46,656 nucleotides of DNA from Candidatus Thorarchaeota archaeon (lineage in GTDB: Archaea; Asgardarchaeota; Thorarchaeia; Thorarchaeales; Thorarchaeaceae): contig JBHLRS010000021.1 of NCBI GenBank assembly GCA_048882325.1, positions 6,140 to 52,795 of the forward strand, given 5' to 3'. Below, piece after piece: positions 1 through 46,656 of this stretch. A program made the translations under genes and the position numbers. Position 1 is the first letter of the stretch. Every line of letters begins with the position of its first letter. Below the pieces are notes generated by a model. It searched no databases and had not been told where the DNA came from. It saw only the letters and a program-made list of their open reading frames with translations.

Positions 1-217
1 AACACTCGACTTAGTGTCCAATATCCAGTATTTCGTGTGTCCTGAGATTAAACCGGATGAGTGTGCTGAATTCGAATACATCAATAACAGAGATACAATT
101 TTCTCACCAACGATTGAAGAAGGCACTTTACTATATAGTAGAATTCTGACGCAATGGGAAAATGGGAGCGAGATGATACTGACTACACCACCTTCTGCCT
201 TACTCTACACTCATTGA
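1..217 (+). CDS. 3' end of a hypothetical protein starting before the window
   Basis: Frame of the 14..217 ORF is open back to position 2 (TLDLVSNIQYF...); ends TGA at 215-217; no recognisable motif. Confidence 0.5.
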   Translation, partial: TLDLVSNIQYFVCPEIKPDECAEFEYINNRDTIFSPTIEEGTLLYSRILTQWENGSEMILTTPPSALLYTH

Positions 218-291
218 CAATAGTCATACCATGAGAAATGAGAAGTCAGGTCTGTCAACTCTGCATGCAAGAGGAAAAACGTAATCGTGAT

Positions 292-915
292 TTATTGGTT
301 GAGAGGGGCGTTACATGTTTCAAAAGTGACGTTTACAATACGTAGTAGGTAATTCCTAAGTTCGATATCATTCGAGAATACTGGGAATTTGATGTGAGTA
401 TTAATGACTCTATCCAGAATATGGAATAGCAATGCGATTCTTCTAAATATATCTGCTTCAGAGCAGCCCTTCAATTCACTGACCCTTTTGAATCGCTGTG
501 CCAGATCATTATAGAAGTTTGAGGTGATCTTTGTGATTTCTTGCATTGTTTCTTGCCCTTTACTCAATTGAGGACTTACAAGCTCCTGCACAAAAAGATT
601 AGAGCGGCGCACCTCAATTGCGTTATCTATAATGCTGGACCAGACCTTCAGGAATCCAGCATAGTCCAATGTTTCAGGGAGTTCCAAATCGGTTATGCTT
701 CGCATGTTTCTTCGCATGATCTCAAAGAAGATGTCCACCTTTCCTTTGGGAAAGTAACGATAGACAGTCCCAATACTTACATCAGCCCTCTCTGGAATGT
801 CCCGGACACTGGCCCGATGAAGTCCCTTCTCTCTAATGATATCGATCATGGTCTCAATAATATCCTCAATCTTCGCATCCTTGTCACGTGTGAACTTCTT
901 CTCACTTTTCTCCAT
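292..915 (-). CDS. TetR/AcrR family transcriptional regulator
   Basis: N-terminal TetR HTH: IIETMIDIIREKGLHRASVRDIPERADVSIGTVYRYFP; likely start ATG 915 (MEKSEKK); divergent from the methyltransferase. Confidence 0.92.
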   Translation of the reverse strand: MEKSEKKFTRDKDAKIEDIIETMIDIIREKGLHRASVRDIPERADVSIGTVYRYFPKGKVDIFFEIMRRNMRSITDLELPETLDYAGFLKVWSSIIDNAIEVRRSNLFVQELVSPQLSKGQETMQEITKITSNFYNDLAQRFKRVSELKGCSEADIFRRIALLFHILDRVINTHIKFPVFSNDIELRNYLLRIVNVTFETCNAPLNQ

Positions 916-957
916 GACTATCCAACCTAGTTTTGTGACAGTCCTATATGGCTGTAT

Positions 958-1002
958 CTGAACCAATGTTCAGTTAGGAAGACATATATGAACATTTGTT
1001 CA
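958..1002. promoter_or_regulatory. Two TGAAC-N4-GTTCA palindromes, probable TetR operators
   Basis: CTGAACCAATGTTCAG (958-973) and TGAACATTTGTTCA (989-1002), 30 bp apart, in the divergent intergenic region with CATATATG adjoining the second site. Confidence 0.75.
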
Positions 1003-1015
1003 CTTACTGCTGGGT

Positions 1016-1630
1016 GTGACCAATATGGACCTAAATTCAGTCCTAAGAATCATGTATTTGCTGCTTTGGCTCTTCTACATGCTGTCAAGACTCTTACCCT
1101 CAAGAGGACTCCCAAGTCTTGAGACTTCAAGGGCGGATCGTCGTGCATCAATGAAGAAGGAGGGATGGTATATCTTCTTCACGATTGCATTGTCTTGGTA
1201 TGGAAACCTCGCTGTGGCTATACTCTATCTGCTTAACCCACCATGGATGTTGTGGTCATACTTGTATTTGCCCATAGAGATTCGGCTGGTTGGAGTAGGC
1301 ATCGCATTGGTTCTAGTTCCTTATACCTACTGGATTGGAAAAACACTTGGTAGTAATTATTCTGATACACTGCAAATCCAAGATAAACAGACTCTCATTA
1401 CATCTGGCCCTTATAGAAGAGTTAGACACCCGATATACGCATCTGCAATCTATTTTCTAGGTGCACTTGTATTGGTCTCGGATAACTTCCTCTTCCTGAT
1501 TCTCCTCATGCTGCTAATTCCTGGCGTATATCGTAGGATGAAGAAAGAGGAAGAAATGATGGTTGACCAGTTTGGAGATGAGTACCTGGATTATATGAAG
1601 AGGACAGGCAGAATATTCCCAAAGATTTAG
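1016..1630 (+). CDS. Isoprenylcysteine carboxylmethyltransferase (ICMT/PEMT/Ste14-like) family membrane protein
   Basis: Multiple TM segments; LITSGPYRRVRHPIY and EEEMMVDQFGDEYLDYMKRTGRIFP family motifs. Confidence 0.9.
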   Translation: MTNMDLNSVLRIMYLLLWLFYMLSRLLPSRGLPSLETSRADRRASMKKEGWYIFFTIALSWYGNLAVAILYLLNPPWMLWSYLYLPIEIRLVGVGIALVLVPYTYWIGKTLGSNYSDTLQIQDKQTLITSGPYRRVRHPIYASAIYFLGALVLVSDNFLFLILLMLLIPGVYRRMKKEEEMMVDQFGDEYLDYMKRTGRIFPKI

Positions 1631-1955
1631 CGCACAAATATTTAGCGAAATATCTCTCGTGAAGTCCTTGAAGCTGACTCTCTACTATACAGACAGCCGG
1701 AGCTTTGGTAAGAAGCAGATCTAGCAGCAAGTATGCAAAAAGAACCACATCAATAGTGTCATAGTTTACCTTGAGGTTGCTGTGGATTTCATCAATCAAT
1801 GCGTACACAACAGGATGGATTGTCGTAATACTCTTGAGTCACTTGGTTTAGGTTCTGGTCCTGTGTTAGTTTTGCAGCTGTGCCAGAAACTCAAAGATAG
1901 TGACGATTCTTGAGTGACTCTACCTGACATGTGTTTTTCCGAATCAGGATTGATT

Positions 1956-2100
1956 CTATTCTTCATGGTTGATTATTGCAACACTCTCCACTTTGTGTCC
2001 TTCTTTGACATAGGCATGAGCCTCTGCAATCTGTTCTAGAGAATTTGTTCTATCAATGAGGACTCGTATCCTCTTCGACTCCACAAGTTGCTCTAGTAGT
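1956..2100 (-). pseudogene. C-terminal remnant of an MDR-family NAD(P)-dependent alcohol dehydrogenase/quinone oxidoreductase
   Basis: Hand translation [47 protein letters not shown] resembles the family C-terminus (..[34 protein letters not shown]); rest of gene absent. Confidence 0.7.
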
Positions 2101-2290
2101 CCTTGGTTTGCTGGAAACCTAATTGATTGCATTGGAATCTGAATCCTGAGTCATCGTCATGGCACGCAAAATCTTCGGACCTGAATGTCTTCCATATCGG
2201 CAAGATGGATAATTTGAATAAAATTAGTGAGAGAAGACTTAGGTTCCCCTTTTCACTTTCTTTTTTCCCAATGCAAACTTCTTTTTTCAT

Positions 2291-5200
2291 TTATCTTGTA
2301 CTTTGGATGAACTGTCTTTCTTTTCTTTGCTCTCGCTCCCATTTCTTTCTTTCAGAACGAAGCTTGAAAACATCTACATCCTTGTAGAGTAGACCTTCCT
2401 CTCCAGGCGGCATCTCTCTTTTAACCCGCTCCTTCTCTGGCGTATTTATCAAAGATCCACCGAATGCTGCCATATTCGCAAAGAAGCAGTAAGCATAGAT
2501 GGACCTTCGAGCGTCGAAATGGACTGCTTCAAAATCTGCAAAGGTTGGAGTAAAAGCAGGATTTAGGATTATATCAACAGGAGGTTCAGAATTCTTCAGC
2601 TCTACCCTTAAATCCATGTCTAGGAAATCCCGACAGATGACAATTGCAATCCTTCCAAACTGGGTATTACACACGATAGTCTTCTTAGGAAAAGAACCTA
2701 CATCTATCTGCTCCTTGAAACGCTTGCCTTCTATCTGAACAGTTGCTGGAATATGTTTCTCCTGTTTCCAGAGTATTCCTTCTGGGCCTATGACCACACT
2801 GATATTTCGTCTTGTTTCCAAGTCATGGTATGAACCTGGAACAATGTACATCCCATTGATATTCGCCAGATTTAATATGTCCTCTAGGAGTTCTTCATAA
2901 TTGAGATCTATGGCTAGTTCAGGAAAGAGCAAGATTTCAACACCTTCGGAATGAGCTGTGTCTATCATGCTTCTGACCTTTGACCGTACTTCTTCTACCT
3001 TCTCCTCCCGCAGACCAAGAAGGCCTCGGTTCTTCTCTTCATAGTTCTCATTCAGGAAGTCAGCATTTTCGGAAATGCCAATTTGAGCAATGCCAACTCT
3101 GCACTCCTTCCTCTCAACTTGAGGATGTTCTTTCAGCAGGTCTCTATAGACAATAGCGAATTTGCTGCCTGGTGTGCTCGCTGATAATCGCAATGTTCCC
3201 TCGGTGTATTGACGTACATCGCTTATTCTCGGAGAAAAACTTGATTCAACGGAACTAGCGGGAGCAATAATTCCCAACGCGCTTTTGGATACTGATGAAT
3301 CAAGGAGAGTATCAAGAGCTGAAACAAGTATGCTCTCTTCCTTTTCTAAAAGCTCCAGACGTTCAAGGACGTCTTTTTCCTTGTTTTCGTAACCAGCCTG
3401 TCCGAAGAGTTCCGCAGCTGACTTCAAGTATCTGTTTCCGATCCGCAGGAGCTTCCTCCGCTCATCCAAGTCTAGCTCCTCGTCAGCTTTCATCAAATGC
3501 CAAATCGCATCAAAGTATGTGGAGGTTGCCAATGCCCAGTTCGCTCCACTTTCGTAACCAGCCTTCTGGTATGAAGAGGATGCTCTTCGGAGTTTCGATT
3601 TTATTCGTGTGTATAACTCTGTTTTTACTTCAGCATCTGTGGAGTTATCGAATTTGCAGCCATACTCCAATGCTTGACAGAAGGCAGAGTTTCCTGATGC
3701 AAGAGCCTTCAGATTGCTCTCGGTAAAGATTTTGCTCGCTTTTGTGAACAGTTTTACCGCTTCCGAAAACCGGTCAGGATCCTGGTACTCTTCTGCAAGC
3801 TCCATGGTCTCCCAAGCTCTACAGAGGTTGTATATGGCTTCAAGTTCTCCTCTCTCTCGCTCGATGCTGATTAATGAGAAGACTTCTCTGAATTGGGAAG
3901 CGGCATGCGCAAATCTCTCAGCGGCCTCAAGATGCTTCCCTTGTTTGCCCAGAGATCGTGCACCTTCAATCTGGGCACGGGCAGAACAATAGCTCATTCT
4001 CGCACGGGCCAGTTTCACGAGCTTCTCGACTCGCCCTCTTTCTACTTTATCCATAGACTGAGTGAGTACTTCTTCCAGATTCCTCGTGGCTTTTTCGAAC
4101 TCCTCTCTAGCTACTTCATATTTCTGAGCGGTCTGCTTGTGTTTTTCCTGTTTGCTTAGTTGTTCTGCATCCTCCAGTAGAGCCCATGCAGAATAATACT
4201 GCGCTTCGTAACTATATCTCTTGAGTTTGCCCAAAATTTTACTTGCCTTCCGATAGTTCGCTTTTGCCTCCGCATGTGCTTCTCTCTTCTGGTGGCTCTT
4301 TGCCCTTTCAATCAATCCCCAAGCAGCAGAATAGTCAACCAGCTCTTGGACTCTCTCTTTAAGTGGTTCGTACAAGGTATCTTTCAAGGAAATCATATGA
4401 GCGTTCTGGGCTTTTTCGTAATGGTCTGCAGATGACAAATGACTACCAAGCTGGTCTTCTATGTGTGCTGTGCATATGTGGGCTGCGGCCTCATAGAAAG
4501 GATAGCCTCTTTCAGTGCTCTCCTTGATAACACGGATGAATGACTTCTTTGCCTCTATTAGTGGTTCGGTTTCCCCTGTTGTAGCGCCGAGCTCTTGGTA
4601 TAGAAGCCCTAACCTCATTTCTGCAAGAATTATACCAGTACGTGATTCTAATGCATGATTGATATACCTCTTGTGGGCATCTGTAGCATCAGTCAGCATT
4701 CTAGTCTTCTCATCTTTGTTCTCAGTAATATCTGCTAGGGTTTTATAGGCTCTGTAAAGAGATGAGTAGCCCGCTGCCTTGGTCCACCCTCCTTCGAATT
4801 TATCCGCGCTTTCTTCAGCCTTTCTTGCATATTCGACCATCTTCTCAGCATGCTCACTTCGGTCTTTCTTGGTTACTGCCAAGATAGCGAGTTGCGAGTG
4901 TGACCAAGTCAGTGTCTGATATGGCAGCGCAGTAATGGGCCCAAGAACAAGTTTCTTTAATCCCTCCTTCGAGTACTCAATGGCTATTTCGGCAAAGGAT
5001 TTTCTTTGCTCGGGAGCCACGAAGCTTCTCTGAGCAAGGTTTGCATAGCAGAGCGCAGGAAGGACGTATGCAATATGGCGCCATGCGGTGAATGAATCAT
5101 CATAAGTACGTCCGAGTTCAACAACCTCCTGAAGGTCATTGAAGATTCGCGTCTGGAGATACTCAAACCGTCCTCCAACCACACCGAGAAAATCCAGCCA

Positions 5201-6088
5201 GAAGAGACAGATAATCTTCAATGGTTTGTCCCCTGTACTGTCTGCATACATTAGCGCTTTTTCAAGCAGATTTAAGCCTTCATCAGCAAACTCTCTTTGT
5301 TGCTCTTCATCTTCCACGAATTGAAATCCAAAAAACCAATTCCAAGCACCAGCCCAGCCATAAATTGTTCCCAGAACTAAGAGATCATCACAATTCTCAG
5401 CGAGGTTCATACTGGTGTTGCACTTTTGAAGAAACTCTTTCCAATACTCTCGCCACTGTTCATCCCATCGAAAAGTCACTGCGAACATTTCAGCCCAACT
5501 TAACATCGATTCAGCGAACAGGGACTCCGCCATAGATTGAAAGTTTCCAACATCTCTTGAGAGCCGCCATGCCTCATCAGCAACATGTCGACCCTCTCGA
5601 TAAAGCTGTTCTAGTTCCTCTTGTCCTGAGGATAGAGTTACCACGTAAGACAATGCCCATGCTGCACGTCCGAGAATCCTAGCAAGACTCTCGCGATCGT
5701 TCTCTCTGGAATAAAGCTCGCTCGCTTCAATGAAACGCTCATAAGACTGTTTGAAAGCTTGTTTTGCCTTCAGGGCAGAATTAGCCAACATACCATTTTC
5801 AAGAAGAATTTCCGCCTTGCACTCCAAGTGGTTTGCTGCTTTCGAACATTGTCTGAATAGGTTGGCGGCTTCTTCGTAGGCTTTGATTGCATGCTTAGTG
5901 AAAACTATGTACTCTTCGACTTTGCTTGCGGTTCTTGAACTGTGCTGGCATGCATGTCCGAGCTTCCTGTAAGCATCAGCCGCTTCGTCAATTCTTCCCT
6001 TCTCCAGACATGCTTTGGCTTCCTGCTCATGTTTCTTTATCGTCTTGGTCCAGCTTAGAGCCTTTTTACCATTTTTAGCTGATTCCAA
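2291..6088 (-). CDS. 1265-aa TPR/SNAP-like helical-repeat protein with C-terminal carbon-nitrogen hydrolase (nitrilase) domain
   Basis: ~950 aa of Ala/Glu/Lys-rich helical repeats (e.g. HLEAAERFAHAASQF); C-terminal RVGIAQIG, LLFPELA (E1057), KQEKHIP (K1111), IVICRDF (C1152) = nitrilase E-K-C triad. Confidence 0.85.
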   Translation of the reverse strand: MESAKNGKKALSWTKTIKKHEQEAKACLEKGRIDEAADAYRKLGHACQHSSRTASKVEEYIVFTKHAIKAYEEAANLFRQCSKAANHLECKAEILLENGMLANSALKAKQAFKQSYERFIEASELYSRENDRESLARILGRAAWALSYVVTLSSGQEELEQLYREGRHVADEAWRLSRDVGNFQSMAESLFAESMLSWAEMFAVTFRWDEQWREYWKEFLQKCNTSMNLAENCDDLLVLGTIYGWAGAWNWFFGFQFVEDEEQQREFADEGLNLLEKALMYADSTGDKPLKIICLFWLDFLGVVGGRFEYLQTRIFNDLQEVVELGRTYDDSFTAWRHIAYVLPALCYANLAQRSFVAPEQRKSFAEIAIEYSKEGLKKLVLGPITALPYQTLTWSHSQLAILAVTKKDRSEHAEKMVEYARKAEESADKFEGGWTKAAGYSSLYRAYKTLADITENKDEKTRMLTDATDAHKRYINHALESRTGIILAEMRLGLLYQELGATTGETEPLIEAKKSFIRVIKESTERGYPFYEAAAHICTAHIEDQLGSHLSSADHYEKAQNAHMISLKDTLYEPLKERVQELVDYSAAWGLIERAKSHQKREAHAEAKANYRKASKILGKLKRYSYEAQYYSAWALLEDAEQLSKQEKHKQTAQKYEVAREEFEKATRNLEEVLTQSMDKVERGRVEKLVKLARARMSYCSARAQIEGARSLGKQGKHLEAAERFAHAASQFREVFSLISIERERGELEAIYNLCRAWETMELAEEYQDPDRFSEAVKLFTKASKIFTESNLKALASGNSAFCQALEYGCKFDNSTDAEVKTELYTRIKSKLRRASSSYQKAGYESGANWALATSTYFDAIWHLMKADEELDLDERRKLLRIGNRYLKSAAELFGQAGYENKEKDVLERLELLEKEESILVSALDTLLDSSVSKSALGIIAPASSVESSFSPRISDVRQYTEGTLRLSASTPGSKFAIVYRDLLKEHPQVERKECRVGIAQIGISENADFLNENYEEKNRGLLGLREEKVEEVRSKVRSMIDTAHSEGVEILLFPELAIDLNYEELLEDILNLANINGMYIVPGSYHDLETRRNISVVIGPEGILWKQEKHIPATVQIEGKRFKEQIDVGSFPKKTIVCNTQFGRIAIVICRDFLDMDLRVELKNSEPPVDIILNPAFTPTFADFEAVHFDARRSIYAYCFFANMAAFGGSLINTPEKERVKREMPPGEEGLLYKDVDVFKLRSERKKWEREQRKERQFIQSTR

Positions 6089-6274
6089 AGAAACCGCTCC
6101 TCAGGACAATTCACATTCTATTGATTGTGCAAACCCAAATAAATATCCTCAAAGAGCCGGGCAATCGTGTGTCAAAGAGGGAGAAAGCATCATCATCTTC
6201 TTCTGCAAATCTCCCTATGAGATGGCCCTATAGGAACGTAGGAGAATCAGAGAAGGAATAGCCAAGCTTTTCTT

Positions 6275-6751
6275 TCACAGTTTTCCATCTTCGCTCATCG
6301 AATGCAGTTTCCGCAATGTGAAATCCAAGAAGAGGTCACAGGTTGATTTCCATTTCTTTTCCATGATATACTCTCCCAACTGATCTCCATCACTGAAGTC
6401 AGTGGAACTGAGGGTCTTGCAGAATGTGCTCCCAAACTTCTCTTTGAAATCCCGGTACAGCTCAGATACCAGTTCTATTGCTTTCCCTCTCTCCTCTGGA
6501 TAGTCTTCAGGAACAGAGTCTTTTCCCAGACCACATTTTATACCAATCGCAACTGAACTTCCAATGAGCAACCCGCAAGTTGCTTCTCCAGATGTTATCG
6601 CTCCAAGATAACCTGCAGTGGCCCAGGTGAACTCAGGATTCTTTATGTCCCACATTTTGAGCAACACCTGAAGGGATGCCTCGGCACAGGTGTATCTATG
6701 CATGCGCTTGTATGCCTGCGTCAAAAGTTCGTCAAACTCGTTCTCTGTCAT
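6275..6751 (-). CDS. C-GCAxxG-C-C family putative redox protein
   Basis: YTCAEA...GAITSGEATCGLLIG...KFGSTFCKTL...TCD four-cysteine pattern. Confidence 0.85.
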   Translation of the reverse strand: MTENEFDELLTQAYKRMHRYTCAEASLQVLLKMWDIKNPEFTWATAGYLGAITSGEATCGLLIGSSVAIGIKCGLGKDSVPEDYPEERGKAIELVSELYRDFKEKFGSTFCKTLSSTDFSDGDQLGEYIMEKKWKSTCDLFLDFTLRKLHSMSEDGKL

Positions 6752-6776
6752 AAAGAGTCCTCGTGAGTAGTTTCAC

Positions 6777-6788
6777 TATTTAAATCTA
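6777..6788 (-). promoter_or_regulatory. TATA box (TAGATTTAAATA) for the C-GCAxxG-C-C gene, probably a leaderless transcript
   Basis: TTTAAATA ends 26 nt upstream of ATG 6751; identical 12-mer at 8392-8403. Confidence 0.6.
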
Positions 6789-6910
6789 GTATTCTTGAGT
6801 TCTTTCTATTCAGGCAGGTGAAACAGAGGTGGTTTCAAATTCTATAGTGAGGCTCTCTCTCCTCTCCTTCATGAATTAGCTATCAGATAGATTTGATCAT
6901 AACTGGATAC

Positions 6911-7537
6911 TCATGAGGGGTACCCCACTGTCTGTGCGAACAGAATCCGCTGAGTAGGACGCAGCTTGAATTCGGCCTTGATACGTTCTTTGTCACAGTT
7001 ATGGAACCAGGTAGCTAACCCCTCAGAAGCAGCAAAGAGATTGATGTTCTGGGCTATGAATCCAGTATCTGTATAGTAATACGATTTCTGAACCTCGGGG
7101 TCACCAATCCGCGGATCGGGTTGATCAGGTCCAAGATCATAACGTAAAAGGTCTACAACATAGAAGATGTTCACCGGTGTATGCTGTGTGAGCCTAGATG
7201 CCCCACCCTGACCAGACAGCATGCTAAAATCTCTTGCAGAAATGGGAGTCAACCGATGAGGGACTGCTTCATACAAATATAGACCACTCTTCAAAGCAAC
7301 GTAAAGATCAATTTCCTGAGAGTTGCTTGCAGAGGGAGATGTCCTTCCTGGTTTGTTGAAGGAGGCTTTCTCACGATTTACACCAAAGGCAGCCCAGAGG
7401 AGAGTCGAGAGGACATGAAGTGGGATCTCTCTCGGGCCAATATTCCGGGTAGTCTGCCTGAGTGACAGGACTTCCAGTAGAGTCTTTCCACCTCTTTTCA
7501 TAGGTTCTGGTAGGACAATTGGATCCATCACACACAC
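6911..7537 (-). CDS. Nitroreductase family protein (SagB/ThcOx-like)
   Basis: LLEVLSLRQTTR, LSTLLWAAFGVNR, RTSPSASNSQEIDLY, DTGFIAQNINLFAASEGL motifs; start GTG 7537 or ATG 7528. Confidence 0.9.
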   Translation of the reverse strand: MCVMDPIVLPEPMKRGGKTLLEVLSLRQTTRNIGPREIPLHVLSTLLWAAFGVNREKASFNKPGRTSPSASNSQEIDLYVALKSGLYLYEAVPHRLTPISARDFSMLSGQGGASRLTQHTPVNIFYVVDLLRYDLGPDQPDPRIGDPEVQKSYYYTDTGFIAQNINLFAASEGLATWFHNCDKERIKAEFKLRPTQRILFAQTVGYPS

Positions 7538-8368
7538 CTAGTCTTGGTCCAGCTCCCATTTCTGATAGACAGCATCGATGCCATCACCTACGACTTCTAT
7601 ATCGGTAATCTCTCCCATGCCAGCCTCATGGAGCCACCGGACATGATCAATGGTGTAGGGATCGATGCCAATGCATCTTGCAGCTGTTGCATCAGCAGCT
7701 ACTGGATCGACACTTGCTATGATCGTGTCCATCTTCACAGGAGTGCCACTCCATGGACCTCTACCAGACTTGCCATAAAAGCCATCGATAACACTGAGAG
7801 TGGGTGGTAGGGTCTTACAGATATCGTAGACGAAGTTGTTCGTTCCAAATTGGTGCATGGAGTATTTGTTACGAGTAGTGAGCATACCGAACATATTCTT
7901 CAATCCCATAGTGATAACTGTATGATGCAGCGTCTTCATTGTTGGTACTGTGACAATGGCTGACTCCACAGCGATGCGGGCCACCTTGAAGCTCTCAATT
8001 GCGCGAGGGTTCTCCACCTCTAATTCGACCTTATCATCAAGCTTCCCCATGTTGATGTACTTAGAACCCAATCGATCAATCACTTCCATCATACCTGTCT
8101 CGATGATTGCCTCGTCTGGGGATGTTGTCCCACCCTCTGTTTCGACCACTATAGCTTTCTTGTCAAGCTCTATGATTTTCATAATCACTGCTTCTACCAC
8201 TATAGGGTCGGTCGTTACCCCCGTCTCGAAGGAGTGACTTGTAATTAGATTTGGTTTCACCAAGACAGTCTCATATTGATCAAGAGCTTCCTTGAACGGT
8301 ATTAATTCCAGTGCTCTCACTACGGGTTCAACACCACGTTCTCCCTTTACAACCGATACTAACGACAC
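7538..8368 (-). CDS. DUF362 family (putative Fe-S) protein
   Basis: VLVKPNL, GVTTDP, MKTLHHTVITMGLKNMFG, SVIDGF..GPWSG, DPVAADA motifs; abuts the nitroreductase. Confidence 0.9.
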   Translation of the reverse strand: MSLVSVVKGERGVEPVVRALELIPFKEALDQYETVLVKPNLITSHSFETGVTTDPIVVEAVIMKIIELDKKAIVVETEGGTTSPDEAIIETGMMEVIDRLGSKYINMGKLDDKVELEVENPRAIESFKVARIAVESAIVTVPTMKTLHHTVITMGLKNMFGMLTTRNKYSMHQFGTNNFVYDICKTLPPTLSVIDGFYGKSGRGPWSGTPVKMDTIIASVDPVAADATAARCIGIDPYTIDHVRWLHEAGMGEITDIEVVGDGIDAVYQKWELDQD

Positions 8369-8391
8369 AGCCCTATTTACAGAATGACGGA

Positions 8392-8403
8392 TATTTAAAT
8401 CTA
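8392..8403 (-). promoter_or_regulatory. TATA box (TAGATTTAAATA) for the DUF362-nitroreductase operon
   Basis: TTTAAATA ends 24 nt upstream of GTG 8368; no Shine-Dalgarno visible. Confidence 0.6.
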
Positions 8404-8471
8404 AAAATGAAGAGAATGCTTTGATTAGCAGATACAGGAAAAGAAATCTTCAGACTCGTTTCAGTTTCGGA

Positions 8472-8822
8472 CTATGTAGTTTCCTTACAAAAGACTCCCC
8501 AGGATATTCCGTATAAGAACTCCTTATCGCTCAGAGGAAGAAAACCAGACCATTGGACTGACATGCCTCTATCTTTTGCTCTCTCTTCTAGAATCTCAGG
8601 CGTCAACTTTCTGAGATAGTCTAGTTTCTCCTGTAACATTCCTTTCCCCTTTGGCGGAAATCCCTTGCCAGCTATACAACCATCACACCAACCTTCAAGC
8701 CAGAGCAACCGGTCTTTGTCTTGTACCTCGGCAAAGATCTCGCTAGGTTTTGGCAGATCAGGAACTAGATTTGCTACGATGGTTAGGATGTCATTCAAAG
8801 ATGGAGTGTTTGAACCCTTCAT
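8472..8822 (-). CDS. Hypothetical protein with CxxC (WCDGC)
   Basis: 116-aa ATG-started ORF, protein-like composition, fills the gap between genes. Confidence 0.6.
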   Translation of the reverse strand: MKGSNTPSLNDILTIVANLVPDLPKPSEIFAEVQDKDRLLWLEGWCDGCIAGKGFPPKGKGMLQEKLDYLRKLTPEILEERAKDRGMSVQWSGFLPLSDKEFLYGISWGVFCKETT

Positions 8823-9136
8823 AATATCACATTTGGAATGTATTGGACAACCAATATCTAATTGTTGTTCAGAGCAAATTGTCTATGTCAATCATATGGA
8901 GTCGGACTCGGTAACGAACAATTCAAGCGTCAGAATTACAATACTGAGTGGAGGAAGAGTATGAGCAGGCATTCCGCGGATAGGCCAAGTAGTCAAACGA
9001 CCCTTCTCTGTTCATTTGGTCTGAATTGTTGCGTAAAAATATGGTCTTAATTAAGAACTGAATGCTTTCGGACCTATAATCTATCGAGTCTTCAAAACTC
9101 AAATACTCGATAGAGAGGCAACGGAGTATATTCCGG

Positions 9137-9955
9137 ATGAATAGAATCCAAGTTGTAGGGATAGCTATTACAGGCATTCTAGTTGTTAGCGTAATTTCAT
9201 ATGTTCTCTTCATAAGTAGTCCCTCTGATGAAACAGAAACACCATTGCAACCACCTGATGGTCTAAGCTACGGTAGCGTGGATATTTGGTTCCTAAAGAT
9301 CATGGGATTCAAAATGAAATATGATGATGTTGTGGTTTACATAGATCCTGCACAGTTCTATGTGGATGACAATGATACATTGATGGAAACAGCGGATTTT
9401 ATCGTGATTACACATGATCATCCGACGCACTGTTCATCATACCTTGTTAGAAAGTTATCTGACAATGATACCATTGTTATAGCCTCTCAGGAACCAGCTG
9501 CAATAGTTGATGCAAATTACACAGTCAGACCTGGAGATGTTCTAAACTTTGACAAGGTGAGTTTTGAGTTTGTACCGAGCTATTGTTTCAACGCCACATA
9601 TTATCTCACAGATACTCCCATGCATACAAGACCAGAAAACAACACTGGTGTCATAATCGATTTTCAAGGCACAAGGATCTATCATGCAGGTGACACTGAT
9701 CGTATCCCGGAGATGCAATCAATTGAGGCAGATATAGCCATTCTACCAGTCAGTGAGTCGCCCAACCATGCATGGACGAATGCAAGTGAAGCAGCGAAGG
9801 TGATTGATGACCTCAAAATCAACTCAGACCTCAAGTATGCAATACCAACGCACTGGGATGTTGGAGTCGGATTCGCGACTGAACGTAGATACTATGCCGA
9901 GGATTTCGCAGAAGTTGCAAACTGTACTGTAGTAATTTTGAATCCTCACTATTGA
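9137..9955 (+). CDS. MBL-fold metallo-hydrolase with N-terminal membrane anchor
   Basis: VYIDP, ITHDHPTHC (HxHxDH variant), IYHAGDTD, AIPTHW; hydrophobic residues ~6-26. Confidence 0.88.
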   Translation: MNRIQVVGIAITGILVVSVISYVLFISSPSDETETPLQPPDGLSYGSVDIWFLKIMGFKMKYDDVVVYIDPAQFYVDDNDTLMETADFIVITHDHPTHCSSYLVRKLSDNDTIVIASQEPAAIVDANYTVRPGDVLNFDKVSFEFVPSYCFNATYYLTDTPMHTRPENNTGVIIDFQGTRIYHAGDTDRIPEMQSIEADIAILPVSESPNHAWTNASEAAKVIDDLKINSDLKYAIPTHWDVGVGFATERRYYAEDFAEVANCTVVILNPHY

Positions 9956-10233
9956 CAGTGTGAGAGTAAATTAAGCAAGAGAGAGAAACAGATGTCATAT
10001 CAATTAGTCATCGAAAGCTAACTAGTCTCTCTCAACCCTTTTTTCAAATTGACCCCAAGTTTTATTAAAAAGATATTATAGGTTTATTGGGAATTTCGTA
10101 AAAATCATCGAGTTTCCAAGGACTGTTGCATAAGATATCTGATTTTGGTAAACTTTGGACTCGTTGAACCAGGACTTCACAACATTCCCATTAAGAATGA
10201 AGGAGGAGGAGAATTATTAAAAATAAACTAAAA

Positions 10234-12396
10234 ATGAGAGTAACAACTAGCATAGTAGTGGCCATTTTGTTGGTGGGAGTAGTGGGCATGGTAAGTCCGG
10301 TTGTCGCTTACGCTCCTGATACCACCTACACGTGGGATGTTTCAACTCCAAACTACAATGAGGAAGCAGTGATTCATCCGGAGACAATAGATACTGAGTG
10401 CCTCGTGATGGGGGACTTCTTGGGTATATCACCTACTCAACCGAATGCCCCAGGATATGGTGATAGCGGAGTAAGTGTCGGTTGGGATGACGCCTGGGTG
10501 GGTGGTGTTGGAGATCCAAACACCAATGGTGATGACTTGGACGGTCTGTGGGCACAAATCGTACTTCCCTCAGAGGGATGGTGGGACTTTGGTTTTGAAA
10601 CTGATCGAGTAGTGGTATTTCTCAGTCAGGACCATGGCCCCTATCTAGCGGAGGGACTTGAAACAAGGGTATATGGCTCAAATGACCTGTGGGGAGCTGT
10701 TGGTGCTTTAGCAGTTCTCACGGATGTCTATTTGGATGGATGGCGCACTCACAATCTACTCGAGGACAGTAACGGCAACGGTTGGTGTAGTGATGACATT
10801 GCTGGAGTATACGAACTGGATGGAATGTACCGATATGTGAAGATAGGTGCTTGGAGTCCATATAATGCTCTCAACGAGCCTGAAGTAGATGCAATAGGAG
10901 CAGTAAGAGTTTTGGAGAAGACACTGTCTGAAATGGAAGGCGATCTGGGAGATACTGTCCATGTCACAGTGACCGTATCAGTTGCTCCTGGTGAAACCGC
11001 AGAATTCGTGGACACACTACCTAGTGGGCTTACTTACATCGAGGGAACATTTACTCTGGATGATGCATGTGTAATGCCAACGGACACTAAAGGAGAAATT
11101 TCCTACACTGTCATAACTGCAGGGACCCATGAGATAGAGTTTGATGTCAAAGTGGATGAGGCCAAGAACTGGGAGCCCATGGAAGTATGCAATGTGGTCA
11201 CAGTCAGCTGGTTCGAAGGATGTGAGCTAATTTGCACGATGGATGCCGATGCGTGTTTCACCATACATCCCTTTGAAACACTGCGTAAGTATGTGGGCCT
11301 GCCTAAGGCTGATGTGGTGTTCTCTTTTGATCTCACAGGAAGTATGGGAGGAGCTATAGGTCAGGCGAAGTCCCAAGCGACACAAATTATAGCTGACCTC
11401 CAGACGCTCATTGCCGATGTGGCGTTCGGAGTCGTGACGCATGTGGACTATCCTCATTATTACTCCAATTACTATGGCTACTCAGCTACTTACGGTGATC
11501 CATACTGGGGAGACTATGCCTACAAAACCAACTTGGATATAACCGAGAGTGGTATAGCTGCCACGACCGCAATCAATGCTATGTCTATTCATTATGGTGG
11601 AGATGGACCGCAAAACTATGCGAGAGTTCTCTATGAAACCCAATTCCTAAGCTGGAGACCTGATGCCACGAAGATCGTTGTAATGTTTGGAGACAATATA
11701 CCACACGATGATGACTTCTGGTCATCTTCAACAGGGGGAGATCCCGGACAAGATGAGATTGCATATACACCCGACGACCTTGATTTCCAGACAGTGATCG
11801 CAAGTCTGGCAAGTCAAGATATAGTGATTCTGTCAATAAATTGCGCATACGAGTGGTCTGCTCCCTTTGTTCAACCATTTTACCAGTACTTGGCGGATGA
11901 AACTGGAGGTCAATCGTTCATCTTAGGAACAACAGGTGTGTCAGATGCGATTTACGAACTAGTCAAAGCTGAAGCTGAAGAGTCCCTAACAATCAAAGAG
12001 AAGACAGAAACACAATGGTCGTTAGTGATTGAAGTTACAAATCCATATGGATACACCATGAACGATGTGGTAATCAAGGACAGATTTGGCGGTGAGATTC
12101 AGATAGACGAAGAAGTGAGCATATCTCATGGAACTTGGTCCTTTGCAACCAAAGGTAAGTCTGAGAAAGTGTTCCTGACCTGGGATATAGGCGCTCTAGG
12201 CTCTGGAGAAACTGCTAGATTGATACTCCTTGTGTCAACTGACTTGAACCCAGCTGGAAAGCAGGAGTACACAAAACCTGGAGTATATGACCTGAACTCT
12301 GGGGCTACTTTGAAATTCATTGACAATTGTGGAATACAGCTCAGTGCATACACTAACAGTATCATCGTGACTGTGTTACCAGAAGATGATCCATAG
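10234..12396 (+). CDS. Secreted vWA-domain protein with DUF11-like Ig modules
   Basis: Signal peptide (…VVGMVSPVVA|YA); MIDAS DVVFSFDLTGSM, GGDGPQ, VVMFGDNIPH; DTLPSGLTYIEGT DUF11-like motif. Confidence 0.85.
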   Translation: MRVTTSIVVAILLVGVVGMVSPVVAYAPDTTYTWDVSTPNYNEEAVIHPETIDTECLVMGDFLGISPTQPNAPGYGDSGVSVGWDDAWVGGVGDPNTNGDDLDGLWAQIVLPSEGWWDFGFETDRVVVFLSQDHGPYLAEGLETRVYGSNDLWGAVGALAVLTDVYLDGWRTHNLLEDSNGNGWCSDDIAGVYELDGMYRYVKIGAWSPYNALNEPEVDAIGAVRVLEKTLSEMEGDLGDTVHVTVTVSVAPGETAEFVDTLPSGLTYIEGTFTLDDACVMPTDTKGEISYTVITAGTHEIEFDVKVDEAKNWEPMEVCNVVTVSWFEGCELICTMDADACFTIHPFETLRKYVGLPKADVVFSFDLTGSMGGAIGQAKSQATQIIADLQTLIADVAFGVVTHVDYPHYYSNYYGYSATYGDPYWGDYAYKTNLDITESGIAATTAINAMSIHYGGDGPQNYARVLYETQFLSWRPDATKIVVMFGDNIPHDDDFWSSSTGGDPGQDEIAYTPDDLDFQTVIASLASQDIVILSINCAYEWSAPFVQPFYQYLADETGGQSFILGTTGVSDAIYELVKAEAEESLTIKEKTETQWSLVIEVTNPYGYTMNDVVIKDRFGGEIQIDEEVSISHGTWSFATKGKSEKVFLTWDIGALGSGETARLILLVSTDLNPAGKQEYTKPGVYDLNSGATLKFIDNCGIQLSAYTNSIIVTVLPEDDP

Positions 12397-12399
12397 ATT

Positions 12400-12429
12400 G
12401 GTTGAGCGAAAGCTCAACCTCTTTTTTTT
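12400..12429 (+). terminator. Hairpin plus poly-T terminator
   Basis: GGTTGAGC-GAAA-GCTCAACC followed by TC and T8, right after the vWA stop codon. Confidence 0.85.
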
Positions 12430-12513
12430 CACAGGAGAGCTTACACTAGGGAAAATATCGGACTAGACACTTCCCAAATATAGAGATGATTCTGAGTCTA
12501 TCCTCTGGATTAA

Positions 12514-12795
12514 TATCCGAACAAATTCCTCATCGACTTGATTGCTAACTTCTTTAAGGAGCAGAAGAGCGAGCTTGTCCATGGCATAATTGACCTTGTG
12601 AACAGTTTCTTTTCTACAGAAGCGACTAGTCATGATATCGCCCCTATCAGTATGGAGGAGATTGAGGAATATTACAAGGATGATGCATCCACTTGGAAGC
12701 TCTATCTAAGAGTGCGTAGAGCTCATCGTTTCATAAAGACCAAGATCTTGAGGGGATACTATGCATACATCCTGCCGGATGAGATAGAGCGATAG
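12514..12795 (+). pseudogene. 5'-truncated remnant, resembling the C-terminus of DUF6206-type proteins
   Basis: DLIANFFKEQ...EIEEYYKDDASTWKLYLRVRRAHRFIKTKILRGYYAYILPDEIER; in-frame TAA at 12511-12513 just upstream, no credible start; family assignment from memory. Confidence 0.5.
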
Positions 12796-12829
12796 TAGGA
12801 CCAATGATCCCGACTATCAGAGGTGGATC

Positions 12830-13975
12830 TCACTTCAGAGACCGTACCTCTGTAAATGGATGAAACTGCTTCCAAGCAAACCAGTACTCTTCCGAAACTG
12901 GCCACCTGACAAGATCATGCTTGATCTCCCCTTGTACCCACTTACCATGGAGATTCCATATAGTATGACTGACTTCATCCTGAACCTCCTCTTGATCTGG
13001 CAAGTACTCGAGTCTAAGCTGAATTCCTTCAACCTCAGCGTAGTACCCTCGAACAATATTGGTCTTAGAAACCAGTATGAGTTTCAGCTCATCATCTCGC
13101 ACCCAAATCTGCTTGAGCACATCCTCTTTTAGGTACGCAACATCCCCTTGAGTTCGAGGGACACCGATCACCAATGCTTTCTGTGGTAGACGGTCGTCGC
13201 GCTCTTTCCCTGGAACACCGGGAATCACATTCGATCGCATATAGAAATCCCATATGAAGGGCATGTGGAATGGACGGAGGTCTTTCTCTGGGGTGTGTAC
13301 CAATTGGATGTCCGGATAGGTCGCTTTTGCCATCGACCAAGTGAGAAGGTCCAGGTGAATCAATTCTAGCTGCCGAGGGTGAAGCTTGCCCACTAGACTC
13401 TCCCCAGTGGCTTGCTGCCAGAAGGTCTTGGTTCGCTTGTCAGCCATAACCATGTTGCCTTTGTAGAACCCACCAACGATGAAAGGTCCGTATCCTGTTA
13501 CGTCATAACCAATCCCTGTGTTGCATATGGGACAGAAGGTCACAAGGACACTTTTACTTCCAACGATATCATTGATGATATGATGCCATGACACAAAGCT
13601 GACAGGGTAGGCTCGTTGTACTTGGTCAACCTCAATCACGAGGACCGGTACATCTGGGGGTAGGAGGTCTTGCCTATCTGCTGGTTCGTATTCTGGTTGC
13701 AAAACAGCTCGAAATATCCGATGTGGGTGCAAAACCAAATTGATCGGGATTAGCACGATCTGAATCGCGGCTAGTGTTATCGGGATTGGTCTAAAATCTT
13801 GGATGACTATAACCAAGGTTAGGTAGAACAGCGCTAAGAGCCCGACAACATACACCCGGTATCGAAAGTGTAGATTCACCAGAGAAAGGGGAACTCTAGG
13901 ATTGAATGCGGAAATCATGTGGATGAACGTGATAAGAAGTATGGCAATCGTGAGAAACACGCCAATTAAGATCAT
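12830..13975 (-). CDS. DUF3179 domain membrane protein
   Basis: 3 N-terminal TMs; RAYPVSFVSWHHIINDIVG..VLVTFCPICNTG, MADKRTKTFWQQATGE, YWFAWKQFHP; AGGAG upstream of ATG 13975. Confidence 0.88.
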   Translation of the reverse strand: MILIGVFLTIAILLITFIHMISAFNPRVPLSLVNLHFRYRVYVVGLLALFYLTLVIVIQDFRPIPITLAAIQIVLIPINLVLHPHRIFRAVLQPEYEPADRQDLLPPDVPVLVIEVDQVQRAYPVSFVSWHHIINDIVGSKSVLVTFCPICNTGIGYDVTGYGPFIVGGFYKGNMVMADKRTKTFWQQATGESLVGKLHPRQLELIHLDLLTWSMAKATYPDIQLVHTPEKDLRPFHMPFIWDFYMRSNVIPGVPGKERDDRLPQKALVIGVPRTQGDVAYLKEDVLKQIWVRDDELKLILVSKTNIVRGYYAEVEGIQLRLEYLPDQEEVQDEVSHTIWNLHGKWVQGEIKHDLVRWPVSEEYWFAWKQFHPFTEVRSLK

Positions 13976-14125
13976 CGCAGAATCTCCTAATATAGTGCAG
14001 TTAGTTCTTTTCAAGATACACATAGTGGACATAATTTCTAGTTAGTCGAATATCTCGCCTTCTTGGAGAACTCATTTGTCTCGTTTATTCCGATTTATCA
14101 CCTTGACATATCATCAAAATGAGAA

Positions 14126-14347
14126 AGCCGCCTGAGTTTAAGCCTCGATAGAGGTTCAATTCTCTCGTCCGGGAACACTCTCTTTTTCGCAATTAATACC
14201 ATTGAACAGGCAGATAATCACTAAATGTTACCGTTCGTCATTCTGCCTGATGTGTCGTCTTAATCGGTCAGCCAACCTTGGAATGTGTACGGGGCTGATC
14301 TCGACACACTAAGCCCAGACGCTACCGAGCTTGCTCCTCAGACGGCC
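14126..14347 (-). ncRNA. Candidate ~222-nt structured non-coding RNA of unknown family
   Basis: Ends pair (GGCCGUCUGAG/CUCAGGCGGCU); further helices of 11, 8, 7+8 and 7-8 bp plus a 7-bp pseudoknot; G.U pairs favour the minus strand; TATA box 23 nt upstream; U-rich tail; no ORF. Confidence 0.7.
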
Positions 14348-14369
14348 TTAAACTATTCCACTAATTTCG

Positions 14370-14383
14370 TATTAAGCATTTCT
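14370..14383 (-). promoter_or_regulatory. BRE/TATA promoter for the candidate ncRNA
   Basis: Minus strand AGAAATGC-TTAATA ending 23 nt before the first paired G at 14347. Confidence 0.6.
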
Positions 14384-14519
14384 TCACGAGGGTTTAGCTC
14401 CTGAGGTTTTTGGTTCTAATTATTTGCACTATGGGTAAGAGAAAAAGATGCAGAATCAAGTTTAGAATGGAGAGTAATTTTGTCCTTCGCATCCAATTAT
14501 CCTTTGAACGAAGTTGAAC

Positions 14520-15170
14520 TCAGTATCCTGCTAAGATTTGAGCCATAATTCGGTTCTCTGCTTTCCGAAGGTGTTCTATCGTTGTTGCTCTGCTGATTCC
14601 AAGTATCTGTGACAGGTTTTCACTGCCTATTTTTCGAGGGTATTCATAGTATCCCATCTTCTTGGCTAGAATGAGTATCTCTTTCTGTCTCGCAGTAAGA
14701 CAGGACAGGACACCATGCGCACCATAGGTCGCTTTGTGAAAGCTTGTGCTTTCGATGGTCCCAATCAGCTTAATCACTGAGAGTAGTTTTTTCATGTTCT
14801 CCTGATCCGCGATGGCACTATAGACCCGCCTCTCTTCTGTGGCTCTTAAAGGGGTGTCCCAGACCACATCGATATCGAACTTCTTGACTATGGTTTCAAG
14901 CTCACGATATGGCTGTAGCCTCATTAGGCATGTATAGATATCATTCGTGGTCTCCAGAACAGTCAGAATCTCAGCTTCACGAGGAATCTCAGCGTCTTCT
15001 AAGGAGTACCCCTTCTTCATTTTGAATTCCGTGAGCATCAGGGCATCACCCCTCTTGAAATCGAATCTGAATAGTTCCAATCCTTCGATTGATTCAATCT
15101 TATCGAATATACCTCTCTGAGCCTTTCGGAACTGAGGGTTTGTGCTCAGCTCAATAGTGACTTTTCGCAT
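14520..15170 (-). CDS. HTH-10 (bacterio-opsin activator type) transcriptional regulator
   Basis: C-terminal LTARQKEILILAKKMGYYEYPRKIGSENLSQILGISRATTIEHLRKAENRI signature; start ATG 15170. Confidence 0.92.
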   Translation of the reverse strand: MRKVTIELSTNPQFRKAQRGIFDKIESIEGLELFRFDFKRGDALMLTEFKMKKGYSLEDAEIPREAEILTVLETTNDIYTCLMRLQPYRELETIVKKFDIDVVWDTPLRATEERRVYSAIADQENMKKLLSVIKLIGTIESTSFHKATYGAHGVLSCLTARQKEILILAKKMGYYEYPRKIGSENLSQILGISRATTIEHLRKAENRIMAQILAGY

Positions 15171-15269
15171 GTCCAGTAAACTGATTATAGCCTTATAATT
15201 AAACCCTAAATGCAAGGCAGCAGCTCTAGATGTTTATCTGCCCAATATTGACTCGTCCAAGAACCTGAA

Positions 15270-16550
15270 TTGGTGATAAAGACGAAAGGAAATGATGACA
15301 GAGATAGAATTGCGAAGAGAGCGGCATACCGATTTCATTTCAAGAATAAGGATATGGACTTCTATTTGATGGCTGCCACAGTGAACATATCACATGGAGG
15401 TGCATCTATAGGTGAAATCATGTACGCAGCTAATAGGATTAAGGAAAGTGATCCTGAGAGTTGGGCAAACGAGTGGTTATCTCTGGCGAAACGATGTGAA
15501 AAACGAGCGGACAAAGCAATAAAGAAAGGTTTTGTCGAAACTGCAAGCACGCAGTATCTTCATGCATTTACATACTATAGAATCGGGATAATTGGAATCT
15601 CCACATCTAATGAAATGAGAGATGAAATCTATCATAAGTTCGTGTCATGTTTCCAGAAGGGGATTGCTCACCTTGATACTCACATTGAGCCAATCCATGT
15701 TCCATGGACTCGAGGTGATGATGAACTTATCATGCCAGGATATTTCATGTCACCCGATAACAGCGGAAGAAAACGCCCAACGGTCATTATACTCAACGGT
15801 GGAGAGATGTATCCTGAAGACCAGTACTTTTGGGGGGGTTCCGCAGCATTACAGAGAGGGTTCAATGTCTTGACCATCGCTTATGAAGGATCAAGAGCTC
15901 CTCCTGTGCTCTACCCAGACCTGCCAGCATTAGACCCAGCTGAAGTGATGGTCGAACCGGGTTTTCATAGATTCATAATAGATTATGCATTAAGCAGACC
16001 TGAAATTGACTCTGATTGGCTGGCCGCAATCGGGTTCAGCTCTGGTGCCTACCAAGTCATGCATCAGGCATCATTTGATGATCGGATAAAGGCACTTGTT
16101 TTAGCTGCACCTCTCTATGACCTCAATGCGTTACTCACTGAAGAGATTCCAAGCGCTTTACAGAGTGCACCTGAGTTCATCTTCAAGGCATTGACGAAGC
16201 TCGCAGCAAGAGCAAATCCATTCATGAGGGTATCTCTGGAGCATGTGATTGATGCATCACGTGTCACCTCGATGAAAGAACTAATGGATATGTCAAAGAG
16301 AATCCCACCAGTAGATCCCATGTCTATTTCATGTCCCGTCCTTTGCTTGGTAGGAGATGGAGACTCCGAAGAACAACTGCGACAGTGTTTTGATTTCTAT
16401 GAACGAGCCTCAAGTAAAATCAAAGAGCTGAGAATCTATACACAAAGCGATGGTGCAAGTATGCACTGTCAAATTGACAATCTTGGCCTACTGGAGCAAA
16501 ATGCCTTTGACTGGTTAGATAGTGTGTTCCAAAGGGAACATGTTTCATAG
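15270..16550 (+). CDS. Alpha/beta hydrolase (FrsA/DUF1100-like, S9-related)
   Basis: GFSSG nucleophile elbow, RPTVIILNGG, ALQRGFNVL, GASMHCQIDN catalytic His region; divergent from the HTH-10 regulator. Confidence 0.88.
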   Translation: MVIKTKGNDDRDRIAKRAAYRFHFKNKDMDFYLMAATVNISHGGASIGEIMYAANRIKESDPESWANEWLSLAKRCEKRADKAIKKGFVETASTQYLHAFTYYRIGIIGISTSNEMRDEIYHKFVSCFQKGIAHLDTHIEPIHVPWTRGDDELIMPGYFMSPDNSGRKRPTVIILNGGEMYPEDQYFWGGSAALQRGFNVLTIAYEGSRAPPVLYPDLPALDPAEVMVEPGFHRFIIDYALSRPEIDSDWLAAIGFSSGAYQVMHQASFDDRIKALVLAAPLYDLNALLTEEIPSALQSAPEFIFKALTKLAARANPFMRVSLEHVIDASRVTSMKELMDMSKRIPPVDPMSISCPVLCLVGDGDSEEQLRQCFDFYERASSKIKELRIYTQSDGASMHCQIDNLGLLEQNAFDWLDSVFQREHVS

Positions 16551-16630
16551 ATTATCATCGTACGAGAAACATGTATACCTGCAATCAAAATGACCCAACA
16601 TAACGAGAATGCATCTTCTTCTCGCTCCCA

Positions 16631-16673
16631 GAAAAAGATGTGGATGAGGAGGAGCCTAGGTGTCCTCTCATCC
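16631..16673 (-). terminator. Hairpin plus T-run downstream of the 1780-aa gene
   Basis: GGATGA-G-GAGGA...TCCTC-TCATCC inverted repeat (16642-16673); the minus strand continues ACATCTTTTTC. Confidence 0.55.
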
Positions 16674-16713
16674 TAATTCTCAGTGGTTATGATCTCTGTT
16701 TCTACTTCATATT

Positions 16714-19700
16714 TCAGACTACCACTGTAGTATATTCATACCAGAAGTATGGATCAGTCCACATGTACGCATGATACAGTATAAAGGTCGCGATGAAATG
16801 CGATGGATAAAGAACCCAACCAGACCTGAATACTGGACCAGGAGGACCAGACTCTCCGACTTTCACGGAACGTTGACCCCACAACCCATCGAACTTTAAC
16901 CACCCTTGGTTGACTAAAAGTTCCATAGAGTACTGAGACATATCCTGTCGATTGTAAGAGCCAAGAGGTGTGAACCGACTCGCATGGCCTCCAAGACCCA
17001 CGTACACAACTGGATGATTAGTAGCCTCTTTTGACAGATCTCCGATAAACCATCCACTCTTCTTGATATGGTTGTGCCAAGAGTATCCGGCATCCAAAGG
17101 CACCAAAGCGTCCACGTCCTGGGACCCTTGTGGTGGCAATATCAGCTGGATCATTTCCCAGTCACCCTCATGCTGATTGACCCATAAATCATAGAGATAG
17201 AAGAACCAGTATTGGATCACGATGTAGTCATTGTAACTCGTGAACACATGTGCGTAAAACTTGAGACCATAAGTCGAGGAGTCCTGAACATGGTATAGTG
17301 GGTTAAGATCCAAGTAGGAATTGGTCCCAGCATATGCCTCTAGTTCTGCAGGTGTTGGGTCAAGGTCCTGGGGAATGCCAAAGAAGTCCATTAGAATAGC
17401 GTGGTCCAGAAAGTCTCGAATGTCGCGAGGATACCATGTCTCTAATACGTCGATATAGAGCTGAGGAGAAAACTTCTCAGCCAGAGCCATCTGTTCCTGG
17501 TACGAAAGCTCGTAGTCGTGGTATACGTAAAACCTGATATAGGCATCATCTGTGTCGCGGCTTGTACTCCCATCGTCACTCCCACTTGAGTGTGCCCATT
17601 GCTGGTAGTCCCCTGGCTGATATGCTGCAGCCTCTCTAAGATTGAAACCTGTTGTAGCTGTCTTGCCAATCCTAGCCAAGTCTAACTGGTCATCGAACTC
17701 AAGGTCGACATCCCATGCTTGCACATCCACCCATACTGTAGGTTGGTTGTCAGGAACATTGGACACGAACAATGGAGAATCATTGGAGCTATATGTCGAG
17801 ATATCGTATGCAACAGGCACCTCACTGTTCATCCAGTTCCCAGTCGACCATTGGTCCTGAGCATATACTCTGAAGAACGGTTCAGCGTTTCTATTGCCCT
17901 CGAGTGCTGGATATTCGATTGTCAGGGACTCGTATTTGATCTCAAGGCCCCACCAGTGGACAACGAAATAGGGGACCCTTATGGTCTTGGTCTTTATGAC
18001 GAGTTCGACATCTATCGGGTCTTCAACCTCGAATCTGTAGATCTGTACCTTCACCAGAAGGTCATGCAGTGGGTCAATGTCTTCACCATCGAAGTAACTA
18101 TCATTGTCACTGTCGACGTCGATAGCATTGATTAACCCATCACCATCAGAATCGATGTTCCAGTCTTTCTCAACCTGAGAGGCAAAGAAACCACCTATTA
18201 CAAGTGGACCGTCGAAGAGTCCGTCTGCGTCAGAATCTGCGGCGTTCTTATCGGTTCCATAGAAGTCCTCCATCACGTCTGACCTACTGTCACCGTCAGC
18301 GTCTGGTACTGTCACAATGAGATTATTGTTCTCTTCATCAGCCTCATCAACCCGATGGTTGTGATCGATCTCTATACTTAGGATGTGTGACCCCACTGGC
18401 CTGTCAGCGAGTGGGATAGTGAAATCAATGCTTGTGTGGGCTTGAAGTCCGCTACTATGGAAGTGTCCAAAGCCATAAGTCACAGTCAGGTCCCGTATCT
18501 GGAACGAAAGATCGTTTGAGTCAACGTCGCCTCTGTTCTCAACTGTCATAGTCAGAAAGACAAGTTCACCGTCAGTGGAGAATGACACATTTTCAGGTGC
18601 CACTAGCAGGTCAGGTGGCTTTGGTACCTGTGCAATTATGACCACAGTATCGGTATCCTTACCCCCATCATTGTCAGTGACAGTGAGAGTCACGTAGTAG
18701 GTTCCTTGTCTTTGAAAGACATGGCTTGTCGTCGCACCACTGCCTGTATCACCATCCATGAAGTCCCAGTCATATGAAACTATCGAGCCATCGGGGTCAG
18801 TGGATCCAGGAGTAGCAGCGAAGTTCACACGAGAACCAGTGAACACTTCCTGGTCCATGCCGGCTTCTGCGATAGGTAACTGGTTGAGAACCGTAACCGT
18901 AATAGTGGTTGACCCGGTCTCACCATCATCATCTGTCACTATGAGTGTGACATCATACTCACCAGTCTGCGAGTACGTATGTGTTGGTTTGGCTTCCACT
19001 GCAAAGGTTCCATCACCAAATGACCAACCATACCCCACGACCTCTCCATCCTTGTCGTACGACTTGGTGCCAAAGAAATGCGCCACAAGGTTCCTGTACG
19101 CATCTCTCGCAAGTCCTATGCGAGCTACCGGCGGTGCGTTGAGTGGGTTCGTCCCAGCTTGGACCTCATCATAGTCAGAAACTCCGTCTCGATCCGTATC
19201 CGGGTGGTTTGGATCTGTCCCATAGGTATTAACCTCCTCATCGTCGTAGAGACCTTCCTGATCAGTGTCGTTCGACAGGGGGTTTGTTCTATAGAGGTAC
19301 ACTTCTTCCCAGTCTGTGAGATTATCAAAGTCAGTGTCTGGAAGCAGCGGATCAGTATAGTATCTGTTCACTTCCATCCCGTCTATAAGCCCCTCTTCAT
19401 CCGTGTCAGATTTTGTCGCGTTCGTCCCGTACAAATAGACCTCCAGTCCGTCTAAGAGCCAGTCTGCATCAGAATCAGGATTGTTTGGATCAGTGGAGTA
19501 GGCTAGCTCTTCGTTGTCAGCTAGTGCATCAAAGTCAGTATCGGGTCTGTCAGCCCTGGTCTCATTCAGGGATGGCTCAAATTGCCCATTCGCATTCGCA
19601 TCCTCGATCCCGTCTAAGAGTGTGTCCCCGTCTGTATCGGGATTCAACGGGTCCGTTATTATCGGGGGACCTACAGGAACAGTATTGGGATCAGAGATAC

Positions 19701-22056
19701 CTATCTCAATGCCATCAGGAATTCCATCCTTATCCGTATCTGCAACAGTGGGGTTGGTCTCACCGGCAGTCAGACTTCCATCGAGGTTCAGGTCCTCGTC
19801 ACCATCGCGAATGTAGTCCCCGTCTGTGTCCGGGTTGAGCGGGTCGGTCTGTGTACCATTATAGTTGCTTAAGAGCTCAATATAATCGAAAATTCCATCT
19901 TTATCGGTGTCTCCACTATTGGGGTTAGGATCGACTGTGTCAGCGTCGCCATCCCGGTCTGTGTCGATATCAAACGGGTTGGTTCCAATATCATTCACCT
20001 CAAAGCCATCAGTGAACCAGCCTGAGGAGCCGGGAGCAAACCCATCATCCGCGCGGTAGCCGTCCCCATCAGTATCAATGTCCATTGGATCCGATATGCC
20101 TCGGGGAACATTGAGCCACGACGACACAATCACTGTACCGTTGTCATAGGAAACAAACTGTGTGTCCGAGAAGTAATCGAGTTTCATTAGTAGAACCTTG
20201 TCGACAAAGATGTCGTTCAATTCACCTAGAGCCCTCAGCTCGATGTCGATGGTGTCTTCCTGGAGCAGGTCGAACTTGAGCGCAAAGGCCCATTCGTAGA
20301 GATTGACATCCCTGACAATAACACCATAAACAACCTGTCTCACAAGAGCGTATTGGACTGGTGGAACTGTCACAGGATCTCCGCCTAGAGTGATATCGAC
20401 TTCCATTGTGTTACTGGTATTCAGGGACGTGCTCAATGCGCGAACAAACACAACATAGGTGCCATTGGGAAACACAAAGGATGGGTCAGAAATGAAGGCG
20501 ACACGACCGTCAGGGAGCGGGTTGACATGTTTGCTATTGCTTGCATTCACATTATCAAAGATCTGTGTAGGACTCCACGCGAAGTCCTCAACCTCATACC
20601 AGTAAGAGTTCAGGACAGACTCGCGGCCTTCAATGATTGCGTCGCCATCAGTGTCTTGGTCAAGTGGGTCTGTCAACTCTGAGTTGATACTGTACATTCT
20701 GATGATCGCAACTCGGTCAATGACAACCCATGGATGACTAGCATTCACAATCATCTGGAGCTGGCCACTACTCACGTTAAAGAATGGTGTTGAGTACCAG
20801 CGATAGATGGCAGTCAGGAGATGCATGTCACTGTTAACAACCATGACACCATCCTGCTCTATAGACAACATTATCGACCTATTGGCTGATTCAGGAAACT
20901 GTGATCTCGCTCTCACAAAGAACTTGTAGTCAGCCTCAGAGCTTGGCACAGACGAGTTGAACACCATCCCCGGACCGGATGAGAACACTGCACGTCCATT
21001 CCTTGCATCAGGATCGTTTCCAAGCACTCCCTGTTCTAGATCCAGGTCCTCTGTCTCGTACCAATAAGCCCAGGTCGTGGCCTCATTTCCATCAGTAATT
21101 CCGTCGTCATCCGCATCGCTGTCGATTGGAGCAGGGTCCCAGCCATCAATTACGTTGTCATCGTCACTGTCATTATCAAGGGGATCAGCTCCCAGAAGAA
21201 TCTCGTCACCATCAAGCAAGAGGTCATTGTCAGAGTCCGGGTCGAGAGCATTAATCAGGGAGTCCCCATCAGTGTCTACATTCCAGTCAGGTTCAGAGCC
21301 ATCATTCAGCCCGTCATCTTCTGAGTCCATGTCGAGTGGATCGGTTCCATACTGGACCTCTTCTCCATCCAGTAATATATCGAAGTCTGTATCGTTGAGC
21401 GTGGGATCAGTTCCGTAGATATACAGTTCATCCCAATCTTTGAGGGCGTCCTGGTCGGTGTCATTCAGCAACGGGTCCGTGCCCAGTTGTACATACTCCT
21501 CCCAGTCAGTGAGCATATCATTGTCAGTATCCTGATCATTTGGGTCAGTACCGACTGTGTTCACCTCAGTTCCGTCATCCAGCCCTTCAGCATCACTATC
21601 TGGGTCCAGTGGGTCTGTGTAGAATACCTTGACTTCTTCACCATCACTGAGGGTATCATTATCAGAGTCATAATAGGTAGGGTCTGTTCCAAGGGTGACT
21701 TCCTCGTTGTCCCAAAGACCGTCACTATCTGTGTCCACTAACGTGGGGTTGGTACCATACTGGTACTCCTCTAGATTGGTGAGTCCGTCTCCGTCTTTAT
21801 CCAGCTGAGCGTCATTTGGATCGTTCATGTCCAATCCGTATAACATCTCCCAGCTATCGGGCATTCCATCATTGTCCCCACCCATTGGTCCTGCTCCCCG
21901 TGGAAGAAAATAGAAAATCCCAAAGGATGACCCAATCACAATGACGATTATAGCAATGGCGATGCCACTTCTCTTTGTGTCTCTCAGAAGCGCGCTCCTA
22001 ATCCGTGACAAAGTAAACTCCTCGTTTTGAACTTTGGTTTCAGGATGTCGATGCAT
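16714..22056 (-). CDS. 1780-aa N-anchored surface protein: DxDxDG Ca-binding (TSP3-like) repeats, 2 PKD, CARDB-like and C-terminal Vps62-like domain
   Basis: TM at ~aa 32-52; many GTDPxxxDTDxDGLxDxxE repeats; WSFGDG and WDFMDG PKD motifs; DHNHRVDEADEENN CARDB motif; IVIQYWFFYLYD..HEGDWEMI. Confidence 0.85.
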   Translation of the reverse strand: MHRHPETKVQNEEFTLSRIRSALLRDTKRSGIAIAIIVIVIGSSFGIFYFLPRGAGPMGGDNDGMPDSWEMLYGLDMNDPNDAQLDKDGDGLTNLEEYQYGTNPTLVDTDSDGLWDNEEVTLGTDPTYYDSDNDTLSDGEEVKVFYTDPLDPDSDAEGLDDGTEVNTVGTDPNDQDTDNDMLTDWEEYVQLGTDPLLNDTDQDALKDWDELYIYGTDPTLNDTDFDILLDGEEVQYGTDPLDMDSEDDGLNDGSEPDWNVDTDGDSLINALDPDSDNDLLLDGDEILLGADPLDNDSDDDNVIDGWDPAPIDSDADDDGITDGNEATTWAYWYETEDLDLEQGVLGNDPDARNGRAVFSSGPGMVFNSSVPSSEADYKFFVRARSQFPESANRSIMLSIEQDGVMVVNSDMHLLTAIYRWYSTPFFNVSSGQLQMIVNASHPWVVIDRVAIIRMYSINSELTDPLDQDTDGDAIIEGRESVLNSYWYEVEDFAWSPTQIFDNVNASNSKHVNPLPDGRVAFISDPSFVFPNGTYVVFVRALSTSLNTSNTMEVDITLGGDPVTVPPVQYALVRQVVYGVIVRDVNLYEWAFALKFDLLQEDTIDIELRALGELNDIFVDKVLLMKLDYFSDTQFVSYDNGTVIVSSWLNVPRGISDPMDIDTDGDGYRADDGFAPGSSGWFTDGFEVNDIGTNPFDIDTDRDGDADTVDPNPNSGDTDKDGIFDYIELLSNYNGTQTDPLNPDTDGDYIRDGDEDLNLDGSLTAGETNPTVADTDKDGIPDGIEIGISDPNTVPVGPPIITDPLNPDTDGDTLLDGIEDANANGQFEPSLNETRADRPDTDFDALADNEELAYSTDPNNPDSDADWLLDGLEVYLYGTNATKSDTDEEGLIDGMEVNRYYTDPLLPDTDFDNLTDWEEVYLYRTNPLSNDTDQEGLYDDEEVNTYGTDPNHPDTDRDGVSDYDEVQAGTNPLNAPPVARIGLARDAYRNLVAHFFGTKSYDKDGEVVGYGWSFGDGTFAVEAKPTHTYSQTGEYDVTLIVTDDDGETGSTTITVTVLNQLPIAEAGMDQEVFTGSRVNFAATPGSTDPDGSIVSYDWDFMDGDTGSGATTSHVFQRQGTYYVTLTVTDNDGGKDTDTVVIIAQVPKPPDLLVAPENVSFSTDGELVFLTMTVENRGDVDSNDLSFQIRDLTVTYGFGHFHSSGLQAHTSIDFTIPLADRPVGSHILSIEIDHNHRVDEADEENNNLIVTVPDADGDSRSDVMEDFYGTDKNAADSDADGLFDGPLVIGGFFASQVEKDWNIDSDGDGLINAIDVDSDNDSYFDGEDIDPLHDLLVKVQIYRFEVEDPIDVELVIKTKTIRVPYFVVHWWGLEIKYESLTIEYPALEGNRNAEPFFRVYAQDQWSTGNWMNSEVPVAYDISTYSSNDSPLFVSNVPDNQPTVWVDVQAWDVDLEFDDQLDLARIGKTATTGFNLREAAAYQPGDYQQWAHSSGSDDGSTSRDTDDAYIRFYVYHDYELSYQEQMALAEKFSPQLYIDVLETWYPRDIRDFLDHAILMDFFGIPQDLDPTPAELEAYAGTNSYLDLNPLYHVQDSSTYGLKFYAHVFTSYNDYIVIQYWFFYLYDLWVNQHEGDWEMIQLILPPQGSQDVDALVPLDAGYSWHNHIKKSGWFIGDLSKEATNHPVVYVGLGGHASRFTPLGSYNRQDMSQYSMELLVNQGWLKFDGLWGQRSVKVGESGPPGPVFRSGWVLYPSHFIATFILYHAYMWTDPYFWYEYTTVVV

Positions 22057-22279
22057 ATTGCTGGTGGTTGAGATATCGAGGAAATCATAGTGTCTTCAAA
22101 GTAATGTAACACAGGACTAAGGAATTGTATTAAGATGCTATGTTCAAAATACTATATTACCGATTTGATATACTGCATCTACTATAGAAACGGATGCTAT
22201 GTTACTCAACTTGAGAGAGATTCCTCCTCTTTCACTGACCTTGTGGCTACAAACCTATGAAAATGTGTTCTCATGAAGT

Positions 22280-23083
22280 CTATGATAGGACGCGATTGAC
22301 AATTTTGCAAGCACCCTGATTATAGACTCGCATTCTCTTGCCCTTTAGACCTCCAACTAGTGTGAGGTTAGCCTTCTGAGCGAACTTGACACCTGCATCA
22401 GTGGACACTGCAAATGACACAAGCAGCGGGATTGATGTCCACGCACACTTACTGACTATGTCTGCAGTGAGGCGTCCGGAGCTGACCATGAGACAAGTTG
22501 TCAGGTCGAAGTCCTCTTTCAGTGCGGACCCAATCGCTTTGTCAACCGCATTATGTCTCCCAAGATCCTCAGCAAGGACGTGTCGATCTTGATTCAAGTC
22601 TTGGACAAGAGCACCATGGAAAGCACCTGTCTTTCTTCGAGCATCCTGCGACTGGCGTAACAGGTCAGCAGCAGCGAAGAGGTCTTTCAGATCAACATCA
22701 CTCATATTTGAAATCGCAGGAATTCCATCTGCAGTCCGTAGTTCCCGAAGTATCTCTGGAGCACTACACTCAGTCCCTATGAATCTCCGAACCTGTGAGA
22801 ATCCCCTGTCAACCTTTGGTGTGACGTCCTCTCTGGTCTTGATGAAGCAGCGATTGCCCGAGTATCGAATATCACCAATATCCTCGAATGACTCAATGAT
22901 ACCTGTGGACAGAAGGTGACCAACTGCTAGCTCCTCCTCCAGACTTGGACTGCATACAAATGTGGCGAGGAACTCGTTATTCAACCGGACCTCCAAAGCC
23001 GTTTCGATGGCAATGAGGTCATCCTCGTCGTGTGCACCATCTGGCCCGATTCTCTGGGTTGGAAGTGAACGGAATAATCGCAT
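22280..23083 (-). CDS. fdhD: Formate dehydrogenase accessory sulfurtransferase FdhD
   Basis: EELAVGHLLSTG, KTGAFHGA, EDLGRHNAVDKAIG, SSGRLTADIVSK motifs. Confidence 0.95.
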   Translation of the reverse strand: MRLFRSLPTQRIGPDGAHDEDDLIAIETALEVRLNNEFLATFVCSPSLEEELAVGHLLSTGIIESFEDIGDIRYSGNRCFIKTREDVTPKVDRGFSQVRRFIGTECSAPEILRELRTADGIPAISNMSDVDLKDLFAAADLLRQSQDARRKTGAFHGALVQDLNQDRHVLAEDLGRHNAVDKAIGSALKEDFDLTTCLMVSSGRLTADIVSKCAWTSIPLLVSFAVSTDAGVKFAQKANLTLVGGLKGKRMRVYNQGACKIVNRVLS

Positions 23084-23135
23084 GATGAGACCCGTGGTCA
23101 GATATTCTCAGCCCATAATAAAGTTCATACATATG

Positions 23136-23462
23136 TCACTGGGAAGGATTCCGGTCATCCAGATTAAACATGAATCCCAGCGGGTGACGCATCCACCTGT
23201 CACCCTTTTCCCATTTATGGACTGTGCATCCATTCTCAAGACAAGTTCTTTTGGCCTCTTCAATGTCTGAGACCAAGAACTCCATTAGGACTGAAAATGA
23301 ATCGCCTTCTGTGAGATAGAGATTGTAGCCAGTTGTAGCGACTTTGAACGTGTCTTCATTCAGTCTCTCGACACCCAAGCCTAGAACATCTCTGAAGAAC
23401 GCGACTCCCTCCGACAAGTCTTGAAGGACTAGAGCAACATCATTGCTGTTCGAGAATTTCAT
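23136..23462 (-). CDS. VOC (glyoxalase/bleomycin resistance) family protein
   Basis: AFFRDVLGL, EFLVSDIEEAKR, WMRHPLGFMFNL; likely start ATG 23462. Confidence 0.85.
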   Translation of the reverse strand: MKFSNSNDVALVLQDLSEGVAFFRDVLGLGVERLNEDTFKVATTGYNLYLTEGDSFSVLMEFLVSDIEEAKRTCLENGCTVHKWEKGDRWMRHPLGFMFNLDDRNPSQ

Positions 23463-23572
23463 GGATGAGTTGATATTCGGCTCTTTTTCAAACTTCGTAT
23501 CTGTTTTATTCACGAGGACCGTGATTCCTATACACATTCTTCGTGGAGGAAATGTGTTTGGAAGAGTGAAGG

Positions 23573-24070
23573 CTACTCGGTGACTACACCATAGTATGTC
23601 ATCATATCAACATCCAAACCACTCAGCTTGAGATACATCCAGAGCTGCATCTTGTGCATCGCGAGGTGTCTTGTCATCTCTGGGATATAGTAAGCCCAGT
23701 TCTTTGAATCCCCTGTCTCATAGAATGGCTTCATGTTCTTCTCAAGCACCTCTTTGTCAGGCATACTGCTGAACCGCTTTTCTGCACTCGTAATACCCTC
23801 ATCAAAGAGATTCAATGCGTCAGAGATATCATTGCGTCGCAGCTCCTTCTCCCTCTTTTGTATAGCCTCATCGCTGTCCAATTCACTCGAGTACACCGCG
23901 GGGTCCAGGTGGGGAATCTGAACCAGATGATTCACGAGGTCAACGAGAGACCTCATACCCTTGACTGGTACAAAATCAGAGGTTGCCATCTTCGCTTTGT
24001 CAATGACGACTCTAGCTTGTCTTGCTTCGTGTTTGAAACTGTCCAGGAGGACATCAACCAAATCTGTCAA
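23573..24070 (-). CDS. DinB/YfiT family protein
   Basis: MRSLVDLVNHL...RHLAMHKMQLWMYLKLSG three-His pattern. Confidence 0.88.
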   Translation of the reverse strand: MTDLVDVLLDSFKHEARQARVVIDKAKMATSDFVPVKGMRSLVDLVNHLVQIPHLDPAVYSSELDSDEAIQKREKELRRNDISDALNLFDEGITSAEKRFSSMPDKEVLEKNMKPFYETGDSKNWAYYIPEMTRHLAMHKMQLWMYLKLSGLDVDMMTYYGVVTE

Positions 24071-24252
24071 TACTCATCTCTCCTTAGATGAACTTGTACA
24101 AGGTTTCAGATTAGTCTCACTGCTCAAGCAGGCTCATTCAGAGGTAAGACGAAACACTCTGACAGGAACAACCTAGTCATCTCTATGAGCATCCTGCAAA
24201 ACATTTTCAATGTAGCCGTTGATAGATTGCGTAGCATATTGAGGTCAGACAT

Positions 24253-24720
24253 GTGACATTTACAAAGAAAGAGTTGAAGAAATACCTGAAAGACCTAGTG
24301 AAGAAGCAAACTGGAGTCGCAGGTTTCTCATTCGAGTATCAATCTGGACACTCAGCGTATCATACTCGACTAAAGATTCTGATAACCTCTGAGAAGATTG
24401 AACATAGGAGAATACAAAGAGGAACTCCTGTTGATAGTCCAGAGGAAGCAAACGCGACGAAAGTACAAGAGAAGGAGTTCTCAGTTGAAGAGTTAACAGC
24501 ATTTGTTGAAGAGTTGATGAAGAACAAGATATGGGACTTGGAGAATTGTACAGAGAGAGCACTTCCTGATACAGCCTTGCTCTCCTTTACTATTAAGGAC
24601 AATGACGATGTTGTTTTTGAACAGAAAGTCTGGCAGAGCTGCAGAAATGACGACAGCAGGACGAAGGAGCTAATACGCTGCATCGCATCAATTATACCAC
24701 TAAATTGGTCCCCTCCCTAA
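24253..24720 (+). CDS. Hypothetical protein
   Basis: 155-aa ORF, GAGG upstream of GTG, soluble composition; no motif recognised. Confidence 0.7.
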   Translation: MTFTKKELKKYLKDLVKKQTGVAGFSFEYQSGHSAYHTRLKILITSEKIEHRRIQRGTPVDSPEEANATKVQEKEFSVEELTAFVEELMKNKIWDLENCTERALPDTALLSFTIKDNDDVVFEQKVWQSCRNDDSRTKELIRCIASIIPLNWSPP

Positions 24721-24767
24721 CTAATTGCTTTCTTGTTCATTTGGGAAGCAGTCCAGAGATGTCGGAC

Positions 24768-24971
24768 CTACGGGGGATTTTCATCAGGCATGGTTTTGGA
24801 AGCTGGCTTTCCACCAATTCCCCAATGTGCCTTTGGGATCTCTTGAACAACCACCTCTACAGCCCTTTCTGGAATCCCTAAGCCAACCATGACCTTTGTT
24901 ATCCCAGAAATGATTTGTTCAACAGCATCATCTGAGATGCCTTTCCACATTTTGACTTCTATAATTGGCAT
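24768..24971 (-). CDS. 4-oxalocrotonate tautomerase family protein
   Basis: MPIIEV (catalytic Pro-1), VEVVVQEIPKAHWGIGG; 67 aa. Confidence 0.92.
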   Translation of the reverse strand: MPIIEVKMWKGISDDAVEQIISGITKVMVGLGIPERAVEVVVQEIPKAHWGIGGKPASKTMPDENPP

Positions 24972-24998
24972 GGTATCGCAGAAACAGGAAACACAGAT

Positions 24999-25976
24999 TT
25001 AGTTTCCGTTAGACTTCTCAACATAGTCAAGCGCTCTTCGTAGTTTCTCGAGCGATAGGTTTCCACCTGAACAGATGAGCCCGACCGTCTTGCCTTTCAA
25101 ACGTTCCCGAATCTTATAGGCTGCAGCGAGTGGAGCAGCTCCAGCCCCCTCAGCTAGGGTGTGTGCATGTTCTATCATCCAGACTGTGGCCCTCATGATG
25201 TCTTGCTCACTCACAAGTATGAAATCATCCAAATATTCCCTCAAGATCTTCTGGGGAAGTTCGAAAGCAGTTCCGGTCGAGAGACCCTCGACTGAGGTGC
25301 GGTTAGGTCGCTCGACAAGAATTCCTTGTTTCCAAGAGTCATAGGCTGCAGGCGCCGCCTCAGACTGGACAGCAATGACCTGTACATCAGAATTGATTGA
25401 CTTGGAAGCGATACATGTACCTGCGGCACCACTTCCTCCACCTACTGGGACAATGATAGTGTCAATGGATGGTTCATCCTGTAGCATCTCAAGTGACTCA
25501 GTGCCCACACCCGCAATCAAGTGCGGTTCATCTCCTGAATGGATGTAGCGGTAACCATGTTCCTTTGCCAGACGTTCGCAGTGAATCATTGCATCATCAA
25601 ACGTTTCTCCGTGAAACACAATCTCAGCACCCAATGCCCTCATCGAAGTTACTTTTCCGGGATTAGACCTCTCAGGTACAACAATTGTGGCCTTCACCCC
25701 GAATATTCTCGAAGCATATGCAATCGACTGACCATGATTCCCTGTGGAGGCACCAATGACCCCTCTCTTCTTCTCTTCATTCGAGAGCTGCGACACCAGA
25801 TTGATTCCACCTCTGACTTTGAAAGCACCGATGGGTTGGCAATTCTCATGTTTGATGAAGACATTGGTTCCGACCAAATCATTGATGGCTGGATAGCTAA
25901 GAAGTGGTGTGGGTTTCAAATAGGGACTGATCCTCTCTTGAGCAGCCAATACATCTTCGAAGGTAGGGATTTCCAA
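24999..25976 (-). CDS. PLP-dependent threonine/serine dehydratase (no ACT domain)
   Basis: KHENCQPIGAFKVRG (PLP Lys), ASTGNHGQ, VPVGGGSG, CSGGN. Confidence 0.93.
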   Translation of the reverse strand: MEIPTFEDVLAAQERISPYLKPTPLLSYPAINDLVGTNVFIKHENCQPIGAFKVRGGINLVSQLSNEEKKRGVIGASTGNHGQSIAYASRIFGVKATIVVPERSNPGKVTSMRALGAEIVFHGETFDDAMIHCERLAKEHGYRYIHSGDEPHLIAGVGTESLEMLQDEPSIDTIIVPVGGGSGAAGTCIASKSINSDVQVIAVQSEAAPAAYDSWKQGILVERPNRTSVEGLSTGTAFELPQKILREYLDDFILVSEQDIMRATVWMIEHAHTLAEGAGAAPLAAAYKIRERLKGKTVGLICSGGNLSLEKLRRALDYVEKSNGN

Positions 25977-26053
25977 TTTGATTCAACTCCTCAGTTCGAA
26001 GAGGCACCAGTATGATATAATTCCTACCTCAGTTGCGGTCTCAGGATTGGTGC

Positions 26054-26680
26054 TTACTCTTCCTCAAAGGAGTCAGCTGGATGACGACGAGCTTCTTCTA
26101 AGTAGATTGTTTTGCCACAGCTCAGACAGCTCACCGTTCCGTCCCAACTCACATGGTATTCCTTGTAGTTCTCTACGCTATGACATACTGGACACTCAAC
26201 CCTCGAAAGATCTGAATCAATGACGACTGGTACATCACCAAAGACTGTTTCATCACCAAGTACAAATTCCCGACCACAGTCCGGGCATACTATATATCCA
26301 TACCCACCAATCTTCAATTCAAACGGAGTAAGCATGACCATACAGTATGGACACTGAATCATAGTGGTTTCGACATTGACCTCTCTCCAAGCCCATCCCT
26401 TTCTTTGTGCCAGTTTGACTATTTCATTCTTTATCGAAGCCTCTTCATTCCATACGAGAGACTCTAGCTTTTCCCCGAGACCAATCACAGTTAGGTCACA
26501 CTCTTGAGTTTCCTTGTTGTATTCAACAACTATGTTCGCACTTAGTGTGCGCAACCTTCGTAAAGGGGAGTAGATGAAGACCCCTACGAATGTGTCCAGT
26601 GCATCCCATGTCTTCTCCCAGATGATTAGTTTCAAGTTCTCAATGACTTTGATCAATGGGTCAATGTTTACACGCATCAT
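26054..26680 (-). CDS. Hypothetical protein with two C-terminal zinc ribbons
   Basis: CPYC..CPDC and CPVC..CLSC. Confidence 0.75.
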   Translation of the reverse strand: MMRVNIDPLIKVIENLKLIIWEKTWDALDTFVGVFIYSPLRRLRTLSANIVVEYNKETQECDLTVIGLGEKLESLVWNEEASIKNEIVKLAQRKGWAWREVNVETTMIQCPYCMVMLTPFELKIGGYGYIVCPDCGREFVLGDETVFGDVPVVIDSDLSRVECPVCHSVENYKEYHVSWDGTVSCLSCGKTIYLEEARRHPADSFEEE

Positions 26681-26858
26681 ATGAATCTTGAACAGTATAA
26701 TCAGACTCCTTTGCCCAACCGTCTGATAGTATTACGTTTGAACGCTTTAGAACCCTTCTTCAGTCCCCACTTCAATTTCTTCGGACTGTACCTGACCTGG
26801 GGAGTCCTGATTGTCTACTTCTTTCGGTTACATTCGAAGAGAGAAACGATTGATGTGT

Positions 26859-27317
26859 TCATTTCACCTTCTTGAACAAGAGTGAGAAATTTACAGTGCC
26901 GTCTGGTTCATGGTCAGAGAAGGCGAGAGTGTTTCTCTCGCTCACATCATACTTCAGAAATCCACTTTCGGGATTTTGTGTATCTATGAAAGCCACGTGA
27001 GTTGTTGACAATTCAGTCACCACAAAATCTCTGGGACTGTCCTTTTCCTCCCATGCTATGAATGCCTTGTCAAAGTGTCTGAGAAGCATATGTATCTCCC
27101 CGTTTCGTTCAACAAGTGCAACGATTTCATAGAAGTAGACCTCTCCCTCTTTGATCCACCTGAAGACACAAGCCTTGTTAGAGTGCAGGTCAGGTAGCCA
27201 TAACTCCTCAAAGACATCCGCACCACTTTCTCCCCTCCAATGGCCTGTCAGGAAGTCTAGGTCACTCACGGTTTTCCCTTTCAATGGAACTTTAGAATAT
27301 GACACTTTACTCTCCAC
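26859..27317 (-). CDS. DUF6265-like protein
   Basis: LDFLTGHWRGE..FEELW, FYEI, LLRHFD..WEEKD pattern. Confidence 0.75.
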   Translation of the reverse strand: MESKVSYSKVPLKGKTVSDLDFLTGHWRGESGADVFEELWLPDLHSNKACVFRWIKEGEVYFYEIVALVERNGEIHMLLRHFDKAFIAWEEKDSPRDFVVTELSTTHVAFIDTQNPESGFLKYDVSERNTLAFSDHEPDGTVNFSLLFKKVK

Positions 27318-27384
27318 CTTTCATGACTTAGATTGGTGATTTTTTCGCATTTATCTGTCATCATTCAAGTACTGAGTGGGTTCC

Positions 27385-27780
27385 TCAAAGAACGACAAAG
27401 ATGGTAGCTAGCCATCCAATGACAATGAACAGTATTGCACATGGACTGCAGCCTTTGGTTCCACCACTCGAAGAGGAATCAGAGGACCCGTCATCGACTG
27501 GAGCAGGAGTTGCAGGTGCTACGGCATAGAAAGAGTCCGGTTTTGGTCCTTCCACAGGCTGACCTGGTCTGCCTTCATCTTGCGAAACGTCGTCTGTCTG
27601 TTTCTGTTGTGATATTGTGTCCTCACTTCTCTGCACTGATCCTTCACGTGTTTCACTCATTGGAGCGCCTAAACGAGATCTCTCGCTATCAACTGATAAC
27701 CGACCACAGCTTGGGCACACCCTCTCATTCTCAGGAATGGTGGCTCCACAGTTTTTGCACTTTCTTTCATGTAAACTCAA
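27385..27780 (-). CDS. Zinc-ribbon protein with disordered linker and C-terminal TM helix
   Basis: CKNCG..CPSCG; Ser/Pro-rich linker; hydrophobic tail; start TTG 27780 or GTG 27789. Confidence 0.75.
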   Translation of the reverse strand: MSLHERKCKNCGATIPENERVCPSCGRLSVDSERSRLGAPMSETREGSVQRSEDTISQQKQTDDVSQDEGRPGQPVEGPKPDSFYAVAPATPAPVDDGSSDSSSSGGTKGCSPCAILFIVIGWLATIFVVL

Positions 27781-27950
27781 TCTCTTCACTCCTAATTATT
27801 TGCAAGGATGGAAAAATGTAGCAAACAAGAGAGAAAAAGTTACTGTTTGTAAATAATACATAGACCAGAATTGCTCACTCACAGATGAATGATTGTCATC
27901 ATCAGCAAACTTATATGCAAATGATGCTTATGGTGATAATGGTGACAAAT

Positions 27951-28253
27951 ATGACAAATCATGAGACAAATAACGATGATAATGAAGTACGCGATCGAAT
28001 GCGGAAGAGATTCCTAGAGCTGGATGAACAGCAACGAAAGAGGGAGGAGGCAAGTGGAGCTTGGGTCTTTGTCCTCTACATTGGATTCCTCATCACGTTC
28101 ATTGGCGTGTTCTTGATGGCACTCTTCCTGGGCATCATTCCCTTAACACTGGAGATACTCATCTCAACAGGAGTGATTCTCATTGGAGTCTTCTTCATGG
28201 CCATAGCGGTCTTTATCAGGAGAGCACCTAACCTCGTCCTCTCCGAGATGTGA
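27951..28253 (+). CDS. Small two-TM membrane protein
   Basis: Charged N-terminus then two hydrophobic helices; GGTGA upstream of ATG 27951. Confidence 0.7.
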   Translation: MTNHETNNDDNEVRDRMRKRFLELDEQQRKREEASGAWVFVLYIGFLITFIGVFLMALFLGIIPLTLEILISTGVILIGVFFMAIAVFIRRAPNLVLSEM

Positions 28254-28279
28254 ACCAATGCTGATAAGAGGGTGATCGA

Positions 28280-28660
28280 GTGACTGATGTTACAATACGA
28301 GGCATAGACGACAACGTCTATAGCCTTTTTTCAGCAGAGGCGAGACGGAGAAGCGTTCCGATAGGAGAGCTGGTGACGCAGGTGATGCGCATCTTTCTCG
28401 AGGAAACAAGTGAGAAGCGGTTCACTATTGAAGGAATGGATGAACTGACCCTGTCGCGGCCAGAGCTAGAGTCAGTAGGTGGACCAATTGCATTCAATGG
28501 TATCAAGACCCTAATAATCAACGATGACATTGACTGGGAGTTGTTCGACAAGTATGTCGATGAGATACGGAAGTCCAAGACAGTGGTCATCCCTAAATCC
28601 TTGACCAAACTACAAGTCCTGACAAAATGCAGGAATGTCGACAAGATCGTACAAGAGTAA
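28280..28660 (+). CDS. Hypothetical protein with N-terminal ribbon-helix-helix-like segment
   Basis: TDVTIRGIDDNVYSLFSAEARRRSVPIGELVTQVMR resembles FitA/Arc-type RHH; GGTGA RBS. Confidence 0.7.
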   Translation: MTDVTIRGIDDNVYSLFSAEARRRSVPIGELVTQVMRIFLEETSEKRFTIEGMDELTLSRPELESVGGPIAFNGIKTLIINDDIDWELFDKYVDEIRKSKTVVIPKSLTKLQVLTKCRNVDKIVQE

Positions 28661-28668
28661 CGGAGAAG

Positions 28669-28788
28669 ATGCAAGTGAAAGCGATGGTGTACGAAAGGTA
28701 CGGACCACCTGAGGTGATTGGAGAGGTAAGGAAACCAACTCCAAAAGCTGAAGAACTCGTTGGTGAGATTTTCACAAAGTCGACCTAG
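28669..28788 (+). pseudogene. N-terminal remnant of an MDR-family NAD(P)-dependent alcohol dehydrogenase/quinone oxidoreductase
   Basis: [31 protein letters not shown]..* resembles the family start [32 protein letters not shown]; stops after 39 aa. Confidence 0.72.
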
Positions 28789-28859
28789 TCATGTTCCTAC
28801 TTGGATGTGGCTTAATCTCATACAAGTCGTGAAGGAAGGGATTTCCATGTTTGCTTGCA

Positions 28860-30179
28860 TCATGGGATTTTCTTTCGGAACTGCTTCTCGATCAGAGCTG
28901 TAGCTTCTTCAGGGAGTGGTCTCACTCCTCGTGCGAAACCATCAAACAATAGAGGGACCACACTCAGCACATAGACCATAGAAAGTGGTACCATTAGTAG
29001 TGCCCCAAGAGGTGTAAGACCATAGGCTATGGATATTAGAGTGATAGCAGTGGTTCCAAGAATTGCGATTATGATGACTAAGAAATCGATCGATCTGCGT
29101 TGCTTGAACTCGTTGTGAGTGAACCTGAATGACTCATCATGACGTTTCGCTAGATCGTATTCTCGACCAGATTTTCGCTGTGTGCCCAACGAGAGAATCA
29201 TCGCTATTCCAAAAGGTAGGACAAAATCAAGTACGAAGAGCAGGTAGTACTGTCTTGCTGCATTATAGACATAGACAATGGCACTCAACAGCAGACAAAT
29301 GACCCAGACACCTGAAACGAAGAAGAGGACACTGAAGTCAAGCCGAGAGAATGTGCCCCAGTCAGTTTCAACATACTGTAACGTTTCAGACGCGCGACCG
29401 ACATCAGTTATTTGTAGGATATCATTCCTGTCAAATCCTAATGCTTTGCAGGCAAGGGATAATGATCTCTCCAGGCCACTGTTTAACTGAAGCACAGCCT
29501 GCAATGTCAGAAGAGCTTGCTCATCTCTGTCAACTCGAATACGACGGACCAAGGGGATTATGACACTATAGATACTCCCTATGCCAACCTCACCACGGGT
29601 CTGACCCATCTCATTGAATTGCTCTGTTTTGGGTCTATTCTTTGCTTTCAGTGTATCATAAAGCCAGCAGATCAACATGAATGACATTGTACGCCAAACT
29701 GTGTCAACTAGCCCGAATATTTCAGGGTCTACAAGCGGTAATACTCCCAGAACGGTGAGAATCACTCCTGCAGAGAAAGTCGTGGAAATAACGACAGTTA
29801 GAGCAGCAGCCCCGTAGCCCCTCCAGCTCCATCTCAGCAATCTGAAGTAGATGAGTGAGAGAAGGAAGATCATGGAGAGGTACCCAAGAAATTCTGCAGA
29901 TGCAATGACGAGATACGTCAGGGATTCTGTTGAGGGTATAGCTATTCCAATGAATAGTGCTACACCGATGATACCAAAACCGGTAATCAAAGGAAACAGG
30001 GCAAGAATCCAGACCAACAGACGTCCACCAAGTCTGGCTGGGGGCCAAGGACCGAGAAGTCCTTTATCATAGAGTGTATGTATTGCCAGCCAGAACAGGA
30101 CACCAATGATGGCGATCTCGACAAACCTGTCAAGAATTATGGGATTAATGTCAGTAATCTGCACGCCTACGACCTCCAT
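28860..30179 (-). CDS. Polytopic membrane protein, unknown function
   Basis: 439 aa, ~9 hydrophobic segments; start overlaps the stop of the upstream gene. Confidence 0.75.
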   Translation of the reverse strand: MEVVGVQITDINPIILDRFVEIAIIGVLFWLAIHTLYDKGLLGPWPPARLGGRLLVWILALFPLITGFGIIGVALFIGIAIPSTESLTYLVIASAEFLGYLSMIFLLSLIYFRLLRWSWRGYGAAALTVVISTTFSAGVILTVLGVLPLVDPEIFGLVDTVWRTMSFMLICWLYDTLKAKNRPKTEQFNEMGQTRGEVGIGSIYSVIIPLVRRIRVDRDEQALLTLQAVLQLNSGLERSLSLACKALGFDRNDILQITDVGRASETLQYVETDWGTFSRLDFSVLFFVSGVWVICLLLSAIVYVYNAARQYYLLFVLDFVLPFGIAMILSLGTQRKSGREYDLAKRHDESFRFTHNEFKQRRSIDFLVIIIAILGTTAITLISIAYGLTPLGALLMVPLSMVYVLSVVPLLFDGFARGVRPLPEEATALIEKQFRKKIP

Positions 30180-31093
30180 TGAGTGTCAGCACGGGGTTGG
30201 AGGAGTGCCTCTCGAATCTCAAGTTCATCCCCTGTGAGATAGGTCCGTCCGGTATACTCAAGGTCGCTATATGTGTCGAGAACGAGGACTCGAATCGGAT
30301 GAGCATACCCTAGTTTGATTAGAGCAAGTACATCCTTTACACTACGCTCAGATGAGAGTTGACTAGCGATGTGCGGCGCATTTGAGTCTGTCAGCTCTGA
30401 CTCTTGCTTCTCAAGGTTGCGAAGTTTACGTCGAGAATTGAGTAGAATTCCTACTCCTAGGAGTAGCAGGAAGAGCCCAAGCAGAGGAAAGAAAGGGCCT
30501 CCTGATGCGGAGAATAATGATAACAACACGAAAAGAGGCAAAGTGATAAGACCGCCTAGTAGGGCCAATGCTCCCGCAAAGGCTGTGATTGATGCAGTGT
30601 ACTTCTCACTCTGTCGCTTCATTCTTGCCAGTGTTTCTGGAGCCCAATCTAGACCTTGGAGCCGGGATAGAAGAGTTCTAGGACCTAGTGCCACAAAGAG
30701 GGGGAGATACTGGAACTCCTCAGGACACTTTGGACTGATGATGGGTTTAACGTTGTCAATTCCATGGTTTGCTAACTCTAGGGCTGTGATTGACAGTGAA
30801 ACTTGGAATCTCCTCAGACCAACAAATGAGTAGGTCTGTCTGAAATAGAGCCACACAATTATCCCTGGAATCAGTAGACAAATGCCAACAAGTGTTCCAA
30901 GAAGTGAGTATTCAGTAGGTACTGGATGGTTCCCAGGAAATATGAAGGATATCATAAGGAAAATGAATGATAAGAACGTCACAAAACCGCCTGGCACAAT
31001 GGCTGGGTCAACGTAGCGCTGCTCGGGATATGCCTTGTATTCACAATCCTTTATTCTTTTGATGACCTTCTCATCTGCAGTACTCAAGGACAC
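30167..31093 (-). CDS. Membrane protein (4 TM), unknown function
   Basis: 308 aa, two TM hairpins with soluble linkers; GGGAG upstream of GTG. Confidence 0.75.
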   Translation of the reverse strand: MSLSTADEKVIKRIKDCEYKAYPEQRYVDPAIVPGGFVTFLSFIFLMISFIFPGNHPVPTEYSLLGTLVGICLLIPGIIVWLYFRQTYSFVGLRRFQVSLSITALELANHGIDNVKPIISPKCPEEFQYLPLFVALGPRTLLSRLQGLDWAPETLARMKRQSEKYTASITAFAGALALLGGLITLPLFVLLSLFSASGGPFFPLLGLFLLLLGVGILLNSRRKLRNLEKQESELTDSNAPHIASQLSSERSVKDVLALIKLGYAHPIRVLVLDTYSDLEYTGRTYLTGDELEIREALLQPRADTQWRS

Positions 31094-31227
31094 GATTCTC
31101 CCGCCAACGGGAATTTGATGTCCTTTGCAGGATATAAGGTATACGAGGAGAAATAAGAGATGCTGGGATCTGAGCTGCTCTCAAAACTAGTGTTGAAGTG
31201 AGAGCGGCTCACTCCGTTTTTCGATGT

Positions 31228-31770
31228 TTACACATTCTGAGCTCCTGAGAGACTGGAGATCTTCTCAGTGAACTCTTCTACCAGTTTCTTTGCTTCTTTT
31301 ACAAGTGACTCCGAGTAGTTTTCACTGAGGTTCTTTAGTAGCGCAAATCCAGCCTTTCTCATTTGGTACCAGCTCTCAACCAGCTCTGAAGCAGCTTCTG
31401 GTACCGGTGATGGCCAGTCGAACCATTGGAACTGTGGGCCAAAGAATCGAGTGCCCTGTTTCTCCATCTGTTCCTCGTGTTCTTTGATGTACTCCTTTCC
31501 TGCATCAGTCAAGGCATACCTTCGAACACCAGCCTCAGAGTCAGAGGTCTCCGCAGTGTAGCCAGAGTCTAGGAGCCAAGAGAGTAGTGGATAGATTGAT
31601 CCAGGACTTGGTCGCCATCGTTTGTTCGTCTGCTCTTCGATTTCACGAATGAGTTCCGCACCAGACATCGGTTTCTCACTCAGTAGTTTCAGAACACGAT
31701 ATCTCAGGAATCCCTTTGGTACTCTGGAAAACCGCCTACTCCAGTGATGGTGCCTTCTTGAACTGCACAT
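31228..31770 (-). CDS. PadR family transcriptional regulator
   Basis: GFLRYRVLKLLSEKPMSGAELIREI..WRPSPGSIYPLL..RRYALTDAG; GGAGGTG RBS at 31782-31788. Confidence 0.93.
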   Translation of the reverse strand: MCSSRRHHHWSRRFSRVPKGFLRYRVLKLLSEKPMSGAELIREIEEQTNKRWRPSPGSIYPLLSWLLDSGYTAETSDSEAGVRRYALTDAGKEYIKEHEEQMEKQGTRFFGPQFQWFDWPSPVPEAASELVESWYQMRKAGFALLKNLSENYSESLVKEAKKLVEEFTEKISSLSGAQNV

Positions 31771-31810
31771 GATTTGTTTTTCACCTCCGTTCTATTGGTA
31801 TAATTATCAT

Positions 31811-31843
31811 TAGTGATATCACTATTGATATCTATAGTGATAT
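31811..31843. promoter_or_regulatory. Overlapping palindromes upstream of PadR, probable operator
   Basis: TAGTGATATCACTA (31811-31824) and ATATCACTAT-N8-ATAGTGATAT (31816-31843); GATAT at 12-bp period. Confidence 0.65.
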
Positions 31844-31917
31844 AAAGCTTAGTACAGGTACAATGACCAACGCCTTCATGAGTGACTATGGGTAGTTTGG
31901 GAATGGTCCTAGATGAA

Positions 31918-34900
31918 TCACTTTTCTCTCCGATGGATTCTGATGTTTCCTCCTTCCAAGTATCCATATGGATTGAAGCCAGCTTCATGCCATAGAAGTC
32001 CATTTTCGTCATAGACTCTCATTTGGAATACGTCTTCTTCACCGGTGCAATCATTGTCCCATGCGTCTACTTTGATGACATGATTTTCAGCACTCCAAAG
32101 ACACTCGAATGTCTTGAAGTTGAACTGTAGGATAGATACTGTGGCCTCAAAGTATGCATGATTATCAACTATTGCTAAGCCTATCCATTCGTTGCTCTTG
32201 ATGATGACTAACCAGTCACCATCCCTGTATATGTAGATGAAGCGACCGGTCAAGGTTCCGTCTGATTTGTACTTGACGACGAAGCCAAAGTGTCCTTTGT
32301 GGCCGCTAGAGTCCAAAATCCATCCGCCGCCAGTCACAAAGTCCCCAGATGGCTCATAAATTGTGAGCGTGACCGTTTCTGAGTCTGGACCTTGATAGTA
32401 GTCATTGTGATCAGCTTCGAAACTGACTACTATGAGGTAGGTTCCTGCGGGGAGGTTAGCTATTTCAATGAGAGCCACACCTACACCATCGACATCCGTG
32501 ACTCCTACCATGTGGGGACCTTCCACAAGAATGGGACTTTCTACGTCCATTTCATTTGAGTAAATTGTGAAGGTGATGTAAATCATGGTCAGGTCACCCC
32601 AGTGGCCATCGTCATCATCAAAGACTGTCGCTCTTAGTTCGAATGTTTCGAGAAGACTTGACACAACTGTAGAGCCAGTATAGCTAGCAGTAGCCTGCTC
32701 CTTCTCAAGTACAAAAGTAACCTCTGTCGAGGCGCTTAGATACACACCATCTGATTCGAATGTAGCAGTCAGCTGATAGACTCCTGCAGGCTGGTCTAGG
32801 ATGATCGTGGCACTTGCAAAACCGTCCGTTCCTGTCACAGCTGAGATGGTCTGTGCACCAACGACAAAGATCACAGTCCTACCCGCGAGTGGAAATCGGG
32901 TTGCAAGGTCAATGAGCTGAGCTTCCAAGGTGATGGAATCTGAGTAGTTTCCGGATGTATCACCACTGTAGATGACACCTGCTGCATTGACCACAACTGA
33001 GAGGGACTCAGTTGTCCCCTCATTGCCAGCCACATCGAAGCCGCGATATGAGATAGTGTGTGCTCCAATATCTGGTACGGTGAATGGGGACATGTATTGA
33101 ATCCATTCTCCCGAGTCTATGCGATACTCAATTCTATTGACACCAGAGGTTGTGTCTGTTGCCTCTAAAGCGAAATCAGTAGTCGTGGATACATAAGTTG
33201 GATCGAATCCATAGGAAGGTGTTCCAATGACGAGATCGGTTGTGGGAGCTGTCTTGTCAATATAGATCTCGATGGCCTGCGTCGATTCCATGTTTCCAAC
33301 ATTGTCTGTTGCGTTGAAGTAGACCGTTGTTAGTCCTTCAACAGACAATGTGAATGGACCTTCGTAATCGTTCCAGACGATTCCGTCCAAACTATATGCG
33401 ATCAGATTGACACCCATAATGTCATCTGTCGCGGTCAGAGTCACATCAACATCTGACACATACCAACCTGCCAGCCCTAAGACTCCATCCAACTCTGGAA
33501 CAGTGACAGGTGGTAGGATGTCTACCTCGACGGGAGCAACATTTGTAGTCTCAATATTACCCGCAACATCAACGGAATAGAAGAGGACATCCACGAGTCC
33601 TCCACTGCTCAAAGTGATAGGAGTGCTATAGGTCAGCCAGGTTATTCCATCAAGGCTGTACATTGTGTTGGCAACGCCAGAGAGTGAATCAGTGGCAGCC
33701 AGAGTCACTATAGAACCTAAGTCGGGTACCTGGACATAAGTCAAGGTAGTTTCAGGAGGGGTCTTGTCAATGAATAGTCGTACGACCCATTGGTCAATAT
33801 TGTTAGTCACATCAAATCCAAGTACATCTATCTTGTAGTTATCGTACTCTCCAGATATCGTGAGTAGTATCTCAGCTTTAGCAACACCTGAGAAATCATA
33901 GTATAGAGGTTCATACTGATCCTCCAATTTAATTAAGACATAATCCACTCCAGATAGCAAATCGGTTAGTGTCACATTCATAAGGACATCAGATGTATAC
34001 CACCCATTATCGCCAAGTGTGCCAGTCAGTTCAATAAGGCAATCAGGTGCAGTTCCATCAATCTTGAGTGAAAGGTACTCATTCGTTTCTTCGACATTTC
34101 CTGCAACATCTGTTGATCTATAGTAGATAGTATGATCTCCATCCTCGTAGAATAGAAATGGATCAGTGTAAACATACCATGTAACTAGGTCAAAGCTATA
34201 TTCTGTCAATGCCACTCCAGACAGTCCATCTGTGGCTGGAAATACGAACTCTACTGGTGCCTCGTACCACCAACCATGTGGAACACCTAGAAACGGAAAT
34301 ATTGTGACGGGAGCGGTTGTATCAATCATGAGTATCCGGTTCTCAAATTTGTTCCATCGGATGTCCTGGACCGTTACCTCTATGGTGATTTGACCATCAA
34401 TTGGAATATAGAAGGTAAACAGTTTGCTCTTAATGGACCCATCACCATGATAGACTTCAGATTCGAGGAAATCGCCAGAATAGACCATGCAATCTACGAA
34501 GTAGAGTCCTGATGCCGTATCAGTCACACTGATTGTCAGTGTGCCATCAGAGATATACCAGTCATTGAGACCAAGTATGCCGTCATAGCCAAACTGTCCT
34601 GCAGGATACTCCGTATCCTTCTTTGCTACATCATATTTGGTCTCTTCTACATTCCCCACACTGTCAGTGGAGTAGAAGTAAATCGTTGTTTCGCCCTCGG
34701 TCGTTACACGGAATGGTTCTGTATAGACAATCCAGTTCGTCAAGTCAGTGCTATAGACTGTTTCCACTACTGATGAGAAATCATCTGTGGCTGTCAGTGT
34801 GACTATGATGTTTCCGAAGAACCAGTCATCGATAGGCATGAGGTCTCCAAGTTCTTCTGAGAATGAGATGACCGTCACAGGAGGCGTGTTGTCTACGATT

Positions 34901-37900
34901 ATAGACTCCATGTTGATGGGGCCACTATTACCAGCAACATCAACTGAATAGTAGTAGACATCAACGATTCCTCCAGTCAATGTGAATTCTGATATGTATT
35001 GCACCCAAGTGACCATATCATCAATGCTGTATAGTATGTCAGCCACTCCTGAGGTTGCATCTGTGGCATCCAGGGTCACATTCACTCCTTCAGGTACTCT
35101 CTCAGTGGCAATTGTGGTTTCAGGTGATGTTGTGTCGATGCTAATGGAAATGGTTTCAGAATCCTGCTGTCCTGCATAATCATAGACATCAACTATTATT
35201 TGCAGATCTCCACTTTCCACAGTAATAGTATATGTGAAAACGTGTGAGTTTCCTGGCGAAGGAACTTCCTCATAATAGTCCAATGTTCCCTGATGATCCA
35301 CCACTGATAATGATGCCTGCAGGACTCCTGACACAGTATCCGAAACTGTGGCTGTTACCGTGACCACTGATATATACCATCCGTTAGTGCCCACAGTTCC
35401 AGAGATGTCAAGAGCTATTTCAGGCGGTGTCGTGTCAAGAATGAAGGAGTATGACTTTGCAGATTCCGTATTCCCGACCGCATCAATGGAGTAGTAATGG
35501 ACTATATTTTCGCCCTCTGTATAGATGTCGAACGGACCCGAATAAGTGCTCCAAGTTTCACCATCGAGGCTGTAGAATGATTCAGATATACCAGAGAGAG
35601 GATCACTGGGTATCAGAGTCACAGTTGCCTTGAAAAACAGATAGTTCTCAAACTCAAACTCTCCAACCACTGAGATCTCGGTACTTGGTGGCGTTTCGTC
35701 AATGTTGAGTGTGATTAGAGCGATCTCAGCTGTATTACCAGCTTGGTCAATGGCTGAAGGCACAGTCACATAGATTATGCCATCTACAGGGATGGGGATT
35801 GTAGTTTCGAAAGTCAAGACTCCATTGGGAATGAAATCACTAAGCTGCCAAGTGCCAGCTTCATCAATTAAAAGGTAATCGCCGCTTCCAATGCCTGATA
35901 CCCAGTCTGTCACATTGATTGTCACTGAAACAGCTGACGTATACCATCCATTGAGATCTGGTAGTCTTTCAGGTGTCAGTGTAATTTCTGGAGCTGTCTT
36001 GTCTAGATAGATCTCGTATGTTTTCGTAGTTTCCACATTTCCAGCAATGTCTGTTGAGTTGAACTGCAACGAAGTTACTCCTTCTAATGAAAAAGCAAAA
36101 GGTCCAGTGTATGTTGTCCAAGGAATACCATCGTAACGATAAGCAGTTGTAGCAATGTCAGATTCTCCATCAATGGCTGATAATGTTACAGTAACATCAG
36201 CAGAATACCAGCCATTGAAGTCAGGAACCCTATCCAAGCTCAAAGTAGTCGAGGGGAGCGTCTTGTCGATATAGATAGTCGTGATGTTATATGCATAGTT
36301 TGCTTCAAAATCGGGGGGCCAGTAAATTCCTGTGTTGTCACAAATCCATACTTCTACTGTATGAGGACCCTCTGTGGTGAAGGTGTGACGAAATTCCAAA
36401 TCCAAATTATAATGCAAGTCAGGATCTATGATTCGACCTTCTTGGATTGTCCCACCATCAATTCGGTAGTACATCACATAACCAGTTGCGTCACCTACAT
36501 CAACAAGACCCGACAGAGCATCACTTGCTTCAGCTGTTACGAGGACATTCGATGAATACCAGTTATTCGTACCTGTTGTACCACTGAATATTACAGTCAA
36601 CTCTGGCGGTGTTTGATCAATGCCGAAGGTCACCTCATGAACAGTTTCTGAGTTCCCAGCCATATCAATTGAGTACCATTCCAAAATATGGACACCTTCA
36701 GTGGTGATAGTTTGTAATGGAACCCGTCCTTGAAACTCAGGATACAATATCCATGGGTCTCCGACCAACCAGGGGTCAATCTGTTCCAGGTTCAGGTATT
36801 GCCAAGGACCACCATCAATTCTATACATCACTCCATATAGAGGAGGATAGACTGAGTCATCAATAAGTGCAAATCCAGACAATGCATCTGATGAGAACTC
36901 CCAGTCGTAACATATTGTGACTGGATCGTTAGTCCATCCAAATGGGTCATTGCCATTATAGCCCCAATCATCAGTTTCCAGTGTCATCACTGTTTCTGGA
37001 GCAGTCATATCTATCCAGAAGCGTGTAAAGTTGGATGCACAATTCGCAGTCATATCGGGTGGTATGTAGTAGCCTGTGGAGTCGCAGACCCAAGCCTCGA
37101 ATGTATGGACACCTTCTGAGGTGAAAGTATAACTGAAGTCCAAAGACATTGGGGAGTCAATATCAAGCAAGCGACCACTCTGGTATCCACCACCATCTAT
37201 TCGATAGTAGAACTCGAAACCAAATCCATCACCCACATCAACCAAGCCTGAAAGTGTGTCACTAGCTTCAATGGTCACAATAACATTAGATGAAAACCAA
37301 TGATCAGTGATTGAGGTCCCAGTAATAATCACTTCCAACTCAGGTGCGGTCAAATCTATTCCAAAGATCACTTCATGGGTGGATTCAGTATTACCAGCCA
37401 TATCTATCGAATACCATTCTAAAGTATGGATTCCTTCACTATTGATTGTCTCTAAAGGAACCCGGCCTTGAAACTCAGGATACAATATCCATGGGTCTCC
37501 GACCAACCAGGGGTCAATCTGTTCCAGGTTCAGGTATTGCCAAGGACCACCATCAATTCTATACATCACTCCATATAGAGGAGGATAGACCGAGTCATCA
37601 ATAAGTGCAAATCCAGACAATGCATCTGATGAGAACTCCCAGTCGTAACATAGTGTCACGGGGTCGTTAGTCCAGTCAAAAAGATCCCTGGCATTATTGT
37701 TCCAATCACCGGTTTCTAGTATCATCGATGTTTCAGGAGCTGTCTTGTCAATCTTGAAAACTAACTCATCGGTGATCCAGTTACCTGCGACATCAGAAAC
37801 ATTCATCCAAGCCCAAAGTTCTCCACTCTCTATGGAGGTTGTAAGTATGAACTCAGCACTATCTAATCCATTATAGTAGGTTTCCTCGAGGATATACTCA

Positions 37901-40900
37901 GTCCCGTGTGCATTGTAAAGAATGAAATAACACCACCCGACTCCTGATATTCCATCTGCTATAGAAAATGTCACTGCGACATCTGACACGTACCAATCAT
38001 TGTCACCTAAATCTCCACTCAGAGAGATGACAGGTACAGGAAGCTCTTTGTCAATCAGAATCTCTAGAGTCTTTGTTGCTTCCACATTTCCCGCAAGGTC
38101 GGTTGAGTTGAATTCTATTGTTTTTCCACCCTCTAGCGAAAAAGTGAATGGTCCGGTGTACTCAGTCCACGGTATACCCTCATATCTGTAGGCGGTTGTT
38201 GCCACACCAGAGCCCGAATCTACAGATTCCAGAGTAACAATGACATCTGCTTGATACCAGCCAGCAAAGTCAGGAGGTCTGTCTGGACTCGCAGTAGTTA
38301 CTGGTGGAGTTATGTCAAGAACTATTACAGTCAATGATGAAGTACCAATACCTCCATCGTCATCTGTCACTGTCAGAGTCACGAGATAGACTCCAGGATT
38401 TGTATACACATGTGTTGGTGAAAGCGTTCCTGTCACTACTGGTGAACCATCTCCAAAGTCCCAGACAAAGGTGTGCGTATCAGATGCTCCAGGGTCGGTG
38501 AAACTACCACCAAAGATGACTATATCGCCCTCATCGATTGTCTGGTCAGGCCCAGCATCAACTACAGGAGCTACGTTGTTCACGTACATTGTCATCGTAT
38601 CAGTACCCACTCCTCCATCATCATCAGTCACTGTCAGGGTGACAACGTAGACCCCATTGTCCACATAGATATGAGTTGGATCCAGAGTCCCTGTAACTAC
38701 AGAAGAGCCATCACCGAAGTCCCACACTATCGTATGAGTATCAAGAGCCCCTGGATCTGTGATGAGCCCATGAAATGCAAAACTCATTCCTTCCTCAGTC
38801 CATAAATCAGGTCCTGCATAAGCAGTTGGAGCCACATTGTAGACTGTCAAGGTTGTTGAGGCGGCAACGTAGAATTCACCATCAGTGACTTCGACAGTCA
38901 CAGTACCGAAGTAGTCCTCATACAAGGTATAAGCGACTGTCGGGACAGTACTCCAAGCCGTGTCCCAATCACCATCACCATCAATATCCCATCTGAATTG
39001 CAGTTGATCTCCTTCTATATCAGTAGAACCAGATGCATCAAAGGTTACCTCTGCACCTTCACCAATGGTGTAAGGTCCTCCAGCATTCGCCACAGGAGCA
39101 TCATTCACCGAGTTCACTGTGACCGTGACCGTTCCAGTGGCAGTGCCTCCGTTACCATCCGATACAGTGTAAGTAAACGAGTCTGTGCCATAGAAGTCAG
39201 GGAATGGAGAGTAGATGATTATTCCTGCGTCTATTACTACAGAACCATGTAGTGCAGGTCCCACTGAATCAATAGTCAAGGCATCCCCATCAGGATCAAT
39301 GTCATTTTCCAACACAGGAATCGAAACTGGATGGTCTTCGTCTGTTACTGGTGTATCATCATTCGTAACAGGAGCATCATTGACTGGGGTCACTGTGATA
39401 AACACTGTCGCAGTGGCAGTCAATGTTCCATCTGATACTGTGTATGTGAACGAGTCTGGTCCATTGTAGTTAGCATCTGGAGTGTAGCTGAAAAGGCCCC
39501 CTATATACCATACAGTACCATGTAATGGGGATTCAACTGAAACAATTGTGAGATGATCTCCATCGACATCATCCACCACAAATAAGTCGTCCACCATAAC
39601 ATCTTCATCAGTGACGACATAGACATCATCAGCCACAGGAGCATCATTCACCGAGTTCACTGTGACCGTGACCGTTCCAGTGGCAGTGCCTCCGTTACCA
39701 TCCGACACGGTATAAGTAAACGAGTCTGTGCCATAGAAGTCAGGGAATGGATAATAGGTGATTATTCCTGCGTCTATTACTACAGAACCATGTAGTGCAG
39801 GTCCCACTGAATCAATAGTCAAGGCATCCCCATCAGGATCAATGTCATTCGCCAACACAGGAATCGAAACTGGAGTGTCTTCGTCCGTTACTGGTGTATC
39901 ATCATTCGTAACAGGAGCATCATTCACTGAGTTCACTGTGATGGTCACTGTCGCAGTATCTGTAAAGGTCCCATCACTAACCTCGTAAACAAACAAGTCG
40001 TCGCCGTAAAAGTTCAGATCAGGTGTATATGTAAAAGACCCATCTGCAAGCAATGTCAGAGTACCATGTGAAGGTCCACTCGCCAGCGTGACTACCAGAA
40101 GCCTTTGAAAGATAGTCCCATCGTTCTCCAAGATCCCAGGAGCTAAAATGGACAATGGATTGTCCTCATCTGTGATGTATGCATCATCAAGTACCGCAAC
40201 TGTGACATCTGGTGACACCCTGGGGTATGGGTCCATATTGCCCTCGAAGTAGTATGGAGTGTCAAAGATACCGTTGTTGTCAGCGTCAAGACCTCCATGG
40301 AGCCACCAATAGTTAAACCGGAATACATTATCGGTCCCAGTGTCTATGGCACTGTAGTCATACCAATCCAGGCTCTCGATAAACACATTCCACATAATGA
40401 TGTTGGAAGTTCCACCATCTAGATAGATGCTACCGTGGTTGTTAATGCATGTATTATTATACACCGTAGTGTCTATACAACTTCTGAGATAGATACTTCC
40501 TTGGACCGGTGGATGGAGCTCAAATAGGTTATTTCCATTGACGGTGTTATTTGCTACCATGTTGGACTCACAGTTTTGGAGTTCAATGCCTGCATAATAG
40601 TTCTCATTACAGGTGTTGTCGTGTATGGTGTTTTGGTTACTGTGATTGAGAGCGATACCAGAGTTTCCATTGCCATTGCAGGTATTGTTGTATATGGTGT
40701 TTTGGTCACTGCTACTGACAGCGATACCATAGTATCCATTGTAATTACAGGTGTTGTTTTTTATGATGTTAAAAGTTGAAGGAGTTTCGGAATCTCGGGG
40801 ACTAAGAAAGATACCAGGATATGTATTGTAGTTGCAGATATTGTCACTCACAGTATTGTGATCACCTGACAAAAAGATCCCGTACCCATTGTTGTTGCAG

Positions 40901-43900
40901 ATGTTACGGGTCACAATGGTGAAATCACACGCAAGAAGGGTTATACCTTGACCCGCGCCCGTACATGTATTATCAACAATAGTGAGAGAGCTCGACAGCC
41001 AGACAAGGATGCCATAACGATCATTTGTACAGTTATTGTCTATGAGCACACCATTAGCAACATCCCAAAGAAAGATTCCAGCACTGGGTGATTCACTTGT
41101 TAGTGTACAATCACGAATGACAAAATGAACCCGAGTCCCATAGATCCAGATACAGACATTGAAAACGTCCCCATCGATATCAAGAGTATACGCTGCATCA
41201 GCAGCATCGATGTTCAGGCCTTCGATGATGTATGGGTAATCAGGAGACCCATCACCCGGCCATCCCTCAGCTGCAGCGATGGCTGCGAACTCTGCATCGC
41301 TAGTGATCTGTATTGGTTCATCCATTGGTAACACTGTGATGGTCACTGTTGCGATATTGCTCTCTGATACCCAATCATGAGTCGTGTAAGTGAAGCTGTC
41401 AGTACCGTACCAGTCTGGGAGTGGATTATAGGTGAAAGACCCATCAGCTAGTAATGTGAGCGTACCATGCATTGGTCCTGCCACAAGAAATGATTGAAGA
41501 AATTGGTCAAGCGTATCGTAATCATTCTCCAAGATACCAGGAACAGAAACAACTAGCGGGTCATCCTCATTTATTGTGTAAGTATCATCCACAGCCACTG
41601 GAGCTGTGTTGACAATTTCAACCGAAACTCTGGGATATGAGTCCATGTTACCATCGAAGTAGTAGGGAGTGTCAATGATACCATTGTTATCAGCATCAGG
41701 TCCAACGTGGAGCCACCAGTAGTTGAACTGGAAGACATTGTCAACCCCAGTGTCACTAGCTTCGTTCTCCCTATTCTCGATAAACACGTTCCACACAATG
41801 ATGTTGGAAGTTCCACCTTCTACACTGATGCCATCCCGGTTGTAGCTAAGAGTGTTGTTATACAATGTGTTATCTTCACAGTTTATGAGATAAATACCTG
41901 CTTTTCCAAAGTAGTATGGTTCATCTATATTGTTGTAATTACAAGTGTTGTTAGCCACCAAATTGGAATGGCTGTAATAGAGCTCAATGCCTTCATAGTA
42001 GTTCGCATTACAGGTGTTGTCGTGTATGTTGTTTTGGTCACTGAGATTGAGAGCGATACCAGAGTTTCCATTGCCATTGCAGGTATTGTTGTATATGGTG
42101 TTTTGGTCACTTCTACTGATAGCGATACCATAGTATCCATTGTAATTACAGGTGTTGTTGTTTATGATGTTAAAAGTTGAAGGAGTTTCGGGATCTCGGG
42201 ACTCAAGAAAGATACCGGGATATGTATTGTAGTTGCAGATGTTGTCACTCACAGTATTGTGATCACCAGACAAAAAGATTCCATACCCATTGTTGTTGCA
42301 GATGTTACGGGTCACAATGGTGAAATCACACGCAATCAAGGTTATGCCTTGACCTGCGCCAGTACATGTATTATCAACAATAGTGAGGTGGTTCGACAGC
42401 CGGACAAGGATGCCATAACGGTCATTTGTGCAGTTATTATCTATGAGCACACCATTGGCAACATCCCAAAGAAAGATTCCAGCACTGGGAGATTCACTTG
42501 CTAATGTACAATCGCGGATGATAAAATGAACCCGAGTCCCATAGATCCAGATACAGACATTGAATACGTCCCCGTCGATATCAAGAGTATATGTTGCATC
42601 AGCAGCATCGATGTTCAGTCCTTCAATGATGTATGGATAATCGGCTGAACCATCGCCCGGCCATCCCTCAGCTGCAGCCATTGCCGCAAACTCGGTATCG
42701 CTTGTGATCCGTATTGGTTCATCCATAGGTAGCACTGTGATGGTCACAGTAGCGATGTTGCTCTCTAGTATCCAATCGTGCGTTGTATAAGTGAAACTGT
42801 CGGTCCCAAACCAGTCAGTAAGAGGGGTGTAGGTAAAGGATCCATCAGCCAACAGTGTGAGCGTACCATGCATTGGTCCTGTCACAAGAAATGATCGGAG
42901 AGATTGGTCATGCTCATCATAGTCATTCTCTAAGACCCCTGGAACTGACACAACCAGTGGGTCATCCTCATTTATTGTGTAAGCATCATCCACAGCCACT
43001 GGAGCTGTGTTGACAATTTCAAGCGATACTCTGGGATATGAATCCATATTGCCATCGAAGTAGTAGGGGGTGTCTCCAATTCCGTTGTTGTCAGCGTCAG
43101 GTCCTCCATAGCCCCACCAGTAGTTGAACTGGAAGACATTGTCAGCCCCAGTGTCTTTGGCTTGGTAGTCCCAGTTCTCGATGACCACATTCCACACAAT
43201 GATATTGGATCTCCCACCTTCCAAGTAAATGCCCTCTCCGTTGTAGCTAACAGTATTGTTGAACAATGTGTTATCTACACAGTTTCTGAGATGGATACCG
43301 GCTCTATCCGGGACGTAGTAGAGCACATCCACGTTGTTGTAACTACAGGTGTTGTTAGCCACCATGTTGAACTGACAATTTTGGAGCTCAATGCCTTCAT
43401 AGATGTTGTCGCTGCAGGTATTGTCGTGTATGGTGTTGTAATCACTGTAACTTACACTGATACCGGATCTCCCATTGCCATTGCAGGTGTTGCCATATAT
43501 TGAGTTTTGGTCACTCTCACTAACAGTAATACCATTGTCGCCATTGCCATTGCAGGTATTGTCGTTTATGATGTTGTATGTAGAGGGACCTGCGTAATCT
43601 CCAGTGAGAATGATACCGAAACCCATATTGTAATTGCAGATGTTTTCGCTCACAGTGTTGTGGTCACCAAACAACAAAATTCCGTATTCTCCATTGCCAT
43701 TGCAGATGTTGCGGGCTACTGTGCTGGAATCGCACTCGTACAGGGTTATCCCTTGACGTCCACCAGTGCAGTTGTTATCAACAATAGTGAGGAAGCTCAC
43801 CAGCTGGGCATAGATGCCATAGTCGTTCGTAAAGTCATTATTGATGAGGTCACCATTGGCAACGGACTGAAGATAGATTCCGATACTGGTAGAGGAACCT

Positions 43901-46656
43901 GTGAGTGTACAGTCGCGGATGATGAAGTGAACCTGAGTCCAAGTGATCCATATACACACACTGACCAGCTCACCAGACATATCAAAAATATACGCTCCAT
44001 CAGCAGCATCGATGTGCAACCCCTCAATGATGAATGGATAATCAGCTGAACCATCACCAGACCAGCCCTGAGCTGCAGCCATTGCTGCAAACTCAGCATC
44101 GCTAGTGATCTGTATTGGTTCATCCATAGGTAGCACAGTGATGGTCACTGTTGCGAAGTTGCCAACGATAATATCACTCGCTGCGTACTCAAAAGTCACC
44201 ACTCCGTACCAGTCTGCATCTGGTGTGAATGTGAATGAACCATCAGAATTCATCAATAGAGAGCCGTGTACAGGAAGAGTCCAATCAAACACGTAGAATG
44301 AATCACCATCTATATCGTAGTCATTCTCGAGAAGACCAGGGGCAGGGATGACCAGTATGTCATCCTCATGCATGGAGTACTCATCTTCCACAGCAATGGG
44401 AGCATCATTCACTGGACTTACTGTGACTATCACGGTGGCTATATTACTAGTTGGACCACCACCAGTTTCAGCTACAACATACATGAATGTATCAATTCCA
44501 TAGAAATCTGGACTGGGGGTATATACGAAGGATCCATCTGCAAAGAGTTCAAGCACGCCATTGGAGGGACCAATGACAACCGAGATTCCTGCGAAGGGAT
44601 CTCCATCCACATCATAATCGTTCCACAGGACTCCTGGAGCGTCGATGATTAATTGTGTGTCCTCCTGAGTTTCATAGGAGTCATCCTCAGCGACCGGGAG
44701 ATCATTCACTGCACTCACTGTGATAATCACCGTTGCGATATTACTATCCAGTGACCCATCACTTGCAACATAGGTGAAGAAATCTGGTCCGTTGAAGTTC
44801 AATTCGGGTGTATAAGTGAATGATCCATCTGAAAGAAATACCAATGTGCCGTGGGAAGGTCCAGATACTAGCGACACGGTCAGTGAATCTCCATCGACGT
44901 CTCCATCATTTCCTAGCAAACCAGGGGCATCTACGTGTAATGAAATATCCTCATCTGTTGAGTAAACATCATCATCAGCGAGAGGTGCATCATTCACTGG
45001 GCTCACAGTGATGGTTACGGTAGCAGGATTGCTAGTTGGACCCGCAGAAGTTTCAGATATTGCATACATGAATGTATCAATTCCAGAGAAATCTGGACTG
45101 GGGGTATATACGAAGGATCCATCTGTAAAGAGTTCAAGCACGCCATTGGAGGGACCAATCACGACCAAGATTGCTGTGAAGGGATCTCCTTCCACATCAT
45201 AGTCATTCCACAAGACTCCAGGAGCAGGGATGGATAGCTGAGTGTCTTCCTCAACGGAGTATGCATCATCTCCTGCTACAGGCGGATCATTCACAGGAGA
45301 TACAGTAATTGATACGGTGACCTCATTGCTATACAGAGCACCATCAAAAGCCTGATACGTAAAGGACTCTGTCCCAGACCAATCAGGGGCTGGTTCATAC
45401 ACAAATGACCCATCGGGATTGACGGTGAGTCTACCAATCAAGGGCGGAATTGTGAAGACAGCTGAGAGAACATCTCCGTTCACATCAGTGTCGTTCTCGA
45501 GTACTCCAGGAGCGGGAACGGTCAGGACCATGTCCTCATCAATAGTATAGCTATCATCTACAGCCACGGGGGCCATATTTGGCAGAACGACAGAAAGCGT
45601 GAAGACCTCACGAAGGACACCACCTCCAGTGACCGTGACTTCAATTGGATAATTCGCCCCTGATAGAGGAACAATGTTTGTAATAGTTCCTTGGTCATCG
45701 ATCGCGAAATGCACAGTGTCATCTATTGACCAACCATAGTCGGTCCAGTAATACTCCATAAGATTCAGGTCATAATAGAACTGCTGGCCATATTCTATCA
45801 CCTGGTCAGCAGGGGGACTTTGCCAGTTCACACCCATCAGAGGAATAGTGTCTTGGCTTCCAGCAGTTCCATCGATTGGATAGGGTATGTCACCTGCACC
45901 ATCGTTATTATCATCAGTTCCACCATAGCTCCAATACACATTACTATAGAACAAATTATTGAATCCATCATCAATTGCATCTGAAATAGCACCTCTGAAT
46001 ACATTGCTATGGACCGGAAAGTCTCCAGAAGGAAAGCCTTCTTCTTGGGTCAGACAGAATCCGTAGTCGCTACTTAGCACTAAATTGTTCGATATTGCAT
46101 CCAACAATGAAGCTGAATAACAAGAATCTAGTAGAATACCATAACCAGAGCTGGTTGATATCTCGTTATTTGTGATCCCGACCACATCAGTTTTGTAGAG
46201 ATGAATTGCTGTACCTACGTTCTCTTTGATAACATTGCTGTCGATTTCCACTGTAGTCCTTTGGAGTTCTCCGATGTAAACACCTTCACCATTACCAACA
46301 AAGGTGTTCAAATAGATGCCAGCACCTCTCATAGTTTGGTGAATCGCATGGTCGTTGTACAGGAAACTATTATCCTCAATGTTCGAATAACCGTCTTGAT
46401 AGACTATCATTTGAGAGAATATCCCATATCCGTTGAGGATGAAAGTATTGTACCGTAGGATTGATTCTGATTCAACCTCCTCTAGATAGAGCCCATAAGC
46501 ACTACCAGCAAGATAGCAGTTTCGAATTCTGAAGTCAGAGTCAAGTAGGTTCTTCAGGCTGATACATGCCCCACCAGTTCCTCCAGATATAACATAATTC
46601 TCAATGATGTAGGGATTACCAGCTGAGCCATCACCAGGCCATCCCTCATCCAGTGC
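31918..46656 (-). CDS. Giant (>4900 aa, 5' end outside window) extracellular protein: NosD/CASH beta-helix domains, tandem Ig/cadherin-like repeats, 3 PKD, OmpL47-like Ig repeats, C-terminal TGGGWI domain
   Basis: Frame stays open for 82 more codons from 46410 to the window end (ALDEGWPGDGSAGNPYII...); NDAPVAxDDxY..GSFTYTP repeats; NNTCNxN beta-helix; WDFGDG; YSxDxAGNxE..IDKTAP repeats. Confidence 0.92.
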   Translation of the reverse strand, partial: ALDEGWPGDGSAGNPYIIENYVISGGTGGACISLKNLLDSDFRIRNCYLAGSAYGLYLEEVESESILRYNTFILNGYGIFSQMIVYQDGYSNIEDNSFLYNDHAIHQTMRGAGIYLNTFVGNGEGVYIGELQRTTVEIDSNVIKENVGTAIHLYKTDVVGITNNEISTSSGYGILLDSCYSASLLDAISNNLVLSSDYGFCLTQEEGFPSGDFPVHSNVFRGAISDAIDDGFNNLFYSNVYWSYGGTDDNNDGAGDIPYPIDGTAGSQDTIPLMGVNWQSPPADQVIEYGQQFYYDLNLMEYYWTDYGWSIDDTVHFAIDDQGTITNIVPLSGANYPIEVTVTGGGVLREVFTLSVVLPNMAPVAVDDSYTIDEDMVLTVPAPGVLENDTDVNGDVLSAVFTIPPLIGRLTVNPDGSFVYEPAPDWSGTESFTYQAFDGALYSNEVTVSITVSPVNDPPVAGDDAYSVEEDTQLSIPAPGVLWNDYDVEGDPFTAILVVIGPSNGVLELFTDGSFVYTPSPDFSGIDTFMYAISETSAGPTSNPATVTITVSPVNDAPLADDDVYSTDEDISLHVDAPGLLGNDGDVDGDSLTVSLVSGPSHGTLVFLSDGSFTYTPELNFNGPDFFTYVASDGSLDSNIATVIITVSAVNDLPVAEDDSYETQEDTQLIIDAPGVLWNDYDVDGDPFAGISVVIGPSNGVLELFADGSFVYTPSPDFYGIDTFMYVVAETGGGPTSNIATVIVTVSPVNDAPIAVEDEYSMHEDDILVIPAPGLLENDYDIDGDSFYVFDWTLPVHGSLLMNSDGSFTFTPDADWYGVVTFEYAASDIIVGNFATVTITVLPMDEPIQITSDAEFAAMAAAQGWSGDGSADYPFIIEGLHIDAADGAYIFDMSGELVSVCIWITWTQVHFIIRDCTLTGSSTSIGIYLQSVANGDLINNDFTNDYGIYAQLVSFLTIVDNNCTGGRQGITLYECDSSTVARNICNGNGEYGILLFGDHNTVSENICNYNMGFGIILTGDYAGPSTYNIINDNTCNGNGDNGITVSESDQNSIYGNTCNGNGRSGISVSYSDYNTIHDNTCSDNIYEGIELQNCQFNMVANNTCSYNNVDVLYYVPDRAGIHLRNCVDNTLFNNTVSYNGEGIYLEGGRSNIIVWNVVIENWDYQAKDTGADNVFQFNYWWGYGGPDADNNGIGDTPYYFDGNMDSYPRVSLEIVNTAPVAVDDAYTINEDDPLVVSVPGVLENDYDEHDQSLRSFLVTGPMHGTLTLLADGSFTYTPLTDWFGTDSFTYTTHDWILESNIATVTITVLPMDEPIRITSDTEFAAMAAAEGWPGDGSADYPYIIEGLNIDAADATYTLDIDGDVFNVCIWIYGTRVHFIIRDCTLASESPSAGIFLWDVANGVLIDNNCTNDRYGILVRLSNHLTIVDNTCTGAGQGITLIACDFTIVTRNICNNNGYGIFLSGDHNTVSDNICNYNTYPGIFLESRDPETPSTFNIINNNTCNYNGYYGIAISRSDQNTIYNNTCNGNGNSGIALNLSDQNNIHDNTCNANYYEGIELYYSHSNLVANNTCNYNNIDEPYYFGKAGIYLINCEDNTLYNNTLSYNRDGISVEGGTSNIIVWNVFIENRENEASDTGVDNVFQFNYWWLHVGPDADNNGIIDTPYYFDGNMDSYPRVSVEIVNTAPVAVDDTYTINEDDPLVVSVPGILENDYDTLDQFLQSFLVAGPMHGTLTLLADGSFTYNPLPDWYGTDSFTYTTHDWVSESNIATVTITVLPMDEPIQITSDAEFAAIAAAEGWPGDGSPDYPYIIEGLNIDAADAAYTLDIDGDVFNVCIWIYGTRVHFVIRDCTLTSESPSAGIFLWDVANGVLIDNNCTNDRYGILVWLSSSLTIVDNTCTGAGQGITLLACDFTIVTRNICNNNGYGIFLSGDHNTVSDNICNYNTYPGIFLSPRDSETPSTFNIIKNNTCNYNGYYGIAVSSSDQNTIYNNTCNGNGNSGIALNHSNQNTIHDNTCNENYYAGIELQNCESNMVANNTVNGNNLFELHPPVQGSIYLRSCIDTTVYNNTCINNHGSIYLDGGTSNIIMWNVFIESLDWYDYSAIDTGTDNVFRFNYWWLHGGLDADNNGIFDTPYYFEGNMDPYPRVSPDVTVAVLDDAYITDEDNPLSILAPGILENDGTIFQRLLVVTLASGPSHGTLTLLADGSFTYTPDLNFYGDDLFVYEVSDGTFTDTATVTITVNSVNDAPVTNDDTPVTDEDTPVSIPVLANDIDPDGDALTIDSVGPALHGSVVIDAGIITYYPFPDFYGTDSFTYTVSDGNGGTATGTVTVTVNSVNDAPVADDVYVVTDEDVMVDDLFVVDDVDGDHLTIVSVESPLHGTVWYIGGLFSYTPDANYNGPDSFTYTVSDGTLTATATVFITVTPVNDAPVTNDDTPVTDEDHPVSIPVLENDIDPDGDALTIDSVGPALHGSVVIDAGIIIYSPFPDFYGTDSFTYTVSDGNGGTATGTVTVTVNSVNDAPVANAGGPYTIGEGAEVTFDASGSTDIEGDQLQFRWDIDGDGDWDTAWSTVPTVAYTLYEDYFGTVTVEVTDGEFYVAASTTLTVYNVAPTAYAGPDLWTEEGMSFAFHGLITDPGALDTHTIVWDFGDGSSVVTGTLDPTHIYVDNGVYVVTLTVTDDDGGVGTDTMTMYVNNVAPVVDAGPDQTIDEGDIVIFGGSFTDPGASDTHTFVWDFGDGSPVVTGTLSPTHVYTNPGVYLVTLTVTDDDGGIGTSSLTVIVLDITPPVTTASPDRPPDFAGWYQADVIVTLESVDSGSGVATTAYRYEGIPWTEYTGPFTFSLEGGKTIEFNSTDLAGNVEATKTLEILIDKELPVPVISLSGDLGDNDWYVSDVAVTFSIADGISGVGWCYFILYNAHGTEYILEETYYNGLDSAEFILTTSIESGELWAWMNVSDVAGNWITDELVFKIDKTAPETSMILETGDWNNNARDLFDWTNDPVTLCYDWEFSSDALSGFALIDDSVYPPLYGVMYRIDGGPWQYLNLEQIDPWLVGDPWILYPEFQGRVPLETINSEGIHTLEWYSIDMAGNTESTHEVIFGIDLTAPELEVIITGTSITDHWFSSNVIVTIEASDTLSGLVDVGDGFGFEFYYRIDGGGYQSGRLLDIDSPMSLDFSYTFTSEGVHTFEAWVCDSTGYYIPPDMTANCASNFTRFWIDMTAPETVMTLETDDWGYNGNDPFGWTNDPVTICYDWEFSSDALSGFALIDDSVYPPLYGVMYRIDGGPWQYLNLEQIDPWLVGDPWILYPEFQGRVPLQTITTEGVHILEWYSIDMAGNSETVHEVTFGIDQTPPELTVIFSGTTGTNNWYSSNVLVTAEASDALSGLVDVGDATGYVMYYRIDGGTIQEGRIIDPDLHYNLDLEFRHTFTTEGPHTVEVWICDNTGIYWPPDFEANYAYNITTIYIDKTLPSTTLSLDRVPDFNGWYSADVTVTLSAIDGESDIATTAYRYDGIPWTTYTGPFAFSLEGVTSLQFNSTDIAGNVETTKTYEIYLDKTAPEITLTPERLPDLNGWYTSAVSVTINVTDWVSGIGSGDYLLIDEAGTWQLSDFIPNGVLTFETTIPIPVDGIIYVTVPSAIDQAGNTAEIALITLNIDETPPSTEISVVGEFEFENYLFFKATVTLIPSDPLSGISESFYSLDGETWSTYSGPFDIYTEGENIVHYYSIDAVGNTESAKSYSFILDTTPPEIALDISGTVGTNGWYISVVTVTATVSDTVSGVLQASLSVVDHQGTLDYYEEVPSPGNSHVFTYTITVESGDLQIIVDVYDYAGQQDSETISISIDTTSPETTIATERVPEGVNVTLDATDATSGVADILYSIDDMVTWVQYISEFTLTGGIVDVYYYSVDVAGNSGPINMESIIVDNTPPVTVISFSEELGDLMPIDDWFFGNIIVTLTATDDFSSVVETVYSTDLTNWIVYTEPFRVTTEGETTIYFYSTDSVGNVEETKYDVAKKDTEYPAGQFGYDGILGLNDWYISDGTLTISVTDTASGLYFVDCMVYSGDFLESEVYHGDGSIKSKLFTFYIPIDGQITIEVTVQDIRWNKFENRILMIDTTAPVTIFPFLGVPHGWWYEAPVEFVFPATDGLSGVALTEYSFDLVTWYVYTDPFLFYEDGDHTIYYRSTDVAGNVEETNEYLSLKIDGTAPDCLIELTGTLGDNGWYTSDVLMNVTLTDLLSGVDYVLIKLEDQYEPLYYDFSGVAKAEILLTISGEYDNYKIDVLGFDVTNNIDQWVVRLFIDKTPPETTLTYVQVPDLGSIVTLAATDSLSGVANTMYSLDGITWLTYSTPITLSSGGLVDVLFYSVDVAGNIETTNVAPVEVDILPPVTVPELDGVLGLAGWYVSDVDVTLTATDDIMGVNLIAYSLDGIVWNDYEGPFTLSVEGLTTVYFNATDNVGNMESTQAIEIYIDKTAPTTDLVIGTPSYGFDPTYVSTTTDFALEATDTTSGVNRIEYRIDSGEWIQYMSPFTVPDIGAHTISYRGFDVAGNEGTTESLSVVVNAAGVIYSGDTSGNYSDSITLEAQLIDLATRFPLAGRTVIFVVGAQTISAVTGTDGFASATIILDQPAGVYQLTATFESDGVYLSASTEVTFVLEKEQATASYTGSTVVSSLLETFELRATVFDDDDGHWGDLTMIYITFTIYSNEMDVESPILVEGPHMVGVTDVDGVGVALIEIANLPAGTYLIVVSFEADHNDYYQGPDSETVTLTIYEPSGDFVTGGGWILDSSGHKGHFGFVVKYKSDGTLTGRFIYIYRDGDWLVIIKSNEWIGLAIVDNHAYFEATVSILQFNFKTFECLWSAENHVIKVDAWDNDCTGEEDVFQMRVYDENGLLWHEAGFNPYGYLEGGNIRIHRREK
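36728..37651. repeat. Near-identical ~185-bp intragenic direct repeat (36728-36913 and 37466-37651)
   Basis: Offset 738 bp (246 codons); only one mismatch seen by eye (gactgag/gaccgag). Confidence 0.9.
39089..39925. repeat. Near-identical ~290-bp Ig-module duplication (~39089-39382 and ~39632-39925)
   Basis: Offset 543 bp (181 codons); few substitutions. Confidence 0.88.
40200..44150. repeat. Three tandem 1401-bp (467-codon) beta-helix(+Ig) units
   Basis: Anchor ggttcatcca (in the PMDEP codons) at 41315, 42716 and 44117; long identical DNA stretches between units. Confidence 0.88.

Follow-up and report, generated by a model that had tools for sequence, protein, structure and literature searches.

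A pseudoknotted archaeal RNA family, predicted to be spliced into circles and often encoded beside a candidate PD-(D/E)XK-fold nuclease

Introduction

The window analysed here is a stretch of 46,656 nt from Candidatus Thorarchaeota archaeon (assembly GCA_048882325.1, contig JBHLRS010000021.1, positions 6,140 to 52,795). A gap separates an HTH_10 gene (14520-15215) from a DUF3179 gene (12830-14032), and in it a first-pass annotation, made from the letters alone, read a discrete, independently transcribed and pseudoknotted RNA of about 222 nt on the minus strand. It was proposed that this RNA might belong to a new archaeal class, and three roles were offered: ribozyme, RNP component, or regulatory leader of the DUF3179 gene. 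The locus raises the question of whether an RNA gene is present and, if so, what the mature RNA looks like and what it does.

We approached this question through comparison with 86 genomes of the same family and with other archaea. Our analyses show that 14347-14126 on the minus strand is a real, stand-alone non-coding RNA gene of the Thorarchaeon, that it represents a real and new RNA family, and that the 222-nt RNA is very probably the precursor of a 193-nt circle and not a mature linear RNA. The usual neighbour of the RNA, judged from a structural model, is an unnamed PD-(D/E)XK-fold nuclease. Our best reading, which we put forward tentatively, is that the gene makes a circular RNA partner that may hold this nuclease inactive in the manner of an RNA antitoxin, and that the copy in the present genome is an orphan.

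Results

A stand-alone RNA gene

The transcription unit comprises the following features.

14126..14347, minus strand: precursor RNA of about 222 nt, matched over its full length by covariance model R1, with matches in 48 of 86 family genomes.
14370..14385, minus strand: predicted archaeal promoter, with a purine-rich BRE (14385-14378) and a TATA-like TTAATA (14375-14370), recognised by sequence and conservation.
14116..14125, minus strand: pyrimidine-rich tail, a putative terminator, kept in homologues.

The gap is indeed free of open reading frames, and the pairings listed in the first-pass annotation can be read on the minus strand, on which the 222-mer folds better than its shuffles (z -3.36, against -2.15 on the plus strand). 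BLASTN similarity among homologues begins at 14385, at the BRE/TATA box, and ends at the U-rich tail. The promoter and tail proposed earlier are borne out by the homologues, 35 of 39 of which have a TATA-like box 23-25 nt before the outermost helix, P1, while the 10 nt that follow P1 are 86% C/U; the tail is a probable terminator. A precursor of about 222 nt would almost certainly be transcribed from this TATA promoter, given its sequence and conservation. The genome, which is 93% complete, contains one close copy of the RNA, and no repeats or target-site duplication were found; because of this single close copy and the missing duplication, the RNA is not a MITE.

Elsewhere in the window, three long genes on the minus strand encode a 4830-aa ORF (31918-46410), a 1780-aa protein with PKD, TSP3 and CARDB domains that is probably a surface protein (16714-22056), and a 1265-aa protein whose sole recognised domain is a C-terminal carbon-nitrogen hydrolase (2291-6088).

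The RNA resembles no catalogued family. Rfam 15, applied at E-value and gathering thresholds to the window and 28 loci in linear order, gave chance matches and one unrelated tRNA only, with no match to self-cleaving ribozyme families, and in open-access papers we found no description of the RNA family or of the RNA-nuclease pair. Identity with SRP, RNase P or 5S RNA, canonical or permuted, was considered and rejected, separate genes for RNase P (contig C3), SRP (C25, partial at the contig end) and 5S RNA (C46) being present in the genome. A resemblance to the RNase P core (GGCUUA beside a bulged helix) was likewise set aside, since RNase P RNA is encoded elsewhere in this genome and the core in question is a splice signal, described below.

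Distribution

BLASTN retrieves the element from 21 of the 86 family genomes. The covariance model extends this to the 48 genomes and to a second Asgard family, and homologues are also found in Bathyarchaeia/Thermoproteota, which places the RNA in two archaeal phyla; sequence-only HMMs missed the Bathyarchaeia RNAs and the covariance model recovered them. Distribution is patchy, with no copy of the RNA in 13 of the 23 family genomes of high quality, and gene neighbourhoods are highly variable, with flanking genes that change from locus to locus among 21 loci.

Bathyarchaeia genomes carry several dispersed copies. At loci L239-L268 one to several stand-alone RNAs with the splice signal lie far from the nuclease gene, and those at L240-L247 and L268 end just upstream of small ORFs. 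RNAs of the one-arm Bathyarchaeia type also occur, with no nuclease nearby, in a Thorarchaeon (L290, genome G051) and in another Asgard family (L289, genome G218), possibly through horizontal transfer. Viral contigs contained no nuclease, and matches to the RNA pattern in them were at chance level.

A paralogous class, with a member in the present genome (contig C9:16-237), keeps the promoter, arms and pseudoknots without the splice signal and is never found beside the nuclease; these RNAs are probably linear. Its members (L185, which is the contig C9 copy at 16-237, L208, L210, L213, L216-L229 and L232-L235) share a promoter under strong conservation and possess the two arms with their two pseudoknots.

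Secondary structure and pseudoknots

Structure was tested on a sequence-only alignment of 39 homologues with a lowest pairwise identity of 44%. Pairs were counted for the first-pass model and for a model derived from the alignment columns, and same-branch compensatory changes on the tree were compared with a rate-matched null. The following elements emerge.

14337..14347, minus strand: 5' strand of P1, pairing with 14136-14126; an outer processing stem with predicted release as a small hairpin; 98% of cells paired, 6 compensatory events against 0.4 expected.
14144..14329, minus strand: P2, 14329-14322 with 14151-14144; the stem would be capped by the junction loop after ligation; 99.6% paired, 7 compensatory events.
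14251..14308, minus strand: arm A, consisting of a stem, an asymmetric A x GAUUAAGA loop, upper stems and an apical loop; 97-98% paired, 11 compensatory events.
14239..14285, minus strand: pseudoknot A, CAUUC 14285-14281 in the arm A loop with GAAUG 14243-14239; 99.5% paired, double changes at 4 of 5 pairs.
14170..14233, minus strand: arm B, a duplicate of arm A, here with some decay of the internal loop; three helices with 18 compensatory events between them, and a repeated loop motif in the alignment.
14154..14207, minus strand: pseudoknot B, GUUCAAU 14207-14201 in the arm B loop with AUUGAAC 14160-14154; 84% paired, double changes at 7 of 7 pairs.

The P values for pseudoknots A (0.0008) and B (0.0004) are optimistic, because the structure was derived from the alignment used for counting; the Bathyarchaeia set serves as the independent check.

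Several helices proposed earlier hold up under this comparison: P1, the lower stem of hairpin A, which is conserved by covariation, and the pseudoknot between GUUCAAU and AUUGAAC. P2 survives in its inner half, whereas its AAGC/GCUU part is out of register, with one pair formed in 4 of 39 homologues and no compensatory events. The helix named P3 (CGUCUGGG/CCCGGACG) and hairpin B both pair less consistently (77% and 67% of cells) and, across the 39 homologues, gained no same-branch compensatory changes; both can pair in the present sequence, but their strands belong instead to the long covarying arm B. Pseudoknot A was missing from the earlier model. The short helix that closes arm A (alignment columns 39-41/107-109) is weak, at 73% paired, and we leave it out of the model.

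Arms A and B duplicate each other: in both, an A faces GAYWAAGA, and the apical loop pairs back with a strand immediately beyond the base of the arm. A K-turn was considered for the A x GAYWAAGA loop and dropped, as a Watson-Crick register fits better; we leave it as an unnamed hinge. Bathyarchaeia possess a one-arm form with a circle of 106-110 nt, in which the equivalent of pseudoknot A covaries independently. Other Bathyarchaeia copies have two arms, or enclose a third kind of interior fold between the same termini. This third fold (L057, L060, L082, L085, L094, L104, L105 and others) combines predicted circles of 131-137 nt and a conserved GAU..CAUCAAA with the same P1, splice signal and junction. 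In sequence, all forms have only the splice site and junction in common.

A splice signal and a predicted circle

Between P1 and P2 the two strands read GAGC-AAG-CU and AG-GCUU-AAA, that is, a 4-bp helix and two 3-nt bulges. This bulge-helix-bulge (BHB) arrangement is the real geometry of the part of P2 that failed above, and it is what the splicing endonuclease of archaea canonically recognises as its substrate (PMC7714728, PMC4731332). Three further features are predicted from it.

14330..14336, minus strand: BHB 5' strand, helix GAGC 14336-14333 and bulge AAG 14332-14330, predicted cut 14331/14330; central helix 99-100% paired in both phyla.
14137..14143, minus strand: BHB 3' strand, helix GCUU 14143-14140 and bulge AAA 14139-14137, predicted cut 14138/14137; supported by motif conservation and circular joints.
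14138..14330, minus strand: mature circular RNA of 193 nt with junction GCUUAA/GCU, from the predicted cuts and head-to-tail contig joints in relatives.

The splicing endonuclease cuts after the second base of each bulge, and this rule, applied to the position of the BHB, gives the predicted ring of 193 nt from 14330 to 14138. The motif in one sequence is no evidence, because a BHB with a 10-bp stem arises 472 times by chance in the present genome; the evidence lies in its conservation and in circular contigs. The BHB is perfect in 38 of 39 Thorarchaeota homologues, and a model-free scan recovers it upstream of Bathyarchaeia nuclease genes. Apparent BHB matches of 316-330 nt in L064, L067 and L069 were rejected since they overlap ORFs.

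RNA-library contigs of close relatives cover only 14134-14333, although missing cover outside the RNA is uninformative because the flanks differ among relatives. These contigs contain four head-to-tail joints (3 metatranscriptome-labelled runs from 2 studies); they are assembled sequences, mostly from relatives of 90-95% identity, and one of the three runs is on record as RNA, the other two being guessed to be RNA. One contig of 224 nt consists of a 194-nt ring, with one inserted base, plus a 30-nt circular-unitig overlap. Ring length alone fixes the cut only to within a 3-nt shift; in X2 record 5, the letters GGGGGCUCGU/ACC agree with the junction that the BHB predicts for a copy of the L011 type and differ from the shifted alternative. 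Neither the head-to-tail joined form nor an exon-ligated empty allele occurs in any of the 86 genomes.

The enzymes that such processing would require are encoded in the present genome, which has two EndA-domain (splicing endonuclease) genes, RtcB, and 18 tRNA introns called by ARAGORN. The ends of the precursor would fold as a BHB, whereupon the tRNA-splicing endonuclease would cut both bulges and RtcB would close the 193-nt ring. We regard this as very probable from known archaeal biochemistry and the enzyme genes of this genome, the conserved motif and circular contigs being contributed by close relatives. The ring would then fold into one or two pseudoknotted arms, as traced by covariation, on a stem with a tip made by ligation.

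With the covariation and these RNA-library contigs of relatives, and with no match in Rfam, the original proposal of a discrete, independently transcribed and pseudoknotted RNA of a new archaeal family is supported.

The ligation junction

The junction is conserved beyond what splicing demands, as BHB geometry requires no particular bulge letters. All 26 nuclease-linked Thorarchaeota copies have GCUYDG/GCU (consensus GCUUAG/GCU), and nearly all Bathyarchaeia copies keep it too, UUCG variants included. Once ligated, the junction may form pairs again, so that a C(UUAG)G tetraloop would cap the P2 stem. A C(UNNG)G junction is found in 26 of 26 linked copies against 3 of 13 unlinked ones, a contrast that is statistically weak and close to a single event because the drifted orphans come mostly from one clade. 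The other ten unlinked copies, including that of the present genome (UUAA), have drifted at the junction while keeping the BHB.

A neighbouring nuclease

In about half of the loci first collected, a 240-aa ORF ends at the RNA promoter. Its protein has no sequence match in Pfam, NCBIfam, PADLOC or the PDB. A structural model (pLDDT 91.6) matches PD-(D/E)XK proteins best, with Z 9.5 for 3dnx and 9.2 for XisH, and the invariant residues of the family are E/D/ExE and K..RY.

Within the family, the RNA lies at most 1.5 kb from 22 of 25 whole nuclease genes, in tandem, divergent or convergent orientation, and in the second Asgard family it lies beside all three. At 45 of 80 nuclease loci in Bathyarchaeia/Thermoproteota it is upstream and always divergent (17 of these trained the covariance model, and 4 score weakly). 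Dependence appears to run one way: every family genome with a whole nuclease gene carries the RNA (24 of 24), and 24 more have the RNA without such a gene, the present genome being one of them. The nuclease occurs without a neighbouring RNA in 34 genomes; in 29 of them the RNA is encoded at another place, frequently more than once. The other five, with an apparently intact nuclease and no RNA detected, are MAGs of 0.8-2.2 Mb, and the model used, R2, recognises the third fold poorly. Three other orphan RNAs are preceded by remnants of the end of the nuclease gene. At L058 and L061, truncated or decayed 5' halves of the RNA stand behind an intact promoter, upstream of apparently intact nuclease genes.

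The nuclease family extends to Nitrososphaerota and Metallosphaera. Distant homologues, such as that of Metallosphaera, have no clear adjacent RNA, the one match (L281, E 0.006) being weak. The L281 element (3142-3294, minus strand), in a Thermoproteota genome, is a divergent BHB RNA with a predicted circle of 122 nt, convergent with a distant nuclease homologue.

Six loci contain a second ORF of about 240 aa beside the nuclease/RNA pair (L011:1908-2666, L015:1868-2641, L017:2269-3075, L014, L018 and L023), with no match in Pfam, PADLOC, NCBIfam or Atlas. It could be a third component or plain synteny.

Discussion

Relation to known systems

The RNA has the marks of a BHB-spliced circular RNA: BHB geometry, a junction seen in RNA-labelled contigs and not in genomes, and a genome that encodes both splicing endonuclease and RtcB. 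Its closest precedent is the permuted SRP RNA of Thermoproteus, a stand-alone gene with a BHB formed by leader and trailer, circularised by splicing endonuclease and RtcB so that ligation makes a structural element (Plagens et al. 2015, PMC4731332). The present family shares the stand-alone gene, the leader/trailer BHB, the predicted EndA/RtcB circle and the element created by ligation, but differs in having no SRP match, a different fold, a patchy distribution and linkage to a nuclease gene. Archaeal tRNA introns, pre-rRNA circles and the HVO_1309 5'-UTR intron possess the hBHBh' motif and circularise the excised part (PMC7714728, PMC3326292, PMC12558985). The same canonical hBHBh', with its 4-bp helix and two 3-nt bulges, is present here; in contrast to those cases, the flanks are only an 11-bp processing stem and not a tRNA, rRNA or mRNA, and the conserved tertiary structure lies entirely within the circle, which appears to be the product.

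As an RNA-nuclease pair, the system invites comparison with the type III toxin-antitoxin systems ToxIN and AbiQ and with AbiF/AbiFr, in which a nuclease gene stands beside a structured, pseudoknotted and repeated ncRNA that can persist without the protein (PMC12737573). The new pair has each of these properties. However, the protein has a PD-(D/E)XK fold and no family match to ToxN, AbiQ, CptN, TenpN or AbiF (HEPN), and the RNA has its own promoter, lies in any orientation or in trans, has one or two arms in place of tandem short repeats co-transcribed upstream of the toxin, is circular, and is processed, by prediction, by host splicing enzymes; inhibition is here something we infer.

HEARO and omega-RNA with IscB or TnpB resemble it as ncRNA-nuclease pairs with a pseudoknot and variable genomic context, and circular omega-RNA isoforms without a BHB are known (PMC12558985). 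Unlike OMEGA/HEARO and TIGR systems, the present one has no RuvC, HNH or Nop-domain effector, no variable guide and no target match, nor does it have an Rfam match or IS200/IS605 ends. The nuclease itself shares a restriction-endonuclease-like core with SPO1766 (3dnx, Z 9.5), XisH (2okf, Z 9.2), AF1548 (1y88, Z 8.7) and CdiA-CT (4g6v, Z 6.3), from which it is set apart by identities of 11-15%, an extra N-terminal helical hairpin and an INHS motif.

Proposed function and its rivals

Among the three roles suggested earlier, an RNP component fits best. A ribozyme is also a candidate, but the best-conserved part of the RNA, its core, is accounted for as the target of the protein splicing endonuclease. 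Gene linkage and conservation of the junction suggest that the ring probably binds the nuclease, by way of its junction loop and arms. That binding restrains a toxic or defensive nuclease, in the manner of an RNA antitoxin and by analogy with type III systems and AbiF/AbiFr (PMC12737573), is a more tentative step, to which the one-way dependence points.

Several observations speak against this reading, among them the five genomes with an apparently intact nuclease and no detected RNA, and the distant nuclease homologues that have no clear RNA beside them. Antitoxins tend to be labile, while a ring is stable. Conservation of orphans also points to a role independent of the nuclease, since orphans and BHB-less paralogues keep the promoter, arms and pseudoknots and Bathyarchaeia keep dispersed copies.

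Linkage, one-way dependence and junction conservation would look the same if the circle were an obligatory cofactor or scaffold of an active RNP nuclease and not an inhibitor; it would activate or position the enzyme, in the way that omega-RNA serves TnpB. A stable ring with covarying tertiary contacts would suit a structural subunit, and identities among the RNAs track those among the nucleases (Mantel rho 0.64, n=19), as is expected from shared descent too. Yet a cofactor without its enzyme should decay, and 24 genomes hold the RNA alone; furthermore, there is no variable guide segment, the ends being ligated and both apical loops taken up by pseudoknots, and matches to the RNA elsewhere in its own genome are not above chance. 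We consider such a cofactor unlikely.

Equally unlikely, in our judgement, is that the circle has its own job, as a ribozyme, a ligand-binding RNA or a decoy for another host protein, with the nuclease in an accessory role, processing, reopening or turning over the circle. This would accommodate the persistence of the RNA, found as circles, in lineages that have apparently lost the nuclease, as well as the arms, pseudoknots and promoter of the BHB-less paralogue and the several copies per Bathyarchaeia genome. The arm, with its long stem, asymmetric hinge and loop paired back to the base, bears a general likeness to ligand-binding folds. Against one conserved catalytic core stand the patchy presence of the RNA and the third interior fold behind the same termini, and the only sequence kept across all forms is that of the splice site and junction.

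Among archaeal introns, those of rRNA form BHB circles and come with homing nucleases, and the RNA and nuclease might by the same token be a selfish mobile unit, in which an intron-like BHB circle moves by reverse splicing or homing and the free-standing nuclease serves as the mobility enzyme. Variable neighbourhoods, patchy distribution, several orientations and the multiple dispersed copies in Bathyarchaeia would all suit such a unit, but it is improbable given that no exon-ligated allele exists in the 86 genomes, that the flanks are a self-contained, intergenic hairpin with its own promoter and not a host gene, that the present genome has only one close copy and no target-site duplication, and that the RNA was not found in viral contigs. 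A mobile BHB intron with a homing endonuclease was rejected on the first two of these grounds.

Lastly, a linear leader or riboswitch of the DUF3179 gene, which is on the same strand with its first ATG 94 nt downstream, or a MITE-like inverted repeat with paired ends and no RNA function, is very improbable indeed: flanking genes differ between loci and DUF3179 lies downstream only here (1 of 21), so that the leader reading fails, while the terminator-like U-rich tail conserved after P1, the strand-specific, G.U-tolerant covariation, two pseudoknots, circular contigs and lack of repeats argue against both.

Significance

Known archaeal BHB circles are by-products or intermediates of tRNA, rRNA or mRNA processing, or a rescued housekeeping RNA in the case of the Thermoproteus SRP RNA. 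The family described here appears to exist in order to make a circle; it occurs in two phyla, one of which holds the Asgard relatives of eukaryotes, and has a named candidate partner. On balance we favour, with modest confidence, a new class of archaeal RNP in Asgard archaea and Bathyarchaeia, in which a dedicated circle with a recognition loop made by ligation would bind and control a PD-(D/E)XK nuclease, as antitoxin or cofactor. As an RNA-nuclease pair it would be categorically new if binding holds. Should the ring inhibit or activate the nuclease, RNA would here control a nuclease by means of a protein fold and an RNA topology absent from the papers and libraries searched. Through such a circular RNP, the activity of the nuclease would depend on how the splicing and ligation enzymes of the cell are faring. 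The question of what circular RNA does in prokaryotes becomes testable with one protein of 210-240 aa and a minimal ring of 106 nt, the one-arm form of Bathyarchaeia.
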